Positions 1 to 64,000 of a stretch of 64,000 nucleotides of DNA are shown here, one piece after another. Under the pieces are notes generated by a model that ran no database searches, was not told where the DNA came from, and saw only the letters and a list, made by a program, of their open reading frames with translations. Both the position numbers and the translations under genes were made by a program. This DNA comes from Chloroflexota bacterium. Its GTDB lineage: Bacteria; Chloroflexota; UBA11872. The first letter of the stretch is position 1, and each line of letters begins with the position of its first letter. The stretch is taken from assembly GCA_028874175.1 (NCBI GenBank), contig JAPPLN010000117.1:3938-67937 (forward strand). Reading direction: 5' to 3'.

Positions 1-294
1 CGATCCCGGCCTGACCGTTGAACCGGTGGGGTAGATGCCGCGGATCCCTTCTTCGGGTACATGCGCCAATAGCCGGCCGCGAACGCACGCGGCGAGGAAT
101 CGGGTCTTCCACCGAATCTGGTCGCGGTTGGGATAGCGGTCGCTTCACGTCGGAGACGTCCGGCTCACGACGAGTCAGCCTCCTGTTCCGAAAGCAACCG
201 ACGAGACGAGCTCCCACGTCCGGGATGGCAGCACGTGGCAAAACGAGCGCACTATGGGCGGGAGCGTTGGCGTGCGAGACCAGGGAGTCGAGTT

Positions 295-1254
295 ATGGCG
301 CGGGAGGAGATGGCGGGCGGACTAACGCGGGAGAACCTGCACGGGATCTGGATTGCGCTGACGACGCCGTTTACGGCGGACAACCGGATCGACACGGGCG
401 TCGTGCGGGAGAACGTGCGGCGTTGCCATGCGGCCGGGCTGCACGGGGCGTATACGACCGACAGCGACGGGGAGTTCTACGCGATCGAGCTGGACGACTT
501 TCGCACGCTGGTCGAAGCGTTCGGGGACGAGTGCCAGAAGGTGGACATGCCGTCGCAGGCCGGGGTGACCTGGCTGAACACGCAGGGCACGGTGGACCGC
601 CTGCGGATCGCGGCGGACAGCGGGGTGATGGGCGCGCACGTTGGGCATCCGGTGTTCATGCCGATGACGCCGGCCTCGTTCGACCGGTTCTGGGAGGACG
701 TGTCGGACGCGGTACCCGACGACTTCGGCCTGATCCAATACAACACGCCGCGGCAGCCGCACGTGCTGGGCGGCGCCGAATACCGCGCGTTGGCCGAAAA
801 GTTTCCGAAGCTGATCGGGGCCAAGTACGTGCAGGCGGGCGTGGACGGTTTCATGGACGTGCGGCGGCAGGCGCCGGAGCTGAGCTGCTTTGCCGGGGAA
901 CACGTACTGACGGCGTTTGCCATGCACGGGGCGCGGGGCAACTACTCGTGGATGGCGGGCTACAACCCGACCTTCATGCTGGACTGGTGGGACGAGATCG
1001 AACGCGGCGACTGGGACGCGGCGGCGCGGCGCAACGAGAGGCTGCACGCCTTTGGCGGCATCGCCAAGCGCCACCTGGTGGAAGACGGCAACCTGCACGG
1101 CATCATCGGCAAGGCCATGTCGGCGGCCTCGCCGTTCCTGGTGGAGACCACCTGGGAGACGCGCCGGCCGTACCTGCCGGTGTCACGCAAGGGCTGGGAA
1201 GGGTTCGTGCGCGCGGCGGCTGAGGAGTTTCCGGACCTCGCCTACCAACCGTGA
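295..1254 (+). CDS. Dihydrodipicolinate synthase / N-acetylneuraminate lyase (DapA/NAL) family class I aldolase-dehydratase, probably for sugar-acid catabolism
   Basis: ORF 235..1254 has the DHDPS-family N-terminal signature (IWIALTTPF...DNRID) and TIM-barrel length. The ATG at 295 is preceded by AGGGAG. The ORF-track start at 235 is an alternative. Confidence 0.75.
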   Translation: MAREEMAGGLTRENLHGIWIALTTPFTADNRIDTGVVRENVRRCHAAGLHGAYTTDSDGEFYAIELDDFRTLVEAFGDECQKVDMPSQAGVTWLNTQGTVDRLRIAADSGVMGAHVGHPVFMPMTPASFDRFWEDVSDAVPDDFGLIQYNTPRQPHVLGGAEYRALAEKFPKLIGAKYVQAGVDGFMDVRRQAPELSCFAGEHVLTAFAMHGARGNYSWMAGYNPTFMLDWWDEIERGDWDAAARRNERLHAFGGIAKRHLVEDGNLHGIIGKAMSAASPFLVETTWETRRPYLPVSRKGWEGFVRAAAEEFPDLAYQP

Positions 1255-1285
1255 CCGGTCGGCCCGTGGCAGAGGCTCGCTGCCG

Positions 1286-2854
1286 CTAGCTGCCCCGCTG
1301 GGAGCTTTCGGACTCGGACGGCTCCCCGCTGTGCCTGTGCGTCAGGGCTTCGGCCGGGGTTTGCCTGAGCAGCTCGTCGATGGCCCGATGGGCGGCGGCG
1401 AGTGCGTCGGCTGGGTCCGCCTGGCCCGAGGCGATAGGAAGATCAACGTGGTGTGTCAGCGCGGTCCTGATGCCCGGAGCGTAGGGTCCGTGCAGTGCCC
1501 GGGCGGAGTCGACGGCCTGCATAACCGCGCTGGCGTCCGCTGCGCTATAGCCGCCCTGGAGCTGCAATTGCGCCGCTGACGCTCCGCGTGCCGGCACGCT
1601 GGCCACCGGGGCAATCCGATCGGCTATCCAGTCCAGTGTTCGGAAGGCGGCGTCGGGGTTGTCGCTGCCGCTCAGCAGGGACAGCACGCCAAAGACTGTC
1701 GAATCGGACGCCGCCTGGCGCTGGCGCGGCGGTGCCAACAGGCCGCCGGCGCTGAGTTCGTTGCCAAACAGCCCGCCGAACAGGCCGCCGACCGGCGCGC
1801 CCAGCATGGCCACCGGGGCGCCTTCGACCACCATCTCGGCGCTGTCGGACGACGTCGAGATCGACACGCCTTCGGAGCCCGGTTCGAGCCTGGGGCTAAC
1901 GTCCTCATTGGCGAGATCGTGCAGGAACTCAACGGCTTCCAGAGCAGCAGTGGAATCCAGGCTGGCCTCGCGAGCATCCAGGTTCGCAACTGAGCCGCCG
2001 TTCTGCCAGATCCATTGGTGGCTGGGCATCAATCCCGGCGGCGCAAACGCTCCCCACCGCTGCGGCTGGCCGGCAGCGTCGACCTTGGTGAGACGGCGGG
2101 CGGTTTCCCTGTACTCCTCCCAGTCCCAGTCGCGCAGATCTTCGGGATCAACGCCCGCATCGACGAAGTGGTCCGGGGTATAGCGCAGCATGCTGACGCT
2201 GACCCAGAGCGGCAGGCCGAACAGGTTGCCGTCGGTCGTCAACTCGCCGACCGAGGAAGGGAGAAAGTCGTCCGCGCTGAAGCCGGGGGCGGATGCGGCG
2301 GGGCCATTGACGGGCGCCACGTGGCCGCGCTCGGCAAGGGTGAGGGCGATTTCCGGGCTGAGGACCAGCAGCGCGTCGAGCTGTGGATGGTTGGGCAGTA
2401 TGGCCTCGACCGCCGTGGCGATCTCCTGCGAACCAAAGGTGAGCGCCTGCTCGAATTGAACGATGCGTAACTCGGCGGGCGCCTCGGCGGCGGGCGCGGA
2501 GTCCGCGGCGAGACCGGCAATCCTCAGCGCCACAGGGTCGAAAAGCGGGTTTCCGGTGGGGATGCCGATGGTGACAGGAGCAGCAGGCTGCGGCTGGGCG
2601 GTGCGTTCCCGGACGGCGACCACGGGGGTAACGGGCCGGGAGGCCGGCGAGGCGGCCCGACCCGCGAGCGCCGGCGGCTCGGGTAACTCGGGATCGCCGC
2701 AGGCAGCCAGCAGAGCGGCAGCAGAAGCGCCCAGGACGCCCCAGCCGACGCCGCGCAGCAGCGTGCGGCGAGCCACGGGGCGGGAGCGCGGGTTCAGGCG
2801 TGACAGTGTGGAATGGCCGGACACGAGGCGTACTCCGCAGCAAGGAACTACCAC
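1286..2854 (-). CDS. ABC-transporter solute-binding lipoprotein (family 1-like), Tat-type signal plus lipobox, paralog A
   Basis: The N-terminus RRTLLRGVGWGVLGASAAALLAACGD gives a twin-arginine motif and a lipobox Cys, followed by a Pro/Ala-rich linker. SBP-like motifs are present (DWDWEEYRETARRL, WIWQNGG). It is about 55% identical to ORF 3561..5132. Confidence 0.7.
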   Translation of the reverse strand: MVVPCCGVRLVSGHSTLSRLNPRSRPVARRTLLRGVGWGVLGASAAALLAACGDPELPEPPALAGRAASPASRPVTPVVAVRERTAQPQPAAPVTIGIPTGNPLFDPVALRIAGLAADSAPAAEAPAELRIVQFEQALTFGSQEIATAVEAILPNHPQLDALLVLSPEIALTLAERGHVAPVNGPAASAPGFSADDFLPSSVGELTTDGNLFGLPLWVSVSMLRYTPDHFVDAGVDPEDLRDWDWEEYRETARRLTKVDAAGQPQRWGAFAPPGLMPSHQWIWQNGGSVANLDAREASLDSTAALEAVEFLHDLANEDVSPRLEPGSEGVSISTSSDSAEMVVEGAPVAMLGAPVGGLFGGLFGNELSAGGLLAPPRQRQAASDSTVFGVLSLLSGSDNPDAAFRTLDWIADRIAPVASVPARGASAAQLQLQGGYSAADASAVMQAVDSARALHGPYAPGIRTALTHHVDLPIASGQADPADALAAAHRAIDELLRQTPAEALTHRHSGEPSESESSQRGS

Positions 2855-2937
2855 GCAAAAGGATTGCTGGCGGCACGCGCCTCGCCATCGGCCAATCTCT
2901 ATATTTTTCGGACCGCCCCTAGGTCGAACGGGTTAGA

Positions 2938-2994
2938 TCGAAAGGGCTACTCGAGGCGGCGGAGGATTTTCCGGACTTGACCTACCGGCCGTAG
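2938..2994 (+). pseudogene. Remnant of the 3' end of a DHDPS-family gene, a scar of the tandem duplication
   Basis: cgaaagggctactcgaggcggcggaggattttccggacttgacctaccggccgtag aligns with 1186..1254 of the upstream gene (…AAEEFPDLAYQP*). It carries an internal deletion and a frameshift. Confidence 0.5.
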
Positions 2995-3028
2995 CCGCTC
3001 GGCCGGTGAAAACGGACTGCCGAAGTGG

Positions 3029-3331
3029 TCAGTCGCGTCCCGTCATCGCCATGCCCCGTCGGGCAGAAAACAGCGGCCGGAGCGCATTGATCAGGCCTGC
3101 GAAAATCGCGAGATAGAAGACTCCGCTCCCGTAGATAGTCGCCCATCCGCCGCTGTCGAGAATCTCGTATTCGAAAAACTCAAGCTGCCCAAGCTTGATA
3201 TCAAACCCGCCCCAACTGGCCAGGACCGCCAGAATGGCCGAAGCAGATCCAACACCAACCAGAACACCAAGTACGAGCAGTGAACCGACCACGAAGAGGA
3301 ACAAGGATCGCAGCCAGGGCCGCTCAGTCAT
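3029..3331 (-). CDS. Small hypothetical membrane protein with two predicted TM helices
   Basis: ORF 3029..3424. The internal ATG at 3331 (MTERPW…) is preceded by GAGGGG. It has a strongly hydrophobic segment, LFLFVVGSLLVLGVLVGVGSASAILAVLA. Confidence 0.4.
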   Translation of the reverse strand: MTERPWLRSLFLFVVGSLLVLGVLVGVGSASAILAVLASWGGFDIKLGQLEFFEYEILDSGGWATIYGSGVFYLAIFAGLINALRPLFSARRGMAMTGRD

Positions 3332-3560
3332 CAATCCCCTCAGCATCCCCACGTCCCGGCTCCTCAGACTCCGCCGAGACGAGCACCGCAACCACAAGGG
3401 TCGCGGACGTCCGGCCGCTGCCATTCCGACCGTTCGGACTCAAAGTTCTATCACCGGCGCGCGGGGCAGGCAAGGTTGGGCGTCCGGCCCGGAGCGCCCC
3501 CTGGGGCTCAGGATTTGGGCGGTTTATTGGGTGCCGCCGGGTCACAGCATGTGGTTGGAG

Positions 3561-5132
3561 TCAGCCGCCGCGGACCTGGGTGCTGCTACTGGCGCCTATC
3601 TGGATGCCGGCGCCGGCGGTCTGGGACAGCGCCTCCTCCGCGCTTTGCTCGAGGAGTTCGTCGATGGCGGCGGCAGCGCTTGTGATCGCCTCCGCGGGAT
3701 CGGCCTGGCCCAGGGTCATAGGGCCGTCCACGTGCTGCAGCAAGGCGCCCTTGATTGGCGAGGCGTAGGGTCCCGGGATGGCGCGGGCGGCCTGGACCGC
3801 CTGCATGATCGCCCCGGCGTCGGCGTCACCGTAGCCACCCTGGCCGCGCAACTGCTCGGCCGAAGCCCCGCGCGCGGGCACGGTGGCCGCGGGAGCGATC
3901 TGGGCCGCCACCCAGTCCAGGGTCCGGAACGCGGCGTCCCGGTTGGGGCTGGAGGTGAGCAGACTCAGGACGCCGAACACTTCCGATTCGACAGCCGCGA
4001 CGCGCCGGCGCGGCGGGGCGAGCAAGACGCCGCCCCCAAACGGGTTGCCGATGGAGCCGCCGCCGAAGAGTCCGCCAAGGAGGCCGCCAATGGGGGTGCC
4101 GGACATGGCGATCGGCGCGCCCTGGATGGTCATCCGGCCGTCGGTGATCTGCACGGCCACGGCACCCTCACCGGACGCGTCGGGCTCGAACTTCGGGCTC
4201 ACGTCGTCGTTCGCCAGATCGCGCAGGAACTGCACGGCCTCCAGGGCGGTGGTGGTGTCAAGGACCGCCTGCCGCGCCTCCAGGTCGACGACCGAGCCGC
4301 CGTTCTGCCAGATCCACTGCTGACTGGGCAGCATGGTCGGTGGAATCCAGAGTCCCCACTGCGAGGGATTGCCGGCGGCATCCACCTGCATCAGCCGTCG
4401 GGCGGTGTCCCGGAACTGGTCCCAGTCCCAATCGCGCAGGCTTTCCAGATCGACGCCGGCGTCTTCAAGGAGTTCCGGGTTGCACTGCAGCAGGTTGACG
4501 GACGTCCAGAGCGGAATTCCAAAAAGGTCGCCGTCCCAGGTGAGCGCGTCGATGGCGGAGGGCAGGAAGTCGCCGGCATTGAAGTCGGGCGCGGACGCGG
4601 CGGGGCCGTTGACCGCGGCCACGTGTCCGCGGGCGGCCAGCAGCAGGGTCAGATCCGCGTTCAAGAGCAACACCGCGTCGAGCTGCGGATGGCTGGCCAG
4701 CAGGGCCTCGACCGCGGTCGCAATCTCCGTCGCATTGAAGCTGAGGGCCTGCTCGAACTGGACGACGCTCAGGTCGCCCGGGGCCTCCGCGGTCCGCGTA
4801 GCGTCGGCGGCCAGGCCGGTGACGCGCAGGCTCACCTGGTCGAAGAGCGGATTGCCGGTGGGGACGCCAATGGTGATCGGGGCGCCGGGCTGGGGCGTGG
4901 CCTCGCGTTCGTCAGCCGCGACGACGGGTGTGACGGGTCCCGACCCGGATGCGGCGGTTCGGCCCGAGGCCGGCGGCGGTTTGGGCAACTCCGGATCGCC
5001 GCAGGCGGCCAGCACGGCGGCGGCCGATGCGCCGATGGCGGCCCAGCCGGCACACCGAAGCATGGAGCGGCGCGAGATATGGCCGATGTGGTTCAGGGTG
5101 CGGGAGTCAGCGTGACGAAGGTTCGACTTCAT
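3561..5132 (-). CDS. ABC-transporter solute-binding lipoprotein, paralog B (tandem duplicate of 1286..2854)
   Basis: SRRSMLR Tat motif, then lipobox AACGD. It is collinear with paralog A over the full length. Confidence 0.7.
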   Translation of the reverse strand: MKSNLRHADSRTLNHIGHISRRSMLRCAGWAAIGASAAAVLAACGDPELPKPPPASGRTAASGSGPVTPVVAADEREATPQPGAPITIGVPTGNPLFDQVSLRVTGLAADATRTAEAPGDLSVVQFEQALSFNATEIATAVEALLASHPQLDAVLLLNADLTLLLAARGHVAAVNGPAASAPDFNAGDFLPSAIDALTWDGDLFGIPLWTSVNLLQCNPELLEDAGVDLESLRDWDWDQFRDTARRLMQVDAAGNPSQWGLWIPPTMLPSQQWIWQNGGSVVDLEARQAVLDTTTALEAVQFLRDLANDDVSPKFEPDASGEGAVAVQITDGRMTIQGAPIAMSGTPIGGLLGGLFGGGSIGNPFGGGVLLAPPRRRVAAVESEVFGVLSLLTSSPNRDAAFRTLDWVAAQIAPAATVPARGASAEQLRGQGGYGDADAGAIMQAVQAARAIPGPYASPIKGALLQHVDGPMTLGQADPAEAITSAAAAIDELLEQSAEEALSQTAGAGIQIGASSSTQVRGG

Positions 5133-5155
5133 GGCGCGCCTTTGGCTGTCTCCCT

Positions 5156-5198
5156 TGCGCCATCACTCTACGCCGCCCACCGGGCTGCGCCATCACTC
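5156..5198. promoter_or_regulatory. Two direct repeats of TGCGCCATCACTC spaced 30 nt apart, just upstream of the SBP paralog B start
   Basis: Exact 13-nt direct repeat at 5156..5168 and 5186..5198, which is 24-66 nt upstream of the start at 5132. Confidence 0.25.
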
Positions 5199-5363
5199 AA
5201 AAGGACTAATCCTCAGGCCGCACCACCGGCCAATCGGACGAGTTGCCTGTACCGGCGCCCGGGGCCAGACACATGGGACCAAGAGGGTGCCCACAAGGGG
5301 CACCCCTACGGGATGGATGCGGGCGTCGCGGGTCAGCGAGGAATCGGGCCCGGCTTGTCCCGA

Positions 5364-6110
5364 CTAGCGGGTGAAGACGGTGCCGCGGACGTAGTCGGCT
5401 TCGTCGGAGGCCAGGAAGGCGAGGACGCGGGCTACGCCGATGGGGTCGCCGAGTTCGGCGTGGCGGCGGCGGATTTCTTCGTCGGAGACGCCGGCGGCCT
5501 GGCCGACATCGATCACGTTTTGCAGCTTGAGGGCGGTGGCGATGCTGCCCGGGGCCACGGTGTTGACGCGGATGGGGTAGTAGCCCATTCGTCCTTGCAT
5601 GACCAGACCCAGTCCATGTACGGCGCCCTTGCTGGTGCCATAGGCGAACGACGAACTTCCGCTGGTGACCCCGGCGCCGGAGGCCAGCAGCAGGATTACG
5701 CCGCCAGCTTCGCCCATGGCGCGCACGGCGTGCTTGGCGCAGAGGAACATGCCGCGGGCGTTGATGCCGAGAACGCGGTCGAAGGTGGCGGTCTCGAAGT
5801 CCTCGATAGGAATCGTGGCGCCCTGGAGGATGCCGGCGCAGGCGATGAGGACGTTGAGGCGGCCAAGCTCTGATGTTGCGGCGAGCAGGTCTTCGACGTC
5901 GGATTCGTTAGCTACGTCGCAGGCGACGAAGTGGACGGTCTGCCCTTGGGCGGCCAGGTTGTCGGCAATGGCCGCGCCCTCACTCTGCGGGAGGTCGGCG
6001 AGCACCACGCGGGCGCCGCGCTGGGCGCAAAGCTCGACCGTGGCGCGGCCGATGCCGGATGCGCCGCCGGTGACGATGATGACGCGGTCTTGAAGCGAGT
6101 CGGTGGTCAT
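5364..6110 (-). CDS. Short-chain dehydrogenase/reductase (SDR) family oxidoreductase
   Basis: TGGASGIGRA cofactor motif and YGTSK catalytic motif. The start at 6110 (MTTDSLQDRVIIVTGG) is preceded by GAGGA. Confidence 0.85.
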   Translation of the reverse strand: MTTDSLQDRVIIVTGGASGIGRATVELCAQRGARVVLADLPQSEGAAIADNLAAQGQTVHFVACDVANESDVEDLLAATSELGRLNVLIACAGILQGATIPIEDFETATFDRVLGINARGMFLCAKHAVRAMGEAGGVILLLASGAGVTSGSSSFAYGTSKGAVHGLGLVMQGRMGYYPIRVNTVAPGSIATALKLQNVIDVGQAAGVSDEEIRRRHAELGDPIGVARVLAFLASDEADYVRGTVFTR

Positions 6111-6200
6111 CGGACTGCGTCCTCGTGGAGGTTGCAATGTTTCACGTGAAACATTCGCGCTGTTTCTGACCGCAGAGCCGAACTTCGGGCTTCAACGGCA

Positions 6201-7061
6201 TCAGGCAGGATCCCAGTTGAGGCCAGCCTCAGCCATTGCGGCGTCGAGGACGCGTTTGGCTTCGGGGATGAGTTCGGGGGGGAGGTGTTCGATGAGGACC
6301 CAGGCGCGGGGGGCGATTTCGTTCAGGGCCTTCAGCCAGGCCGCGTGGTCGACCACGCCCTCGCCGAGCTGGACTTCCTCGATGTGCAGCACCAGGCGGT
6401 CCTCGAGGGTGTAGTCCTTCCAGTGGGCGGCTGGAATGCGTCCCCGAGCGGCCTCCAGCAGGCGGGCATAGACCGGGTCGGGATTCCAGGCGTCCCAGAT
6501 GCTGCCGATGAAGTTCACGGGGTCCAGGTTGAAGCCGAGGGCGTGGGTGGGAATCCGGCGGAAGAGCTCGGCGATGCGCTCGGGACGATCCAGCACCGAG
6601 AGGACGTGACCCTCGACGGTGAGCGTGATGCCTTCGGCCTCGGCGGCCTCGGCTATAGCGGCGATGCTCTCGACGGCGCGGTCGAAGGCGGCGTCCTGGT
6701 GGTGATCGGGATGGGGGTACCAGGGACCGACGGGGTTGAGGCCGCCGGGGCGGATGTAGAGCGTTTCGGCCCGCAGCGCGTGGGCGGCCTGCATGTGCCG
6801 CCGCATGCCGTCGATGCCGGCCTGGCGAACGGCGGGCTCCAGCGAAACCAGCGAGGGGTACTGGCCGTTGGCCTGCGCGACGGTCAGACCCTCGGCGCTG
6901 AGCAGGTCGCCGACGCGTCGGAACTCTTCGATCGAATAGGTATCTGGCTGGCCGAGCTGCACGCTTGTGCCGGTGAAGCCAAGCTCAAGGGCGCGTCGGG
7001 CGTCGGCTGCCGTGATTGACGGGGGAGTGGACGGCAACAGTCCAACGACTCCGCTGCGCAT
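6201..7061 (-). CDS. Sugar phosphate isomerase/epimerase (xylose-isomerase-like TIM barrel)
   Basis: A 286-aa ORF with a composition and length typical of the AP-endonuclease-2/xylose-isomerase-like fold. It lies 52 nt downstream of the MFS gene. Confidence 0.75.
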   Translation of the reverse strand: MRSGVVGLLPSTPPSITAADARRALELGFTGTSVQLGQPDTYSIEEFRRVGDLLSAEGLTVAQANGQYPSLVSLEPAVRQAGIDGMRRHMQAAHALRAETLYIRPGGLNPVGPWYPHPDHHQDAAFDRAVESIAAIAEAAEAEGITLTVEGHVLSVLDRPERIAELFRRIPTHALGFNLDPVNFIGSIWDAWNPDPVYARLLEAARGRIPAAHWKDYTLEDRLVLHIEEVQLGEGVVDHAAWLKALNEIAPRAWVLIEHLPPELIPEAKRVLDAAMAEAGLNWDPA

Positions 7062-7113
7062 ACGCTGGCTCCGGTTGCGTGAGACCAGGTGATGGTAGTA
7101 CGGCGGGGCGGGA

Positions 7114-8424
7114 TCAGTGGTCGGCGGGGTCTACTGCCGCCTCGGCGTCGAGGGTCCAGAGTTCGCGGCCCCAGACCATGATGAAGAGCACGACGGCCAC
7201 GCTGAGACTACCGCCGAGGACCATGGCGGTGGGCATGCCGCGTGTCTCGGCCACGATGGAGATGGGCATCAGGCCCAGCGGCGTAAGGCCCCAGCCGAGC
7301 ATCCAGATGGACATGACGCGTCCGCGCAGGCGGTTGGGCGCGAGCAGTTGAATCATGGTCTGGTTGTTGGCCATGTACACGGCCGAGAAGAGACCGGCGA
7401 ACGCCATGACGATCCCGGCCGCCAGGGGTGAGCGGGTCAGCCCGAGCACGATGATCGCTACGCCGAAGGCGGCGGCGCTGAGCATGACGACCGGGCCCTT
7501 GCGGCGGCTGCCGGCATGGGCGACCACGGCCACCGACCCGATGACCGCCCCGATGCCCTGGGCGGCCAGCACCAGGCCCAACTCCTCCGATCCCGCGTTG
7601 AGGTCCTGCTTCACGAAGATGGGCAGGATCATGACCATGGGCATGCTGAAGAGGGAGGGCGACAGGCCCAGCAGCAGCAGCGCGGCCAGCGGGCGGGTGC
7701 TGAAGGCGAATTTGAACCCGTCGCGCAGCGCGACAAACGGCGATCCGCGGGTCCTGGGGTGCTGATCACCCCCGCGGACCGACAGGACGTTGACCATGCC
7801 CCACAGGTAGCCGCCGGTCTGCACGAAATAGGTGCCGGCGATGCCGATGACGCCGATCAGCCAGCCGGCCAGCGCGGGACCGACGATGCGGGAGGCGTTC
7901 ATGGTGGTGCTGGTGAGCGCGATGGCATTGCTGACGTGGCGGCGCGGCACCAGGTCGGACACCAGGGCGTTGCGGGACGGCACGCTGATGGCGAAGGAGG
8001 TGCCCGCCATGACGCTGGAGACCGCCAGGTGCCAGATCTCAATGCGGCCGGTCGCGACCAGCACGCCAATGGCGAGCCCGGCCGCGGTGAAGATCAGTTG
8101 GGAGGTAATGAGCAGCTTGGTGCGGCTGACGCGATCGGCCAGGACGCCGCCGAACGGCGACAGCACGAGCATGGGAATGGCGCGGACCATGGCCAGGGTT
8201 CCCAGGATGAGCGGAGACTCGGTGATGACCGCGACCAGCCAGCCCTGGGCGACGTTCTGCATCCAGAAGGCCATCATGGTCCCCAGGTTGGCTCGCCAGA
8301 GCCGGACGAAGTCGCGATAGGCAAAGGCGGGCGCCAGGCGGTCGCGGTGTCGGGCCAGGCGCGAGCGCCGGCCGGAGGGGGCTTCGAGCGGCGAGGGCGG
8401 GGCCGCCGGGCTATCGCTGGTCAT
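7114..8424 (-). CDS. MFS transporter
   Basis: 436 aa with about 12 TM segments and MFS-like loop motifs. Confidence 0.85.
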   Translation of the reverse strand: MTSDSPAAPPSPLEAPSGRRSRLARHRDRLAPAFAYRDFVRLWRANLGTMMAFWMQNVAQGWLVAVITESPLILGTLAMVRAIPMLVLSPFGGVLADRVSRTKLLITSQLIFTAAGLAIGVLVATGRIEIWHLAVSSVMAGTSFAISVPSRNALVSDLVPRRHVSNAIALTSTTMNASRIVGPALAGWLIGVIGIAGTYFVQTGGYLWGMVNVLSVRGGDQHPRTRGSPFVALRDGFKFAFSTRPLAALLLLGLSPSLFSMPMVMILPIFVKQDLNAGSEELGLVLAAQGIGAVIGSVAVVAHAGSRRKGPVVMLSAAAFGVAIIVLGLTRSPLAAGIVMAFAGLFSAVYMANNQTMIQLLAPNRLRGRVMSIWMLGWGLTPLGLMPISIVAETRGMPTAMVLGGSLSVAVVLFIMVWGRELWTLDAEAAVDPADH

Positions 8425-8520
8425 GGGTCACGCCTGCGCGGATCCTTCCGGCGAAAACCTGAGATCCGGTTCCGCCAGTCCGAATGATTGACGATTGGCG
8501 GGCGCGCGCCAACTGGCGAA

Positions 8521-9507
8521 CTAATGGCAGGTGACGGACGCGCCACGATCGGCCGCCCGGCGGGCGGCGTCGATGATGTCGACGACCCTTGCAGCCTCTT
8601 GCGCGGAGACGGACATGGGTCGGCCTTCGCGAATGGCGGCGACGAACTCGGTCAGTTCGTCGTTCCAGGGGTCTTCGTCGGGAATGGGCAGCATGCGCGC
8701 CCCGTCGGCGTCGGTGACGCCGAGGTGATCGGCGGCTTCGCTGAAGTCGACCGTCCCCCTCCGGCAGATGACCGTGCGGCCCGACTCGGATGAGCCGTCG
8801 AACCCGCGACGGTAGGTGATGGTCGCCAGACCGCCGTCCTGGAAGCGCAGGTTGACGACGGCCACGGCCCGGTCGAACACATGGCCCGCCGGCTCCATGG
8901 TGGCGGCCGCGGCGATGTGGGTGATTGGCCCGCGGCCGTAGATGGCGGGGTAGCCCAGAAGGATGGCGTAGACGAGGGGGTGTCCGCTGATGCGCTGGTC
9001 GAACCCGGCGTCGCGGCCGGCGCGCAGGTCGTAGGGAAAGTGGACGGTCAGGTCGTCGTGCAACGCACCACCGAGCGCGGCGGTCTGCTCGCGAACAAGG
9101 CGCGGTCCGGGGCGGAGCGGACTGGTGTGGCCAACGCGAATGACAAGTCTTCGCTCTTCAGCCACTCGTAGCAGACGCGAGGCGTCCAGCGTCGTGAGCG
9201 CCAGCGGGGATTCGCTGAAGAGGTGCTTACCGGCCGCCAGAGCGGCCGCGCCCATTGGGGCATGGGTGTCGGGGTGGGTGGTGACGATGACCGCGTCGAC
9301 GTCGGGACGCGTGACCGTTGCCTCCCAGTCCTCGGAGTGCTCGACATCGAATCGCGCGGCCAACGCGGCGCGAGTCTCGGGATTGCGACCGGCGACGGCC
9401 GCGAGATCCAGGTCGGTGCGGGCGGCTATGCGCTCGGCTCGCGCCACGGCCATGCCGCCGCTGCCGACGATGGCGACGCGGAGCGGTGAGGGGGCGGGCT
9501 CAGGCAT
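8521..9507 (-). CDS. Gfo/Idh/MocA-family NAD(P)-dependent oxidoreductase
   Basis: LRVAIVGSGGMA Rossmann N-terminus and the AAALAAGKHLFSEKP family signature. The start at 9507 (MPEPAPSPLRVAIVG) is used. Confidence 0.85.
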   Translation of the reverse strand: MPEPAPSPLRVAIVGSGGMAVARAERIAARTDLDLAAVAGRNPETRAALAARFDVEHSEDWEATVTRPDVDAVIVTTHPDTHAPMGAAALAAGKHLFSESPLALTTLDASRLLRVAEERRLVIRVGHTSPLRPGPRLVREQTAALGGALHDDLTVHFPYDLRAGRDAGFDQRISGHPLVYAILLGYPAIYGRGPITHIAAAATMEPAGHVFDRAVAVVNLRFQDGGLATITYRRGFDGSSESGRTVICRRGTVDFSEAADHLGVTDADGARMLPIPDEDPWNDELTEFVAAIREGRPMSVSAQEAARVVDIIDAARRAADRGASVTCH

Positions 9508-9669
9508 GTGCCGGCCGGCTGAACTGTCGGGCGGGTCGGCTGCTTCGCATCCCAGACTTCTCCGTGAGCGCGGCGTCGCGTCCATTCTGGACGTAGGACG
9601 CGCGGTACGCGAACCCGCGCGGGGCGTGCCATGATGCCGCCGCAGCGATCCCCTGAATCAGGAATACTC

Positions 9670-10722
9670 ATGTCCAATGGCAGCCTCGGCATTGGCATCG
9701 TCGGCGCGGGCGACATCGTGCGCACCCGTCACATGCCGAACCTGGCGGATGTAGACGACATCGCCTTCGTGGCGGTGACGAACCGGCGTCGCGAAACGGC
9801 CGAGGCGTTCGCCGCCGACCACAGCGTGCCGAACGTGGTGGACGACTGGCGGGCCGTGGTGGAGCACCCCGACGTGGACATCGTCTGGATCGGCGCCACG
9901 CCCTACATGCACGCACGGGTCTCGGTGGCTGCCCTGGACGCGGGCAAGCACGTGTTCTGCCAGGCGCGCATGGCGCGCAACCTGGCCGAAGCCCGCGACA
10001 TGCTGGACGCTTCGGAGCGGAACCCCGGGCTCGTCGCGGCCGTCTGTCCGCCCGGCATTGGGGTCGCCGGCGATCGCACGATGCTTCGCCTGCTGAAGAT
10101 CGACCGCTTCATCGGCGCGCTGCGACAGGTGCGCATGTCGTCGTTCGGGGACACCGCCGTTGTGAACGACCTGCTGCACTGGCGGCAGGACTTCGACGTC
10201 AGCGGCTACAACGTGATGAACGTGGGAATCATGGTGGAAGCCCTGCAGCGCTGGGTGGGTCCGGAGCGCAACGTGCAGGCCATGACGCCCGTGCACATCA
10301 AGGAGCGACGCAACCCGGAGACCAACGCTCTTGAGCCGGTGCGCGTGCCCGACTCATTCACCGCGATGGGCGAGCTGGTGTCGGGCGCCGACTACGTGTA
10401 CCAGTGGTCGGGGCTGGCCCATCACGAGCCGGCGACCGAGGTCTGGCTCTACGGTGATCAGGGCACGCTGGTGTACGACTTCGACCACGACACCATTGCG
10501 GGGGCCACGTCGGACGATGACGAGCTGTCGCCGATCGAGATCCCGGCGGACGAGCACTACGACCCGAACGTGGAAACCGATTTCATCGACGCCATCCGCA
10601 GCGGCAGCCACGACACCGGGCTGGCGCCCAGCTTCGCCCGCGCCTTCAAGTACATGGAGTTCATGGAGGCCGCCACTCGATCGGCCCGTGACGGCCTGCG
10701 GATCAGCCTGCCGCTTGACTAG
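9670..10722 (+). CDS. Gfo/Idh/MocA-family oxidoreductase, divergent from 8521..9507
   Basis: LGIGIVGAGDIV and ALDAGKHVFCQARMA motifs. The ATG at 9670 gives MSNGSLGIGIVGAG. Confidence 0.85.
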   Translation: MSNGSLGIGIVGAGDIVRTRHMPNLADVDDIAFVAVTNRRRETAEAFAADHSVPNVVDDWRAVVEHPDVDIVWIGATPYMHARVSVAALDAGKHVFCQARMARNLAEARDMLDASERNPGLVAAVCPPGIGVAGDRTMLRLLKIDRFIGALRQVRMSSFGDTAVVNDLLHWRQDFDVSGYNVMNVGIMVEALQRWVGPERNVQAMTPVHIKERRNPETNALEPVRVPDSFTAMGELVSGADYVYQWSGLAHHEPATEVWLYGDQGTLVYDFDHDTIAGATSDDDELSPIEIPADEHYDPNVETDFIDAIRSGSHDTGLAPSFARAFKYMEFMEAATRSARDGLRISLPLD

Positions 10723-10764
10723 GTGACCGGCGGCCGCAACGGCCTGCAACGTCGGTCCGTTGTC

Positions 10765-13185
10765 ATGGGTGTGAAGGCGTGTCGCCGCCGGCCCCGATTC
10801 ACTGGCCCCCTGCGCGCGGCCTTGCTGGGATTCATCCTGGCTCTGGCGACGACCACGGCTTCGGATGCTCAGGCGCCCGACCAAAGCACGCCGGACACCG
10901 TCGGCGCCTTCTTCGCCGTCGAAGCGCCGGACCTTGGCTTCGCGGTGACCGACTTTGAAGACGCCCGCCTCTGGTCCTCCTGGCGGGACCTGGGCGGCGA
11001 AGGAGTGTTTGGCGCGCCAGTCTCGCGACGATTCACGTTCCAGGGGCAGGTTGCGCAGCTATTCGAGCGCGGAATGTTGCGCTGGAAGCCCGGCAGCGGC
11101 GTCTCCGTGGTCAACGTTATGGATCTGCTGGCGTCGAACGGCTACGACGAGCAACTCCTCAGCGACTTTGGGATTCCGGCGTCCGTCGACTGGTCGGACA
11201 GCGCCGGACTGTCCTGGCCGGAGGTCCAGCGCCGGCACATGGCGCTGCTGGAGGGACCAGAGCCCTGGCGGACCGCGCTGCGCGCTGCGTTCTACACGGC
11301 GGGGGAAGCGCTGGACAGCGACGCCGCCGCCATCCTCCTTCACGGCCTCCCAGTGGCTGTGGCCGAGACACATGCTGGCTATGCGCTGCGGGCACAGCGG
11401 GCGGCCTGGGTGTATGCGCCGGGCATCGACGAGGCGCCGCGCCGCGTGGACATTTCCGGTTTCCTGAAGCAAACGTCGCTGGTGCCCCGACGCGCCGCGG
11501 TGCCCCACGGACCCGACTTCCAGCTTCCGCCACGACCGGTCAGCGCCGTGCAATTCTTCGACTGGTGGAGCCACGACTATCTGCCGACCGAATATTTCAC
11601 CCACGGGTTGTCCTGGGAACGAATCGGCATCACGCGCGATCAGGTCGGGTCGCCGGCCTACTACGACGCGAACTTCCGCCTCATTAGAGACCTGGGCGTC
11701 GACGGTGTGTTCTGGGAGTGGTACGGAACGGCACCAAGCCTGACGCCCACCCCGGTTGTGCTGGACTCCCTGCGACGCCACGGCCTGAAGATTGGCCTGT
11801 TCTACGACTGGGAGCTGCTGTACGCCGGAGGTCAGGCCGTGCTGAGCGACCGCGCATACATCACGCCGAACGAGGCCGGCCTGTCCAAGATCGCCGACGA
11901 GGTGATCGCCTTCTACCAGGGGATTCCGCGGGACCTCTGGCTCTATGACGCCGACGGCCAGCTCCCGGTCATCGTCTACGCCTACGGCTTTCCTGAAGCC
12001 CTGGACGATGCGCAGGGATGGACCTGGTTCTTTACCGAACTGGTGCGACGGGTCGAGTCGGCCCTGGACGTTGACGTGATCTTCGACTGGTCGGTGGCCT
12101 ACCTGCCGCCGTCCCAGGTCCAGGAACTGGCGTTCGAGCGCTGGCCGGACGACTACGCCCCATTCAACTTTGTGGTCGACATTCCCCAGTCGCAGTACGG
12201 CCATCACGTCGTGACGTGGAATTACATCTTCGACAACCGCGGGGTCGCCGAGCGCGACATGCTTCCGCGCCTGATTCGCGATGACAACCGCTATCTCCAG
12301 GAAACGGCGTGGCTGGTCGCGCACACCAATCCCAGCCTGGTTTTCATCTACAGCTGGAACGAGTTCTGGGAGGGCTCGCACCTCTTTCCCGACGACACCT
12401 ACGCGTGGCGGCGTTACGAGCTGGCCAAGGCGCAGTTGGCGGAGCTTGCGGCGACGCGGGTCAACGATTTGCCGCGCGCCGTCATCATCGGGGACCCGGC
12501 CGACGCCTACCCGCCCGGCACGAACGATCTGTTCGAGAGCCAGCGACTACTGATCCGGCACTTCCTGCGCCGGTACGTGCCGCAAGCCACCTTCGTTACA
12601 CCCGCGCGAGCCACGACTGACGTGCTGGCCGGGTACGACCTGGTGGTGAGCCTGACCACGGATCGCGCCATCGATCCGGTACTGGCGGCGCTGCCCGAAT
12701 CGACCCAGATCGTGTATTGGAACGCCACTGACCTGGCAACCGGATTCGCGCAGCGTTTCGTGGAGGCGGTCGAATCCGAGCGTCCCGTGGGGCGGTTCGG
12801 GATTCTGGACCGCGAGGGGCAGGCGGTTGACGACACGATCGGCGCCAGGGGCGACGTCTTGCGGGTCACGCCTGCGGCCGATACCAGCGCGATCCTGCAA
12901 TTCGACCAGCAAGGACAGGCGTATCCGCTGGTGGTGCAAGCCGGAAACGACCACTGGATCAACATCTACGATCCCACGGACGCGGCCCTGGCCGCGGCGT
13001 TTGAGGCTGTGTACGGCCGCGCACTCGAGCCGGCGATAACCTTCGCGCTGCTAGGCAACATCCAACGGCTTGAGGTCTATCCGGACGGGCGGGTGGTGCA
13101 AAACAGGTTCAGCGCGCCGGCGGTGTTCGTTCACGAACCGCTGGCGATACCGGACTTCGAGCCGGCGCCGCCCGAGGGCCTCTAG
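10765..13185 (+). CDS. Secreted 807-aa protein with an N-terminal LGFP-like repeat and a large glycoside-hydrolase-like catalytic region of uncertain family
   Basis: Signal peptide MGVKACRRRPRFTGPLRAALLGFILALATTTASDAQA. LGFP-like segment GFAVTDFEDARLW…FQGQVAQLFERGMLRW. The central region has SWNEFWEGS and YDWELLYAGG motifs reminiscent of TIM-barrel GHs. Confidence 0.6.
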   Translation: MGVKACRRRPRFTGPLRAALLGFILALATTTASDAQAPDQSTPDTVGAFFAVEAPDLGFAVTDFEDARLWSSWRDLGGEGVFGAPVSRRFTFQGQVAQLFERGMLRWKPGSGVSVVNVMDLLASNGYDEQLLSDFGIPASVDWSDSAGLSWPEVQRRHMALLEGPEPWRTALRAAFYTAGEALDSDAAAILLHGLPVAVAETHAGYALRAQRAAWVYAPGIDEAPRRVDISGFLKQTSLVPRRAAVPHGPDFQLPPRPVSAVQFFDWWSHDYLPTEYFTHGLSWERIGITRDQVGSPAYYDANFRLIRDLGVDGVFWEWYGTAPSLTPTPVVLDSLRRHGLKIGLFYDWELLYAGGQAVLSDRAYITPNEAGLSKIADEVIAFYQGIPRDLWLYDADGQLPVIVYAYGFPEALDDAQGWTWFFTELVRRVESALDVDVIFDWSVAYLPPSQVQELAFERWPDDYAPFNFVVDIPQSQYGHHVVTWNYIFDNRGVAERDMLPRLIRDDNRYLQETAWLVAHTNPSLVFIYSWNEFWEGSHLFPDDTYAWRRYELAKAQLAELAATRVNDLPRAVIIGDPADAYPPGTNDLFESQRLLIRHFLRRYVPQATFVTPARATTDVLAGYDLVVSLTTDRAIDPVLAALPESTQIVYWNATDLATGFAQRFVEAVESERPVGRFGILDREGQAVDDTIGARGDVLRVTPAADTSAILQFDQQGQAYPLVVQAGNDHWINIYDPTDAALAAAFEAVYGRALEPAITFALLGNIQRLEVYPDGRVVQNRFSAPAVFVHEPLAIPDFEPAPPEGL

Positions 13186-13358
13186 GTCACGCTGCCTGGG
13201 AGCTATTCCTTGTGCGGCGATGAGCCGACACGAACGAGGGCCGCTCGGCCTCATCGTTACAGCTGTCCCCGCGGCCGGATAAGGTTCGCAAATGAGACGC
13301 CAGCCGCGCACAGCCAGATGAGCCCCTGCCGAGCGACTGCACCACGCGGGCACCAATC

Positions 13359-14594
13359 GTGATCGGCCGAGTCCTGCAACTGCGGGTGGCCGACCCGCGA
13401 CCGGGCGTGCTGCGGCATCGGAACTTCGCGCTCTTCTGGTTCAGCCTGGTGATCTCGCATTCGGGAACCTGGATGCAGATCCTGGTGGTGGGCTGGCTGA
13501 CCGACGAGATGACGCGGTCGGCGTTCTGGGTCGGCATGGTGGCCGCGGCACGCGGCGTCCCCATGGTGGTGCTGCCCTTCTTCGGCGGCGTGGTAGCCGA
13601 CCGGATGGACCGCCGGACGCTGCTGTGGATTACGCAGGTCAGCCAGGCGCTGCTGGGCCTGATCCTGGCAATCGTAGTGGCCGCCGACGTGGCGCAGGTC
13701 TGGCACTTCGCGGTTATCGCCATGCTGGCTTCGATCGCCGGCGCCTTCGATCAACCGACGCGGCAGGCCATCGTGCCCGCGTTGGTTCCCCGAGAGGATC
13801 TGCGGAAGGCCATAGCGCTGCATGCGGTGGTCTTTACCGGCGGGGCATTGCTGGGTCCGGCTATTGCGGGCCTGCTGGTGCCCGTGATCGGCGCGGCCGG
13901 GGTGCTGTTCATCAACGCCGCCAGCACCTTGCCGGTATTCGTTGCGCTGGCGTTGCTGAACCTGCCGCCCTTCAAGCCCCGGCCCCGCGAGGCGGTCTTG
14001 AAGAGCGTGCGGGACGGCCTGCGGTTTGCGTTCAGCCGCGAACTGATCGTACTGGTGCTGCTGGTGTCGGCTGTGGCCAGCCTGTTCGGGCGCTCATTCC
14101 AGCAGTTGGCGCCGGTCTTTGCACGCGAGGTCCTGTTTGCCGACGTGACCGGCCTGGGCTGGCTGATCGCGGCGCCGGGGCTGGGCTCGGTTATCGGCGC
14201 GTTCGTGGTGGCGAGCGCAAACTGGTTGCCGGCCAACGGTCGCCTGGCCGGAATCGCCGTGGCCGGGTACCTGGCGGCGCTGGTGGGATTCGCGGTCTCG
14301 ACGTCCCTGGGCCTTTCGCTGGTGCTGCTGGTGCTGGTGGGGCTCTTGATTACCGTGTTCTCGGCATGCGTGCGGACGATGCTGCAACTGGAGGCGACCG
14401 AGGCCTACTACGGCCGCGTGATGAGCCTGAACACCATCACCTTCATCGGGCTTTCGCCCGTGGGGGCGCTGGTCATTGGAGCCATTGCGGAGTCGGTAGG
14501 CATTCAAGCGGCGACGCTGATCGGCGCAGCCGTGGTGGCGATGGTATTCGCGGTGGTGTGGGTGGCGCGTCCGACGCTGCGTCGGGCTACGTAG
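13359..14594 (+). CDS. MFS transporter (EntS/MFS_3-like)
   Basis: GTG start. About 12 TM segments. N-terminus LRHRNFALFWFSLVISHSGTWMQ is typical of this MFS subfamily. Confidence 0.85.
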   Translation: MIGRVLQLRVADPRPGVLRHRNFALFWFSLVISHSGTWMQILVVGWLTDEMTRSAFWVGMVAAARGVPMVVLPFFGGVVADRMDRRTLLWITQVSQALLGLILAIVVAADVAQVWHFAVIAMLASIAGAFDQPTRQAIVPALVPREDLRKAIALHAVVFTGGALLGPAIAGLLVPVIGAAGVLFINAASTLPVFVALALLNLPPFKPRPREAVLKSVRDGLRFAFSRELIVLVLLVSAVASLFGRSFQQLAPVFAREVLFADVTGLGWLIAAPGLGSVIGAFVVASANWLPANGRLAGIAVAGYLAALVGFAVSTSLGLSLVLLVLVGLLITVFSACVRTMLQLEATEAYYGRVMSLNTITFIGLSPVGALVIGAIAESVGIQAATLIGAAVVAMVFAVVWVARPTLRRAT

Positions 14595-14629
14595 ACTGCG
14601 CCGGATCGGGTTCGACGGGGTATCGACTG

Positions 14630-15478
14630 ATGGCGCACATCGGGGTGTTCTACAGCGAGGGGTTCGATCCCGGGGCGTATTCCATGGCGCTGTATCACGC
14701 GCAGATGGAGGCGGCGCGCGGTGGGCATGGGATGAGCATTCACCAGTTCCCGGAAGGTTCGCTGGCGGCTGCGGCCGAGCGCGCGCCGGAAGTTGACGGC
14801 TTGCTGGCGTTCGCCAGCGGAGCGACCGACCTCGCGTTCCTGCTTGGGCACTCGCGACCGTCGGTGGTGTGCGAGCGCATCGTGCCCGGCTGCGCTTATG
14901 TGGCGCCGGACAATTTCGACATTGGCAGCACGGCCGCGCGGCATCTGCTGGACCTGGGGCACGAGCGCCTGGCAGTGGTGCTGCCGGGCGACCCGGCCAA
15001 CCTGGACAGCTATCACGGCTCCCGCTTTGCCGGATTCCGGGACACGGCAGCCGCTGCGGGATACCCGCTGGACGACTCTGACATCTATTTCGGCGAAAAG
15101 GTCGAAACGACCGGACAAACGGCGGTCGAGGCCATGCTGAAGCGCGGCGATATGCCGGACGCCATCTACGTGCAGAACCTGCCGATGGCGCTGGCCGCGC
15201 TGCGGACGCTAACGGAGGCCGGGGTAGCTGTTCCCCGCGACGTTTCCTTCCTTGGAACCACGTTCGCCCAGTTGAACGTGCCGGCGGCCACCGAGCACAC
15301 GACGCCGCCGATGACGGCCGTGACGTTCGAGAAAGAGGAGATGGGGCGGCAGGGCGTGGCCTACCTGGCCGCGGCAGCCGAGGGCCGAGCGAGTGGGCGA
15401 ATGGAAGCGCTGCTGCCGGGCGTGCTGGTCGAAGGCGCGTCTACCGCAGCCACGCGGGCCGCAGCGTTGGTGGGCTAA
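14630..15478 (+). CDS. LacI-family periplasmic-binding-fold ligand-binding domain protein without the HTH, copy 1
   Basis: Collinear with the LacI/GalR regulatory core: MAHIGVFY…VVCERIVPG…DNFDIGSTAARHLLDLGHERLAVVLPG…GTTFAQLNV…MTAVTFEKEEMGRQGV. The ATG at 14630 sits at the domain boundary and no HTH is encoded in-frame upstream. Confidence 0.7.
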   Translation: MAHIGVFYSEGFDPGAYSMALYHAQMEAARGGHGMSIHQFPEGSLAAAAERAPEVDGLLAFASGATDLAFLLGHSRPSVVCERIVPGCAYVAPDNFDIGSTAARHLLDLGHERLAVVLPGDPANLDSYHGSRFAGFRDTAAAAGYPLDDSDIYFGEKVETTGQTAVEAMLKRGDMPDAIYVQNLPMALAALRTLTEAGVAVPRDVSFLGTTFAQLNVPAATEHTTPPMTAVTFEKEEMGRQGVAYLAAAAEGRASGRMEALLPGVLVEGASTAATRAAALVG

Positions 15479-15552
15479 GCGGCGAACCGGGGCACCGGCG
15501 GGTCCCAGGCTGCGTAGACTGCGCCGAATCTGGTTCGGCCGGAGGCGGGACG

Positions 15553-16398
15553 ATGGCGCACATTGGGGTGTTCTATTGCGAAGGGTTTAACTCCGGCGCC
15601 TATAGCGTGGCGCTCTATCACGCGCAGTTGGCGGCGGCGCGCGGTGGGCATGGGCTGAGCCTGTACACGTTTGCGGAGGGATCGCTGGCGGCCACGGCGG
15701 CACGGGCGCCGGAGGTTGACGGGCTGCTGACCTTTGGGCCCGAGGGCGTGGACCTGGACTTTCTGCGAGGACACGAGCGACCGTCGGTCGTGTGCGAGCA
15801 CGTTGTTTCCGGCTGCGCGAACATTGCGCCGGACAATCACGACATCGGGCGCACGGCCGCGCGGCACCTGCTGGACCTGGGACACGAGCGCCTGGCGGTG
15901 GTCCTACCGGGCGATCCGGCGAAGACGGTCACCTACCACGGGTCTCGATTTGCGGGGTTTCGAGACGCCGCCGCGGCCGCCGGCCACGCACTGGCCGAGG
16001 TGGATATCTACTCTGGCCCACAGGTTGAGACGACCGGACAGACGGCGGCCGAGGCCATGTTGGCGCGCGGCGATCTGCCGGACGCGGTTTACGTGCAGAA
16101 CATGCCCATGGCGCTGGCTGCCCTGCGCACGCTGACGGAGGCTGGCGTCGCCGTCCCTGACGACGTTTCCTTTCTCGGAACCACGTTCACCCAACTGACC
16201 GAGCCGAACGCCACCAATCACACGACGCCGCCAATGACGGCGGTGACGTTCGAGAAAGAGGAAATGGGCCGGCAGGGCGTGGCGTACCTGGCGGCGGCCG
16301 CCGAGGGCCGGACGAGCGAGCGCCTGAAAGTGCGGTTGCCGGGTGTGCTGGTCAGCGGCGCCTCAACGGCCAGAGCAGCGGTCGCGGTGGCGGGCTAG
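15553..16398 (+). CDS. LacI-family ligand-binding domain protein without the HTH, copy 2 (tandem paralog)
   Basis: About 75% identical to copy 1. GGAGGCGGG RBS. The upstream CTGCGTAGACTGCGCCG and the downstream GTCCCAGGCTGCG flanks were duplicated with the gene. Confidence 0.75.
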   Translation: MAHIGVFYCEGFNSGAYSVALYHAQLAAARGGHGLSLYTFAEGSLAATAARAPEVDGLLTFGPEGVDLDFLRGHERPSVVCEHVVSGCANIAPDNHDIGRTAARHLLDLGHERLAVVLPGDPAKTVTYHGSRFAGFRDAAAAAGHALAEVDIYSGPQVETTGQTAAEAMLARGDLPDAVYVQNMPMALAALRTLTEAGVAVPDDVSFLGTTFTQLTEPNATNHTTPPMTAVTFEKEEMGRQGVAYLAAAAEGRTSERLKVRLPGVLVSGASTARAAVAVAG

Positions 16399-16418
16399 GC
16401 GACCCACCCCCGTCGGGT

Positions 16419-16440
16419 CCCAGGCTGCGCGCAGCCTGGG
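16419..16440. terminator. Perfect 22-bp palindrome CCCAGGCTGCGCGCAGCCTGGG between the convergent LacI-LBD copy 2 and ftsK; a bidirectional terminator candidate
   Basis: Read directly: the reverse complement is identical to the sequence. Confidence 0.5.
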
Positions 16441-16460
16441 CCACGGATGGCTTCAGCCGC

Positions 16461-18623
16461 TTAGTCGGCGGGCTGGCGTTGAAGGACGGGGCGGCGCAGG
16501 GACTGGGGTAGGGGTGGGCCGACGAAGCCTTCCTCTTCCAGCCGGTGTCCGAGCTTGAGGGCCAACGTCCGCCCGATTCCCAGTTCACGGGCCAGTTGGT
16601 CGGGCGTAACGCTGTCGTGGCGCATGACCAGTTCGGTGGCTTCCACGAAGATCTCGTCCTCTTCGTCTTCTTCCGACTGCTGGAGTTCCTGCCGGGACAC
16701 CTGCATGGGTTCGCCCTGGTCGCGCCAGTGTTGGACGGCCGCGCGAACTTCCTCGTCGGTGACCCGCACACCCTGGATGCGCTGCGCCTTCCCGCCTTCG
16801 GGCGGCGCGTAGAGCATGTCGCCGCGTCCGATCAGCCGCTCGGCGCCGGCCGCGTCCAGCACTGTGCGCGAGTCAGCCTGGCTGCTGACCATGAACGAAA
16901 TGCGGGTCGGGAAGTTGGCCTTGATCAGGCCGGTGATGACGTCGACCGAAGGGCGCTGGGTCGAGATGACCAAGTGGATTCCGGTGGCGCGGGCCATCTG
17001 GGCCAGACGGGCCAGCAGGCGCTCGACGTCGCCGGGGGCGGTCATCATCAGGTCGGCCAACTCGTCGATCACGACCACTATGTAGGGCAGCGGTCCGTCG
17101 GAGTCCTCAGGCGGCGCGGCGTTGTAGGACGCCAGATTGCGCACGCCGGCCTTGCTGAAGGTGCGGTAGCGGCGGGCCATCTCGTTGCTGACCCAGGTGA
17201 GCACGTCCACGACTTCGTTCACATCGGTGACCACGGGCATGCGCAGGTGCGGAATGCCCTCGAACGCCACCAGCTCGACCATCTTGGGGTCGATGAGGAC
17301 GAACTGCATTTCCTCGGGCGTCTTGGCGAACATGATCCCGGTGATCAGCGACGTGAGGCAGACGGACTTGCCCGCGCCGGTAGCGCCGGCGATCAACACG
17401 TGGGGCATCTTGGCCAAGTCGGCGATGCGCACCTGACCGGCGACGTCCTGGCCGAGCGCGACCTTGATATCGGCGTCCGACTCCGCCCAGGCCTGGCTCT
17501 CCATAACCTCGCGCAGGGTCACGACCGCCGGGTTGTCATTGGGCGTTTCAAGTCCCACGAACGGCTGCCCCGGGACTGGGGCTTCGATGCGCACGCTGCG
17601 GGCGGCCAGCTTGAGGGCCAGGTCGTTGGCTAGTGCGGTGATACGCGCGACCTTGACACCCGGGCCCGGCTCCAGAAGGTATTGAGTCACGACCGGTCCG
17701 GGGACGGCCTCCGCCACCCTGACCTGCACCTTGAAGGACTCCAGCGTCTCCTCGATCGAGGCGGCCTTGCTGACGATCTCGTCTTCCGGGACCTCGCCCG
17801 AGTCCTCGGCTGGCAAGAGCATGTCTACACCCGGCAGCTGCCAGCGACCGTCCTGCTGCGGGGTCGCGGCGGCGGCGGGCATCCGGTCGGCGACGCGAAT
17901 CAGCGGCTGCTGGCCCCAGGCGGGCCCGTCGTCAGCCTGATCCTCTCCAGGCTCGTCCTCAACGGCTTCTTGAGCACCGGCATCCGTCTGCGGGGCCTCG
18001 GCTCGGTCCGCCGGCGAGAACCACGGACGCGCGCGCGCGTTGGCGGCGGCGATGACCCGCAGGAGGCCGCTGCCCAAGAAGCGGGTCGCCTGGATAACGA
18101 ACCGCCCCGGCCGCATCACGGCTTCGGCGCCCCAAGGCGACGCGACCAAGCCGTAAGCAAGGGCCAGGACGGCGGCCACAGCAAGAACCAGGAAGGCAGG
18201 GACGTCGCCAATGGCCGCCCGTATGGCCGACCCGATGAGCCCGCCAATCACTCCGCCGCCTTCAGGCTGACCCTGGTTGGCGACGACGGCGGCGAGGTCG
18301 GTCATTGCCGCGAGCGCCGCGACAAACACGGCTGCCGCGACGAAGTGAGTGACGTCAATGATGGAACGGCGGCGAGCGCCGGCGACCAGGACTGCTCCGC
18401 CGATCATCGCGCCGGCCAACGCGCCCAACGGCGCGGCACGGCCCAGGCCGGCGGCCACGGTTGCGGCCGCGCCCGTCACCACCAACGCGTCGTCGACGAT
18501 GAGGCCGACGAACGACAGTACGCCAAAGGCGGCCACGATGAAGCCGCCAAAGCCCGCGATGTCCCAATGTTCAGGCCGCGTCGCGCGCGCTGGCAGCGCG
18601 GCGGCCTTTCGGCTCGTGGCCAC
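16461..18623 (-). CDS. ftsK: DNA translocase FtsK/SpoIIIE
   Basis: N-terminal TM helices, an acidic linker, Walker A (AGATGAGKS) and a C-terminal gamma winged-helix (VMRHDSVTPDQLARELGIGRTLALKLGHRLEEEGFVGP). Confidence 0.9.
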   Translation of the reverse strand: MATSRKAAALPARATRPEHWDIAGFGGFIVAAFGVLSFVGLIVDDALVVTGAAATVAAGLGRAAPLGALAGAMIGGAVLVAGARRRSIIDVTHFVAAAVFVAALAAMTDLAAVVANQGQPEGGGVIGGLIGSAIRAAIGDVPAFLVLAVAAVLALAYGLVASPWGAEAVMRPGRFVIQATRFLGSGLLRVIAAANARARPWFSPADRAEAPQTDAGAQEAVEDEPGEDQADDGPAWGQQPLIRVADRMPAAAATPQQDGRWQLPGVDMLLPAEDSGEVPEDEIVSKAASIEETLESFKVQVRVAEAVPGPVVTQYLLEPGPGVKVARITALANDLALKLAARSVRIEAPVPGQPFVGLETPNDNPAVVTLREVMESQAWAESDADIKVALGQDVAGQVRIADLAKMPHVLIAGATGAGKSVCLTSLITGIMFAKTPEEMQFVLIDPKMVELVAFEGIPHLRMPVVTDVNEVVDVLTWVSNEMARRYRTFSKAGVRNLASYNAAPPEDSDGPLPYIVVVIDELADLMMTAPGDVERLLARLAQMARATGIHLVISTQRPSVDVITGLIKANFPTRISFMVSSQADSRTVLDAAGAERLIGRGDMLYAPPEGGKAQRIQGVRVTDEEVRAAVQHWRDQGEPMQVSRQELQQSEEDEEDEIFVEATELVMRHDSVTPDQLARELGIGRTLALKLGHRLEEEGFVGPPLPQSLRRPVLQRQPAD

Positions 18624-18662
18624 GGGAGGCCCTCCTCGGTGCGAGCTGTCGCCCGCCCCTAG

Positions 18663-20339
18663 CTAGACCTCAGTGACGATCGGCAAAATCACCGGTCGCC
18701 GCCGGGTCTCCCGGAACAACCGCCTCCCGAGTGCGTTCCGGATCTTCCTCTGTAGTTGCTCAGGGGATGCGTCCGCATGGTCGCCGGTGTCGACCACCGA
18801 CCTCACGGTGTCGCGAGCACGCTTCAGCAACTCGTCTTGAGCGTCCGATGCGTACACAAATCCCCTTGTGATGATATCCGGGTCTGTCAAGCATTGACCA
18901 GTGTGACGATCAATGTTGACAACGGTAATCACGAGACCGCCCTCAGCCAGGTGTCGACGGTCGCGAAGGGTGGCGTCGCTTTCCTCGCCAACGGTCAGGC
19001 CATCGACGTAGACGTTGCTTACTTCGGTCTCCCCAACGACGCTGATCTCGTCAGACGAGAGCTCGACGATGGACCCGGACTCGGCCACCAGCACGTGCTC
19101 GGCGTCCACGCCCACGCGCTCCGCGATGCGCCGGTGCTCCTCCAGGTGCCGATACTCGCCGTGGACCGGCATGAAGAATTTCGGTCGCAGGGCCGTGAGC
19201 ATGAATTTGAGGTCTTCCTGACCCGCGTGTCCCGAAACGTGCACCGGCAGCAGGCGCTCATAGAGCACGCTCGCGCCCTGGCGGGCCAGACGGTCGATGG
19301 TCTGATTTACGGCCTCTTCGTTGCCCGGAATGGCCGAAGCCGACACCACCACGGTGTCGTCAGGCAGCAAGTCGATAAAACGATGGTCGCGGTTGGCCAT
19401 TCGCACCAGGGCGGACCGAGGTTCGCCCTGGGATCCGGTGCAGATGATGGCCAGATCGTCGGCCGCATAGTCCCGCAGGTCGCGAGGATCAACCTCCATG
19501 GCGTCGTCGGGCACGTGCAGATAACCCAGGTCGCGGGCCACGCGGACGTTGCGCTCCATGCTGCGGCCCACGAAGCAGACGTGGCGGCCGTAGGCGTAGG
19601 CGGCGTCAACGACCTGCTGCACCCGCGAAATCAGGGACGAGAATGTAGCCACGATGATCCGGCCCGGCGCGTCGTTGAAGACCCGGTCGAACGTCTCGGC
19701 AATAACGGCTTCGGACGGCGTGTGCCCGGGCTGGTCGGCATAGGTGCTGTCCGACATCAGCAGCAGCACGCCTTCGTCGCCCAGGCGACCCAGGGTCTGG
19801 ATGTCGAGCGGGACGCCGTCCACCGGGGTGTGGTCGATCTTGAAGTCGCCGGTGTGGACGATGGTCCCGATGGGCGTGTGAATGGCCACGCCCATGGCGT
19901 CCGGAATGCTGTGGCAGACGTCGAAGAACTGGCAGCGGAAGGGACCGATGGTGACGGTTTCGCGCGCTTTGACCACGCGCAAATCCGCCTGGTCGCGTAG
20001 GCCCGGCTCTTCCAGCTTCACGCCCACCAGGCCAAGCGTGAGCTTGGAGCCGTAGATCGGAAGGTCAAATTCGGGCAGGGCATAAGGCAGCGCGCCAATG
20101 TGGTCTTCGTGACCGTGGGTAATGACGAAGGCGCGCAGCTTGTGGCGGATTTCGCGCAGGTAGTTGAAATTCGGCAACACAAGATCGACGCCGAGCATGT
20201 TGGCGTCGGGGAAGGTGATGCCGCAGTCGAGCACGATGGCGTCCTCGCCGTACTCGATAACCGTGCAGTTCTTGCCGATTTCGCCAATGCCGCCGATCGA
20301 GACGACGCGCACGACTCCGGCCGAAGATTCGCTTGTCAT
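18663..20339 (-). CDS. rnj: Ribonuclease J (metallo-beta-lactamase/beta-CASP)
   Basis: VVSIGGIGEIGKNCTVIEYGEDAIVLDCG…ITHGHEDHIGALPY, an HxHxDH motif. Confidence 0.9.
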   Translation of the reverse strand: MTSESSAGVVRVVSIGGIGEIGKNCTVIEYGEDAIVLDCGITFPDANMLGVDLVLPNFNYLREIRHKLRAFVITHGHEDHIGALPYALPEFDLPIYGSKLTLGLVGVKLEEPGLRDQADLRVVKARETVTIGPFRCQFFDVCHSIPDAMGVAIHTPIGTIVHTGDFKIDHTPVDGVPLDIQTLGRLGDEGVLLLMSDSTYADQPGHTPSEAVIAETFDRVFNDAPGRIIVATFSSLISRVQQVVDAAYAYGRHVCFVGRSMERNVRVARDLGYLHVPDDAMEVDPRDLRDYAADDLAIICTGSQGEPRSALVRMANRDHRFIDLLPDDTVVVSASAIPGNEEAVNQTIDRLARQGASVLYERLLPVHVSGHAGQEDLKFMLTALRPKFFMPVHGEYRHLEEHRRIAERVGVDAEHVLVAESGSIVELSSDEISVVGETEVSNVYVDGLTVGEESDATLRDRRHLAEGGLVITVVNIDRHTGQCLTDPDIITRGFVYASDAQDELLKRARDTVRSVVDTGDHADASPEQLQRKIRNALGRRLFRETRRRPVILPIVTEV

Positions 20340-20364
20340 GGGTGAAATTCCGGTGGTTGGTGGG

Positions 20365-20991
20365 TCAGGCGAAGAGTGAGAGTTGCTGCGTGTCAGGCGG
20401 TGGCGGCGGGTCGGGTTCGACCTCGGTGGCGTCGGCCAGCAGCTTGGGAATCATCTGGAAATCCTGCGACAGGATGTCGCGCAACCGTAGTTGCCGCAGC
20501 GCCGCCGCCGGATGGTAGACGGGGAGGTACACACGGCCGTGCAGCCGCCGCGCCACGCCGCGGGCCCGCGAAATGCGCGCCTCAGGGAAGAAGGCGTTGA
20601 GCGCGTGGCGACCCAGCAGTACGACCAGGTCGGGGCTGATCAGCTCGAGTTGCTGGTCCAAGTAGGGCCGGCAGGCCTCCGCCTCGTCCGGCAGTGGATC
20701 CCGATTGTTGGGCGGCCGGCATTTCAAGACGTTGGCGATGAAGATGTCGGCCCGGGCCATGCCGATGCCCTGGATCAGTTCGTCCAGCATCTGCCCGGCC
20801 TGTCCCACGAACGGTCGGCCGAGCCGGTCCTCGTGGAAGCCGGGTCCCTCGCCGATGAAGACGACGCGCGCCGTTGGCGAACCCTCGCCGGGGACCGCGT
20901 TGTTTCGGCCGCGGTGCAAGCCGCACCGCTCACAGGCTCGAACGACCGACGCAAGACTCGCGAGATCCGGGAAAGTCGGAAGGCCGATCAC
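20365..20991 (-). CDS. Uracil-DNA glycosylase, family 4
   Basis: CERCGL…, GEGPG, and C-terminal YHPAAALR motifs typical of family-4 UDG. Confidence 0.85.
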   Translation of the reverse strand: MIGLPTFPDLASLASVVRACERCGLHRGRNNAVPGEGSPTARVVFIGEGPGFHEDRLGRPFVGQAGQMLDELIQGIGMARADIFIANVLKCRPPNNRDPLPDEAEACRPYLDQQLELISPDLVVLLGRHALNAFFPEARISRARGVARRLHGRVYLPVYHPAAALRQLRLRDILSQDFQMIPKLLADATEVEPDPPPPPDTQQLSLFA

Positions 20992-20994
20992 GCG

Positions 20995-21912
20995 CTACGC
21001 ATGCACCGCGGCGGGCTGGAGGAAGGCGTCCAGTTCGTAGAGGTCGAGCACCGACTTGAGGTCTTCCTGCATAGCCGCCGGGAACTCGATTAGCGGCGAG
21101 CGTGGGACACCCACTGAAAAACCGCTCAGATTCACGGCCGCCTTGACGGCGATGGGGTTGGGCCAACCGGCGGGGAACAGCGCGCGAGCGATCGGCAACA
21201 GGTGCAGATGCTTCTTGCGTGCCGTCTCGAGGTCGCCTTCCACGAAGGCGTCAATCATGTCGCGGGTTTCGCCGCTCACGACATGCGACTGGACGCTCAC
21301 GACGCCCACACCGCCCAGGGCCATGAGCAGGTAGGTGTCGCTGTCGTTGCCGCTGTAAATGTCGAACCCGTCTTCGGCCGTGCGGGCGATCTCGGCGATC
21401 TGGTCGAAGTCCCCGCTGGCCTCCTTGACGGCCACGATGTTGTCCACGGCGCTCAGGCGCGCCACGGTGTCGGCGGTCATGTTGAGGCTGGTGCGGGCGG
21501 GCACGTTGTAGAGCATGTTGGGCAGGGGCGTGGCCTCGGCAATGGTTTCGAAGTGGAGGACCAACCCGTCCTGCGGCGGCTTGTTGTAGTACGGCGTGAC
21601 CTGCAGGAGGCCGTGGACGCCGATCTCGGCGGCTTCGCGCGACAGGTGCACGCTTTCGGCGGTGTTGTAGCCGCCGGTGCCCGCGATCACCAGGGCGCGG
21701 TCACCCACGGCCGACAGCGCTTCGCGGTAGAGATTGAAGCGTTCGTCGTCACTGAGCACCGGCGACTCGCCGGTGGTGCCGGTGACGACCACCGCGTCGT
21801 TGCCCGCGTCGACCAGCCCGGAGACAAGGCGTCCGAACGTGTCGTAGTCCACCGATCCGTCGTCGGCGAACGGAGTAATCACCGCGGTGATGAGCCGGCC
21901 AAAGGTCAACAT
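20995..21912 (-). CDS. dapA: 4-hydroxy-tetrahydrodipicolinate synthase
   Basis: ITAVITPF…VVTGTTGESPVLS…NVPARTSLNM, a canonical DapA. Confidence 0.9.
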   Translation of the reverse strand: MLTFGRLITAVITPFADDGSVDYDTFGRLVSGLVDAGNDAVVVTGTTGESPVLSDDERFNLYREALSAVGDRALVIAGTGGYNTAESVHLSREAAEIGVHGLLQVTPYYNKPPQDGLVLHFETIAEATPLPNMLYNVPARTSLNMTADTVARLSAVDNIVAVKEASGDFDQIAEIARTAEDGFDIYSGNDSDTYLLMALGGVGVVSVQSHVVSGETRDMIDAFVEGDLETARKKHLHLLPIARALFPAGWPNPIAVKAAVNLSGFSVGVPRSPLIEFPAAMQEDLKSVLDLYELDAFLQPAAVHA

Positions 21913-22042
21913 GCGACAGCCTCCGCCCGCAGCCGTACGAGTGGCCGCGATACGCCGTGCTGTAAGGGTTGATTGTACCTAGCGGCCAGGACGGGACTTC
22001 CGCGTGCGGCTGGCCGCTATTGAATGGCTGCGATTAGCGCCG

Positions 22043-22537
22043 TCAGGCGGGAGCCGGCGCGCTCGCTGGCGCGGACGGTCGCGGATCATCGACCGCCGGG
22101 GAACCCGACTCGGCGAGGGCTGGCTGGCCTGACGGATCGCCCGCTGGCCGGGTGCGTTGCTCAATGCTCGACAAGGTGGCCAGCATGGCTTGCTGCGTGG
22201 CCTCCATGCGTGCGATGACCTGAACAAGCTCGTACTGACGCGCCTCTAGGGTGTTCATACGAGCCACCAGACGCTCCATTCGGGCTTCCAACTGGTCCAT
22301 GCGAGCGTTCAGTCGGTCCATGCGAGCGCTCAAGCGTTCAATGCGGTCACTGATACGGCCCATGCGGGCACTCAGTCGATCCATTCGGTCGCTGAGACGC
22401 CCGTCCATGGCGTCCATGCGGGCGCTTAGGCGGTTCTCAAGTCTCAGAATCAGGCCGACAACCGCGCCGGCGGTGGCTAGCCCGCCCACAACCAGCGTCG
22501 CGCCAACGCTCAGGATGCCGACCAACTCGGCGCTCAT
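22043..22537 (-). CDS. Membrane-anchored heptad-repeat coiled-coil protein (nine RLSARMD-type heptads) with a Pro/Ala/Ser-rich tail
   Basis: The start at 22537 gives MSAELVGILSVGATLVVGGLATAGAVVGLIL (one TM). It is followed by ENRLSARMDAMDGRLSDRMDRLSARMGRISDRIERLSARMDRLNARMDQLEARMERLVARMNTLEAR. Confidence 0.6.
   Translation of the reverse strand: MSAELVGILSVGATLVVGGLATAGAVVGLILRLENRLSARMDAMDGRLSDRMDRLSARMGRISDRIERLSARMDRLNARMDQLEARMERLVARMNTLEARQYELVQVIARMEATQQAMLATLSSIEQRTRPAGDPSGQPALAESGSPAVDDPRPSAPASAPAPA
22252..22447. repeat. Approximately 21-nt tandem DNA repeats (GTCCATGCGAGCGYTCA-like) encoding the heptad array
   Basis: The periodicity is visible in 22260..22440: gtccatgcgagcgttcagtcggtccatgcgagcgctcaagcgttcaatgcggtcactgatacggcccatgcgggcactcagtcgatccattcggtcgctgag. 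Confidence 0.6.
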
Positions 22538-22675
22538 GGCGAGTGGTCGTTGCTTCCGATGCGCGATTTGACAGGGCGACTGTAGCACGAGCGACTCTCG
22601 GACCACTCTGCGGGTAATGCCGATGCGGACGCGTCAATGTCACCAGCGGCACGCACCGCTGCGACGGTAACGGCT

Positions 22676-23500
22676 CTACCAGTTGACCCGGCGGCTGAAG
22701 TAGCGGTGCCAGCGGCGCCAGACGCCCTTGCCGTAGAACTGCTCTTCCTGGCGCTCGATGATGACGGCCTCGGTGGTAAGAATCTGCGAGGCCAGGCCGG
22801 CGGCGTTGTAGGGGCTGAGCGCCTTCAGGATGTCGGGGAAGGCGGAACGCCACAGCGAGCGGAACAGTAGGAGCCCCAGCGTTAGCAGGAAAAGCACGGG
22901 CACTGCGCTCGATTCGCGCAAGTACGGGGCCAGCGCCAGCAGCAGCGGAGCCAGCATGGCCACCCAGAGAAGGATTTCAAGCTGCGTGTTAATGCGCCGC
23001 GCCCGGCGGCGATGGGCAAAGGTGTAGGGCGCGCGCTGCCGCTCAAAGCGCGCCCGCTCCAGCAGGGCCAATCCCGCGCCCATCACGCCAAACACCGCGG
23101 ATATCACCAGGCCGGCGGCAATAATTACGCCGCCCGGCGTCCCGACCGGCGGGCCGTCGCGTTCCCGAGGAATCTGCTCCTCGGCCACCGCCCGGCTGCC
23201 CTTGCCCTCGGGGTCAATCAGCAACTCCACCACGCCGGAGGCGACGATCATGACGATGAAGATCGCCAGCGCCGCCAGCAGCACCCCCATACCCGCAAGA
23301 AACCCGGCTTTGAGGAGATCAAACGTCGGCGTCCGGGCCGCGCGGATTTCCTCCAGGTAGATGTCCAGCTCTTCCTGCGAGGCCTCGGGCGACATGCCGG
23401 CCCGCACCAGCGCCTGCTGGGCCTGGCGGTAGTCGTCACGACGGTCCGCCGGACGCTTGACCGCGCGCCACCACGACTGAATCGAGTACAGCACACCCAT
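22676..23500 (-). CDS. Hypothetical polytopic membrane protein
   Basis: 274 aa with four or more hydrophobic helices. It lies between asd and the coiled-coil gene on the same strand. Confidence 0.5.
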   Translation of the reverse strand: MGVLYSIQSWWRAVKRPADRRDDYRQAQQALVRAGMSPEASQEELDIYLEEIRAARTPTFDLLKAGFLAGMGVLLAALAIFIVMIVASGVVELLIDPEGKGSRAVAEEQIPRERDGPPVGTPGGVIIAAGLVISAVFGVMGAGLALLERARFERQRAPYTFAHRRRARRINTQLEILLWVAMLAPLLLALAPYLRESSAVPVLFLLTLGLLLFRSLWRSAFPDILKALSPYNAAGLASQILTTEAVIIERQEEQFYGKGVWRRWHRYFSRRVNW

Positions 23501-23566
23501 GACGCCATCCTAGCCGGGACGGCGTTGACCCTCAGCCAGTGACTGGCCACCAGGGAAGCCTGAGGC

Positions 23567-24586
23567 TCAGACGAGCCCCTGCTCGATCATCGACTCGGCG
23601 ATCTGAATCGAGTTGGTGGCCGCGCCCTTGCGCAGGTTGTCGGAGACGACCCAGAAGACCAAGCCGTTGGGGTGCGACATGTCCTGCCGAATCCGGCCGA
23701 CCCAGGTGGTGTCGTTGCCTTCGGCGGTCATGGGCATGGGGTAGACCTCGGCGGCCAGGTCGTCCACGATCTCAACGCCGGGGACGTCTTCCAGCAGCGA
23801 GCGGGCCAGGTCGGCGTCAATCGGATCGCTGAATTCGGCGTGAACGGCAGCCGAGTGCGCTCGGAATACCGGCACGCGCACACAGGTCGCGGACACGGCC
23901 AACTCGGGAATGTGCATGATCTTGCGCGTCTCCGCCGAGACCTTCCATTCCTCCTTGGAGTAGCCGTCGTCACGCGGATCGTCGATGGAGGGAATCAGGT
24001 TGGACGCGATCGGGTGCGGGAACACGTCCGGCTCCAACTCGGCGCCGTTGGACATGGCGGCGCTCTGCTCGGCCAGTTCGCCCATGGCGCTTCCGCCCGC
24101 GCCGGAGACCGACTGGTAGGTGTCGGCAATCACGCGCCGCACGGGGCTGTGCTCGTGCAGCGGCGCCAGGACCTGGACGATTGGCGTAGTGGAACAGTTG
24201 GGGATCGCCACGATGCCCTTGTGCTCCTTCAGGTCTTCGGCGTTCACCTCGGGAACTACGAGCGGCACATCGTCGTCGTAGCGGAAGGCGGAACTGTCGT
24301 CGATGGCGATGACGCCGGCAGCGGCGACCCGCGGCGCCACGGCCCGGCTGATCGAGCCAGACGCGGAGATCAGGACAAAGTTCAGGCCCGAGAAGTCGCT
24401 GTCGTCGTCCAGAACCATCACGGTGTGGGACTCGCCGTTAAATTCGATCTGCTTGCCGCGACTGCGCTCCGAGGCCCACAGGCGCAACTCACCAACCGGG
24501 AAGTTGCGCTCCTCCATCACGCTCAGGAACTCGCGGCCCACGGCGCCGGTGGCGCCAACAACCCCGATACCAAAACTGCGGCTCAT
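23567..24586 (-). CDS. asd: Aspartate-semialdehyde dehydrogenase
   Basis: GIGVVGATGAVG N-terminus and the active-site region NCSTTPIVQVLAPLH. Confidence 0.9.
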   Translation of the reverse strand: MSRSFGIGVVGATGAVGREFLSVMEERNFPVGELRLWASERSRGKQIEFNGESHTVMVLDDDSDFSGLNFVLISASGSISRAVAPRVAAAGVIAIDDSSAFRYDDDVPLVVPEVNAEDLKEHKGIVAIPNCSTTPIVQVLAPLHEHSPVRRVIADTYQSVSGAGGSAMGELAEQSAAMSNGAELEPDVFPHPIASNLIPSIDDPRDDGYSKEEWKVSAETRKIMHIPELAVSATCVRVPVFRAHSAAVHAEFSDPIDADLARSLLEDVPGVEIVDDLAAEVYPMPMTAEGNDTTWVGRIRQDMSHPNGLVFWVVSDNLRKGAATNSIQIAESMIEQGLV

Positions 24587-25377
24587 GCGTCGTCACTTTC
24601 CTCAAAGAGCAGGTGCTCAAGGCCTATGACCAGGCCGGGCAAGTCTCGCACCCGGCGGGCTGCCATCAACACGCCGGGCATAAACGAATCGCGGCTCGTG
24701 GAGTCATGTCGAATGGTAAGCGTCTGACCGAGCGCCCCAAAGATCACTTCCTGGTGGGCCACGAACCCGGGCAGCCGCACGCTGTGCACGCGCACGCCGT
24801 GATTCACACCGCCTCGAACTCCGGGCAGGGTGAAGCGCTCCGTGGGCGCGTCGATGGCCGCCCGGCCATCGCGGGCCTGGGCGATGAGTTCGGCCGTGTG
24901 AGCGGCCGTGCCCGAGGGAGCGTCGATCTTCTGGTCGTGGTGGAGCTCGATCACCTCAACGTGGTCAAGATGCGGCGCGGCCAGTTGCGCCATCGCCATC
25001 ATCAGGACTGCGCCAATGGCGAAATTTGGCGCGATAAAGGCGCCCACGCCTTCGCCTTCGGCGGCTGCGCGAATCGCATCGATCTGGTCCGGGGACATCC
25101 CCGTAGTTCCGATAACGGGTGAGACGCCCGCCGAAATGGCCATCAAGGCATTCTCCGCAGCCGCGTCGGCCACGGTGAAATCAACGGCGACGTCCGGCTG
25201 GGTCTCGCGGATGGCCGTCGCCACGTCCGTGAACCACGAAAAGTCGACGTCCCGGTCCATCTGGTCGACTCCCGCCGCGAGTTCCATGTCGGGAGCGCCG
25301 TTCACGGCATCCACCACCGTCTGCCCCACGCGGCCGGAGGCCCCGAACACGATGATTCGCAACGGCGATCCCATCAC
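24583..25377 (-). CDS. dapB: 4-hydroxy-tetrahydrodipicolinate reductase
   Basis: LRIIVFGASGRVG and ELHHDQKIDAPSGTA motifs. There is a 4-nt overlap with asd. Confidence 0.9.
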   Translation of the reverse strand: MMGSPLRIIVFGASGRVGQTVVDAVNGAPDMELAAGVDQMDRDVDFSWFTDVATAIRETQPDVAVDFTVADAAAENALMAISAGVSPVIGTTGMSPDQIDAIRAAAEGEGVGAFIAPNFAIGAVLMMAMAQLAAPHLDHVEVIELHHDQKIDAPSGTAAHTAELIAQARDGRAAIDAPTERFTLPGVRGGVNHGVRVHSVRLPGFVAHQEVIFGALGQTLTIRHDSTSRDSFMPGVLMAARRVRDLPGLVIGLEHLLFEESDDA

Positions 25378-25386
25378 AGCGCTCCT

Positions 25387-27654
25387 CTAGTCCCGGTAGC
25401 GGGGCCGCCTCGGTCCGCGACCGCCGCCACCGCCGCCACGGCCACCACGGCCATTGCGGTCAAAGCGTCCTCGGCCACCACGACCGTCGCGTCCGCCGCC
25501 GTCTCGGCGCGGACCGCCACGTCCGCCGCCGCGCGGGGCGGGGGCGGCGGAAGCCAGCGTCTCCTCCGGCGAGAGTCCCATCAGGACGGCCCGCCGCGAC
25601 AGGTTGACGCGGCCCTGGTCGTCGGTCTCGATGACCATCACCATGATGTCGTCGCCGACGTTGACCACGTCCTCGATCATCCCGGGCGGTTCCTCGGCCA
25701 GTTCGTGGCGCGGGACCAGACCCTCGCGACCGGGCATGAACTCGACCATAGCGCCGAAGCCGAAGATGCGGGTCACCTTGCCGAGCATGGTGCGGCCGGC
25801 GTCGATTTCACCGGTCATGTCCCGGATCATCTGGACGGCCTGCTCAGCGCCCTCGCGTGACGGCGATCCGACCATGATGGTGCCGTCTTCCTGGATGTCG
25901 ATCGACGCGCCGGTGTCGGCTTCCAGCTGGCGGATCATGCGACCGCCCGGGCCGATCACCGCGCCGATCTGGTCGGGGCTGATCTGGGTTCGGACGATCT
26001 TGGGCGCGTACTCGCCCACGTCGTCACGCGGCGCCGCCAGGGCGCCGCCCATGACTTCCAGGATCTTCATTCGAGCATCGCGTCCGCGTCGAACCGCCAG
26101 CTCCACGATTTCCGGCGTGAGGTACTTGACCTTGATGTCAAGCTGGATCGCGGTGATGCCCTTCTCGGTGCCGGCGACCTTGAAGTCCATGTCGCCAAAG
26201 TGGTCTTCCGCGCCCTGAATGTCGGTCAGCACCTTGAAGGCGCCGTCGTCCGAAGTGACCAGGCCCATCGAAATGCCGGCCACCGAGGCGCTGATAGGGA
26301 CGCCGGCGTCCAGCAGCGCCAGTGTGCTACCGCAGGTGGAGGCCATCGAGGTTGAACCGTTGGAGGACAAGACCTCGGACACCACGCGCATGGAGTAGGG
26401 AAACTCCTCGTAGCTCGGCACCACGGGCAGCAGCGCGCGCTCAGCCAGGGCGCCGTGCCCGATTTCGCGGCGGCGAGGCGAGCCAAGCCGCCCGGCCTCG
26501 CCGGAGGCGAAGGGCGGCATGTTGTAGTGGTGCATGTAGCGCTTGGGCTGGACCAGTTCCTCCAGGTCGCTCAGGCCGATCTTCTGCTCGTCGCGCTGGT
26601 TGCCCAGCGTCACGATCGAGAGCACCTGGGTCTCGCCGCGCTCAAACAAACCGGTGCCATGGGTGCGCGGCAGGATCCCCACGTCCGCGGTCAAGGTGCG
26701 AAGCGCGTCGTCGGGGCGCCCATCCGGCCGGATGCCGTCGTCCACGATCGCGCGGCGCGTGTAGGCGCTCTCCAGATCGTGCAGCGCCTCGCCAACATCG
26801 CCGGCCTCGTGCTCGCCGTCGAAGGCGGCGACAGCCTCGGCCTGTATTGAAGCCAGCCGCTCGCCGCGGGCATCACGGTCGGTGACGCGCGTGGCCTCGG
26901 CCAGAGCGGCGCCGAACCGGGCGTCCACGGCCTTGAGAACTGCGGGGTCGAGCATTTCGGTCTTAATCTCGCGCGGCTCGGGCTTCACCAGGTCGCGGAG
27001 CTGAAGCTGCAGGTCGATAGCCGCCTGCAACTGCTCCTGACCCCAGGCAATGGCGCGGATCATCGTGTCGTCGTCGACTTCGCGGGCGCCGGCCTCGAGC
27101 ATGACCACGCCGTCACGGGTCCCGGAAACCACCAGGTCCAGGTCGCCGTTGGCGTTGTCCTCGATGGTGGGATTCAGCGTGAACTCGCCGTCGCGCAGAC
27201 CCACGCGCACCGCGCTCACCGGCCCTTCGAACGGGATGCCGGAAATCATCAGCGCGGCCGATGCCGCAATGGTGCCGATAACGTCGGTTTCGGCCGTGCG
27301 GTCGTGCGAGAGCACGGTCAGGATGATCTGGACCTCGTTGCGCATGCCCTTGGGGAAGAGCGGCCGCAACGGGCGGTCGGTGAGCCGGGAGGCAAGGATT
27401 CCTGCCAGCGGCGGGCGCCCCTCGCGCCGGAACACGCTGCCCGGAATCTTGCCGATTGAATAGCTGCGCTCCTCGTAGTCCACGGAGAGCGGGAAGTAGT
27501 CAATCCCCTCGCGCAGGCGGTCGGACATCACGACGGTGCCGAGGATCACGGCATCGCCGTAGGTCACCACGACGGCGCCGTCCGCCTGCTGGGCCAGGCG
27601 ACCGGTCTCGAACGCGAGCCGGCGCCCCCCGAATTGGGTCTCAACGGTATGCAT
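25387..27654 (-). CDS. pnp: Polynucleotide phosphorylase with a Gly/Arg-rich (RGG-like) C-terminal extension
   Basis: Two RNase PH domains, then KH and S1 domains. The start at 27654 gives MHTVETQFGG. The C-terminal 50 aa is GGGRGGPRRDGGGRDGRGGRGRFDRNGRGGRGGGGGGRGPRRPRYRD. Confidence 0.95.
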   Translation of the reverse strand: MHTVETQFGGRRLAFETGRLAQQADGAVVVTYGDAVILGTVVMSDRLREGIDYFPLSVDYEERSYSIGKIPGSVFRREGRPPLAGILASRLTDRPLRPLFPKGMRNEVQIILTVLSHDRTAETDVIGTIAASAALMISGIPFEGPVSAVRVGLRDGEFTLNPTIEDNANGDLDLVVSGTRDGVVMLEAGAREVDDDTMIRAIAWGQEQLQAAIDLQLQLRDLVKPEPREIKTEMLDPAVLKAVDARFGAALAEATRVTDRDARGERLASIQAEAVAAFDGEHEAGDVGEALHDLESAYTRRAIVDDGIRPDGRPDDALRTLTADVGILPRTHGTGLFERGETQVLSIVTLGNQRDEQKIGLSDLEELVQPKRYMHHYNMPPFASGEAGRLGSPRRREIGHGALAERALLPVVPSYEEFPYSMRVVSEVLSSNGSTSMASTCGSTLALLDAGVPISASVAGISMGLVTSDDGAFKVLTDIQGAEDHFGDMDFKVAGTEKGITAIQLDIKVKYLTPEIVELAVRRGRDARMKILEVMGGALAAPRDDVGEYAPKIVRTQISPDQIGAVIGPGGRMIRQLEADTGASIDIQEDGTIMVGSPSREGAEQAVQMIRDMTGEIDAGRTMLGKVTRIFGFGAMVEFMPGREGLVPRHELAEEPPGMIEDVVNVGDDIMVMVIETDDQGRVNLSRRAVLMGLSPEETLASAAPAPRGGGRGGPRRDGGGRDGRGGRGRFDRNGRGGRGGGGGGRGPRRPRYRD

Positions 27655-27769
27655 ACAGGTCACTCCTCGCCGGCGGTCTGGACGAAGAGCGAAGAAGCGA
27701 GCCCGCAACCGGCGTTGCGCCCTCGGTTCTTGGCTCTTCCGTCAGGTCCCGTCGGCGTTCTGATCCGAA

Positions 27770-27815
27770 GCCGTTTACAACAAAGAAAAGCGGCCCGGCT
27801 TCGAAGGGGACCGCT
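27770..27815 (-). terminator. Intrinsic terminator-like hairpin plus U-tract downstream of rpsO, in the rpsO-pnp intergenic leader
   Basis: Minus strand: AGCGGUCCCCUUCGAAGCCGGGCCGCU (about 8-bp stem) followed by UUUCUUUGUUGU. Confidence 0.5.
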
Positions 27816-27881
27816 GATCAATCCGTGCGGGCTCGCCGCGCCTGAGGCGGCTTGCCGCGTATCGCCAGGTATTCACGCGCG

Positions 27882-28154
27882 TTAGCGCCGCGCTCGAATC
27901 TGCAGCTTGTCGATCACCTGCCGGTAGCGCTCGGGATCCCGATCTTGCAGGTATTTCAGCAGCCGCCGCCGTCGGCCGACCATCTTGAGCAGTCCGTAGC
28001 GCGAGTGCTTGTCCTTCTTGTGCTGCTTGAGATGTTCGGTGAGCTCTTCGATTCGGGCGCTGAGCAGCGCGATTTGCACCGGCGCGGAGCCGGTGTCGTC
28101 GGAATTGAGGCGAAGCTCGTCAATGAGTTCGCGCTTGGGAGAGGTAACGACCAT
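27882..28154 (-). CDS. rpsO: 30S ribosomal protein S15
   Basis: The start at 28154 gives [69 protein letters not shown], the S15 signature. Confidence 0.9.
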
Positions 28155-28381
28155 ACGTGGTATTCGATCTCGCCGACCCTGCGCGGGCCGCTGCGTCTCG
28201 GAAGGGAGGCGTCCAATGCGCCGCCCGAATTTCGTAAGTGTAGCGCACGGCAACGGCTCGAGAACCGGATTATCGAAGAGCGTGCACTACAACGTTGCGC
28301 AGCATATTTTGGCTCGATAAACTAGTTTGCGACACAAACTTAGGAGCGGTGCACGGCCGCAGCATGCCTGGGAGACACGAC

Positions 28382-29017
28382 ATGCCGAACACGGAACAGG
28401 AAGCCGCGGCGCTTCCGCCAGAGCAGAGTTGGGACGCCATCCACGCCACCATGGACCGCGCACGGAGCTCCATGTACGTCGCCGGCATGGAATCGATCAT
28501 GCTGCTTTGGGGCGCGGTCGTGGCCCTGGGCCTGCTCGGGCAATACGCCCTGACGACCCTGGCGCCCGAATTTGCGACGGCCATTCCATGGTTCCCCGGG
28601 CCGCTTTGGGGCGTGCTGACAGCGGCCGGCGTGGCGGCCAGCGCCGTCCTCGGGCACCGCGCGAGCAACGAGAACGCTGTGGGTACCGCGGCGCGGAGGG
28701 CGGGGATCCGGGTGTTTTTCTTCTGGCTGACGGTGGCAAGCGCGGCATTCGTCATTCCAGCAGCGGCCGGCCTGTGGACGGCGGACGTCGAAGGGATCAC
28801 GATCGCGCGAGTTGCCGTGGGCATCGTGGCCCTGGGCTACGTCCTGTTCGGCATCATGCACCGCCCCGTGATCGCGGCCGTTGGGGTGGGCTTTGCGTTG
28901 GTGTTCTATCTGTCCAGCCACCTCGCGGGCGACGCCGCACCTGCGATTTCCGCCGTGGGGACGCTCGTCGTGGTTGCACTGGGATCGCTGTGGATCCGCG
29001 GGAGCAACAACCGTTGA
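28382..29017 (+). CDS. Hypothetical membrane protein (five or six TM helices) paired with the downstream winged-helix regulator
   Basis: The ATG at 28382 gives MPNTEQEAAALPPEQSWDAIHATM…, followed by multiple hydrophobic helices. Confidence 0.55.
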   Translation: MPNTEQEAAALPPEQSWDAIHATMDRARSSMYVAGMESIMLLWGAVVALGLLGQYALTTLAPEFATAIPWFPGPLWGVLTAAGVAASAVLGHRASNENAVGTAARRAGIRVFFFWLTVASAAFVIPAAAGLWTADVEGITIARVAVGIVALGYVLFGIMHRPVIAAVGVGFALVFYLSSHLAGDAAPAISAVGTLVVVALGSLWIRGSNNR

Positions 29018-29328
29018 CCGACGAGCCCATCGTCCTCAACGAGACCATTCACCAGTCGACGCGCCTGCGGATCATGACGATGGTGGTTGGTCAGGCCGAT
29101 TCGGACCGGTTGGCGTACGGGTTCATCCAGCAGACGCTGGACCTGACCGGCGGGAATCTGACCACCCACCTGCGCAAGCTCGAAGAGGCGGACTACCTGG
29201 TCATGACCAAGGAGTTTGTTGACTCCAAGCCGCGCACCTGGGTCCAGGCCACACCGGTGGGGCGCCGCGCCTTTACCGAGTACCTCGCCAACCTGGAGCG
29301 GGCGCTGAACTGGCAGCTGACCGCCTAG
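29014..29328 (+). CDS. Winged-helix transcriptional regulator (HTH_34/PadR-like wHTH)
   Basis: IHQSTRLRIMTMVVGQADSDRLAYGFIQQTLDLTGGNLTTHLRKLEEADYLVM is a classic wHTH. The TTG start at 29014 overlaps the upstream stop (TTGA) and has a GGGAG RBS 7 nt upstream. Confidence 0.55.
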   Translation: MTDEPIVLNETIHQSTRLRIMTMVVGQADSDRLAYGFIQQTLDLTGGNLTTHLRKLEEADYLVMTKEFVDSKPRTWVQATPVGRRAFTEYLANLERALNWQLTA

Positions 29329-29332
29329 CTCG

Positions 29333-29360
29333 CCGCGGCCTTGGATCTGCAGATCCGCGG
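29333..29360. terminator. GC-rich palindromic hairpin (CCGCGGCCTTGGATCTGCAGATCCGCGG) between convergent genes
   Basis: A perfect 14-nt palindrome GGATCTGCAGATCC flanked by self-complementary CCGCGG. It starts 5 nt after the regulator stop. Confidence 0.45.
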
Positions 29361-29409
29361 GGTGCGCTCGGGCGTGGGCCTGGGCCCTAAACCCGGACGG
29401 CTCCACGAC

Positions 29410-31242
29410 CTAGCGGCGCGTGACTCTATAGATGACCTTGCCGACATGGTCGCTGACGACCACGGCGCCGTCGGGTGCGATCACGACGTCGGTCGGCCGG
29501 TCGAGCCCGGTCACGAAGGGGTGAACGTCTCCCGTGTAGGTCTCGCCCCTGGGTTCCAGGCGCACGCGCAGCACGTTGTGGGTGTAAGAACTGCGGCCTA
29601 GTCCAGGTCCCCACGTTGCGATCAAGGCGTCACCCTCGAATTCGCCCGCCTGCGGGCCGGTAAAAAAGGTGATGCCCGCCGCAGCCGCGTGGGCGGGCAG
29701 CGCGGCCACAGGACCCACGACCGCGGAGTCCTCGGGCACCTCGTCCCAGACGTCCGGATGCCCGTAGTCGCGGCCTTCGATCACGTGGTTCAGTTCGTCC
29801 GGCGCGTCGTCGGCCGAACGTATTGGAACGTCGGGTGCGTTGTCCGTGCAGAACAACTGCCCGTTGGGTGCGAACGCCAGATCGAACGGGTTTCTGAACC
29901 CGCGCGCCACCACCTCAACGCGCGATCCGTCCGGCGCAATGCGCAGGATCGTGCCCGAAAGCTCGGTCTCCGGCTCTTCGCCCAGGTTGCTGGTGCTGCC
30001 GACCGCCACATAAAGCAGGCCATCCGGTCCGACGACGATGCCGTTGTTGCGATGGAGCAGTTCGGCCTGTTCCGGCAGGCCGGTCACGATCTCCACGGAC
30101 TCGTCCGCGGCGCCCGTCCCGCTCGTGTCGCGCAGCCGGATGATCTTCTTTCGCACGGACGCGTACACGGCGTCCCCGATGAAGGCCACGCCGCGCGGCT
30201 CGTCGACCCCGAGCGGATCCAGCCCCTGGGCAAAGGCGACCGGGGCCTCGGCGCCAGGGACGCCGGCATGCGTCAGGATCGCGTTGTTCGACATCGAGAT
30301 GTAGAGCCGATCATCGGGACCAAAAGCCAGGGCGACCGGCAGCCCAAGCTCGGACGTATCGAGCACCGGCACCATGCGGAAGCCGGCTGGCGGTCGGGGC
30401 GCGCCGGCGACGACCGCGCCCACCTGGCGTTCAAGCACTTCCAAATCGACCCGATCGCCGACGTTCAGCGGGCTGGCGGAGCGAAAGCTGCGAATCAGGG
30501 TCCACAGGCCGGCCGGGTAGGCACGATTCCGCACCGCATCGCCGCTCAGGCGTAGACGTACCGGTTCGGCGCGGCCTGGAGCGAATTCCAGCACGCCGGC
30601 CTGAAAGTACTGCCGAATAACGCCGGGCTCGGCCGTCGGGTCGATCACGGTGTCCGGCTCGCCGGTGTCGCGACGGGCTTCGGTCTTCGGGAACCCAAGT
30701 CCGGTCACGCCACCCAGCGCCTGGAACGCGTCGAGGAATCCGATATCGTCGCCGTCGACGGACTGGTTCGACACTACGTGCCCAAAAGAACCTACGGCCA
30801 TGCCCCCGAATGGGTTGGTGGTTCCCGCTTCAGAGCCCAGATCGGGGCTCCCGTCCAGCCCACCGCCAATGAAATCCCATACCGGGCGTGGGATGGGTTC
30901 GCTGGCTTCGCCCGACCACTCCATCACGCCGCGCTGGAAGTACTGGACCAGCAGGCTGTTCTCGATCAGCGGTTCAGAAACCGGATGGCCCCAACGCCAC
31001 AAGCCGCCGGATGCGTGGTAGTAGGTCAGGAACGAGGCCGCGCGCGCAACGCCGTCAAGGTAGACCGTCAGATTGGCAATGTTGTGGCCCAGCGCCGAGT
31101 CGAACGCTACGCGCGCAACCCAAACGCCGCGCACCGCGGACAACGCGCTCGTCCGGCGCGCCAGCAGCGCCGGAAGGGAGAGCGCCGCGGCTGTGAGTAA
31201 AGCGCGGCGGCCAACACGGCTGCCGGCTCGTGCTACAGGCAT
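29410..31242 (-). CDS. Tat-secreted protein with N-terminal LGFP repeats fused to a soluble quinoprotein (PQQ-type) glucose/sorbosone dehydrogenase-like beta-propeller
   Basis: The start at 31242 gives MPVARAGSRVGRRALLTAAALSLPALLA. LGFP-like repeats: GHPVSEP…QYFQRGVMEW and GFPKTEA…QYFQAGVLEF. The C-terminal NPFDLAFAPNGQLFCTDNAPD…NHVIEGRDYGHP matches the GSDH family. Confidence 0.75.
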   Translation of the reverse strand: MPVARAGSRVGRRALLTAAALSLPALLARRTSALSAVRGVWVARVAFDSALGHNIANLTVYLDGVARAASFLTYYHASGGLWRWGHPVSEPLIENSLLVQYFQRGVMEWSGEASEPIPRPVWDFIGGGLDGSPDLGSEAGTTNPFGGMAVGSFGHVVSNQSVDGDDIGFLDAFQALGGVTGLGFPKTEARRDTGEPDTVIDPTAEPGVIRQYFQAGVLEFAPGRAEPVRLRLSGDAVRNRAYPAGLWTLIRSFRSASPLNVGDRVDLEVLERQVGAVVAGAPRPPAGFRMVPVLDTSELGLPVALAFGPDDRLYISMSNNAILTHAGVPGAEAPVAFAQGLDPLGVDEPRGVAFIGDAVYASVRKKIIRLRDTSGTGAADESVEIVTGLPEQAELLHRNNGIVVGPDGLLYVAVGSTSNLGEEPETELSGTILRIAPDGSRVEVVARGFRNPFDLAFAPNGQLFCTDNAPDVPIRSADDAPDELNHVIEGRDYGHPDVWDEVPEDSAVVGPVAALPAHAAAAGITFFTGPQAGEFEGDALIATWGPGLGRSSYTHNVLRVRLEPRGETYTGDVHPFVTGLDRPTDVVIAPDGAVVVSDHVGKVIYRVTRR

Positions 31243-31351
31243 AGTAAGCGGACCCGCCAGAAACGCTTGAGGGTGCGTGAACACGCAATGGTAGCGAGAC
31301 CCTTGGTCGGCTTCCCTATACTCATTGCATCCCACCCGCAGGTGAACCCCT

Positions 31352-32008
31352 ATGGCATCGCGCCGTCGCCGCCGCACGCGCCGCCAGTCCAGCGCCGCAC
31401 CCAGCAAGAGTCGCTCGTCGAGCTCCGACAAGAGCGGCAAGCGGGATCAGCGCAAGGGCGGGCAGCGCAACCAGCAGAAGGGCGGCCTGGGGCGCGGGTT
31501 CTGGCTGTACATGATCGCGGTGATGGCCCTGTTCATTCCGCTCAACCTGTATTGCCTGAATCAGGCCAGCCCTCCGGGCCCTGGCGAAGAGACCCAGCAA
31601 CAGGCGGCCGCGATTCTGAACTCCGTGAACGACCCGCATGAGCCCTACGCCACCGATCCGCCGACCTCGGGGCCGCACGTGACGCAACTGGCCGCGCATG
31701 GCTATCGGACCGACACCCTGGTGGACGAGATTCAGGTCGCGAACCTCTCACGCGGCTTCGTGATCGTCCACTTCAAGGACGCCGGATTGGAAGCCGAGAT
31801 GCGGCAGTTGGCCGCGGAGTTCGAGGGACACGACGTGATCGTGCAGCCGGACGCCAACCTGCCGGCCGAGACCGCGGTGGCGCTGACGGCCTGGGGCCGG
31901 ATCGAGCGTCTGGACAACTACGACAAAGGCCGCGTTTACAACTTCGTGCGCAATTACGCGGGTCTAGGTCAGCCGCCGGCGACCCCGGCTGCCGGCGGCG
32001 GTGGCTGA
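31352..32008 (+). CDS. DUF3105-family membrane-anchored protein
   Basis: Basic N-terminus, one TM helix, then TSGPHV…GYRTD…RGFVIVHFKD, consistent with DUF3105. Confidence 0.6.
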   Translation: MASRRRRRTRRQSSAAPSKSRSSSSDKSGKRDQRKGGQRNQQKGGLGRGFWLYMIAVMALFIPLNLYCLNQASPPGPGEETQQQAAAILNSVNDPHEPYATDPPTSGPHVTQLAAHGYRTDTLVDEIQVANLSRGFVIVHFKDAGLEAEMRQLAAEFEGHDVIVQPDANLPAETAVALTAWGRIERLDNYDKGRVYNFVRNYAGLGQPPATPAAGGGG

Positions 32009-35000
32009 CTTACCCGCAACTGCACCGGGCCGAGCAGCCCTGAGACGAGCGACTCAGCCTCGATGTTGTCCTCGTGCCAGTAGCGGTGCCAGGCGTTGCC
32101 CATCTTCGTCTCGTCCCGCTTCCAGCGCATTTCGTTGGCGTAGAGGTTGCTCACCCGCACGCGCAGGTTGTTGGACCCGGTCTGAACGAAGCCGCTGAGA
32201 TTGAACCGGTAGGGCGGCCAGAGCCGCACGTCGACGCGCCGGTTGTTGACGAAGACCTCGGCGTGATGGCGCACGTCGCCCAAATCCAGCGTCACCTCCG
32301 ACGTCGCTTGCTCGGCCGTGAGCTCGAAGCTGCGCTCGTAGACGCCGGCGCCGGAATACCAGCCGTATCCAAAGTTCGCCCACGGTTGCAGGGCAATAGT
32401 CGTCGGCCGCGTAAACAGCGCCAGCGGCGCCAGGATGCCGTTGGAGAACTCGGCCGCCTCGATTTCCACGGTCAGCAGCCGGCCGGTCGTGATGTTGTAG
32501 ATGCCCTGAATGTCGGGGGTGCGTTCGCGGACATCCACGTACACCTTGTGGGTGCCCTTGATGTTTGGAATGCCAATGCCAACACAGCCGACCGGCAGGC
32601 GTTGCCGGTACACGAGCGTCCGAGGGAACGCCACGGGCTCGCCCAGCAGCGGGATGTGTCGCCACGGCTCAACCGGCGGACGGCCGCGCTCCCAGGTCAC
32701 CAGCGGGGTGTCCCGCTCGTACGCCAAACCGGACCACACCTCGGCCGGCGGGGCCTGCACTTCCCATTCGTCGTCGGACACGATGACGATGGAGCCGCCC
32801 GAGCGCAGGTCGATCTGCCCTTCGAAGAGGAATGAAATCGGCGCGTCGGACACGCACTCCACGTCCGCGACGATAGTGTTCTGACCCGGACGCAGGTAGG
32901 GCATGATGTTGTAGGTGACGGGGCTGGACCAGTCCTCGGACTCGCCCAGTTGCGTGCCGTTCATGTACACGGCCACGCGGTCCGCACCCACGAATGTGGC
33001 CCAGGCCTTAATGGGCGGCTCGGTCAGTTCGATCGTGCGCATGAACCGCAGGCGCCGGTGTTGGTCGCTCGTGCGCTTGACCGCCCAGCCGCCGTGCTTC
33101 CGAACCCCGGCGATCCAACTGGCTCGCCAGTTGCCGATGGTGTCGGCCCCGGCCTGCGCCAGCCAGGTCTCGGGCCACTCGGAATCGTCGAACAACGGGT
33201 CACGAAGTTGCTCCAGGCGGCCCGCGCCCAACGAGAAGCTGGCGACGCGCATGACCGGCAGTTCGAAACGCCGAATCGATCCCTGGCCCGTCGGAATCCC
33301 ACCGTCCAGCGCGAAGGTCCAGTCCGTCTTGAACTCCAGATCCTTCAGCTGCGGCTTGGTGCTGCGGGGCGCGCGCTGGCGCGAAGCCCGGACCGAGGTG
33401 TCGAAGACAACAACGTGGGCCGCGCGGGGCGGCAGGTCCAACGTAAATCGCCGCCTTCGGCGCGATCTGGTCGTCGCCAGCGGCTCGGTGCCGCCGGTCT
33501 CGGGGTCCCAGACCTCGGGGCGCCCGGGCACATCCGTAGTGACGGTGGCCGTGGCCTCGTCAGGGGATCGGTTGACGACCAGGAGCACCTCCGCGCCGTC
33601 GAGCCGTCGCGGCACGACGATCACGTCGGCTTCGCTGTCGACCGTCGTGCCGGGGGCGAGGATCTGGGCAATCCGCTCGAGCGCGTCCGGCAACTGCTCG
33701 GGAACCTGGAATGTTCGGCCCTTGCCGACGGTTGTTCCTCCCGGCGTCTCGGAAGTGTCCTTAAAGAGCGCCCCTACGGCGCGCGTGATCGAGCGATGTC
33801 TCCAACCGCCCTCGCTGCTGCCTGATGGACACTCGCCCATCACGATGAGCTGCCCGCCCGAGCGCACAAAGGCGCCCAGTCGGCGCATCGCCCGTGGGCC
33901 AATGACGGGCGTCGGCGGCAGGATCAAGCTCGTCACGGTCAGCGCACCCTGCCGGAGGCGGCCGTTTTCAAGACGAGCGTTCCCGTGGCTGATGAACCGT
34001 TCGTCCACGATCTGCACGTCGATACTGGCGTCGGTCAGACCGTCGATGAGACCCTCGTACGCCTCCGCGATCTCGCGCGCTCGCGCATTGGGCCGGCCGT
34101 CGGCGGTATTGGCGGCGATGCTGGTCCAGGGATACAGCACACCGACCGTGGTGGCGGATCTCGAATGTCCCACCACCGCCGACAAGCGGGCCATGTAGTC
34201 CGACAGACCCTTGAAGTGGGACCAGTACGGGTTCTGATGGCCAAAGCTCGGCGGCCAATCGTCGGCCGCCTCCGCGGTGGCCATGGAGTAGAAGAGCCCG
34301 TGGAGCACCAGCATGTTGACGCCGTAGGCGGCCAGCAAATTGGCGCCGTGCCGAATCTCGTCCAGCGTGACACCCCAGCCGGCGCCGCCGAAGGCCTCGG
34401 CCATCACGCGCGGCCGACCCGCCATGGCCGCGACCGACACGGCCGGTTTGACCTCGGCCGCCTGGACGGTTCGCGGTCGGGCGTAGCGAAATCCGTGATG
34501 ATCGGTACCCGGAATCGTGAGGTGGCGCAGGCCGCGGAAGTAGTCCCCCTGCCGGGCCGGATGGGAAGCCACGTGCTCTTCGGTGTGCCCCGTCCACTCC
34601 AGGCCGCGGCGCTGGCACCACGCGCTGATCTGCGCGAACCACGCCTCCTCGTACAGCGCGGCCACCGTGTCATAGAAGTCGCAGCGAACCTTGACGGTAT
34701 TGTTCCCGCCCCGCAGCACGAGCAGTGGGAGTGAGGTCAGCAGGTCGTATCCCTTGTCCTGTTTGAACCGAGCCGGCAGGCCGTCGGTCCAGGGCATTGG
34801 CTCGGCGGCGATGTACGGCTCGTCGAAAAAGACGCCGGGAATGCCGTCGCCAAACGCATCCGCATGGCGCTCGGCGTAGCGTTCGTAGGCGGCGTCCAGG
34901 AAGGTCTTAACCGTCGCGGGGCGCAGGTAGTCGATCCGGTCGTCAACGGTGCGAACGGAGAAACCGAAAACACGCCAGACGCCCTCGGGGCACTCCCAGG

Positions 35001-35526
35001 TGTTCAGCTTGGTCACGTCCACCAACGTCTCGGGATCCAGATCGCCATCCGCGTCAAGCCGGGCGGCGACCTGGACCAGCGGCGTCCCGGTTGGGTAGCG
35101 GCCTTCGAGCCCGACCTCAGCCGGACCTTCGACCTCGTGGATCATGCGCGTGAGGGTCTTGGCGTAGTGCTCGCTGCCCTGGGCGAGGACGGCGGATTCG
35201 GTCTGACCGTTGCGGCCGCCGGGCGAACCGGCGGATCCGCTGGGCCAGGCGTATTCGTCGTAAATCCAGGTCTTGAGGCCGGCGTCGCGACCCTTGCGAA
35301 CGGCAAAGTCGACGGCGTCCCACCACCGCTCGCCAAGGTAGGGGGTCTGCAAGCTCTCGCGGGCGTGCATAAACACGCCGCCGATGCCTTTGTCCGCGAA
35401 CTCCCTAATTTGTCGACCAAGCTCGGCTTCGTGCAGCCGGCCGTTCCAAAACCAGAGCGCCAGCGGCGCATATTCGCCGTCCGGCTTGACAAACGACGTT
35501 CGCAGACGATCAAGTGCTCGGCTCAA
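31969..35526 (-). CDS. Large (1185-aa) cytoplasmic multidomain glycoside hydrolase-like protein of uncertain family
   Basis: No signal peptide. N-terminus LALWFWNGRLHEAELGRQIREFADKGIGGVFMHAR…WIYDEYAWPSG. The middle segment LILPPTPVIGPRAMRRLGAFVRSGGQLIVMGECP resembles a GH42 trimerisation/A4-type domain. C-terminal beta-sandwich sugar-binding-like domains. Confidence 0.7.
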   Translation of the reverse strand: MSRALDRLRTSFVKPDGEYAPLALWFWNGRLHEAELGRQIREFADKGIGGVFMHARESLQTPYLGERWWDAVDFAVRKGRDAGLKTWIYDEYAWPSGSAGSPGGRNGQTESAVLAQGSEHYAKTLTRMIHEVEGPAEVGLEGRYPTGTPLVQVAARLDADGDLDPETLVDVTKLNTWECPEGVWRVFGFSVRTVDDRIDYLRPATVKTFLDAAYERYAERHADAFGDGIPGVFFDEPYIAAEPMPWTDGLPARFKQDKGYDLLTSLPLLVLRGGNNTVKVRCDFYDTVAALYEEAWFAQISAWCQRRGLEWTGHTEEHVASHPARQGDYFRGLRHLTIPGTDHHGFRYARPRTVQAAEVKPAVSVAAMAGRPRVMAEAFGGAGWGVTLDEIRHGANLLAAYGVNMLVLHGLFYSMATAEAADDWPPSFGHQNPYWSHFKGLSDYMARLSAVVGHSRSATTVGVLYPWTSIAANTADGRPNARAREIAEAYEGLIDGLTDASIDVQIVDERFISHGNARLENGRLRQGALTVTSLILPPTPVIGPRAMRRLGAFVRSGGQLIVMGECPSGSSEGGWRHRSITRAVGALFKDTSETPGGTTVGKGRTFQVPEQLPDALERIAQILAPGTTVDSEADVIVVPRRLDGAEVLLVVNRSPDEATATVTTDVPGRPEVWDPETGGTEPLATTRSRRRRRFTLDLPPRAAHVVVFDTSVRASRQRAPRSTKPQLKDLEFKTDWTFALDGGIPTGQGSIRRFELPVMRVASFSLGAGRLEQLRDPLFDDSEWPETWLAQAGADTIGNWRASWIAGVRKHGGWAVKRTSDQHRRLRFMRTIELTEPPIKAWATFVGADRVAVYMNGTQLGESEDWSSPVTYNIMPYLRPGQNTIVADVECVSDAPISFLFEGQIDLRSGGSIVIVSDDEWEVQAPPAEVWSGLAYERDTPLVTWERGRPPVEPWRHIPLLGEPVAFPRTLVYRQRLPVGCVGIGIPNIKGTHKVYVDVRERTPDIQGIYNITTGRLLTVEIEAAEFSNGILAPLALFTRPTTIALQPWANFGYGWYSGAGVYERSFELTAEQATSEVTLDLGDVRHHAEVFVNNRRVDVRLWPPYRFNLSGFVQTGSNNLRVRVSNLYANEMRWKRDETKMGNAWHRYWHEDNIEAESLVSGLLGPVQLRVSQPPPPAAGVAGG

Positions 35527-35654
35527 GGTAATTCAATCCTGACGGGGGAGCGCGGGCGGCGCGCACCGGCGGGTCATAGTCAGCGCCGGCGCAAGTTAAA
35601 GGGCGCGACGTGTGGGTAGTGGGCGGTCGGAGCGTTGTGCCGGAGCGGCACTAA

Positions 35655-35688
35655 GGCGTAATTATAAGGAAAGGCGGCAAATTACGCC
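35655..35688. promoter_or_regulatory. AT-rich 9-bp perfect inverted repeat GGCGTAATT-N16-AATTACGCC upstream of the GH gene; a candidate operator
   Basis: Read directly. It lies about 130-160 nt upstream of the GH start at 35526, in an otherwise GC-rich intergenic region. Confidence 0.35.
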
Positions 35689-35828
35689 AAATTGGTAGAC
35701 ATAACACGGGTCTTGAAGCTCATCGGGCACGCTCGTTGCCTGGCCGCCGCTGGCTCCGGGCAGACTTGCCGGGGGCCAGCGGCGGGCTGTTGAGCGCTTG
35801 AACTGGCGCCGGACCTCGCCGCGTTGGC

Positions 35829-36989
35829 CTATTCCACCGGCCACCCGTCCGGCAGGTCGTTGGCGTCCAGGGCCGACTGAATGGCGGCTGCGGCGTCGGC
35901 GGTCACCCACCCGGTCCAGATGCCCGGGTTGCTCTTCAGCCACCAGAGCGCGGCGTCGTTGGTGCTGGCGCCGTCGTTTTCCCGCTGCCATTGGGCAATC
36001 GCGCTGTAGACCTCAATGTTGAGGCCCCAGGCCCGCAACATCTCCACCACGTCGGGCGCGCCGGTCAGAACGTCGGGATGCACCGCGATCAGAATCGTGG
36101 CGTCTTCGTAGGCGCAGGCCTTGGTGGTGAACCAGCATTCGTCACTGTATTCGGGCTCCTTGAGCCGCACGAGGTCCAACACCAGCGACGGATCGTTCGT
36201 GCCCCATTGGTAACCAAGCCAGGGCTCGCCCCGCTCATAGGCGCCGTACAGGTCGGCATTCGCTGCCGCGCCGTCACCCGGATTGACGATATGCACGTGA
36301 TCCGACAGGCCGTAAGCCTCAATCTGGGCGGCGTTCACCTCTTCACAGGCCCAGCCGATCACACACGACACCAGGCGCGCTTTGTCGCCGGATTCCGTCG
36401 TGCGAAACAACGCTTTGAACTTCTCTTCTTTCAAGTCCTCCACGCTATCTAAATCCGGATATTCCTCCTGGAGGTAGGCCGGAATGACGAACGAGGATTG
36501 CCAGTCTTTACCCAGACTCTCACCGATCGGGGCCACTTCGCCCGCAGCCACTGCCTCTCCCCACGCTTCATCCTGGTTAGGCAGCCATATCTCCATCGTG
36601 ATATGGGTGTCACCGCGCCGCAGGCCCTGAAACAACGGCAGCGTGGCGCCGAACACGACGTCGGTGGGATATCCATAGCCCTTTTCAACGATGTACTGCG
36701 CAATCCGATTCTGTATCTGGGCACTGCTCCAGTTGAGGTCGCTGAAGATGAGGGTTTGTTTTTCTCTGGCTTCCGGCGTAACGACCTTTTCAACTACAAC
36801 TTCAACAACTTTCTCGACAGGAACTTCCCTCTCAACTACAACCTCTTTGACCTCAGTCTGTACTACCGTGACAACTCTCTCGACAGGAACTTCAACGGTT
36901 TTGGTTTCCCCACATGCAGCCGCGACGATGCCTCCTGCGAAGCTCAGCACACCCAGCCGCAACACCCGGCGTCTGCTGATAGATTTCAT
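35829..36989 (-). CDS. opuAC: Glycine betaine/proline ABC transporter substrate-binding lipoprotein (OpuAC/ProX family) with a Val/Glu-rich repeat linker
   Basis: Signal plus lipobox (VAAACGE), the linker TKTVEVPVERVVTVVQTEVKEVVVEREVPVEKVVEVVVEKVV, then an OpuAC-like fold. Confidence 0.85.
   Translation of the reverse strand: MKSISRRRVLRLGVLSFAGGIVAAACGETKTVEVPVERVVTVVQTEVKEVVVEREVPVEKVVEVVVEKVVTPEAREKQTLIFSDLNWSSAQIQNRIAQYIVEKGYGYPTDVVFGATLPLFQGLRRGDTHITMEIWLPNQDEAWGEAVAAGEVAPIGESLGKDWQSSFVIPAYLQEEYPDLDSVEDLKEEKFKALFRTTESGDKARLVSCVIGWACEEVNAAQIEAYGLSDHVHIVNPGDGAAANADLYGAYERGEPWLGYQWGTNDPSLVLDLVRLKEPEYSDECWFTTKACAYEDATILIAVHPDVLTGAPDVVEMLRAWGLNIEVYSAIAQWQRENDGASTNDAALWWLKSNPGIWTGWVTADAAAAIQSALDANDLPDGWPVE
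36764..36908. repeat. Low-GC tandem-repeat DNA encoding the OpuAC VE-rich linker
   Basis: Imperfect repeats of caacttc/aacaactttctcgacaggaacttc. They use AT-rich codons (GTT, GAA, AAA) that are atypical for this genome. Confidence 0.6.
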
Positions 36990-37069
36990 AGCAAGACCTC
37001 CACATCCACTTCACGCCGGACGACCAAAGCGGCCCTCCGCTGCAACTGGCTGCCGCAACGAGAATTGCA

Positions 37070-37104
37070 TATTAAAATCATCAATAGATTTGCAATTTGC
37101 GAGC
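37070..37104. promoter_or_regulatory. AT-rich inverted repeat AATTGCA-N21-TGCAATT inside the 231-nt opuAB-opuAC spacer
   Basis: Read directly. It is the most AT-rich 40 nt of the operon. Confidence 0.25.
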
Positions 37105-37220
37105 AGCACTCTGTAGGCGTAGCCTGCACCCTATCAGCACGCACCTGCCTTGTCAAATAAATCGAAAGAACGGCCGATCCTTGCGCGGCCTTTTCCCAAG
37201 GCTTGGCGCGCTCGCCGCAA

Positions 37221-38288
37221 TCAGCCTACGGACCGCAGCATCTCTTGCCGGCTACGGGACACGGCCTGCGTGAGGCGGTCAATGATGATGGCGAGAAACA
37301 CGATGGATAGTCCGGCAATCGCACCGTTGCCCGGCTGATTCTTCTGAAGCGCTCGCAGCACGTTATCGCCCAGGCCGCCGGCGGCCACCATGCTGGCGAT
37401 GGTCACCATGGACAGGGCCATCAGGGTGGTCTGGTTGATTCCCGCCATGATTGTCGGCAAGGCCATGGGAATCTGGACTTTCGTCAGTATCTGCATGGGT
37501 GACGCGCCGAACGATCGAACGGCTTCAATCGTCTCGCTTGGAACCTGGCGGATCCCCAGATTCGTCAACCGGATGACCGGCGGTACGGCGTAGATGATCG
37601 TGGCGAAAATTCCGGCTGGCTTTCCCAGGCCGAAGGCCAGGATGCCAGGCAGGAGATAGACGAAGCTGGGCATGGTCTGCATCGCATCCAGAATCGGACG
37701 CATGAGGTTGTCGGAAAGCTGGTTCCGCGAGCCCAGGACCCCCAGCGGTAGGCCGATGAACACGGCAACAGCCACCGCCACCACCATGAGCGCAATGGTG
37801 TCAATCATGTTCTCCCACAGGTCCATGAAGCCGACGAATAGCATCGCCGCCACCGTAAACCCCAACAGCCGCCAACCCCCGACGGCATAGGACAGGAAGC
37901 CAAGGCCAACGATTATTGCCGGCCAGGGCACCCACTTGAGCCCGTTCTCAATCTGAAGCAGCACGGTGTCCACGGCTGTGCTCAATCCGTCGAACAGCCA
38001 GCTGCCGTCCGTGGTAATCCGGGTGACCGCATCGTCGATGGCCCCGCTCGCGACCTCGCGCACGGAGCGATCCAGTGTGATGGAACCGCCCCCCGAGGTC
38101 GGAACCTCCGAACTCGACACCGTCGTCGGAAAGCTCATCTCCGTGCCCCACACCAGCAAGCTCAGGACCAGCACCAGGAGAACCAGCGAGAGCCCGGCCA
38201 GCCAGGCATAGTGGCGCCGAATTACGTGGAGCGGCGTCCGCGACGATGACGTCGTTTCGCCGGGCGGCGCTCCGTCCATTCGAGCCAT
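37221..38288 (-). CDS. opuAB: Glycine betaine/proline ABC transporter permease
   Basis: The OpuAB/ProW-type permease core, including the EAA-like loop region. Confidence 0.9.
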   Translation of the reverse strand: MARMDGAPPGETTSSSRTPLHVIRRHYAWLAGLSLVLLVLVLSLLVWGTEMSFPTTVSSSEVPTSGGGSITLDRSVREVASGAIDDAVTRITTDGSWLFDGLSTAVDTVLLQIENGLKWVPWPAIIVGLGFLSYAVGGWRLLGFTVAAMLFVGFMDLWENMIDTIALMVVAVAVAVFIGLPLGVLGSRNQLSDNLMRPILDAMQTMPSFVYLLPGILAFGLGKPAGIFATIIYAVPPVIRLTNLGIRQVPSETIEAVRSFGASPMQILTKVQIPMALPTIMAGINQTTLMALSMVTIASMVAAGGLGDNVLRALQKNQPGNGAIAGLSIVFLAIIIDRLTQAVSRSRQEMLRSVG

Positions 38289-38290
38289 GC

Positions 38291-39514
38291 TTAAGTCCCC
38301 TGCTCGCCTTCAGCCATTCCAGCGAGCAACGCTCCCGGACGAATCTCACCAAGCAACGCTCGCGTGTCGTCAACGACGGCAATCGGATGCCGTGTCTGCG
38401 CCGCGATTGGAATGATATCTTCGATTAAGGCGTCAGGCGTCGTGGTGGTTGCTGGATCAACTTCCGCGCCTTCCAGGGATCTCCGACGTTCGTCGATGAG
38501 CGCCATCACCCGGTCCTTCGTGAGCACACCTCTCAGCGTGAAATCGCGCCCGATCAGAAACACGGCCTCTTGCCTGTGGCTGTCCATAATGTGCAACGCC
38601 GCGCGTGGCCCTTGCCGTTCGTAAACGACAACGTCAGATTCCTGCATAACCGCTCTGGCTTGAATGACTTTAGCTCGAGATACGTCCTGCACGAATTCAG
38701 TCACATACTCGTCTGACGGCAGCGTGACAATCTCCTCTGGCGAGCCCTCCTGAATGATTTCTCCATCCCTCATCACGGCAATTCGATCGCCGACTTTCAG
38801 GGCTTCATTTAGATCGTGCGTGATAAATACAATGGTCTTTTTCAGCTTGGTTTGCAGCGAGATAAGCTCGTCCTGTAGCTCCCGGCGTATGAGGGGATCG
38901 AGCCCACTGAACGGCTCGTCCATCAGCAGCATGTCGGGATTGACCGCCAGCGCCCGCGCAAGGCCAACACGCTGCTGCATACCACCGCTCATCTCTCTCG
39001 GGCGATAGTCTTCCCAGCCGCCGAGCCCCACGGTTTCTATGCTCTCCATCGACATCTGATAGCGAGTTTCTTTGTCGATTCCTCGTATCTCAAGACCGAG
39101 AGCTACGTTGTCCATCACGGAACGATGCGGCAGCAACCCATAGTTCTGAAACACCATCGCGATCTTCTGACGGCGAAACTCCATCAACTGGCTCGTTGTA
39201 TAGGACAGCACGTCCTCACCATCGATAGATATGCTGCCGCGCGTGGGTTCCACGAGCCTGATCAGGGCGCGTACCAGGGTTGACTTACCGCTGCCCGACA
39301 GCCCCATGACAACAAAGATCTGTCCCTGATCCACGCTGAACGACACGTCGCGAAGGGCAACAACGAGTCCAAGCTCGTCCTGAATCTCACTTCGAGACTT
39401 TGAGCCATAGGCGGCTTCCAGCGCGCGCTCCGGCTTGTTGCCAAAGACCTTCCAGAGTCCGTGCACGTCGACCTGCCGCGCACCCTGGGCCACGTTGGCA
39501 GTGCCGTCACTCAC
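38291..39514 (-). CDS. opuAA: Glycine betaine/proline ABC transporter ATP-binding protein with tandem CBS domains
   Basis: Walker A GLSGSGKST, the ABC signature and Walker B, followed by a C-terminal CBS pair. Confidence 0.9.
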   Translation of the reverse strand: MSDGTANVAQGARQVDVHGLWKVFGNKPERALEAAYGSKSRSEIQDELGLVVALRDVSFSVDQGQIFVVMGLSGSGKSTLVRALIRLVEPTRGSISIDGEDVLSYTTSQLMEFRRQKIAMVFQNYGLLPHRSVMDNVALGLEIRGIDKETRYQMSMESIETVGLGGWEDYRPREMSGGMQQRVGLARALAVNPDMLLMDEPFSGLDPLIRRELQDELISLQTKLKKTIVFITHDLNEALKVGDRIAVMRDGEIIQEGSPEEIVTLPSDEYVTEFVQDVSRAKVIQARAVMQESDVVVYERQGPRAALHIMDSHRQEAVFLIGRDFTLRGVLTKDRVMALIDERRRSLEGAEVDPATTTTPDALIEDIIPIAAQTRHPIAVVDDTRALLGEIRPGALLAGMAEGEQGT

Positions 39515-39838
39515 GACAACACCAGGGCCCGGACAGAAGAATCACGCACGTACGTGCCTGGATACGCACACCTGGGCATCAGCCTCGGCTCGCTCGGGTC
39601 GCCTGAACACTCGCCCGGCGACAGTCTCGTGCACATATCCCAGGTAGCGATCATTGCGCTCCGCCCAATCACATGGGACGCGCCGTTCATACTGCCCCAT
39701 GCGTACCTGGCTGTCATAGGCGGAACCACTCGATCCGCCGGGGAATCGACGCGGGGAAAGCGGCGCGCGTGACAGAATTCAACCGAGCATCCAGTCGCCG
39801 CGCGTGACCCCACCGGCCCTGAGCCGCCGCTGGAGCGC

Positions 39839-40708
39839 ATGATCGTCAGCCAGTCGCCACCACCCAACCACCGGGCCCTGCAGGCCATGGTGGACATGCT
39901 GGCCGATGACGATCCGTCCATTCGTGCCCGCGTCATCGCCCACCTCACCCAGGCCGGCGAGCGCGCCGTCGTTGCGCTGGAGTCCGCCGCGTGCACGGCC
40001 GCGCATCCGGACCGAATCGCGGAAGCGCTAACAGCCATCCACCGCGAAGAGGCCTTGGGAGGACTCGACGGGTTCCGCTCGATGGAGCCGAACGGCCCGG
40101 CCGAAACCGGCGCGCTCCTGGTTGCGCGAGTCATTGACCCCGGCATCGATACCGACGACGTTCTCCGATTCCTCGACAAGCTTGCGGACGCGGCCCCGGA
40201 ACCCATGCGCAACGCCGACCCGCAACAGGCGCTCCAGGCACTGGCCGAATACATGCACGCCGCATGGAGGTTCGACGGCGCTCGTGCGGACTATCCAAAC
40301 CCGGCCAACAGCCTGCTGGATCAGGTCGTCAAGCGCCGCACCGGGCTGCCCATCACCCTTTCCGTCGCCTATCTGGCGGTGGCCGACCGGGTTGGCATGC
40401 CCCTGGAGGGCGTTGGCCTGCCCGCCCATTTCGTCCTGCGCCATCCAGGCGCCCGGGATCGTCCGTACCTCGACCCGTTCAACCGGGCCCGCTTGCTCAA
40501 CCAGGCCGAATGCGAGGAGATCGTGCATACCCACGGCTTCACGCTGCGGCCCGAGCACCTGGCGACCGTGAGTCCGCAGGAAATCGCCGCGCGCATCTGC
40601 CGCAACCTCATCCTGGCCTATCGACGCCAACAGGATTCGCAGCGCGAGGAATTCGCCCGGGAAGCGCATCGGCGCCTGCGACCCGGCCAGGACCTGCTGA
40701 CCGTATGA
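39839..40708 (+). CDS. Transglutaminase-like / SirB1 (UPF0162)-family protein
   Basis: NSLLDQVVKRRTGLPITLSVAYLAVADRVGMPLEGVGLPAHFVLR matches the SirB1 N-terminal/transglutaminase-like core. Confidence 0.6.
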   Translation: MIVSQSPPPNHRALQAMVDMLADDDPSIRARVIAHLTQAGERAVVALESAACTAAHPDRIAEALTAIHREEALGGLDGFRSMEPNGPAETGALLVARVIDPGIDTDDVLRFLDKLADAAPEPMRNADPQQALQALAEYMHAAWRFDGARADYPNPANSLLDQVVKRRTGLPITLSVAYLAVADRVGMPLEGVGLPAHFVLRHPGARDRPYLDPFNRARLLNQAECEEIVHTHGFTLRPEHLATVSPQEIAARICRNLILAYRRQQDSQREEFAREAHRRLRPGQDLLTV

Positions 40709-40780
40709 AGCCGCAGGCCGTTCGACGTGCGGCGCGAAGCCCGGCAACCGCGCATCGGCTGACGGGCTGACGGACGAGCT

Positions 40781-41536
40781 ATGCCCGCCGCCAGCGCCTT
40801 TTACGACTGGCAACTCAGCCTGATCGACGTCCGCGGCGTGTACAGCGCCCTGGACGTGGGCTGTGGTGAGGGGCGGATGACACAGGCCCTGCGCCAGCGG
40901 ACCGCGCCCGGCGCCTGGATTGTGGCCGTGGATCTGCAGCCCGAAGCGGTAGCCGCCACGCGCACTCGACACGCGGTCGATGGGATTCGCGCGAGCATCG
41001 AGTCGCTACCCCTCGCGCCAAGCCAGTTCGAACTCGTAACCGCCGGGCACGTGCTGCCGTCCGCGCCGGACATTCCGCGTGCGGTCAGCGAACTTCGCCG
41101 TGTGCTGGCCCCCGGCGGCGCCCTGCTCGCCAGCGCCGATAGCGAAACGTCCGCGCGGCGGTTGCTCGACTGGCATGTCGAGGCCTGCCAGCGCGCCGGC
41201 CTGACCGATCAGGCCACCCGTGCCGCCGCCCCGTCGGCACGCAGCCGCTTCACGCTTGAGAACGGCGCAGAGGCGCTATTCCGGGCGTTCCGGACGGTTG
41301 ACGTGCAGTTCCGCGATGAAGTGCTGGCCTTCCCGTCGGTGGACGCGCTGCTGAGGCTTTACGTGAACGGGCTCCACCTGCGCGGCGCACCGGCAAGCAG
41401 CGACCCAACCGAAGCTGTCTCGTTAGCGAACAAACTGCAGCCGCACCTTCGCGACCTCGCGTCCGCCGCCGTCGAGCCGGGCGGTCGCCTCCTGGTGCCC
41501 CGCCGGTCCGGCTGCCTCGTCGCTCGGGCCGCGTAG
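40781..41536 (+). CDS. Class I SAM-dependent methyltransferase
   Basis: LDVGCGEGR (motif I) and later VLAPGGALL. Confidence 0.7.
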   Translation: MPAASAFYDWQLSLIDVRGVYSALDVGCGEGRMTQALRQRTAPGAWIVAVDLQPEAVAATRTRHAVDGIRASIESLPLAPSQFELVTAGHVLPSAPDIPRAVSELRRVLAPGGALLASADSETSARRLLDWHVEACQRAGLTDQATRAAAPSARSRFTLENGAEALFRAFRTVDVQFRDEVLAFPSVDALLRLYVNGLHLRGAPASSDPTEAVSLANKLQPHLRDLASAAVEPGGRLLVPRRSGCLVARAA

Positions 41537-41588
41537 TTGTAGACCGCGGAGACGCCCACGTAGGCTCACCCATAAGGAGGCGTCGACC

Positions 41589-42056
41589 ATGTCAGACACA
41601 GCACAGACCGGGGTTGGACAGGCATTCCGAGGACTGGCCGGACTCGCCACGCTTGGCACGCTGCTGGCCACCGTTATCATCACGATTCTCGGTATCGTCG
41701 GCGTCGTTGAGATGGACTGGGTCGTCGCGGACCGGACGATCAGTTTTGCCTACATCGTCGGGATTGGAGCCGTCGCGCTAAGCCCGCTCATCGCAGTCGG
41801 CATTGTGGCGATCAGCTTGGGCAACGCGATTGGAATCGTTGCCGTCGCCGCCGGATATGCCGGTGGCATCATCGCCATCTCCGGTGATTACGCAAGCGGC
41901 ATCATCGCCATCAGCGCCGGCGGTCGTGCCAACGGCATGCTGGTCGGCATCGGCGACGAAGCGCGCGGCCTCATCGCCATCGCCTACTCGGGCCGCAAGA
42001 CAGGGGCGTTCGGGAGTTGGCCAGCCTGGCCTGGCGGCGAGCCTTCGTCCGACTAG
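41589..42056 (+). CDS. Small membrane protein with internal GIIAISGDYASGIIAISAGG repeats
   Basis: A hydrophobic N-terminal half and a repeat that is visible directly. Confidence 0.45.
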   Translation: MSDTAQTGVGQAFRGLAGLATLGTLLATVIITILGIVGVVEMDWVVADRTISFAYIVGIGAVALSPLIAVGIVAISLGNAIGIVAVAAGYAGGIIAISGDYASGIIAISAGGRANGMLVGIGDEARGLIAIAYSGRKTGAFGSWPAWPGGEPSSD

Positions 42057-42271
42057 CCGAGGGACGAGTCGACACGCTCTGATCCCGGCACACTGAACTG
42101 CGCGCCGGGTGTCGCGCGGTGGCCTGAGGCGCGCCCTCCCGGCGGCCAAGCCCGAACGGACTACAATCCGAGCGACGCCGGGGCGCCGGGCGCACGCCTA
42201 CCGGGCGGCATGCGGCGGCGGGCACGGGTTCCGTCGCACGCTGCAACCGTCCGGACCCCCGAACAGGATTT

Positions 42272-44344
42272 ATGTCCACCAGCCGCGCGCTAACAATCGC
42301 CGCAATCGTCGGGACCATTCTGCTGATCCCGGTGCTCGTGATCCTGGCGCTGGGCTTATACGGCTCGTCCATCACCGGCGACTTCCCCCTGGCCGAGGAT
42401 CACGGCCCCGAACTGCAGATCGAACCGCCCAGCGGCGCGGCCGGGTCCGATATCACCATCCGCGGCGTGGACTGGGTGCCGCGAACGCTCGTGCGGGTGG
42501 AGATGATCGTGGCCTCGAGCCGTCCGTCGCTGACCGCTGATGGTCAGATCGACACGGCGCGCATGTCCTCGCCCGCCGTGTACGTCGGCGAGGTAATCGC
42601 CTCACGGGCCGGGACGTTCACGGTGGAGACGCAACTGCCCACCACGCTGCCGCTCACCGCCCACTCAGCCATCAGCTTTCGCGCGGAAGCCAGCTATCGC
42701 GGCGGAGAGTTCGCGGGCGCCTCGGAAACCGAATTCGACGTCATCGCTGGACCCGGCGTCATTGAAGCCACGGTCGTGGACGAGGTGAGCGGCCAACCGC
42801 TCACTCGTGGCTTTGTGGACCTGCTCGGCCTGCGCGGCGATCTGCTGGCCATCCAGCCAATTACGGCCGACGGCACTGCGGCCTTTACCGGGCTGGCCCC
42901 AGGCCAGGGCTACGACGTTCGAGCCCGCGTGCCGGGTTACCAGGCGCTACGGTCCGCCGGGGTCACCGTGTCGGAGACCGAGCCGTCGACCGTGCGCTTT
43001 GAAATGCCGCCCGGATCGGCCGGCCGCATCGTGGCGGGCGGCGTACCTATGGTGGGCGCTCCGGCGTCGACCACGATGGCGGTCATCGATCTACCCTCAC
43101 TGACCCCATTGCCACCGGCGGCGGCCAGCGCCCTGCCGGCGGCGTGGGCCATCGCGTCGGACCCCGACCGTGGACGCGCCTTCACCGTGGACGAAGTCGC
43201 CACGCACGTCGAGGTGATCGAGGCCGACAGCGGTGCCGCGGGGCTGCCGATCCCCCTCACGTTCTCGCTTGAGGTGCGCGTCGTCGACACTGAGGAAGAG
43301 CCGGTGGCCGACGCCTTTGTGCGGCTGTTCTGGAACATTCGCGGCACCCGCGTCTTCGTCAAGTCGGAGCGGACCGACGACCAGGGCCGCATCCGTGTCT
43401 CCGACCTGATTAGCGGCAGCCAGTACCAGTTGTTGGTAACCGCCGAGAACCACTTTCAACCCCTGGGCGAACGTACGACGGTCACGATCGAGCCCAACGT
43501 CATCTCGACCGCCACCGTCGTCATGCGCAGGGAGCCCCGGACTGAACAGAGCCTCTGGTCCGGGGAGCCAAGCAGGGGGTCCGGCGAGCCCGGGTCGGCC
43601 GGCGGCATTGGATCCCTGTTCCGGCTGGCGCCCCTTGCGGGAACCGACCGTGCGCCGGCCACGGCCTTGGTCACCGCTGACATCGCCGTGGAACCGCTGA
43701 ACGGCCGCGTATATGTCACCGGCTCCGACCTCGATCGCGGGCATCTCTTCGTGCTGGACCCTGACACTCGCCAGGTCATCCACGACTGGGAAGTCCCGGC
43801 CGGAGTGGGGGACATCGTGCCGACGGGCGACGGTAAAACCGTCTATCTGGCGAACCGGCCGTTCTCGTCGGTGGCGCGCTTCAACGTGGAAACCGGGGAG
43901 CAGGAAGCGCGGGCCATTGTGCCCTCGTGGCCGGAGGCGCTGCTTCGCGACGCGGCCGGTCGCCTTTTCGTGGCTAGCCTGCGCGACGGCAGCGTCAGTC
44001 GGCTGGACCCTGAAACGCTGGAGGTGCAACAGACTCGCCGCCTGGAGGAAGGCGTGAACCGGCTGGCCGTGGACGAACGCACCTCCACGGTCTTTGCCAG
44101 CAACCTCTGGACCGACACAGTGACCGGCTTGGACGCCGAAACCCTGGACATGCGCTTTCTGTTGCCGGTGGCCAAGTCGCCGCGTGCGGTTGCGCTGGAT
44201 CCCGCCAGCGGGTCGCTGATTGTCGGCAGCGCCGATCAGGGCACCGTGGCGATCTACAGCCCCGAAACGTTCGAACTGGCGCAGGCCCTGCAGCTGCACA
44301 TCCCAATCAATGACATCGTGACCGTCGGGACGGCTGACGCCTGA
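42272..44344 (+). CDS. Membrane-anchored protein with carboxypeptidase-regulatory-like beta-sandwich domains and a C-terminal YVTN-family beta-propeller
   Basis: N-terminal TM helix. Segments such as VIEATVVDEVSGQPLTRGFVDLLG and VRVVDTEEEPVADAFVRLFW match the CarbopepD_reg fold. C-terminal repeats (VYVTGSDLDRGHLFVLD, TVYLANRPFSSVARFN, …) match YVTN. Confidence 0.7.
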   Translation: MSTSRALTIAAIVGTILLIPVLVILALGLYGSSITGDFPLAEDHGPELQIEPPSGAAGSDITIRGVDWVPRTLVRVEMIVASSRPSLTADGQIDTARMSSPAVYVGEVIASRAGTFTVETQLPTTLPLTAHSAISFRAEASYRGGEFAGASETEFDVIAGPGVIEATVVDEVSGQPLTRGFVDLLGLRGDLLAIQPITADGTAAFTGLAPGQGYDVRARVPGYQALRSAGVTVSETEPSTVRFEMPPGSAGRIVAGGVPMVGAPASTTMAVIDLPSLTPLPPAAASALPAAWAIASDPDRGRAFTVDEVATHVEVIEADSGAAGLPIPLTFSLEVRVVDTEEEPVADAFVRLFWNIRGTRVFVKSERTDDQGRIRVSDLISGSQYQLLVTAENHFQPLGERTTVTIEPNVISTATVVMRREPRTEQSLWSGEPSRGSGEPGSAGGIGSLFRLAPLAGTDRAPATALVTADIAVEPLNGRVYVTGSDLDRGHLFVLDPDTRQVIHDWEVPAGVGDIVPTGDGKTVYLANRPFSSVARFNVETGEQEARAIVPSWPEALLRDAAGRLFVASLRDGSVSRLDPETLEVQQTRRLEEGVNRLAVDERTSTVFASNLWTDTVTGLDAETLDMRFLLPVAKSPRAVALDPASGSLIVGSADQGTVAIYSPETFELAQALQLHIPINDIVTVGTADA

Positions 44345-45459
44345 TGGACTGGCGACTTGTGGGCAACGCCCACGCCGTGCGGGCTATCCGGGGCTCGTTG
44401 CGGGCGGGCCGGGCCGCCCAGACCTACCTGATCGCCGGACCGCCGGGCGTTGGACGCCGCACCTTCGCCATCCGGCTGGCGCAGGAGATCTGGTGCGCCG
44501 GTGGACCCGAACCGGTCGAGACGTCCGACGCCTACCAGTTCCTGGACGACGCCAACGCCATGTGGCGAACGGCCGTGCGGCGCGGTCACCCCGACGAAGA
44601 GCGCGATCCCGACAAACTCACGACCGGGGACGGACGGCGCGTGGACCTGCGCTTCGTCCTCACCGCCTACAACGACCTGCACGTGCTGCGCCGGGCCGAT
44701 CACGCGCGGGACATCGTGATCGACGGCGTGCGCGAATGGGGCGCCGGGCTGTACCGCACTCCGGCCACTCAACCCATGCGCATCGGCCTGATCGACGCGG
44801 CGCACGAGATCAACGCGCTGGCCGCCAACGCGCTATTGAAAACGCTGGAGGAGCCGGGCGCGCATGCCATCCTGATCCTGATTGCGCCCCGAGCCGCCGA
44901 CGTGCTGCCAACGATCGTGTCCCGCTGTCGCGTCATCGAACTGGGTCCCGTGCCGGCAGCCGAAATCGCGGCGCATCTGACCGCGAACTACTCGCTGTCC
45001 CCCGACACGGTGGGCCGGATCGCGCGAGCGGCCCGCGGACGACCCGGCTGGGCGATCCGCATGGCGCGCGACTCGGAGGCTTGGGCGGCCTACCAGGGCG
45101 CCCGCCATGAGGCCTCAGCCTTCGAGGAAGCGCTCGTGCCCGCGCGCTTTCGGGCCGTGGATGGCCTGCTGCCGCGTGGCCGCATGGTGGCGCAGACCAA
45201 TGAGGCCCTGGCCTGGTTGGGAACAGTCGAGGAAACACAGTCGCATACACTGCGCTCGGCGATGCGGGGCCATCCGCGCGGCGCTCCCGCCGAGCGTCGG
45301 GCGGCCCTGGCGGGTGCCGTAGGGCGCTTGACCCGGCTGCGCGAAACGCAGCGGGCGCTGATCGCCAACGTCTCGCCGCGGCTCGCGCTGGAAGATCTGG
45401 CCCTGCGGCCAGAGCCCGACCCGGGCGACGCGCAAGGAGGTGGTCGTGGTCGCCGCTGA
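44344..45459 (+). CDS. holB: DNA polymerase III delta' subunit
   Basis: TYLIAGPPGVGRRTFAIRLA, NALLKTLEEP and TIVSRCR motifs. The start overlaps the upstream stop (TGATG). Confidence 0.85.
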   Translation: MDWRLVGNAHAVRAIRGSLRAGRAAQTYLIAGPPGVGRRTFAIRLAQEIWCAGGPEPVETSDAYQFLDDANAMWRTAVRRGHPDEERDPDKLTTGDGRRVDLRFVLTAYNDLHVLRRADHARDIVIDGVREWGAGLYRTPATQPMRIGLIDAAHEINALAANALLKTLEEPGAHAILILIAPRAADVLPTIVSRCRVIELGPVPAAEIAAHLTANYSLSPDTVGRIARAARGRPGWAIRMARDSEAWAAYQGARHEASAFEEALVPARFRAVDGLLPRGRMVAQTNEALAWLGTVEETQSHTLRSAMRGHPRGAPAERRAALAGAVGRLTRLRETQRALIANVSPRLALEDLALRPEPDPGDAQGGGRGRR

Positions 45460-46462
45460 TGCGCCCGCCAGGACTGCACGCCCCATTGGAGTCCGTTTTC
45501 GCCGCGCCGGCCGCCTGTACTACTTCGACCCCGGCGACGCCGAACTCGCGGTCGGCGACTACGCCATCGTCGAGACGCCTCGCGGCCTCACCGCCGCGCG
45601 CGTGGTCATGCCTGCTACCGAGGTCAATCTTGACGACCTGCGCGGCGAGCTGAAGCCGATCGTCCGGCGGGCCACCGACGACGACCTCGTCAGCATGACC
45701 AACTACCGCAAGGAGGAAGTCGAGGCTGAGCGCGCGTTCGCCAAGGCCATCATGACGAGCCGGCTGCCGATGCAGGCGGTGAAAGCGGAATACACCTTCG
45801 ATGGCGCGACGCTAACGCTGCACTTCTCGTCGCGCGACGCGAGGCTCGAATTAGGCGACCTGGTGGCCGAGATGGCCGCCCGCTTCCGCACGCGCGTGGA
45901 GCTGCGGCAGGTCGGCCCGCGCGAGAGGGCCGCCATGCGGACCGGCATGGGGCGCTGCGGCCGCGAGCTGTGCTGCGCGACGTTCCTGTCGGAGCTGGAC
46001 ACCGTGTCGATGCGGATGGCGAAGGACCAGAACCTGCCGCTGAATCCGGACAAGATCTCCGGCGCCTGCGGGCGGTTGCTCTGTTGCTTGCAATACGAGC
46101 ACGCCGGGTACGTGGAGGACAAGTTGGCCGCGGAGCAGGCGCAGGGCGGGGGCGGCTGCGCCACCAGCGGCGCGTGCGATAGCTGTGGGGTGCACGAACT
46201 GAAGGATGTGCTGGGCCAGGCGGTGGCGCCGGGCCACGAGCCGGAGCCGAAGCCGGAAGCGTCGGAGCCGGAGCCTGAGCGAGCGGAGCCGCGACGGACT
46301 GGCAGCCAGCGGACGGCCCGTGGACGGAAGGCTCGGGGCGAGGCGTCGGAATCCGGCGAGGCCGGCTCGGGGCAGGAGGCCAAGCCTGCCAGCCCGCGGT
46401 CCCGCCGGCGTGCCCGCAGGCGGCGCCGCGGACGGATGCGGCAGCGGCCGCAGGCCAACTAA
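45446..46462 (+). CDS. PSP1 C-terminal domain protein (YaaT/RicT family)
   Basis: IGVRFRRAGRLYYFDPGDAELAVGDYAIVETPRG…CGRELCCATFL…CGRLLCCLQYE. The GTG start at 45446 has an AAGGAGG RBS; the ORF-track start is 45440. Confidence 0.8.
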   Translation: MVAADAPARTARPIGVRFRRAGRLYYFDPGDAELAVGDYAIVETPRGLTAARVVMPATEVNLDDLRGELKPIVRRATDDDLVSMTNYRKEEVEAERAFAKAIMTSRLPMQAVKAEYTFDGATLTLHFSSRDARLELGDLVAEMAARFRTRVELRQVGPRERAAMRTGMGRCGRELCCATFLSELDTVSMRMAKDQNLPLNPDKISGACGRLLCCLQYEHAGYVEDKLAAEQAQGGGGCATSGACDSCGVHELKDVLGQAVAPGHEPEPKPEASEPEPERAEPRRTGSQRTARGRKARGEASESGEAGSGQEAKPASPRSRRRARRRRRGRMRQRPQAN

Positions 46463-46466
46463 CGCC

Positions 46467-46494
46467 CCGCGGCCCCCGTTGCCGGGGGCCGCGG
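46467..46494. terminator. 11-bp perfect GC stem CCGCGGCCCCC-GTTGCC-GGGGGCCGCGG between convergent yaaT and glnA; a bidirectional terminator candidate
   Basis: Read directly. It starts 5 nt after the yaaT stop. Confidence 0.55.
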
Positions 46495-46516
46495 AAGATG
46501 AAGCTGAGGCTAGACC

Positions 46517-47959
46517 TTAGGCGTCGTAGTAGAGCATGAACTCGTACGGGTGCGGCCGCAGGTTGACCTCGTCGGCCTCGCGGGTGCGCTTGTATTCCAG
46601 CCAGGTGTCGATGACGTCCTGGGTGAACACGTCGCCAACCAGCAGGAACTCGTGGTCGGCTTCCAGCGCGTCCAGCACCTCGTAGAGCGAGCCCGGAACC
46701 GACTGGATCTTGGCCGCTTCCTCGGGTTCCAACTCGTACAGGTCCATGTCGGCCGGCGGGGGCGGCTCGATCTTGTTGCGGATACCGTCCAGCCCGGCCA
46801 TCAGCAGAGCGGCGAACGCCAGATAGGGGTTCGCCGTCGGGTCGGGCGGGCGGAACTCCACGCGCCGCGCCGCCGGACTGCTGGAGTACGTCGGAATGCG
46901 AATGCAGGCGCTGCGGTTTCGCATGGAGTAGACCAGGTTGACCGGCGCCTCGAACCCGGGCACCAGGCGCCGGTACGAGTTGGTGGTTGGCGCCGCGAAT
47001 GCCAGCAACGACGGCGCGTGCCGCAGCAGGCCGCCGATGTAGTGACGTGCCGTCTCGCTCAACATGGCGTAGCCGGTTTCGTCGTAGAACAGCGGCGTGC
47101 CGTCCTTCCAGAGACTCTGGTGGACATGCATGCCCGACCCGTTGTCGCCGAAGATCGGCTTGGGCATGAAGGTGACCGTGTAGCCAGCCTTCTGCGCCAC
47201 GTTCTTGACGATGTACTTGTACAGCATGATCCCGTCGGCGGACTTGACCAGCGGCGCGTACACCAGGTCGATCTCGGCTTGACCGGCGGTGGCGACCTCG
47301 TGGTGGTGAACCTCGACGTCAAGGCCAACCTCGCCTAGCGCCAGCACCATCTGCGTGCGCAGATCCTGCAGCTTGTCGTTTGGCGGGACCGGGAAGTAGC
47401 CCATCTTGTGGCGTGGACGGTGGCCCAAGTTGGCCACGTGCATGTCGTCGGCACCGGTGTTCCAGACGCCTTCCTCACTGTCGATGAAGAAGTAGCCGGC
47501 GTTGGCCGTCTGGTCATAGCGGATGCTGTTGAAGATGAAGAACTCGGCCTCCGGACCCCAATAGCTGGTGTCGGCGATGCCGCTGTCGATCAGGTGCTGC
47601 TCGGCCTTCTTGGCGATGTTGCGCGGGTCGCGCGTGTACGACTCGCCGGTGATCGGGTCGCGGATGTCGCAGGACATCACCAGGGTCGGCACTTCCGGAA
47701 TCGGGTCCACGAATGCGGTGGCCGGATCCGGCACCACCAACATGTCGCTTTCCTGGATCTGCTGGAAGCCGCGGACGCTGGAACCGTCGAAGCCGAGGCC
47801 GTCGTCGAAGAGATCTTCTTCGAGCTTGTCGATCGGCAACGAGAAATGCTGCCAGGTGCCCGGCAGGTCCGTGAACCGGAGGTCGAAAATCCGGCAGTCG
47901 GCGTCGCGCGCCTTGCGCATGACGCTCTGGATGAGATCGTCTCGAGAGGGCTCAGACAT
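46517..47959 (-). CDS. glnA: Glutamine synthetase type I
   Basis: N-terminus [19 protein letters not shown], the GSI ATP-binding and catalytic regions, and a GAGGAG RBS. Confidence 0.95.
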
Positions 47960-48025
47960 TGCGGTGCCGCTCCTCGCGTTGGCAGCCCACCCGCCTCCTG
48001 CGGCCTGACCTGCCGGCTATATATG

Positions 48026-48060
48026 AAAAACGCCCCGCGGCATCGCTGCCATGCGGGGCG
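48026..48060 (-). promoter_or_regulatory. Terminator-like hairpin plus U5 in the glnA 5' leader; a possible attenuator or sRNA 3' end
   Basis: Minus strand: CGCCCCGC-AUGGCAGCGAUGCC-GCGGGGCG followed by UUUUUCAUAUAU, which is 70-100 nt upstream of the glnA ATG. Confidence 0.35.
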
Positions 48061-48227
48061 GGAGGATCAACGTCCCAACGCTCCGACGCTGGAGCGCTGA
48101 CAGCCGACATGCGTCGCCGGCGTGCGGCAATTGTAGGCGGGGGGTCGCCGGGCTGTCTACGCAATCCGACCGTGACACCCGCCGTGCGATACCGTGACCT
48201 GACAACGCTGCACCCACGGGACGAGCC

Positions 48228-48719
48228 GTGAGTTTTTGGGACCGCTGGGCTCGCGAAAGCCGCCTGGCCCTGGCCATTGGCCTGCTGGGGACGCTGGCGG
48301 TGCCAGTGGTGGGCATCGTGATCCTGCGCTTCCTGCTGTCCGGACCCGAGGTGGAGGCGACGGCCAGCCAGCGGCCGGCGCCGCCGCGCCCGGCCGCCGA
48401 AGTCGGCGTGACAGATCCCGGCCCCGTGCCCACCGTGTTGGCGCCGGCTCCACCGCAAACACCGGCGCCCGACGTCCCCGCGGCAACCCCCACCCTGGCA
48501 CCGACTCCCACGCCCACGCCGTCGCGAACCGGCGAGGTGAACGCCACCGACGGCCTGAACGTGCGGACCGAACCCAGCACCCAGGGCCGCGTGCTGCGCA
48601 TCCTGCCCTTCCAGACCCAGGTGGATCTCACCGGCCGCTCCCGCCAATCCGAAGGTCTGACCTGGGTGGAACTGGAGGCCGGCGGGTGGGTGCAGGAGCG
48701 GTACCTGGACCGGCGCTGA
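48228..48719 (+). CDS. Membrane-anchored bacterial SH3 (SH3b) domain protein with a Pro/Thr/Ala linker
   Basis: GTG start, one TM helix, the linker APAPPQTPAPDVPAATPTLAPTPTPTPS, then an SH3_3-like domain GEVNATDGLNVRTEPSTQGRVLRILPFQTQVDL…WVELEAGGWVQERYL. Confidence 0.6.
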   Translation: MSFWDRWARESRLALAIGLLGTLAVPVVGIVILRFLLSGPEVEATASQRPAPPRPAAEVGVTDPGPVPTVLAPAPPQTPAPDVPAATPTLAPTPTPTPSRTGEVNATDGLNVRTEPSTQGRVLRILPFQTQVDLTGRSRQSEGLTWVELEAGGWVQERYLDRR

Positions 48720-48784
48720 TCCCGGCCGCAGACCGCTGGCGGGTGCGGCCGGAAGGGGTGGAATCCGGGGCCCTCGCGCGCAAT

Positions 48785-48808
48785 AAGAGTTTTTTCCAAA
48801 AAACTCTT
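48785..48808. promoter_or_regulatory. AT-rich perfect palindrome AAGAGTTTTTT-CC-AAAAAACTCTT
   Basis: Read directly. It lies 66 nt downstream of the SH3b gene in GC-rich DNA. Confidence 0.3.
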
Positions 48809-49141
48809 GAGCTGCCGCGGGGTGCATTTCCGCCGGATTCGGGACGCGACGGCGGCTGGGGCGGATACCGGCGAACGCGGGCATGACGGGTGGCGCGGCG
48901 GGTCGTTGTTTGGCGAGATCCGGGGATCGTGGGATCGACGGTCCGCCCGCCTTCGGGCAGCGGCCGGGAGCGCCAGCCGGGGAAGGGCTGCCAAATGCAC
49001 CAGGAGCGAGATGAGACGCCGAAGGGGTTGGATCAGTCGCGGCAGCGACGAGGCAGCGGGCATGTGCGGAGTGGATTGCGAGACTTACTCCGGCAGTGTA
49101 CACTTGCTGAGGACGAGCGGCAAGCGACGGCTGGGTGGCTG

Positions 49142-49927
49142 CTAGCAGCCGAAGCCGAGGGTGAAGATGCAGAGCATGCCCTCGATGAACTTGTCGATGT
49201 TGGCGAGGGCGTTCAAGCCGAGTTCGGCCAGGGTGAACAGCGCTTCCGCGGTGAGCGCCCCGGCCTCGAGCAGGTCGAGCAGGTCGGCGTTGCCGGATTT
49301 CTGGACGAGCTCCGCGATCCCGGGGCCGTTAGGGTCGGCGCCGGCCGCCAGGAGCAGCCGCACGACCTCGGTGTTGCCGCGATCGACGGCGATGGCCAGG
49401 ACCGACAGGTCTTGCTCCGCCAGCGTGTTCGGGTCAGCGCCCGCGTCCAGCAGCAGCCGCACGATCTCGGCATCGCCCTCAATCGCGGCTGGCACCAGGA
49501 CCGGGATGCCGGATTCGCCCCTGGCGTTCGGGTCGGCGCCGGCGTCCAGCAGCATCGCCAGAATCGGGACATCGCCAGCGCTGGCAGCGAGCGACGCGGC
49601 AGGCTCGCCGTCCACGGTGCGGGCATCGGGATCGGCACCGGCATCCAGCAGCAGCGGGACGATTTCCAGATCGCCATGCTCCACGGCCACCGGCAGGGCC
49701 GAGCGGCCCTCGTCGTCCCGGTAATTGGGATCCGCCCCGGCCCACAGCGAAAGCTCCACCAGCGTGGTCCGGCGCTCAGCCACGTGATCCAGCAGCAGCG
49801 TCTCGTGACCAAGGACAAACCGGCCCAGGAAAAACAGGAGCACCGGCCCGACCAGCACCAGGGCCACACCGGCAGACAGCACCAACCGAACTCGGGACGT
49901 CACGGCTTCAGTCTCATCGACGCGCAC
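49142..49927 (-). CDS. Signal-anchored ankyrin-repeat protein (five ANK repeats)
   Basis: The N-terminus TSRVRLVLSAGVALVLVGPVLLFFLGRFVL is a TM anchor. ANK repeats follow: G-DPN-RD, ALPVAVEHGDLEIVPLLLDAGADPDA, …. Confidence 0.75.
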   Translation of the reverse strand: MRVDETEAVTSRVRLVLSAGVALVLVGPVLLFFLGRFVLGHETLLLDHVAERRTTLVELSLWAGADPNYRDDEGRSALPVAVEHGDLEIVPLLLDAGADPDARTVDGEPAASLAASAGDVPILAMLLDAGADPNARGESGIPVLVPAAIEGDAEIVRLLLDAGADPNTLAEQDLSVLAIAVDRGNTEVVRLLLAAGADPNGPGIAELVQKSGNADLLDLLEAGALTAEALFTLAELGLNALANIDKFIEGMLCIFTLGFGC

Positions 49928-50041
49928 GAAGTCAGCCCAGCGTCATTTCGAGTCCTTGCCCGACGCGAATCGCCACAGTGCCCGACAGTGGTTCGTCTTC
50001 CAATGAGAACCACTGTCGTCATCAGAGCACAAGCTGGATGA

Positions 50042-51049
50042 TCAATTCCACGCATTGCGAACCAGACTCTTGTGAAGCCGCTCGGCACACTCTTCCCAAG
50101 TGAACCTGAGGGCATACTTCCGGCAGTCACTTCGCTTCAGCGACAGCGCCCCAAGCGCCGCCTTCTTGAGATCGGTGTGTAGAACACCGACTTTGCTACT
50201 CGCTATGACATCTCTTGGACCCATCACGGGATACGCTGCCACGGGGATTCCGCTGGCAAGAGCTTCAATCATCACAATACCGAATGTATCGGTCTTGCTT
50301 GGGAAGACAAACACATCACTGTCCGCGTAGCACCGTGCCAAGCTTTCGCCGTGCTGCTCCCCCACGAAGCAGGCTTCCGGGTATCTTCGGCGTAGTGTCT
50401 CAAAGGCCGGACCACTGCCGACAACAACCTTGGTGCCGTCCAGACTCATGCCGAGGAAGGCGTCCAGATTTTTTTCTACAGCTACCCTGCCAACAAAGAG
50501 CCATATCGGGCGCCGAAGCCCGACAAAGAACAATTCTTCCCGAGGCCTAAATAGCCTGGTATCGACGCCTCTTGACCACGAACGGATATTCTTGAACTTT
50601 CGCTGTCGTAATTCCTTACGCAACGACTCCGTAGAAACGAGTACGGCCGAAGAAGGCGAGTGAAACCAGCGCAGCCACGCATATGTCCACAGCTCCGGAA
50701 TTCCGACACGAAGACGAAAGTAGCCAGGAAAATTCGTAGTGAAACTCGACGTGAAGTGAAGACCTCGACTTGCACAGTAGCAGCGAGCGGCTATCCCGAG
50801 GGGACCCTCAGTCACAACAAAGATATAGTTAGGTCGCAGTTCATTTATCATTCCGCCGAGTTTGGGCCAGACATTGATAGCCAGACGTATATCCGGCGAT
50901 CCGGGATGCGGAATCGTATAGAAGCGGTCGGGCGTAATCATCGTTACTTGATATCCAAACTCGTCAAGATATTCACGAATGCTAGCCAGTGTCCTCACCA
51001 CGCCGTTTATCTGGGGCTTCCATGTGTCGGTTACGATAAGGAGTCTCAT
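50042..51049 (-). CDS. GT4-family glycosyltransferase, probably a lipid (diacylglycerol-type) glycosyltransferase
   Basis: MRLLIVTDTWKPQINGVVRTL is a GT4 N-terminus like SqdX/MGS-type enzymes, and the C-terminal E…E region matches too. Low-GC gene. The start is chosen at 51049; alternatives are 51073 and 51136. Confidence 0.8.
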   Translation of the reverse strand: MRLLIVTDTWKPQINGVVRTLASIREYLDEFGYQVTMITPDRFYTIPHPGSPDIRLAINVWPKLGGMINELRPNYIFVVTEGPLGIAARCYCASRGLHFTSSFTTNFPGYFRLRVGIPELWTYAWLRWFHSPSSAVLVSTESLRKELRQRKFKNIRSWSRGVDTRLFRPREELFFVGLRRPIWLFVGRVAVEKNLDAFLGMSLDGTKVVVGSGPAFETLRRRYPEACFVGEQHGESLARCYADSDVFVFPSKTDTFGIVMIEALASGIPVAAYPVMGPRDVIASSKVGVLHTDLKKAALGALSLKRSDCRKYALRFTWEECAERLHKSLVRNAWN

Positions 51050-51222
51050 CGACGACGCAGCCGAATCAATCATGGTTGCGCGTAGACCTGTGTGCCATGG
51101 GCAAACCACCCAACGCCAAGGCCGGTGCAGGGCCAAGCTGAGGACCCAGGCGTGCCAGGAAATTGTCGATCCTCATCCGTTTCAGCTCTATGACACCTAG
51201 TCCGTTTTCTATGCCACAACCA

Positions 51223-52632
51223 TTATCGTGGTTCCAGAAACACTGGCATACCCCCCTTTGGACGGAGGCTAAACAGAAGCTCAAAGTCGATTCGATGATT
51301 GAGACTGTGCTGCACTCTCCAGTTCTGTCCAATCGTAGCCATGATCAGCTTCATCTCCATCCAGGCAAACCTCTCTCCGATACAGCGACGATGACCGCCA
51401 CCGAACGGAATGTAAGCAAACCGATGCAATGACCGTCGAGAATCCGGCGCCCAGCGCTCAGGAATAAATTTCGTCGGATTATCGAACCAACGCAGGTCGT
51501 GGTGAATGATGTACGGCGAGATACAGAGCAACGTTCCTGGCAGGACTTCATAGCCAGCCAGCTCAAAATTTTCCAAAGCAACACGCCCCATTCGCCAGAC
51601 TGGAGGGTACAGACGCATCGACTCCCTGATAACCTGTTCCGTATAGACTAGATTTGGGAGATCAGCCAATGTCGGGATTTCTCCCCCCAACACAGCATCC
51701 AGCTCCCTGTGAAATCGTGACTGAACTTCTGGATGTGTCCCGAGCAGGTACCAAGTCCAGGACAGTGCCGTCGTAACTGTCTCGTGACCCACCGCAAATA
51801 TGGTAATGATCTCATCCACAATCTGACGATCCGAAATGCCGCCGTTTACTGAGCCAGGGTGTTGCTGTGCCCCTGGATCGAGTAGCAGCGACAGCAAATC
51901 CTGACTTCCGTCAACAGTCCCACGCCGTTGCTCCATCATTCGACACGACAGACGATCGAGGTACGTCTTCTCGCGTCGAAACCTGCTCGATGCAGGTAAT
52001 GGTAGATAGTGCCAAAGATCACGAACTCGCTCATATAAGTGAAATCGCTTGTTCAGGTATCTATTTGCATAGTTCACTGCAGCCCCGATGCGTCTCACTT
52101 CATCGTCAGAAAAGTCCTGTCCGAACAGACAGCGCGTCACGATACTCAGCGTTATCTGCCGCATCTCGTCATCTATATCGATCCTCGTTCGCGCACTCCA
52201 TTTGTCAACGCACTTCAAGGTACACTTGATCATAGCTTCACAGAAACCATCGATCTGCTTCCGATGGAAAGCCGGCTGCATCAGTCGACGCTGTCTCGAA
52301 TGCAGTTCACCATCGGACGTCAACAAGCCATCACCCATCAGGTACTTCATCGCCTCAACGTTGCGCCACCTACCAATACGCTCGTGGTTGTCGACTAACA
52401 CTTCGCTAACTAACTCCGGACTGGAAACTAGGTAAACCAACCATGGCTTGAAGGACATCGTAACTATGTCCCCATATCGCGCAGCCTCTTCCATCAGGCC
52501 GATCGGGTCACGAAGGTACCGAATAGTCTGTCCAACAATCGGTGCTTCGGGCGGGCCCGGTGGTAGACGACTAGGCTTGATCTTCGGGTTTGGTGGTAGG
52601 CACGAATTTGATGGCAGGCAAGAATCTGACAT
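51223..52632 (-). CDS. Cytochrome P450 with a eukaryote-like PPGP hinge
   Basis: SRLPPGPPEAPIVG hinge, the I-helix AVGHETVTTAL, EIRESMRLYPPV (ExxR) and the heme loop FGGGHRRCIGERFA. Confidence 0.9.
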   Translation of the reverse strand: MSDSCLPSNSCLPPNPKIKPSRLPPGPPEAPIVGQTIRYLRDPIGLMEEAARYGDIVTMSFKPWLVYLVSSPELVSEVLVDNHERIGRWRNVEAMKYLMGDGLLTSDGELHSRQRRLMQPAFHRKQIDGFCEAMIKCTLKCVDKWSARTRIDIDDEMRQITLSIVTRCLFGQDFSDDEVRRIGAAVNYANRYLNKRFHLYERVRDLWHYLPLPASSRFRREKTYLDRLSCRMMEQRRGTVDGSQDLLSLLLDPGAQQHPGSVNGGISDRQIVDEIITIFAVGHETVTTALSWTWYLLGTHPEVQSRFHRELDAVLGGEIPTLADLPNLVYTEQVIRESMRLYPPVWRMGRVALENFELAGYEVLPGTLLCISPYIIHHDLRWFDNPTKFIPERWAPDSRRSLHRFAYIPFGGGHRRCIGERFAWMEMKLIMATIGQNWRVQHSLNHRIDFELLFSLRPKGGMPVFLEPR

Positions 52633-52633
52633 G

Positions 52634-53287
52634 CTACTCTCTTCGCCCTGAAGATATTAAAGCTTGCCATAACGCCGAGCCCATCCGAAGTTTCCTTCTC
52701 TTCAAGCGCATATCTGTGAGAATCACTATAGCGAATAGGGACGAGAAATACGCCACGAGAACCCACGAGAGTCCAGAAAACAGCTTTGCAATAGCCAATG
52801 ACCATATGAACGAACATCCGAATCCGAGCCCAGTATTTTGCGTTCGCAGCATCACCAACGCCGCAGGAAATGCTGTAATCAGCATTTGGCCGGGAATGAC
52901 GGCAGCTAAGACACCCAGGGCGGTCGCAGCACCCCGGCCACCACGGAACCCAAGCCATACTGGCCATATGTGGCCAGCCATGGCGGCGATCCCTCCAATC
53001 ATTCCCAGTGTCGAGACAGGCTGCTCGAACTCACCAGAATTGACCATCAAGCTCATCAAATTGGATACGAAGACGGCTGCGAATCCTTTAGTCATATCCA
53101 GTACACCAACAAATAGGCCCCAACGGATTCCCAGCAAGCGTCCAGCGTTCGTGGCTCCCATGTTGCCGTCCCCAAGGGATCGGATGTCTGAGTCCTTGCC
53201 GAGAACTCGGCATGCAACGAGCCAAGCTGTTGGCAGGCTACCTATAAGATACCCGACCAACGATGCTGCAACGGGGGCCCAGATCAT
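52634..53287 (-). CDS. plsY: Glycerol-3-phosphate acyltransferase PlsY paralog
   Basis: GDGNMGATNAGR and HIWPVWLGFRGGRGAATALGVL motifs. Low GC. It is 1 nt from the P450 start. Confidence 0.8.
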   Translation of the reverse strand: MIWAPVAASLVGYLIGSLPTAWLVACRVLGKDSDIRSLGDGNMGATNAGRLLGIRWGLFVGVLDMTKGFAAVFVSNLMSLMVNSGEFEQPVSTLGMIGGIAAMAGHIWPVWLGFRGGRGAATALGVLAAVIPGQMLITAFPAALVMLRTQNTGLGFGCSFIWSLAIAKLFSGLSWVLVAYFSSLFAIVILTDMRLKRRKLRMGSALWQALISSGRRE

Positions 53288-53535
53288 TCTTTACTAGCTA
53301 CCGTCTGGAAAATTGTCCACGTCTAGTGCCATGCCTCTATCGGCCTATCACGCGGGTCGATTTGTCCAGAGCGAAAGTTTGGCGCTTGGTCCGTGTTCCC
53401 TGTTCCGATCTACAGCGAGGGGTCTCGAGCGAACGCCTTAACAACATTAACTTCCAATCCAACAAGCCAGAGACTTCAAGACCGTTAGCCTTGAGCCAGG
53501 ATGACGGAAATGTTCCGAGTGCCGGCCTAGCATCA

Positions 53536-53610
53536 TTCGAAGCGTCAAGACGAATACGCCGCGCACGTCCTCGCGGTAGTCGTTCTGACGTCCGGCGCAG
53601 CGGTTCGATC
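53536..53610 (-). pseudogene. Degenerate third copy of the ankyrin-flanking module (…QNDYREDVRGVF)
   Basis: gaatacgccgcgcacgtcctcgcggtagtcgttctgacg matches 56349..56388 and 57049..57088 of the ankyrin gene. No intact ORF remains. Confidence 0.35.
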
Positions 53611-53830
53611 CGGGAGTGGCGCGGCGTGCGCAACCTCTCTTCTGTCTCCGGGTCGCGCAGCAGAAGCCGCTTGATACCTCTTCATTCTTAACTCGTCCTA
53701 AGCGCCATCATCTGTTCCACCATCTCCACACACTCGGGGCAATCGGATCCTGACCGGCCCGGGTGTCCACTCTGCTCGTGGACCTGGGTCACTACTTCAT
53801 CGAAGGCTTCCCTAGCAGCCCTGGATAATT

Positions 53831-54184
53831 TCATTCTTCATCAGGCGACCGACCGTACCGATTGGATCCGTCGTCGCTCGGGAGCATCATGAACACCAGG
53901 AAAACTATCCAGCCGACCAATGGAACCAAGATTATAAGAAACCACCAGCCACTCTTGCCTGAATCATGGAGACGCCGGACTGAAACCGTCAACCCAGGAA
54001 GAAATAGCAATACCGCCAATCCCCAATAAGCTATCCCGAATACCGTGTGGACATCCGCAAGTATCGAGAGCGTTATGAGGACGATGACATAGGCGAGATA
54101 AAACCACCAGAATTCCGAGCGTCTGGCGCGACCTTCAAAGTCCGCGTAGTGTTCGAAAATTACGCTATTACACGCATTCCACAC
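53831..54184 (-). CDS. DUF805-family membrane protein
   Basis: RRSEFWWFYL and RRLHDSGKSGWW motifs. Confidence 0.7.
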   Translation of the reverse strand: MWNACNSVIFEHYADFEGRARRSEFWWFYLAYVIVLITLSILADVHTVFGIAYWGLAVLLFLPGLTVSVRRLHDSGKSGWWFLIILVPLVGWIVFLVFMMLPSDDGSNRYGRSPDEE

Positions 54185-54249
54185 TGGGAACCTCCGTCCT
54201 TTGCGCTATGCCTCTTCCGCTGCACCAGTACCGCGGGAAACTCATTGAC

Positions 54250-56013
54250 CTATATCCTCGACCATCTGAAGGGTGACGCGATCAGCGTCATCGTCAACGC
54301 TGTAAGCGCCAAGCCGGGGAATATGACGATCCACGGCGCAGCTCGAATTTGTTGCATCGGCACAGCCATCATGCCGCCCCACGATGGTGTAGGAGGCTCG
54401 ATTCCCAGGCCGAGGAAGCTCAGCGTTGCTGCCATGAGGATGGACAGCCCGAAGTGAAGCGTCACCAGCGCAATGATGGGATTAATGGCATCGGACAGGC
54501 TGAAACCGCCGCTGGCCTTGAGGACTGCCACCTCGTCGCGGGTGGCCCGGGCGATTCTTGGCCATAGGACGAGGGTCACCGCAATTGGAAGGCCCGTTAG
54601 GCCCGGATCAAACGCCGCCGTCACCAGCATTGCAAAAAGCAGCAGGGGAAAGGCCGGTATGTTGTCCAACGCTCCCGTGATAATCGCGTCGACCTTGCCG
54701 CCGGCATAGCCGGAAAGCAGGCCCACCCCGCCGCCTACCACAGCGACGGGGATCAGGGAGAGGAGCGCCACTGCCAGGATGGACCTCGCGCCGTGAATCA
54801 ACCGGCTCAGGACGTCGCGTCCGAGAGCGTCGGTTCCCAGCAGATGCCCAGCTCCGGGGGAGGACGATGCGTCCTCGATTGACACTCGGACTGGATCTTG
54901 CGTCGCAATGATTGGTGCGAAGACGGCCACGACAAGCAGGATTCCAATTGCTATCAAAGGAACCCTAGGCACCTTCCGTGCGCTGGACATGGATGGAACG
55001 GGTGGGATGTTCGTCCTCGTGCTGACCGGCTGCCCGCTGGATGGTCGGGCCGCAGCCCCAGGTTCCAGCCGGCGAACGAGCAAGGCCGTGACCAGGCTGA
55101 AGCCCAGGACTATCACCGCCATTCCCGCTGCCGCCATGGCCACCGCCTGGAGCACGGGGTAGTCACGCGCCTGAGCGGCGAAGACAGCCAGCGAGCCGAT
55201 GCCAGGTGCAGTGAACATCACGGTCTCGACCACGATCGCGCCAGCCAGGAAGACCCCAAACAGGATCGGTGTCCAGATGAGGACGTTGCCGAGGCAGCGC
55301 ACCAGGCACGCCCTTACCGGAAGTCGACTACCGCGCGAAGGCTCGATGTCCTGGCTGTCCAGAACTTCCACGATGCTGGAGCGTACGACTCGGACCATGA
55401 CTGCTCCGGCAAGAATCGCCAGGACCAGCGAGGGCAAGACAAGCTGGTTCATCGGGCCGTCCCGCGACCCCATCGGCAGGACGAGCATCAGCATCAGGGC
55501 GAGCCAGAAGCTCGGAACTCCCACGCCAAACACGGCCGCACCCCCCACGACACGGTCAATCAAACTGCCGCGGCGGGTGGCGGCCAAGACCCCCAGAGGC
55601 ATGGAGACAGCCGCCGCGAAGAGCATCGTTAGTGGCAGCAACGACAGGGTAGAAGGCAAACCCTCAAATACCAGGTCGCGGACCGCTGTGCCGCTCTCGA
55701 ACGAGTGGCCAAAGTCCCCCCTGGACATATCGCCTATCCAAGTCAGGTATCGGCTAATGGGGGAGGGGGATTCAAGACCCAGAGACTCACGAAGGAGAGC
55801 CGACTCCTCGCTGAGAAAGGAGTCTTCCGGAAGAATAACCGTGAGAACAAATACTGCCACCGAGAGGATGAACAACAGTACGACGCCCGTGACGAGGCGG
55901 GAAACGATATAGGTCCTGAAGTCCCCGGTAGAAAGAGGCATTCTGGAACCCCCAACGTCCGCGGCATGCGATGCAACTTGAGGATTGCGGGATGAAGCGT
56001 CTGTGTGAGTCAT
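54250..56013 (-). CDS. Fused peptide/nickel-type ABC permease (DppB-like and DppC-like halves in one polypeptide), orphan
   Basis: The first half has a DppB-type core. The second half has HLLGTDALGRDVLSRLIHGARSIL and a DppC-type EAA region. No SBP or ATPase gene is nearby. Confidence 0.8.
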   Translation of the reverse strand: MTHTDASSRNPQVASHAADVGGSRMPLSTGDFRTYIVSRLVTGVVLLFILSVAVFVLTVILPEDSFLSEESALLRESLGLESPSPISRYLTWIGDMSRGDFGHSFESGTAVRDLVFEGLPSTLSLLPLTMLFAAAVSMPLGVLAATRRGSLIDRVVGGAAVFGVGVPSFWLALMLMLVLPMGSRDGPMNQLVLPSLVLAILAGAVMVRVVRSSIVEVLDSQDIEPSRGSRLPVRACLVRCLGNVLIWTPILFGVFLAGAIVVETVMFTAPGIGSLAVFAAQARDYPVLQAVAMAAAGMAVIVLGFSLVTALLVRRLEPGAAARPSSGQPVSTRTNIPPVPSMSSARKVPRVPLIAIGILLVVAVFAPIIATQDPVRVSIEDASSSPGAGHLLGTDALGRDVLSRLIHGARSILAVALLSLIPVAVVGGGVGLLSGYAGGKVDAIITGALDNIPAFPLLLFAMLVTAAFDPGLTGLPIAVTLVLWPRIARATRDEVAVLKASGGFSLSDAINPIIALVTLHFGLSILMAATLSFLGLGIEPPTPSWGGMMAVPMQQIRAAPWIVIFPGLALTALTMTLIASPFRWSRI

Positions 56014-56045
56014 CGTCGACCCTCGCTACGAGTCAAGAGTGTTTC

Positions 56046-56160
56046 TTAGCCCCAATCAAGAGCATGGGCCCAGCCGGCACCAGGGCCACACGGGCGAACA
56101 GGACGAACCGAACCCGAGCTGTCACGGAAATCGCGCCGCCAATGTCCGGTGGCTGAGGTT
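56046..56160 (-). pseudogene. Truncated copy of the recurring N-terminal signal-anchor module (…RVRFVLFARVALVPAGPMLLIGAKKHS*)
   Basis: DNA and protein similarity to 49790..49927 and 59900..60010. It ends at a stop 27 nt before the permease start. Confidence 0.4.
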
Positions 56161-56334
56161 CGCTGAGATTCGGGACCGCACCGGATGGTGTGGCGGAACT
56201 CTCTGAGTGGGTCCGGTCCCGAACGAGGCACGACCATCGTTAAGATTCGATCGGCGACGTGCCCACCGTGGCCCGGACGGGAGTCGGGCCACGGCGGGTG
56301 TCAGAGCGCCGAGGTCGGGCACGAGGTCACATCG

Positions 56335-57282
56335 TCAGAAGGCCCAGGCAAAGACGCCGCGCACGTCCTCGCGGTGGTCGTTCTGGCAGGCGGCCTCCGC
56401 CTGGTCGCCGAAGACCTTTTGGTAGATGCCGACGTTGTTGTCGTTGCCCAGGTGGTTTTCCACGATGTCGTTCAGGTCGACACAGGTCGTGGGCCAGCCG
56501 AGTTCGGGCTCAACGGCCGACGCCGCCAGCAGGATTTGCACGATCTCCGTGTGCCCGCGCCACTGCGCTTCGCCCAGGGGGGTCTCGCCATCCGAGTCGC
56601 GCGCATTCACGTCGACCCCGGCATCGACAAGGATCTGCACCATCTCGGTGTGCCCGCGCCAGACCGCCTGAAAAAAGATTGGATCCCCATCGGCGTCCCT
56701 GGCATTCACATCGGCCCCGGCGTCCACCAGGATGCGTGCGACGTCCGTGTAGTCCCGCCAGATCGCCGAACGCAGCACCGGGTGGCCATCGGAATCCAGG
56801 GCGTTCACGTTGGCGCCGGCGTCGGCCAGGATGCGCACGATTTCCACGTGGTTGCGCCATATGGCCGAATGAATGAGCGGGTCGTTGTCTTCGTCGCGCG
56901 TGTTGGCGTTGAGTCCGCCGGCCACGAGCGTGCGCACCTGCGCGGTCCGGCCCCGCCACACGGCTCCGTACAGGGCGTCGTTAGCCAGGGGCAAGGACGA
57001 CCCCGCGACGGCCGGTTGTGCGGCGGGTGACGCGAGCCCGAAGGCCCAGGCGAACACGCCACGCACGTCCTCGCGGTGGTCGCCCTGGCAGGCGGCCTCG
57101 GCCTGGTCGCCGAAGACGCGCTGGTAGATGCCGACGTTGTTGGTACGGCCCAGATGCTGTTCCACGATGTCGTTGAGGTCGACGCAGGTGGTGGGCCACT
57201 GCGCGAAGACGGGCGTGGCAACAGCCGCGGCCACAGCGACGGCCACGACGGCCGCAATGAGAATTGTTCGTATCCGTCGCAT
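56335..57282 (-). CDS. Secreted ankyrin-repeat protein flanked at N- and C-terminus by a duplicated 48-aa two-Cys module (WPTTCVDLNDIVExHLG…DHREDVRGVFAWAF)
   Basis: Signal peptide MRRIRTILIAAVVAVAVAAAVATPVFAQ. The module is at aa 29-76 and again as the last 48 aa. Four or five ANK repeats lie between (IWRNHVEIVRILADAGANVNALD…). Confidence 0.75.
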   Translation of the reverse strand: MRRIRTILIAAVVAVAVAAAVATPVFAQWPTTCVDLNDIVEQHLGRTNNVGIYQRVFGDQAEAACQGDHREDVRGVFAWAFGLASPAAQPAVAGSSLPLANDALYGAVWRGRTAQVRTLVAGGLNANTRDEDNDPLIHSAIWRNHVEIVRILADAGANVNALDSDGHPVLRSAIWRDYTDVARILVDAGADVNARDADGDPIFFQAVWRGHTEMVQILVDAGVDVNARDSDGETPLGEAQWRGHTEIVQILLAASAVEPELGWPTTCVDLNDIVENHLGNDNNVGIYQKVFGDQAEAACQNDHREDVRGVFAWAF

Positions 57283-57344
57283 ATGAAGCCACCCTTCTTC
57301 ACATTCGCAGAGGTTCATTCGACCCTTCCGATATTGAATTTTCT

Positions 57345-57437
57345 TCACGTTAAGCCAGGACTGTCAAAGGAGGAGGCGCAGGAGGCGGCGGCCACCGCCA
57401 CCACTGCTGCCATGAGGATTGTTCGTATCCGTCGCAT
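57345..57437 (-). pseudogene. 30-aa mini-ORF duplicating the ankyrin signal peptide (MRRIRTILMAAVVAVAAAS…); a paralog remnant or uORF
   Basis: atgcgacggatacgaacaatcctcatggcagcagtggtggcggtggcc against the real start atgcgacggatacgaacaattctcattgcggccgtcgtggccgtcgct. The differences are largely synonymous. Confidence 0.3.
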
Positions 57438-57619
57438 TCAGTCGCCCTTCGTCGGTCGCACACGGTGCAGAGGTGTGATTGTACCTCTTGAGTGATACTT
57501 TTGCACCAGTGTCGTTGCCTCGAGTCAGCGGACGACAGTCGCAGCCCGGCGAGCGTTCGAACTAGGAAGGCCGCGGGTTCAATCAAGCGCGGATAGTGTC
57601 GACGCGTCAGGCGGTAGAC

Positions 57620-58282
57620 CTAGTCGTTGTCCAGCAATCCGTTCCGCACGGCCCAGACAACCATCTCCTGGCTCGACCCGGCCCCCAGCTTGTCGCGGAT
57701 GCCATAGATGGCATTGCGGATAGTCAGCGGACGATTCCCTCGAGCCTCGCCGATCTCCGCATACGACATCCCTTCGGCAAACAGCTTGAGGATCTCCTGT
57801 TCGCGCACGGTGAGCCGTGACAGCTCGCTACCAGCGTCCTCGCCAGAACTGTCGCGAACACCGGCAAAGGCTCGCCGCACCACGTCGCCGGGCACGCGAA
57901 ACTCCCCGTCGACAACGTCACGAATCGTGGCAAGCAGTTCGTCCTTGCCGGTGAACTTTTGCAGATAGCCCGTGGCGCCCGCGGCAATCGCGTCGATTAC
58001 GGTGTGATCGTTGGTCGACGCCGTCAACATGAGCACGCGGGTTCCAGGCACGGCCTCCATGATTTCGCGGCAGGCATCAACACCGTTCTTTACCGGCATA
58101 ATGACGTCCATGATGATGACGTCGGGCTTGACCCGCCGCGCCACATCCACGGCCTCGCAGCCGTCCCGGGCCTGGCCCGCGACCTGAAAGTCCTCGGACC
58201 GCTCCAGCATTTCTCGCAGGCCGTCCCTCATGATGGAGTGATCGTCCACGATCATGACCCTGGCTGGCGGACTTGCAGTCAC
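57620..58282 (-). CDS. NarL/FixJ-family response regulator (REC plus LuxR-type HTH)
   Basis: MIVDDHSIMRDGL…DVIIMDVIMP receiver, and a C-terminal LTVREQEILKLFAEGMSYAEIGEARGNRPLTIRNAIYGIRDKLG. The GTG start at 58282 has an AAGGATGG RBS; the ATG at 58255 is an alternative. Confidence 0.85.
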   Translation of the reverse strand: MTASPPARVMIVDDHSIMRDGLREMLERSEDFQVAGQARDGCEAVDVARRVKPDVIIMDVIMPVKNGVDACREIMEAVPGTRVLMLTASTNDHTVIDAIAAGATGYLQKFTGKDELLATIRDVVDGEFRVPGDVVRRAFAGVRDSSGEDAGSELSRLTVREQEILKLFAEGMSYAEIGEARGNRPLTIRNAIYGIRDKLGAGSSQEMVVWAVRNGLLDND

Positions 58283-58295
58283 GTTGGCACCATCC

Positions 58296-59555
58296 TTAAG
58301 TTGGATCAATTTCGATTTCACAGGTAACGGTTGTGCCCCTTCCAGGACGGCCTGAGGTGACGTGGAGCCGACCGTTCATTTGTTCGGCGTTGGCGTGCAT
58401 GTATTTGAATCCGTGCCCGCGCTCGGCGTAATCGTCGGGAAGACCGATGCCGTCGTCCGACACTGACATGCGCAGACTCTTGTCCTGATAGTCCAGGGCG
58501 ACCGAGACCTTGCTGGCGCGGGCGTGCCGCAAAGCGTTCGTCAGCGCATTGTGCGCGATCGAAAAGAGCCGACTGCGGGTCACCGAAGGGAGCGGCCGTT
58601 CCCTGCCGGTCTGGACGACCGACGCGGGAATCGAGGTGATGGTCTCAAAGGATGCGGCGTGCAGTTCCAGCACGCGGCCCAACGACCGGCCTTCGAATAT
58701 GAGCCCCGCGTCGATCGGGTGCCGAAGCTCCCACATCGCCGCCTTGGAGAGCGCCGATGTCGCTTCGAGCTTGGACACCATCTCGCGCCGTGACTGCTCG
58801 GTCATCTCGAGCGCCGTGTCGATTCCAATCCCAATCATGAATACGGACTGGGCCGTGGTGTCATGAATCGTCTGCGAGAGCTCGATTCGCTCCCGATGCA
58901 GCTCGCGCTCGCGTTTCACCGCCCCTTCTCTACGGATTCTCTCGGCCCGGGACAGGAGGCTCACGGACGCCGCCACGGCATACATTACGATGGTTCTGCC
59001 AAACAGTTCTTTCTCTTCCTTCGCCTCGAGGTCGAGACCCGAAGCAACGGCCAAACATACGATTACGTAAGCGACGACTACTACTGTGGTCCACACCATA
59101 CTCAATCTGAACGAGCCGAAGAAGACCGCAAACCAGGCTAGCGAAGGGTAATACAGCAGATAGAAGAGATTGTTATTCAAACCGCCGCCAATTGCCGTGC
59201 CAGCGGTTATGATGATCACGTCCAGCACGCTAAGCGCAAGCATCCAGCGTATCGTCACTGAAGGACCGGCAACTACGCGATAGTGGACGATGCCGTTTAC
59301 TATTATAAGCAGCACGAGGAAGCTTATGTAGGAAGTATATGTAAACGCGGTAAATGTTGGCCGATATGCCAAGTCAATAATGCTGGCCCCGTGAATGAAC
59401 CAGCGAACCCAGACAAAGATCTTGGCCGGGTACCTCAGCTCTTCCGGATCGGTTGTGTACGGGTGCCAGTTTCTAATTGCACCAGCCTCAACCACAGCGG
59501 ATAGGAGCCGCTGCGCTCGCCTCCTGAAAGCTACATCGTTGCCTGCCGACATCAC
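58296..59555 (-). CDS. Sensor histidine kinase (HisKA_3/NarL-partner type) with a polytopic N-terminal sensor
   Basis: Five or six TM helices, the H-box region LHRERIELSQTIHDTTAQSVF, and an HATPase_c region (ALTNALRHARAS…DDGIGLP). Confidence 0.85.
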   Translation of the reverse strand: MMSAGNDVAFRRRAQRLLSAVVEAGAIRNWHPYTTDPEELRYPAKIFVWVRWFIHGASIIDLAYRPTFTAFTYTSYISFLVLLIIVNGIVHYRVVAGPSVTIRWMLALSVLDVIIITAGTAIGGGLNNNLFYLLYYPSLAWFAVFFGSFRLSMVWTTVVVVAYVIVCLAVASGLDLEAKEEKELFGRTIVMYAVAASVSLLSRAERIRREGAVKRERELHRERIELSQTIHDTTAQSVFMIGIGIDTALEMTEQSRREMVSKLEATSALSKAAMWELRHPIDAGLIFEGRSLGRVLELHAASFETITSIPASVVQTGRERPLPSVTRSRLFSIAHNALTNALRHARASKVSVALDYQDKSLRMSVSDDGIGLPDDYAERGHGFKYMHANAEQMNGRLHVTSGRPGRGTTVTCEIEIDPT

Positions 59556-59818
59556 GAAACCGACACGCTCTTCAGCCCGCCAAGACTTCCGAGGACATGG
59601 GCAAGCCTGGATGAGACCGGCCGACGGCGCACAGGCGATCCAGACGGGTGGTCGCTCGCGGCCACGGGCGTGGCGTTCCTAACGTCGGGGCCATGACGTA
59701 CATAGACCGATGCGTCGATTCGCCCGATGGATACGTAACCACTGTTACGTTAGCACCACCTGAGGAGGCAGAGCGCTCCCAGGGGGTAACGCTGTCTTGG
59801 CGAGGCGCCCGGTATTGC

Positions 59819-60076
59819 CTACGGCGTCGCGCGGACATGGCCCGTCGTCCGGCGTTGGGCCACGTGGTCCAGCAGCACCGCATCGCGGCTGAGAACCAGC
59901 CGTGCCAGGAAAAGCTCCAGCACGGGCCCTGTGAGCACGAAAGCCACCCCGGCGACCAGGACGAACCGAACTCGGGCAGTGTCAGCGCCGATCTCAGCGA
60001 TGCGCGTGAATTCGGGCCAGCAGTATCTCGGGACCGTACCGGTCGTTGAGACATTGCGGCGAGCCTGCAAGGTCAA
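59819..60076 (-). pseudogene. Truncated paralog of the ankyrin-protein N-terminal signal-anchor module (85-aa ORF, no ANK repeats)
   Basis: TARVRFVLVAGVAFVLTGPVLELFLARLVLSRDAVLLDHVAQRRTT against TSRVRLVLSAGVALVLVGPVLLFFLGRFVLGHETLLLDHVAERRTT from 49142..49927. Confidence 0.45.
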
Positions 60077-60156
60077 ACGCGGTCACGATTGGTCCGTCCG
60101 GGCTGAGACAGAATTGGTGTGTTGCCAAAATGCACACGTTGCATGACAATTGACGC

Positions 60157-60444
60157 ATGGGCGTTGCCTTTGACTGGAGCACTGAGAAGAATCAACGGCT
60201 GGTCGACGAGCGAGGGGTTTCGTTTGAACGCGTCGTCTCGGCCATTGAGCAGGGCGGCCTGGTCGACGTGGTGGAGCACCCCAATCAGGATCGCTACCCA
60301 GGGCAGTTGATCTACGTGGTGGAAGTCAGCGAGTACATTCATCTCGTACCGTTCGTCACGCAGACCGACGGCACTCGCTTCCTGAAGACAATCATTCCCA
60401 GCCGCAAAGCGACGCGCGACTATAGGAGGAGGCGATCAACGTGA
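60157..60444 (+). CDS. brnT: BrnT-family (DUF497) type II toxin
   Basis: FDWSTEKNQRLVDERGVSFERV…YIHLVPFV…KTIIPSRKAT matches the BrnT pattern (FEWDxxKN…HGVxF…IISARKA). Confidence 0.75.
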   Translation: MGVAFDWSTEKNQRLVDERGVSFERVVSAIEQGGLVDVVEHPNQDRYPGQLIYVVEVSEYIHLVPFVTQTDGTRFLKTIIPSRKATRDYRRRRST

Positions 60445-60716
60445 GCGACACGCTGAGCGTGGAAGAGCGCGACATTCTTGAGCGATTCGAACGAGGCAAG
60501 CTTCGCTCTGTCCCCGGTGTCGAACACGAGATCGAGGCGGCCCGCGAAGCGGCTCGCCAAACGTTCAACAAGACCAGGCGCGTGAATCTGCGGGTCACGG
60601 AACGCGACTTCAGTCTCGCCCACTCGCGGGCCAGGGAAGAGGGCATCCCCTACCAGACTCTGCTGTCGAGCGTCATCCACAAGTACCTGGCCGGCCGGCT
60701 GACCGAGAAGCGGTAG
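60441..60716 (+). CDS. brnA: BrnA-family antitoxin
   Basis: KTRRVNLRVTERDFSLAHSRAREEGIPYQTLLSSVIHKYLAGRL. The GTG start overlaps the brnT stop (GTGA) and has an AGGAGGAGG RBS. Confidence 0.75.
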   Translation: MSDTLSVEERDILERFERGKLRSVPGVEHEIEAAREAARQTFNKTRRVNLRVTERDFSLAHSRAREEGIPYQTLLSSVIHKYLAGRLTEKR

Positions 60717-60775
60717 GCCAGACGTCCTGACGCTCGGCGGGCGCACCGCGACCTTTAGCGATGGTCGCCTGCGAC

Positions 60776-61264
60776 TTAGTCGAGGTTGCGGGAGAAGCGG
60801 TGGCTGTCGGGAGCGTAGCCGAGCTTCTGGTAGAGCCGCAGGGCGGGTTGGTTGAAGTCGTAGACGCTGAGCCCGATCTGGGTGAGGCCGCGGTCGCGGG
60901 CCCAGCGGTGGGCTTCGGCCATCAGGCGCGTGGCGATGCCGCGGCGTTGATGGTTTTGCGCGACGACGAGTTCCTGGACCATGGCGTAGCGGCGCGGCGT
61001 GAGGGCCGGAACGTCGGGTACCTCAAGGCGTTCCAGAGCCTGGACGCGCACCAGGCCCACGACGGCGCCATCCACTTCAGCCACGAAGAGCGCCTGATCG
61101 GGGTCGGCCAGGTGGGCATCGAACAACCGTTGCGAGCGGGCTGGCTTATCAGTGGGTCGAAAACGGTCAGGGCGCTCGCGTGCGTGGAGGGCATCGGCCT
61201 CGGCGTAGAGGCGGCAGGCGGCGTGGTGGTCGGTGGGTTTGGCGAGGCGGAGGCGGCAGTGCAT
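60776..61264 (-). CDS. GNAT-family N-acetyltransferase
   Basis: The start at 61264 gives MHCRLRLAKPTD… and the acetyl-CoA loop QNHQRRGIATRLM. Confidence 0.75.
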   Translation of the reverse strand: MHCRLRLAKPTDHHAACRLYAEADALHARERPDRFRPTDKPARSQRLFDAHLADPDQALFVAEVDGAVVGLVRVQALERLEVPDVPALTPRRYAMVQELVVAQNHQRRGIATRLMAEAHRWARDRGLTQIGLSVYDFNQPALRLYQKLGYAPDSHRFSRNLD

Positions 61265-61615
61265 GGGAGGTTCAGGATAGGAAGGCTTGTGCTTGGTCGA
61301 GATGCCTCCGGTCTCCGGCTTCGAAGACCCGGTGCCCTGGATCACGTCTGTAACAGGAATCGCCAGGGTCTCCACCGGGACGATCGGGAGGAGAGAAACG
61401 GCTCGCCGTTGGTGGTCAGGCGGACTATAAGCGTTGTAGTGGATAGTGGAGAGCGCTATCGGCACGCTTGCTTTGCGAGGGCGCTTTCAGTCTCTAGGGG
61501 GCCGAAACGCGCCCGATGCGCCCGGATTCATCCCTAGCTGCCTCAAACGTCTAGACGCTGCGGGGCTCGCAAGCGCGATAGAATCAAAGGGGTTGGCGCG
61601 AAGGGACCGGTGAGC

Positions 61616-61765
61616 ATGGAGACTTCGCTAAACGAAATTGTCGGGCTCACGCTCATGGTGCTCGGCCTGGTTCTCTTCGGCGTATCACTTGCCGGCATGT
61701 TGGGATTCGTACCGTCGCCACCCTGGGGGCGGGACGCTGGCCGCACTCACGGCGAACGCTCCTAG
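61616..61765 (+). CDS. Possible 49-aa single-TM small protein
   Basis: The ATG at 61616 gives METSLNEIVGLTLMVLGLVLFGVSLAGMLGFVP…. It is not in the ORF track because it is shorter than 60 aa. Confidence 0.25.
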   Translation: METSLNEIVGLTLMVLGLVLFGVSLAGMLGFVPSPPWGRDAGRTHGERS

Positions 61766-61780
61766 AGTCACGGCGTTCGG

Positions 61781-62014
61781 GTGAGCCGTCGGGAAGTTCC
61801 CGCTAGGTGGGTTTTCATTGGCCTGTTCGCTCTCGTGATCATGGGCATAGGGGTAATGGCCTGGCTCGCTGACGTACCGGCTGACGTTTTCACCCCGGCG
61901 CAACGCAATCTGCTGACGGTTGCCGACTGGATGGTCAAGGCCTCCATAGGCGCCATCCTGGGTTTTGCGGGTGCTCGGGTGGGATCCGGCCCTACCTCTC
62001 CGGAGTCCCGTTAG
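61781..62014 (+). CDS. Possible 77-aa two-TM small membrane protein
   Basis: WVFIGLFALVIMGIGVMAWLA and MVKASIGAILGFAGA hydrophobic segments. Confidence 0.3.
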   Translation: MSRREVPARWVFIGLFALVIMGIGVMAWLADVPADVFTPAQRNLLTVADWMVKASIGAILGFAGARVGSGPTSPESR

Positions 62015-62087
62015 CCAAAGCCCACACAAGCTGTGATGCCGTCGCTCGCGAAGGCGCACGGAAGCAGGCGGGTCTGAGAGGCCGCGC

Positions 62088-62906
62088 CTATGAGGCGTGC
62101 GAGGCCGTGTCGGGCTGCTCCAGTTCCGAATCCAGGCGGTCGGTGACGAACATGTGGCCGGGGGCGTGGGTGATCATGAGGGTGGGGCGGCTGGCCTGGG
62201 CGACGGCCTGGGGGGTGACGCCGCAGCCCCAGAAGACGGGGACTTCGCCCGGCCGGATTTCTACCGGCTCGCCCCAGTCGGGCAGGTTGATGTCCTGGAT
62301 GCCGATGGTGAGGGGGTCGCCGGCGTGGACTGGGGCGCCGTGGACGCCGGGGTAGCGGGCAGTGATTTCGCAGACCTCGGGCACCCGGTCGGCCATGACG
62401 GGGCGCATGCTGACCACCATGGGGCCGGCGAACTCGCCGGCGGGGCGGCAGGCCAGGCTGGTCCGGTACATGGGGACGTTGACGTCCTGGGTCTGGTGGC
62501 GGAGTTCGAACCCGGCGCGGGCCATGGCGCCCTCGAAGGTGAAGCTGCAGCCGAGCAGGAAGCCGACCATGTCTGCCTGAACCTGGTCCAGCACGTCGGT
62601 GGGTTCGCCGGGGTCCTGCACGCCTTCGCGGTAGACGCGGTAGCGGGGAGCGTCGGTGCGCAGGTCGGCGCCGGGGGCAAATTGGGTCGGTTCGAAGTTG
62701 CCGGGCGGGGTGCGCTCGAGCAGGGGACAGGGGATGGGGTTGGACTGGCAGAAGGCCTGGAAGTCGTCGGCGTCGCCGGCCGGCAGCATGACGAGGTTGG
62801 CCTGGACGTAGCCATCGGCCATGCCGTGAGTGGGTCGGTCCCACTCGCCCGAGCGGCAAGCGGCGCGGACGTCGGCACCGCTGGCAAAGGTCCGGGACGA
62901 CCTCAT
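62088..62906 (-). CDS. DUF1445-family protein, the putative hydro-lyase/D-glutamate-cyclase C-terminal-type half
   Basis: GYVQANLVMLPAGDADDF…PMVVSMRP…HGAPVH matches DUF1445. Its start at 62906 overlaps the upstream stop by 4 nt (ATGA). Confidence 0.7.
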   Translation of the reverse strand: MRSSRTFASGADVRAACRSGEWDRPTHGMADGYVQANLVMLPAGDADDFQAFCQSNPIPCPLLERTPPGNFEPTQFAPGADLRTDAPRYRVYREGVQDPGEPTDVLDQVQADMVGFLLGCSFTFEGAMARAGFELRHQTQDVNVPMYRTSLACRPAGEFAGPMVVSMRPVMADRVPEVCEITARYPGVHGAPVHAGDPLTIGIQDINLPDWGEPVEIRPGEVPVFWGCGVTPQAVAQASRPTLMITHAPGHMFVTDRLDSELEQPDTASHAS

Positions 62907-63799
62907 GCCGGGACCCGTCCGTTGGCCTGGGCGTAGGTTTCGCAGACGTCGGCCAGCCGGTGCAGAACGCTCGCCGTGCGGTCGTAGTGGAAGGTGTCCA
63001 CGGTGGGTTCGCAACGGGCGGTGACGCCATCAACGGCGCCGGCTCTGACGATCGCGCGCATCCAGCGTCGATCGTCGGTCTCGGTTGGCATGAGCGGCCG
63101 GCCGGCCAGCATTTCGAGCATGGCGGTGAACCCGTAGGCGCCCCAGTTGCTGACGGATGCCAGCAATACGTGCCGTGCGCGAGTGACGCAGGGCGCGGGG
63201 GAGATGCGGCGCCGGCGCATGAAGCTGGCCAAGCTGCCCAATCCCAGTTCGTTGCCGCCGTCGCCAATGCCCATGCTGATGGGCACGCGCAGCAGGCCGT
63301 CCATGGGAACGGGCGAGGGATCCAGCGTCTCGCCGCGCATGTTGGCCAGGCGGCCGTCGGCGGTAAGCCCCGGCCGTTCGATGGCAATGGCGACGTGGGG
63401 GCGAATCCGGTCCAATAATCGTCCGGTGACGGCCTCGGCCTGCGGGATGCCGTGCGCGTCGATCTCCTCTATTTCCCCCAGGTCGCGGGCGAGGGCTTCG
63501 ATGACGGGTCGGGTCATGGGATCAACCACGGTCACCACGTGCCAGCTCAGGGCCCGCAAGGCGCGGCCAACGGCGGCGGCGCCGGGAGGGCCGTCGGTTT
63601 CAGCGATGCCCTTAATAGGGAATCCCGTGATCAGCAGGGCTACGCCGGGGCGGCGGTCCAGCAGTTCCATCGCGGCGCGGGCGTAGGAATCGGCGGGCAG
63701 GCGGGCCAGCGCGGGCCGGACGCCGCGGTAGTCGAATGGAAACACGGCGTCGGCCACGTCCACCGCGGCGGCCTGCAAGGGATCCGACGACTGCCACAT
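62903..63799 (-). CDS. DUF4392-family protein, the D-glutamate-cyclase N-terminal-type half
   Basis: ALLITGFPIKGIAETDGPPGAAAV…ISMGIGDGGNELG is DUF4392-like. Confidence 0.65.
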   Translation of the reverse strand: MWQSSDPLQAAAVDVADAVFPFDYRGVRPALARLPADSYARAAMELLDRRPGVALLITGFPIKGIAETDGPPGAAAVGRALRALSWHVVTVVDPMTRPVIEALARDLGEIEEIDAHGIPQAEAVTGRLLDRIRPHVAIAIERPGLTADGRLANMRGETLDPSPVPMDGLLRVPISMGIGDGGNELGLGSLASFMRRRRISPAPCVTRARHVLLASVSNWGAYGFTAMLEMLAGRPLMPTETDDRRWMRAIVRAGAVDGVTARCEPTVDTFHYDRTASVLHRLADVCETYAQANGRVPA

Positions 63800-64000
63800 G
63801 GGCGGCCCGATCCAACCACTGTCGAAAAGGGAGCGCCATCATAGTGGGTGGCATAGCCACTCTCGCTGGGGTTGGGGTGACACAGCCACTTTTACTAGCG
63901 AGTCGAGGCGGACAACGAGACTTAGACTCTGTGCGGATGCCGGTGGCGTGTTGGATGTCCGGGCGTCGGCGACAATGTGTCCACCATGTCTCCGAACGCT

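Follow-up and report, generated by a model that had tools for sequence, protein, structure and literature searches.

A conserved PlsY-like/P450 gene pair and a glycosyltransferase in a low-GC island of Chloroflexota: a possible pathway to an unusual glycolipid

We propose, with a probability of about 0.5, that a low-GC island in a Chloroflexota contig carries a mobile module of uncultured Chloroflexota that makes an unusual glycolipid, whose backbone would be oxygenated by a cytochrome P450 and acylated from acyl-phosphate. The island was found in a 64-kb stretch of DNA (the window, hereafter) whose source is probably a sponge-associated bacterium or sponge symbiont. Its three genes, encoding a PlsY-like protein, a P450, and a GT4 glycosyltransferase, form a membrane-lipid module that is conserved and apparently undescribed. 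None of the literature that could be searched was found to describe it, in agreement with the initial annotation, which did not recognise the triad as a described pathway. The relevant features of the window are:

49950..54250, no strand assigned: low-GC island, mean GC 0.53 versus 0.67 in the host, delimited by composition profiles and per-gene GC and GC3
50042..51073 (or 51049), minus strand: GT4 glycosyltransferase with Glyco_transf_4 and Glycos_transf_1 domains and the N-terminus MRLLIVTDTWKPQINGV
51223..52632, minus strand: cytochrome P450 of 469 aa (PF00067, E 2.3e-84, 284 bits)
52634..53287, minus strand: PlsY-family 7-TM acyltransferase of 217 aa (PF02660, E 4.8e-34) with the GDGNMGATN motif
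53288..53830, minus strand: 543-nt region upstream of the PlsY-like gene, described from the sequence as read and from repeat D4
53831..54184, minus strand: small DUF805 membrane protein (PF05656, E 5.5e-31; GC3 0.58)

The GC content is 0.50-0.57 across positions ~49,950-54,250, versus 0.66-0.74 in the left flank and 0.61-0.67 in the right flank (500-nt windows), and the cassette averages 0.533 against 0.666 in the remainder of the 64-kb window. The drop initially reported is confirmed by these windows and by GC3, but the value of about 50% given for it was too low, the mean being ~0.53. GC3 is 0.55-0.58 in the four minus-strand genes of the island (DUF805, PlsY-family, P450, and GT4) and 0.82-0.89 in the flanking ankyrin and glnA genes. 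Since GC3 is lowered as well, the drop is not an effect of amino-acid composition. The identities first assigned to these genes were recovered with Pfam profiles and motifs, including GDGNMGATN in the PlsY-type protein and FGGGHRRCIG in the P450. Composition argues that the island was horizontally acquired, as previously suggested, and no prophage gene or IS element was seen within it. The Pfam scan revealed no transposase or integrase domain among its genes, the window contains no tRNA, and the sole flanking repeat (49832-49905 versus 56054-56127, 78%) is a 5' fragment of the ankyrin gene; the island is thus marked in the window by neither mobility genes, nor a tRNA target, nor flanking direct repeats of its own. 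Elsewhere, the cassette has a lower GC than its own flanks in five of six other genomes (L007, L008, L016, L017, and L018), and transposase or resolvase genes adjoin it in L009, L185, and L188.

We examined 12 loci that encode close PlsY-like proteins of the 'TDPR' clade (the window, L007, L008, L009, L016, L017, L018, and L185-L189), all from Chloroflexota where named. The P450 gene is directly downstream of the PlsY-like gene in 11 of them and within ~3 kb in L188. Such linkage was observed in none of 80 ordinary PlsY loci, nor in the five loci, four of which had flanks, that encode the remoter 'HFW' proteins P0046 and P0063. In the window, exactly one nucleotide separates the stop of the first gene from the start of the second (...gag TAG c ATG tca...), as initially described. 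In relatives the two genes are fused: natural PlsY-like::P450 fusions account for at least four protein clusters, with matches to both PF02660 and PF00067 in P0248 (681 aa), P0249 (681 aa), and P0253 (661 aa). L016 encodes the fusion as a 681-aa ORF, and in L189 the fusion is followed by a GT4. These fusions arose repeatedly. The third gene is a GT4 in seven of the 12 loci and a PAP2_3 gene in four (L008, L017, L185, and L188), where it holds the place of the GT4 (PF14378, E 1e-36 in L017); it is absent from L018, where neither was found within 6 kb of the cassette. GT4-type and PAP2_3-type cassettes are interleaved on the P450 tree, and both alternatives come from families that decorate a lipid alcohol. 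Hence, the co-occurrence anticipated for the three genes corresponds to a real conserved unit, but because PAP2_3 replaces GT4 in a third of the cassettes, its invariant core is the PlsY-like/P450 pair and not the triad.

This conservation makes it hardly credible that the genes are adjacent by chance, or that they are the decaying cargo of an old insertion devoid of joint function. Signs of decay do exist: fragments of the ankyrin gene lie inside and beside the island, the PlsY-like gene was left uncalled in one deposited MAG (L003), and the P450 of L187 is frameshifted (at 4x coverage). Yet every ORF in the window is intact, the P450 protein shows 100% identity across seven contigs from independent assemblies and sources, gene order is kept across proteins merely 50-70% identical, fusions recurred, and active-site residues are strictly conserved.

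The PlsY-like protein scores 118.3 bits with PF02660, for a gathering cut-off of 24.1, and its AlphaFold model (pLDDT 78, pTM 0.69) retrieves PlsY structures only in Foldseek (5xj5-5xj8; probability 1.00, TM 0.65-0.72, 200 columns). The protein is thus predicted to have the seven-TM PlsY fold, and shares family and fold with the enzyme of the PlsX/PlsY/PlsC pathway (Aquifex, 5XJ5-5XJ9). It differs from the latter in several respects. First, it scores 94.1 bits with TIGR00023, the NCBIfam PlsY equivalog, under the cut-off of 137.2. Second, this match covers positions 8-152 of a 196-position profile, and motif 3 (HxxNIxRL), at the C-terminus, is missing. Third, the gene lies outside the housekeeping context, coupled to a P450 or fused with one; no second PlsY-family gene was found in the 64-kb window. 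The protein belongs to a rare 'GDGN...LTDPR' clade: of the 12,362 representatives of the family, only 6 score E<=1e-30.

We mapped the residues with known roles in Aquifex PlsY (PMC5700162) onto this protein, using MAFFT and hhalign, which agree, and a sample of 29 sequences of the clade. Those involved in acyl-phosphate binding and in the oxyanion (Asn37, Ala40/Thr41, His92, and the GGxG of Loop3) correspond to N42, A45, T46, H106, and GGRG in the window. The 'phosphate hole' (His92 and the GGxG loop), the Thr41 carbonyl contact, and the oxyanion residue Asn37 are therefore conserved, and none of the 29 members departs from N37, T41, H92, or the GGxG loop. The glycerol-3-phosphate pocket, unlike that of PlsY, has been rebuilt: Ser35/Arg45/Lys104/Asn180/Ser142/His177 correspond to D40/R50/R118/L195/G153/D192, replacing the phosphate clamp and the 2-OH contacts (S35D, K104R, N180L, H177D, and S142G). 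Five of these six positions are non-canonical, two of them now being Asp, and Arg45 alone is kept. Across the clade, S35 is changed to D in 27 of 29 members, H177 to D or E in 27, N180 to L, F, or M in 29, and K104 to R in 29, while S142 is G in the window and remains S in 27. Among the best 150 family representatives, the HxxN motif accompanies none of the 18 proteins with D at the S35 position and 78 of the 111 with S. The rebuilt pocket suggests that the PlsY-like protein is probably not a glycerol-3-phosphate acyltransferase. This, together with the sub-threshold TIGR00023 score, goes against its initial annotation as an acyl-phosphate:glycerol-3-phosphate acyltransferase.

If the protein were nevertheless an extra but ordinary PlsY, it would turn glycerol-3-phosphate into lysophosphatidic acid, the usual pathway would lead on to diacylglycerol, the P450 would hydroxylate an acyl chain, and the GT4 would produce a hydroxylated glycosyl-diacylglycerol. 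We find this distinctly unlikely. It would fit the PF02660 membership, the fold, the affiliation of the GT4 with diacylglycerol glycosyltransferases, and the retention of Arg45, and the K104R change leaves 25% of the activity in Aquifex PlsY (PMC5700162). However, Ser35 and His177 have become Asp and Asn180 has become Leu, when in Aquifex activity is largely or almost entirely lost in the S35A/C/T variants, with all tested changes of His177, and in N180A/D/H/Q, and replacing the clamp residue Asn180 by Asp raises the Km for glycerol-3-phosphate 22-fold (PMC5700162). The score under the PlsY equivalog cut-off also counts against it, and the fusion with the P450 would be unexplained if intermediates had to leave for PlsC and a phosphatase. 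Since the PlsY-like protein does not appear to be a plain glycerol-3-phosphate acyltransferase, the hydroxylated glycosyl-glycerolipid originally put forward as the product is unlikely as far as it depends on ordinary glycerol-3-phosphate chemistry.

The P450 has the FGGGHRRCIG heme loop, ESMR, PERW, the acid-alcohol pair GHET (VGHETV), and LPPGPP at residues 23-28, and lacks an N-terminal TM helix. Its PDB matches include CYP102, CYP3, CYP4, CYP97, and CYP170, the closest solved structures being CYP170A1 (2e-62), CYP97A3, CYP3A4, and CYP102 (about 1e-33 to 1e-38). The initial annotation suggested a CYP102-like or CYP110-like family; naming a CYP family takes an identity of 40% or more with its members, and the P450 shares 40-41% with P450s of Anabaena and Cylindrospermum, themselves of unconfirmed CYP name. 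The P450s linked to PlsY-like genes form one clade, sister to unlinked P450s of Chloroflexota. The PPGP hinge, which had been called eukaryote-like, is indeed present; it is also shared by the unlinked bacterial sister clade and is thus uninformative on a eukaryotic origin. Among known systems, it comes close to natural P450 fusion proteins such as P450-BM3 (CYP102) and to membrane-anchored microsomal P450s: it is from the same broad sequence group, has the PPGP hinge, and, in relatives of this cassette, is fused to a partner domain. Here, in contrast, the fusion partner is an N-terminal integral-membrane acyltransferase rather than a reductase or a single-pass anchor, and no redox partner is encoded nearby.

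These traits could also be read as tailoring or detoxification of terpenoids or sterols from the host or from microbes, in which the P450 would hydroxylate a small hydrophobic compound, the GT4 would glycosylate it, and the PlsY-like protein would mainly serve as a membrane anchor or scaffold for the P450, like the N-terminal anchor of microsomal P450s. Indeed, the nearest solved P450s act on a sesquiterpene (CYP170A1) and a carotenoid (CYP97A3), and not on fatty chains, which sits uneasily with a lipid module. Furthermore, the best NCBIfam matches are albaflavenone and pentalenene oxygenases (far under cut-off), the P450 has the hinge without a TM helix of its own, the 7-TM domain of the fusions is exactly where eukaryotic P450s have their anchor, and the glycerol-3-phosphate pocket is degenerate. 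Still, we consider this reading unlikely: an inert anchor would not require acyl-phosphate-site residues that are invariant in 29 of 29 proteins, the GT4 has 49-55% identity with diacylglycerol glycosyltransferases, whose clade is reported to be <25% identical to other GT4s (PMC8231724), and the alternative gene, PAP2_3, is from a family of lipid head-group enzymes.

Depending on the start chosen, the GT4 has 343 aa (ATG at 51073) or 335 aa (MRLLIV, at 51049), and the spacer between it and the P450 measures 149-173 nt. It is 49% identical (323 aa, E 9e-104) to the PlcP-adjacent Agt1 orthologue of Pseudomonas aeruginosa and 54-55% identical to alphaproteobacterial homologues. Agt1 of P. aeruginosa was characterised as a monoglucosyl-diacylglycerol synthase (PMC8231724, PMC8528852). 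The UDP-sugar motifs reported for the Agt/GTcp clade, GRVAxEKN and FPSxTDTFG (PMC8231724), are found as GRVAVEKN and FPSKTDTFG in invariant alignment columns, including the equivalent of Asp256. The sequence therefore places the GT4 in the Agt/GTcp clade of diacylglycerol glycosyltransferases; a likeness to diacylglycerol glycosyltransferases, of the SqdX/MGS types, had been noted from the start. It resembles the enzymes of PlcP-Agt lipid-remodelling operons (Agt of Agrobacterium, GTcp of SAR11, Agt1/Agt2 of P. aeruginosa) in its length, these motifs, the equivalents of Asp256 and Trp320, and a Gly-rich N-terminus, as well as in its place at the end of a small lipid operon, which would supply its acceptor. 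Yet its upstream partner is the PlsY-like/P450 pair and not the phospholipase C PlcP (Metallophos). In Nisaea (L015) and P. aeruginosa (L190), the GT4 homologue has a Metallophos gene next to it; none was found in the island or its flanks. Another difference concerns the catalytic His104, which is essential in GTcp and predicted to contact diacylglycerol (PMC8231724). With GTcp numbering transferred through homologues rather than from GTcp itself, its equivalent is a Thr (FTTNFPGY, versus (Y/I)HTRFPEY in proteobacterial homologues), as in all four cassette GT4s compared; other Chloroflexota have a Ser. The replacement of this essential residue implies that the acceptor of the GT4, or even its activity, may differ.

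For the preferred reading, a glycolipid with an unusual backbone, we infer the acyl donor, the type of acceptor, the order of steps, and the product as follows. The PlsY-family enzyme would still take an acyl group from acyl-phosphate and transfer it to an acceptor other than glycerol-3-phosphate, phosphate-free, hydroxyl-bearing, and probably lipidic. The P450, whose translation is coupled to that of this enzyme here and which is covalently joined to it in relatives, would lie against it on the cytoplasmic face, and either make the acceptor hydroxyl or oxygenate the product. The resulting lipid would have two tails and a free alcohol, which the Agt-type retaining GT4 would then glycosylate with a hexose or hexuronic acid taken from a UDP-sugar; the glycolipid so formed would contain no phosphorus and have a non-canonical backbone. 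Where PAP2_3 replaces the GT4, in the sister cassettes, this phospho-head-group transferase would build a phospholipid on that backbone instead. No gene for acyl-phosphate supply (plsX or a fatty-acid kinase) was found in or near the cassette, nor any for UDP-sugars or for a redox partner of the P450. The His-less GT4, the Gly at Ser142 in the window, and the lack of a third gene in L018 are also less easily reconciled with a lipid module.

The PAP2_3 proteins resemble known head-group transferases in the sister cassettes only, at the position of the GT4; the window has none, and none reaches an equivalog-level match. Their sole NCBIfam match is to phosphoinositol-dihydroceramide synthase, very weak (E 0.0025) and far under cut-off. 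We take the PAP2_3 Pfam family to include inositol-phosphorylceramide synthases, which raises the possibility of an aminolipid or ceramide-like product: the PlsY-like protein would N-acylate a long-chain amino alcohol from acyl-phosphate, with the new Asp pair binding the protonated amine, the P450 would hydroxylate either the acyl chain or the base, and the final sugar or phospho-head group would come from the GT4 or PAP2_3, as in the synthesis of glycosyl-ceramide or inositol-phosphoceramide. The two acidic residues that the acceptor pocket has gained (D40 and D192) and the alpha-glycosides made by retaining GT4 enzymes would suit such a product. We give it a slim chance, as no serine palmitoyltransferase or other sphingoid-base gene is near any cassette, the Asp residues could merely neutralise the retained Arg50 and Arg118, and the PAP2_3 match is so far below its cut-off.

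Finally, the region upstream of the PlsY-like gene is its probable promoter region, with no Rfam match and no promoter signal above chance in 53288..53830. Positions 53548-53596 (repeat D4, 84% identity to 56346-56394) are a remnant of the adjacent ankyrin gene, from the part that encodes its terminal domain. The DUF805 gene is tentatively regarded as an accessory gene of the island; among the other cassettes, L008 alone has a DUF805 gene (71% identity), located directly upstream of its PlsY-like gene.

The GC content drops sharply along the window, from 0.66-0.74 left of ~49.9 kb to 0.50-0.57 at 49.95-54.25 kb, and then returns to 0.61-0.67 (500-nt windows), with a mean of 0.533 in the cassette against 0.666 in the remainder of the window. 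The GC3 of the four island genes is 0.55-0.58, to be compared with 0.85 and 0.82 in two flanking ankyrin genes and 0.89 in glnA, so that the anomaly lies in codon usage and not in protein composition. These profiles bear out the low-GC island described in the initial annotation, and every motif cited there was found in the island genes:

53831-54184, minus strand, DUF805 gene
52634-53287, minus strand, PlsY-family gene
51223-52632, minus strand, cytochrome P450 gene
50042-51049/51073, minus strand, GT4 glycosyltransferase gene

One single base separates the stop of the PlsY-like gene from the start of the P450 (TAG c ATG). The Rfam search of the island gave no match, the promoter and terminator scan gave counts at shuffle expectation, and the ~150-nt spacer between P450 and GT4 has no conserved element beyond overall relatedness. 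The window has matches among contigs of Chloroflexota MAGs, and seven contigs from independent assemblies encode an identical P450 protein. In part from flanks rich in ankyrin-repeat genes, we infer that the DNA probably comes from a sponge symbiont. At locus L003 (4572-5222, MAG GCA_028874585.1) the PlsY-like ORF is intact, with 100% DNA identity and no gene call on record. Its protein has no NCBI accession in the cluster look-up, so searches restricted to protein databases miss it.

The relatives of the PlsY-like protein fall into a small close group (49-70% identity) and a larger distant one (40-48%). We inspected 12 distinct loci of the close group, counting the window once. A P450 gene lies directly downstream of the PlsY-like gene in 11 of them, and in the remaining one, L188, P450 genes lie within ~3 kb. 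The third gene is a homologue of the window GT4 in seven loci (the window, L007, L009, L016, L186, L187, and L189), a PAP2_3 gene in four (L008, L017, L185, and L188), and neither of the two within 6 kb in one (L018). Neighbour-joining places the PlsY-linked P450s together in a single clade whose sister is the unlinked P450s, and cassettes of the GT4 and PAP2_3 types are interleaved inside the linked clade. The constant part is the PlsY-like acyltransferase with the P450 to which it is physically coupled; the third enzyme varies. No P450 was found at the loci of the distant PlsY-like proteins P0046 and P0063 (four with flanks), nor a PlsY-like neighbour beside Chloroflexota P450s at ~50% identity (L020-L033). 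A metagenome scan with the clade alignment as query found no new cassettes among the matches listed; these were ordinary PlsY genes and hence serve as a negative control, in which none of the 80 loci has a P450, GT4, or PAP2_3 neighbour and 61 are of the GSGN type (again among the matches listed). A tblastn search of the PlsY-like protein against plasmids, where Chloroflexota replicons such as the Thermomicrobium megaplasmid were sought, returned weak matches to Bacillus plsY only. In L188 (7960-9132), which holds the most divergent cassette, the PlsY-like gene is followed by an APH/EcKL-family kinase gene, with the PAP2_3 gene divergent to it and two P450 genes within 3 kb; this arrangement may represent one more form of the module.

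The coupling extends to fusion in L016, where the PlsY-like and P450 reading frames form a single 681-aa ORF. A search with this ORF returned three more protein clusters carrying both PF02660 and PF00067: P0248 (681 aa), P0249 (681 aa, followed by a GT4 in locus L189), and P0253 (661 aa, with a frameshifted 3' end). An assembly artefact in L016 is ruled out by these three clusters, and since the fusion is present in several of them it is real and recurrent. Such recurrence is strong evidence that the PlsY-like protein and the P450 function together as a physical unit. Seven transmembrane helices make up PlsY, whose active site opens to the cytoplasmic side and includes motif 3, at the C-terminal end (PMC5700162). 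On this topology, a P450 fused at the C-terminus of the PlsY-like protein would sit in the cytoplasm against the membrane.

The PlsY-like protein passes the Pfam model (118 bits) and fails the NCBIfam PlsY equivalog (94 bits vs 137), leaving the C-terminal quarter of the latter unmatched. Its AlphaFold model (pLDDT 78) matches solely the Aquifex PlsY structures, over 200 columns. We aligned 29 clade members with eight members of the distant clade and eight canonical PlsYs (E. coli, Neisseria, Azospirillum, Listeria, Acetoanaerobium, Bacillus, Fusobacterium, and Enterococcus), assigning residue roles from the structural paper on the Aquifex enzyme (PMC5700162); the mappings of the PlsY-like protein by MAFFT and hhalign are concordant.

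Table. PlsY residues and roles, state in the P450-linked clade (29 sequences), and equivalent in the window.
Asn37, oxyanion: invariant; window N42
Ala40/Thr41, acyl carbonyl: invariant; window A45/T46
His92 and GGxG loop, "phosphate hole": invariant; window H106 and GGRG
Ser35, glycerol-3-phosphate phosphate clamp: Asp in 27/29; window D40
Lys104, glycerol-3-phosphate phosphate clamp: Arg in 29/29; window R118
Asn180, glycerol-3-phosphate phosphate clamp: Leu/Phe/Met in 29/29; window L195
Arg45, glycerol-3-phosphate phosphate clamp: Arg in 24/29; window R50
His177, glycerol-3-phosphate 2-OH contact: Asp/Glu in 27/29; window D192
Ser142, glycerol-3-phosphate 2-OH contact: Ser in 27/29; window G153

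In the Aquifex enzyme such replacements are severely damaging: the mutants S35A/C/T, N180A/D/H/Q, and all those tested at H177 retain little or next to no activity, and with Asp in place of the clamp residue Asn180 the Km for glycerol-3-phosphate is ~22-fold higher (PMC5700162). The initial annotation had read the gene as an ordinary glycerol-3-phosphate acyltransferase, a reading at odds with the replaced clamp and 2-OH residues and with the missed equivalog score. We infer instead an enzyme that would still use acyl-phosphate and transfer the acyl group to an acceptor other than glycerol-3-phosphate. The charge of the two kept arginines, Arg50 and Arg118, may be cancelled by the new Asp residues, and with Leu195 the acceptor pocket becomes more hydrophobic; both features point to a neutral, lipid-like alcohol as acceptor, the alternative being a cationic one (an amine). 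In 1.84 billion representative proteins, searched exhaustively, 12,362 members of the PlsY family were found, only six of them at E<=1e-30. Among the best 150 of the 12,362, the HxxN motif accompanies Ser at the Ser35 position in 78 of 111 cases and Asp in 0 of 18, and the TDPR signature of the close clade occurs in only two representatives among the matches listed.

The distant PlsY-like clade, which we call HFW, is larger and found in Dehalococcoidia (L010-L013; P0046, P0063, and relatives), with the signature GDGN.GA[AG]N ... vHFW. Its conserved context in other Dehalococcoidia is housekeeping-like (Aminotran_4 - PlsY - EamA - arylsulfotransferase). It lacks Ser35, Thr41, and Asn180, and these losses mean that its proteins are not clearly canonical PlsYs; their activity appears doubtful.

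The catalytic signatures of the P450 are all intact. Its nearest solved relatives are CYP170A1 (2e-62), 7wzl (an unnamed P450), CYP97A3 (1e-51), CYP3A4, CYP46A1, CYP102, and CYP120, and the nearest from cultured organisms are cyanobacterial (40-41% identity). The protein has no transmembrane helix of its own, its N-terminus consisting of a Pro-rich segment and an LPPGPP hinge, and no redox partner is encoded near the cassette. The PPGP hinge was rejected as a mark of eukaryotic origin, being also present in the unlinked bacterial sister clade.

The window GT4 has more than 8000 homologues; those linked to cassettes are 61-74% identical to it, and alphaproteobacterial proteins 54-55%. A Pseudomonas aeruginosa homologue (49% identity over 323 residues, E 9e-104) lies between genes for a "UDP-2,3-diacylglucosamine diphosphatase" and an adenylate cyclase. 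We take these to be PlcP and cyaB, and the locus to be PA3219-PA3218. Agt1 (PA3218) has been shown biochemically to make monoglucosyl-diacylglycerol (PMC8528852). The homologue in Nisaea is directly downstream of a Metallophos gene, the arrangement of the published PlcP-Agt lipid-remodelling operon (PMC4796936), which the P. aeruginosa record shares. The window GT4 contains both UDP-sugar clade motifs, GRVAxEKN and FPSxTDTFG, and keeps the equivalents of Asp256 and Trp320. The position of His104, a residue essential in the SAR11 enzyme GTcp and predicted there to contact diacylglycerol (PMC8231724), is occupied by Thr in every cassette GT4 and by Ser in the other Chloroflexota homologues. With the motifs kept and His104 replaced, the donor chemistry is probably conserved and the acceptor site altered.

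Each part comes from a known family, and we read the whole as a lipid biosynthetic operon, whose unusual features are the reworked acceptor site of its PlsY clade and the PlsY::P450 fusion. The earlier proposal of a conserved, acquired, and undescribed lipid or glycolipid cassette was right in outline. In the searchable part of the literature we found no paper on a PlsY-P450 connection and nothing relevant on P450 and lipids of sponge Chloroflexi. In the simplest model, which we propose, the PlsY-like/P450 pair would use P450 hydroxylation and acyl-phosphate-dependent esterification to make an unusual two-tailed lipid alcohol, to which the third enzyme, a sugar or phospho-head-group transferase, would then add a polar head; both third-enzyme families act on a lipid alcohol. 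The product in the window would be a phosphorus-free glycolipid, and its backbone might be a hydroxy-acyl glycerolipid, a diol-type lipid, or an amino-alcohol lipid. That the pair builds a glycerol-free backbone, capped as an alpha-glycoside by the retaining Agt-type GT4, is a long shot to which we give roughly one chance in eight. One possibility is then that the P450 yields a long-chain diol or hydroxy-alkyl compound, esterified by the remodelled PlsY with acyl-phosphate; alternatively, the backbone would be an N-acylated amino alcohol. To our knowledge, the 1,2-diol lipid pathway of Chloroflexota is still without resolution. Such long-chain membrane lipids are known in the phylum, and the 2009 genome paper of Thermomicrobium roseum left their pathway unresolved (PMC2615216). 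Neither the P450 relatives nor the plasmid tblastn revealed a direct link between the cassette and diol-lipid organisms, and the diol reading therefore stays speculative.

Carrier Chloroflexota appear to be abundant sponge symbionts, and unusual alpha-glycolipids have been isolated from sponges. A glycerol-free backbone, if true, would mean that genes for diol-type lipids, or for some of these glycolipids, had been found for the first time. It would also be the first activity on something other than glycerol-3-phosphate in the PlsY family, which catalyses the committed step of bacterial phospholipid synthesis, is an antibiotic target, and, as far as we know, is treated as having a single function. 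A clade with the acyl-phosphate site kept, the acceptor pocket rebuilt, and recurrent fusion to a P450 would represent new enzymology on the PlsY fold, and the coupling a new way to anchor and feed a bacterial P450. With Agt-type glycosyltransferase and PAP2_3 interchangeable as the final enzyme, the module would be expected to yield polar lipids of an unknown class. The cassette takes 3.2 kb, or two genes when fused, and this small size makes the prediction directly testable by heterologous expression and lipidomics.

In L007, L008, L016, L017, and L018, too, the GC of the cassette is below that of its flanks; L009 is the only case in which cassette and host agree, the host genome there being at ~0.55-0.58 GC. 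Transposase, IS21, or resolvase genes abut the cassette in L009, L185, and L188. A search of the window for insertion signatures found no tRNA, integrase, or IS element, and flanking repeats were rejected as such a signature, being fragments of ankyrin genes. The spacer between DUF805 and the PlsY-like gene holds (53548-53596) a 49-nt remnant of the "DHREDVRGVFAWAF" terminal domain of the neighbouring ankyrin gene, 84% identical to 56346-56394. Just upstream of an ABC permease gene, 56054-56127 is a 74-nt copy (78% identity) of 49832-49905, the 5' end of the ankyrin gene at 49142-49927. These fragments resemble traces left by recombination between ankyrin paralogues and suggest rearrangement after the arrival of the cassette. 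"Eukaryote-like" genes adjoin the cassette in five of the 12 loci (L008, L186, L187, L189, and the window flanks), encoding ankyrin, LRR, and fibronectin-III proteins and an S8/CARDB/ankyrin protein of more than 2800 aa, which hints that the cassette resides in symbiosis-type variable regions.

A HisKA_3 histidine kinase and a LuxR-type response regulator are encoded 3.4 kb upstream of the cassette (57620-59555, minus strand), with intermediate GC3 (0.69-0.76). They are orthologous to the pair at 5096-7163 of L008 (regulator 62%, kinase 52% identity), which is divergently adjacent to its DUF805-PlsY-like-P450 cassette, and are absent near the other ten cassettes. This two-component system could be a dedicated regulator or the remnant of a larger shared island. 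The ankyrin-repeat protein at 56335-57348 (minus strand) carries the same ~60-aa segment, WPTTCVDLNDIVE.HLG..NNVGIYQ.VFGDQAEAACQ.DHREDVRGVFAWAF, at its N- and C-terminal ends, outside its best-scoring Pfam matches. Between this gene and the island, a 587-aa ORF (54250-56013, minus strand; intermediate GC3, 0.72) fuses two Opp/Dpp/Nik-type ABC permease domains, one B-like and one C-like, with no ATPase or binding-protein gene alongside. Farther away, a second and milder low-GC stretch (35800-40250, 0.58-0.62) encodes on the minus strand a glycine-betaine-type ABC transporter consisting of an OpuAC binding protein, a permease, and an ATPase.

Follow-up and report, generated by a model that had tools for sequence, protein, structure and literature searches.

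In the window, that is, the whole stretch of 64,000 nucleotides analysed here, the minus-strand ORF 56335..57282 encodes a predicted exported protein of 315 aa beginning with MRRIRTIL. Based on the ORF list, Pfam and orthologs, its parts follow in the order signal peptide, module 1, linker, five ankyrin (ANK) repeats, linker and module 2, with the stop codon at 56335-56337. The Sec-type signal peptide (residues 1-27; 57202..57282, minus strand, as are all the parts below) is followed by module copy 1 (residues Q28-F81, QWPTTC...C...VFAWAF, with Cys33 and Cys65; 57040..57201), delimited by the repeat, the translation and the ortholog alignment. Linker 1 (residues 82-101, GLASPAAQPAVAGSSLPLAN; 56980..57039; pLDDT <50) corresponds, in an alignment to P0095/P0096/P0098/P0100, to the first half of the long linker between the modules of LRR paralogs. 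The five ankyrin repeats span residues about 102-255 (56518..56979) with a period of 33 aa or 99 nt, forming the direct-repeat family D3. Pfam assigned them to Ank_4 (103 bits, cut-off 22.7; E 6e-30), Ank_2 (88.8) and Ank (81.7), and AF2 modelled the array as five helix pairs with pLDDT 84-98. Linker 2 (residues 256-262, SAVEPELG, about 8 aa; 56497..56517) corresponds by paralog alignment to the last part of the tandem linker (...EAELG), and module copy 2 (residues W263-F315, Cys267 and Cys299; 56338..56496) forms the extreme C-terminus. The identical protein was found in NCBI GCA_028874585.1 and JGI 3300009934.

The N-terminus agrees with the original prediction of a secreted protein. A Sec (SPase I) signal was defined by a positive n-region, a hydrophobic core of 12-20 residues and small residues at -3/-1; MRRIR, then TILIAAVVAVAVAAAVA, then TPVFA|Q can be read from the sequence, and the predicted cleavage, VFA|QWPTTC, falls directly before module 1. 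A lipoprotein (SPase II) reading, for which the lipobox L-[AS]-[GA]-C with Cys at +1 was the criterion, was rejected. The first Cys lies 6 residues past the A-x-A site, in WPTTC, and the same Cys is kept in internal and C-terminal copies that are not preceded by a signal peptide. A sigma-70-like promoter match (TTGACA, 18 nt spacer, GAAAAT; 57338..57367, minus strand) is located 56 nt upstream of the ATG, being a consensus match only, with 1 found against 0.2 expected. Because this -35/-10-like site sits at 57367..57338, a longer GTG start at 57348 for the ANK gene appears unlikely.

The two modules were recovered as a direct repeat of 159 nt (56338-56496 and 57040-57198) with 138/159 identical positions (87%), a spacing of 702 nt and a blastn E of 1e-51 in the window. 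A near-identical module at either end of an ANK array, as had been proposed, is thereby borne out; the copies are real, although the bounds first given for them, 57055..57198 and 56338..56481, were slightly short. The copies are identical at 48/53 amino acids and differ at 21 nt, distributed over 9 synonymous and 5 non-synonymous codons. The dN/dS comparison that had been suggested for them gave a ratio of 0.23 (NG86; dN 0.089, dS 0.395). The Cys pairs C33/C65 and C267/C299 each enclose 31 residues, as noted earlier, and both Cys were invariant in 57 aligned orthologs and 105 module proteins (alignment A2). Each copy also keeps a signature of its own in orthologs, Q14/R18/ACQG in copy 1 and N14/N18/GCRG in copy 2, and the ANK sandwich is kept, with identities of 58-100%, by about 58 protein clusters.

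Direct repeats of this identity and spacing, with two relics nearby, could also be a young local duplication or part of a hypervariation cassette rather than a conserved domain, the copies being the template and variable repeat of a DGR and the third copy the cassette. All five amino acid differences are AAC, AAG or GAC codons in the C-copy, which is superficially like DGR adenine mutagenesis; however, 11 of the 21 mismatches have no adenine in either copy, and these include 9 synonymous codon changes. The dS between the copies (0.40) equals ortholog dS, no reverse transcriptase was found in Pfam scans of the called neighbouring genes, and the relics are short, out of frame or outside any ORF. 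Sandwich conservation, copy signatures, mismatch pattern and dS refute this explanation, to which we assign next to no probability.

The original prediction also placed a third, degenerate copy in a low-GC island. Repeat search and translation identified a fragment of the 3′ third of the module (...CAGRQNDYREDVRGVFV...) at 53548..53596 on the minus strand, with an 84% match over 49 nt and a core of 33/35 nt at 53553-53587 (blastn E 2e-10). As it lies outside any ORF and spans the last third of the module only, it is read as a decayed relic; the copy is real, but as a pseudogene scrap and not as a functional third domain. The low-GC segment around it (49925-53836) is absent from the closest relative, L008, and by comparison with relatives is a lineage-specific insertion. 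A second relic, absent from the earlier description, derives from a 155-nt tandem duplication of the 5′ end of the gene (57345..57437, minus strand; repeat D4 and translation) and contains a truncated ORF of 30 codons, MRRIRTILMAAVVAVAAASCASSFDSPGLT with its stop. Within it, 57384-57437 copies the first 18 codons of the gene (81%, blastn E 4e-10). This relic is common to L007 and L008, and the sequence is single copy in L004 and L006.

A profile built from 22 modules was run against 1.84e9 representative proteins and returned 279 clusters at E<=1e-3, 258 of them at E<=1e-10, with no distant tail. In species-representative genomes, 239 module copies were confirmed by tblastn. The 76 loci that were kept all belong to Chloroflexota MAGs with names pointing to sponge metagenomes, and the family is apparently restricted to sponge-associated Chloroflexota. 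Searches of Pfam-A 2025 and NCBIfam 20.0 with isolated modules (E<=1 or E<=10) gave no curated-family match except the sub-threshold MvaT_DBD (16.9 bits, cut-off 27) and Lsr2 (12.5, cut-off 26.9), and across 233 full-length proteins nothing in Pfam or NCBIfam fell on the module region. Nor did a PDB sequence search or Foldseek against PDB match the module to a solved structure, and the earlier impression that it is not a recognised domain therefore stands. Its presence in other secreted proteins, which had been suggested as a check, is family-wide and involves many different passengers. With the module on at least 279 representative clusters and the sandwich in its many orthologs, a local duplication of one gene is no longer an adequate description. 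The family is sharply bounded, and judged by its sequence the unit of 53-54 residues constitutes a genuine extracytoplasmic domain not described before, so that annotation gains a new family with at least 279 clusters.

Among 115 distinct ORFs, the module occurred as a tandem pair after the signal peptide in 62, as a single N-terminal module in 31, in a split N..C layout in 15 and as a C-terminal tandem pair in 4. Fourteen of the 15 split cases were ANK orthologs of the window gene; in the remaining one, L047_751, the copies lie at residues 577 and 797 out of a total of 856. In the common layout, the signal peptide precedes two modules joined by a 15-aa linker, and the passenger domain comes last; the tandem unit was exactly 122 aa long in 79/92 cases. 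Of 314 module proteins, 293 had the first module inside the first 60 residues and 273 had a hydrophobic segment N-terminal of it, the commonest residues ahead of the module being VFAQ, VLAQ and ALAQ. When other anchors were sought in these 314 proteins, a C-terminal hydrophobic segment was found in 0 and any other in 1.

The window gene departs from the common layout in a manner that its neighbourhood helps to trace. Directly upstream on the same strand lies a two-component system (57620..59555), consisting of a HisKA_3 kinase (58296..59555) and a GerE/LuxR-type response regulator (57620..58321). It is syntenic with the module gene in relatives (gene calls and Pfam in L002, L004 and L005), and response-regulator homology was found upstream of the module gene in 16 loci. 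A second ANK gene, ANK2 (49142..49927, minus strand), was identified by translation and synteny, and by Pfam ANK on its L001, L004 and L005 orthologs, and has an N-terminal hydrophobic anchor instead of modules. ANK2 usually directly adjoins the sandwich gene in relatives; in the window a 6-kb insertion separates them. In L016, two LRR genes of the module-bearing type take up the position between the corresponding response regulator and ANK2. Without residues 102-255, the window protein aligns full length with the signal peptide, module 1, linker and module 2 of the LRR proteins P0095/96/98/100, including ...SLPL|EAELG. By this alignment, the ANK array is an insertion into the inter-module linker and not a passenger following the pair, which produces the sandwich layout and makes the window gene a clean natural case of a passenger inserted into, not appended to, a two-module handle.

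The passengers recognised by Pfam comprised repeat types and fn3 (RCC1, PD40/WD40, ANK, LRR, fn3), solute-binding proteins (OpuAC, Peripla_BP_6) and others (Trypsin_2/HtrA-like, SNase with Excalibur, PLD, cytochrome c, Cache, GmrSD_C). Most passengers had no Pfam match, and most are themselves uncharacterised. The suggestion that secreted proteins of this kind are effectors was not supported. Housekeeping envelope proteins (solute-binding proteins, cytochrome c, HtrA-like proteases) are among the passengers too, which speaks for a general surface-retention or display role.

A host-directed role could nevertheless take the form of a leader, the module binding sponge surface or matrix or mediating uptake and so delivering its passengers, as RxLR/CRN do for oomycete effectors. 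Many passengers are eukaryote-like repeats (ANK, LRR, RCC1, WD40/PD40, fn3) or degradative enzymes, the sponge provenance indicated by name for 76/76 kept loci fits, and a signal peptide, a conserved N-terminal unit and a variable C-terminus are the classic design of modular effectors. According to PMC8163846, the way in which ELR proteins reach sponge cells is an acknowledged gap, with classical secretion systems encoded by few symbionts. OpuAC, Peripla_BP_6, cytochrome c, HtrA-like protease and Cache passengers, however, have no reason to be delivered to a host, and the module occurs at C-termini too, which makes a leader of this kind rather unlikely.

In the 57 aligned orthologs, module columns were nearly invariant and ANK columns variable. 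Between orthologs, module dN was 0-0.09 against dS of 0.3-0.7, and for the N-copy of the window gene dN was 0-0.05 and dS 0.31-0.47. Purifying selection on the module is strong, and much stronger than on the passengers, including the ANK array. Because N-C module identity was practically the same within proteins (0.824) and between proteins (0.823), there is no general gene conversion between module copies. Module DNA was about 85% identical between paralogs.

AF2 modelled the modules with low confidence: pLDDT was 45-65 for those of the window protein and averaged 60 for a tandem pair, which gave no confident paired model. As Foldseek against PDB was also empty, a helical fold, a disulfide and a pairing of the modules are all putative. 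The clamp or dimerisation architecture first suggested for the protein may nevertheless apply. One account of the duplication is self-association, in which a helix-loop-helix module folding only as a dimer, as in Arc and other ribbon-helix-helix (RHH) proteins, would oligomerise or stabilise the passengers with no external partner; two copies on a chain would form a pseudo-dimer, and single-copy proteins would homodimerise. Most proteins do carry exactly two copies with the fixed 15-aa linker, and the best PDB sequence matches were all Arc repressors (E 0.006-0.24; by hmmsearch, 0.0056 for pArc and 0.22-0.24 for Arc). In hhalign, the module profile matched P22 Arc with a probability of 87.7% and 13/31 identical residues (W-P, helix caps, core hydrophobics; pairwise P 3.5e-6, uncorrected). 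This similarity is, however, not significant after database correction, the Pfam Arc model gave no match, and the equally weak matches to the DNA-binding MvaT_DBD and Lsr2 suggest a generic helical-hairpin signal. The RHH strand, which in that superfamily is N-terminal, pairs in the dimer and reads DNA, and a cytoplasmic location were both rejected for the module: the alignment starts at W-P after the Arc strand, the signal peptide precedes copy 1, the beta-strand would fall within the cleaved signal peptide, and the module proteins are exported. That AF2 gave no confident model of paired modules also speaks against self-association. Dimerisation alone would leave unexplained both the near-invariant surface polar residues (N10, D11, E14, H16, N22, E35, D41, H42, R43, D45) and the module on anchorless solute-binding proteins, and we regard it as improbable.

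The reading that we prefer, tentatively and at a little under an even chance, is that the exported two-Cys domain pair is a handle tying passengers to a common envelope partner. Each module would be a small helical domain stapled by the C-C disulfide. The pair would bind one conserved partner beyond the cytoplasmic membrane, either a symbiont cell-envelope polymer or protein or a scaffold, and would thus keep exported proteins that have no other anchor at the cell surface, or display them there, by analogy the job of SLH, LysM or dockerin modules in other bacteria. In the ANK protein, the 20-aa and about 8-aa linkers may be long enough for the modules to come together, or for each of them to be tethered, while the ANK array faces outward. 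Conserved as it is, the module DNA probably also serves as a recombination handle for passenger exchange, and the two relics in the window may be scars of such events.

A monoderm cell has to hold on to its solute-binding proteins and cytochrome c. In a diderm, no anchor would be necessary for proteins in the periplasm. The Chloroflexota of this family are presumably monoderm. Further points count against the handle. About a quarter of the proteins are single-module, so pairing is not obligatory; the N-terminal hydrophobic segment of the cytochrome c members could anchor alone; and a host ligand or processing machinery could be the reason why the module is so conserved.

Possible, but clearly less probable than the handle as such, is a new surface-display system in which the module pair would serve for docking. 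A single conserved receptor, on sponge cells or on the envelope of the symbiont, would capture every handle-bearing protein, the module DNA doubling as a recombination handle for passenger swaps. Such a system would be a route by which bacteria without classical effector secretion systems present eukaryote-like ANK, LRR, RCC1 and propeller proteins to the host. Bolder still, the module fold might be an exported, disulfide-stapled descendant of an Arc-type ribbon-helix-helix dimer. Sponge symbionts carry many eukaryote-like repeat proteins that are able to block phagocytosis, and the finding bears on how these are presented. One sequence-defined element is common to exported ANK, LRR, RCC1 and propeller proteins, enzymes and binding proteins in an abundant symbiont phylum, and with a handle of 54 or 122 residues the question of host-facing presentation becomes testable.

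The domain family is new, and the job proposed for it is of a known kind. SLH domains, like the putatively helical module described here, are helical and about 55 residues long; they repeat in tandem at either terminus of Sec-exported proteins whose passengers are very diverse, and their non-covalent hold on the envelope is the task suggested by analogy for the module. They usually come in threes, however, lack a conserved Cys pair and are far less conserved between paralogs. Dockerins share the small duplicated unit, the Pro/Thr-rich linkers and the occurrence on many secreted enzymes of one organism, and since every copy binds one partner, their paralogs stay closely alike. The module differs from them in having no EF-hand-like Ca-binding loops, a mostly N-terminal position and two Cys, and no cohesin-like partner was identified. 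The Pfam families SLH, Dockerin_1 and LysM gave no match in any scan of the window protein or the module proteins.

RxLR/CRN leaders and the trafficking domains of polymorphic toxins (PMC3482391) resemble the module proteins in the signal peptide, the conserved N-terminal unit and the interchangeable C-terminal cassettes, and also in truncated relics of the conserved part near the genes and in passenger swap at one locus. In contrast to these, repeat scaffolds and envelope proteins of a housekeeping kind, rather than toxins, make up most of the passengers, no immunity genes are present, and the module appears to be a folded two-Cys domain and not the short motif of effector leaders. The likeness to Arc/MetJ is a sub-threshold match of 31 residues (WP...DL..V.E..G..N..IYQRV) across both helices, and the intertwined dimer, the sole functional form of Arc, recalls the two-copy rule of the module. 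Unlike Arc/MetJ, the module is exported and putatively disulfide-bearing, has an extra C-terminal segment of 16 residues, and is without a beta-ribbon or a DNA-binding context.

Exported ANK arrays thought to modulate host phagocytosis are found in sponge-associated microbes, and the ‘ankyphage’ ANKp is reportedly an ANK protein of sponge-symbiont phages. We know of no flanking two-Cys modules in the ANK proteins of sponge symbionts or their phages. ANK proteins with signal peptides have been described for sponge symbionts (Nguyen et al. 2014, as cited in PMC8163846). What sets the present module apart from these systems is that it is common to many non-ANK proteins.

The ORF at 56335..57282 on the minus strand encodes a product of 315 aa, beginning with a predicted Sec-type signal peptide (residues 1-27; MRRIR, a hydrophobic core and TPVFA) that is directly followed by a first copy of the two-Cys module (copy 1, residues 28-81; QWPTTCVDLNDIVEQHLGRTNNVGIYQRVFGDQAEAACQGDHREDVRGVFAWAF). 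A Pro/Ala-rich linker of 20 residues separates copy 1 from five ankyrin repeats (ANK; Pfam Ank_4, E 6e-30), and a linker of 8 residues leads from these to copy 2 (residues 263-315), which terminates the protein. The original observation of a duplicated module at both ends was confirmed, with 48 of 53 residues identical between the copies and 87% identity over 159 nt in the DNA (57040-57198 and 56338-56496; blastn E 1e-51). The codon differences between them, 9 synonymous and 5 non-synonymous, correspond to a dN of 0.089 and a dS of 0.395, and the dN/dS ratio, proposed as a check, is 0.23. GenBank contains an identical protein, whose sole annotation is 'ankyrin repeat domain-containing protein'.

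The third, degenerate copy was also confirmed, but it is tiny: the core at 53553-53587 matches in 33/35 nt (E 2e-10), extends to 53548-53596, reads ...CAGRQNDYREDVRGVFV... and sits outside any ORF. Another relic, missed originally, is found at 57384-57437 (-), where codons 1-18 of the gene recur within a 155-nt tandem duplication of its 5′-end. A truncated ORF of 30 codons at 57345-57437 (-) (MRRIRTILMAAVVAVAAASCASSFDSPGLT and a stop) is located upstream of a promoter-like site, 57367..57338, which lies between the 5′ relic and the ATG at 57282. Among loci of module-bearing Chloroflexota relatives (numbered with the prefix L), the 155-nt duplication is common to the window and L007/L008 and absent from L004/L006.

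Rather than being a local duplication of the window gene, the module represents a family. When 1.84 billion representative proteins were searched with a profile built from 22 modules, 279 proteins matched at E<=1e-3; of these, 258 reached E<=1e-10 and 124 reached E<=1e-30. A tail of distant relatives was absent in this search, and the family is sharply bounded. Across GTDB species, each represented by one genome, 239 module copies were confirmed, and all of the loci kept (76/76) were from Chloroflexota MAGs, often with many loci per genome. Judging from the MAG names (RHO, COS, SB0662 and others) these bacteria probably originate from sponges, and the SB0662 bins contain sponge-specific Entoporibacteria (PMC7883664). 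As originally anticipated, no known domain was recognised: neither Pfam (E<=1 and E<=10) and NCBIfam nor PDB sequence profiles indicated any membership, Foldseek against the PDB returned nothing, and the motif strings WPTTCV, QWPTTC and NVGIYQ had no match in the searchable literature. Tandem arrays of 3 or 4 module paralogs on the same strand were frequent (L003 4667-10636, L021, L023 and L057) and consisted of trypsin-RCC1, RCC1 and propeller proteins; the decayed copies scattered among them suggest local birth-and-death and shuffling of the domains carried.

The module is exported and serves as a handle, composed of signal peptide and module pair, for many carried domains (passengers). An architecture census of 115 distinct ORFs from the recovered loci found two adjacent modules immediately behind the signal peptide in 62 and a single module at that position in 31. 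The split N..C layout occurred in 15, of which 14 were ANK orthologs of the window gene and one was L047_751, an 856-residue protein whose copies lie at positions 577 and 797. A C-terminal tandem pair was seen in 4 cytochrome c-like ORFs that have a Pro/Thr linker. Tandem units measured exactly 122 residues (54 + 15 + 53) in 79 of 92 cases. The first module started within 60 residues of the protein start in 293 of 314 module proteins, and 273 of the 314 had an N-terminal hydrophobic segment. These proteins are without an alternative anchor, as a C-terminal hydrophobic segment was present in 0/314 and any further hydrophobic segment in 1/314. The most frequent junctions were VFA/Q, VLA/Q and ALA/Q, then WPTTC. 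In a sub-family (L030, L052, L063, L069, L077 and others) the A-x-A/Q junction was replaced by a conserved His/Asp-rich stretch before the module (…AIAAAHEDHSTDEWPTTC), which might bind metal as an N-terminal extension or else mark a different cleavage site. Passengers recognisable by Pfam were present in only about one quarter of 128 representative family members. The passengers of the family are of many kinds and include repeat types (RCC1, PD40/WD40 propellers, ANK, LRR and fn3), enzyme types (Trypsin_2/HtrA-like proteases, SNase+Excalibur, PLD and GmrSD_C) as well as Cache, cytochrome c and the solute-binding proteins OpuAC and Peripla_BP_6.

The N..C ANK layout is kept in about 58 protein clusters with 58-100% identity to the window protein, and each copy displays its own signature across the orthologs (Q14, R18 and ACQG in copy 1; N14, N18 and GCRG in copy 2). 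The identity between N and C modules was equal within (0.824) and between proteins (0.823), so that there is no general gene conversion and no general signal of concerted evolution between the two copies; the window pair, at 0.906, is at the high end. A DGR or hypervariable cassette, or a recent duplication, is refuted by the conservation in the clusters, by the ortholog-wide signatures and by the mismatch and dN/dS data. When residues 102-255 (the ANK array) were removed, the window protein aligned over its full length with the N-terminal ~157 residues of its LRR paralogs P0095, P0096, P0098 and P0100, sharing the signal peptide, both copy types and the linker ...PAPSPAVAAASLPL/EAELG, the halves of which are the two linkers of the window protein. 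In L016 (OZ244802.1) the slot between the LuxR-type response regulator and ANK2, a second ankyrin gene at 49142..49927 (-) in the window, was filled by two such LRR genes and not by the ANK sandwich, as we call the window gene. Together, the alignment and the L016 slot identify the module at both ends as the standard two-module handle, in which the passenger sits inside the linker and not behind it. The layout had originally been taken to suggest a clamp or dimer; a purely dimerising role for the module seems improbable.

In the relatives, the HisKA_3 kinase is commonly followed by the GerE response regulator, the ANK sandwich and ANK2, the latter being a conserved neighbour; its C-terminus is odd, Cys-rich and hydrophobic (...MLCIFTLGFGC and a stop). 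In the window and the near-identical MAG contigs L001/L002 the two ANK genes are separated by an insertion (approximately 49925-56045) which comprises a fused ABC permease of two domains (54250..56013), DUF805 (53831..54184), plsY (52634..53287), P450 (51223..52632), a GT4 glycosyltransferase (50042..51136) and the third module copy. The GC content of 49925-53836 is about 52%, compared to 65-70% in the flanks. Since the insertion in L008 consists of permease and DUF805 only, the low-GC part including the relic is specific to the window lineage. Toxin-antitoxin-like pairs of the PIN-domain type and a fragment of a terminase, located some kb downstream of the L004 ANK locus (7913-10538; OY764080.1), suggest mobile-element activity in its vicinity.

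Some loci carried an in-frame stop in the first module copy, beyond which the same reading frame stayed open across the entire passenger (L004/L019 and L005, both 6196-6198; L082, ~2693-2695; L003/L070, ~6232-6234; L083, ~2753-2755). TGC-TAG replaced the TGC-CAG (Q66) of the window in L004, L005 and L082, the first two being ANK orthologs with 81% nt identity and the third a trypsin/RCC1 paralog, and the W of VFAWAF was replaced by a stop in L003 (TAG) and L083 (TGA). Between L004 and L005, 89 codons differed synonymously and 58 non-synonymously, and no other disruption was present. Recent independent pseudogenes, read-through and re-initiation are candidate explanations. Deamination at a Dcm-type (CCWGG) hotspot was rejected as the origin of the recurring in-frame TAGs: TGC-CAG-GGC would agree with it, whereas L082 (TGC-CAG-AGC) and L003 (GCG-TGG) do not. 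That a stop always lies behind the module was an artefact of candidate selection, arising from ORFs of <=106 aa in the first search; only 3 loci among ~190 copies in the genome scan were interrupted.

Among 57 aligned orthologs the module columns were almost invariant and the ANK columns variable, and with a module dN of 0-0.09 against a dS of 0.3-0.7 the module is under strong constraint. Both Cys and N10, D11, E14, H16, N22, E35, D41, H42, R43 and D45 were invariant or nearly so; so many polar positions in so small a domain argue for a conserved interaction surface beyond the fold alone. The most distant relatives seen, L055 101-1105 (-) and 5820-6824 (-), one of them with tandem Cache-like domains, have retained helices 1 and 2 with the two Cys and lost the VRGVFAWAF tail, so that the C...C hairpin may define the minimal core. 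AF2 predicted the ANK array confidently (pLDDT 84-98; 57 orthologs as input) and drew three helices per module (~6-17, 21-39 and 43-53 in module numbering) with a pLDDT of only 45-65; the tandem pair (21 sequences) had a mean pLDDT of 60 and a pTM of 0.44. At these values the models give neither a fold for the module nor the packing of the two copies. A local similarity to the Arc repressor (PDB sequence-profile E 0.006-0.24; hhalign probability 87.7%, 13/31 identical including W-P, helix caps and core hydrophobic positions) may be regarded as a lead and not as membership: the Pfam Arc model did not match the module, MvaT and Lsr2 DNA-binding domains matched as weakly, and the beta-strand of Arc would coincide with the signal peptide.

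We propose that the module would be a helical domain stapled by a disulfide, and that it would bind a single conserved partner on the outer side of the membrane, by which the passengers would be retained or displayed on the surface of the symbiont. Cytochrome c, HtrA-type proteases and solute-binding proteins have to remain with the cell, and such proteins need an anchor in monoderm bacteria, to which Chloroflexota are generally assigned; their presence among the passengers is the strongest argument for a retention role. The N-terminal hydrophobic anchor (RVRLVLSAGVALVLVGPVLLFFLGRFVL) that ANK2 has instead of modules agrees with the idea that the ANK arrays encoded at this locus are presented at the surface. 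A leader targeting passengers to the host, akin to the effector role first imagined for the secreted ANK protein, we consider unlikely. It is still not understood how eukaryote-like repeat proteins come to be exposed by sponge symbionts (PMC8163846), and the finding matters because the handle offers a direct experimental entry point to it. The domain family is new; its apparent kind, a modular handle on exported proteins, is already known from SLH, LysM and dockerin modules, whose function the module would share.
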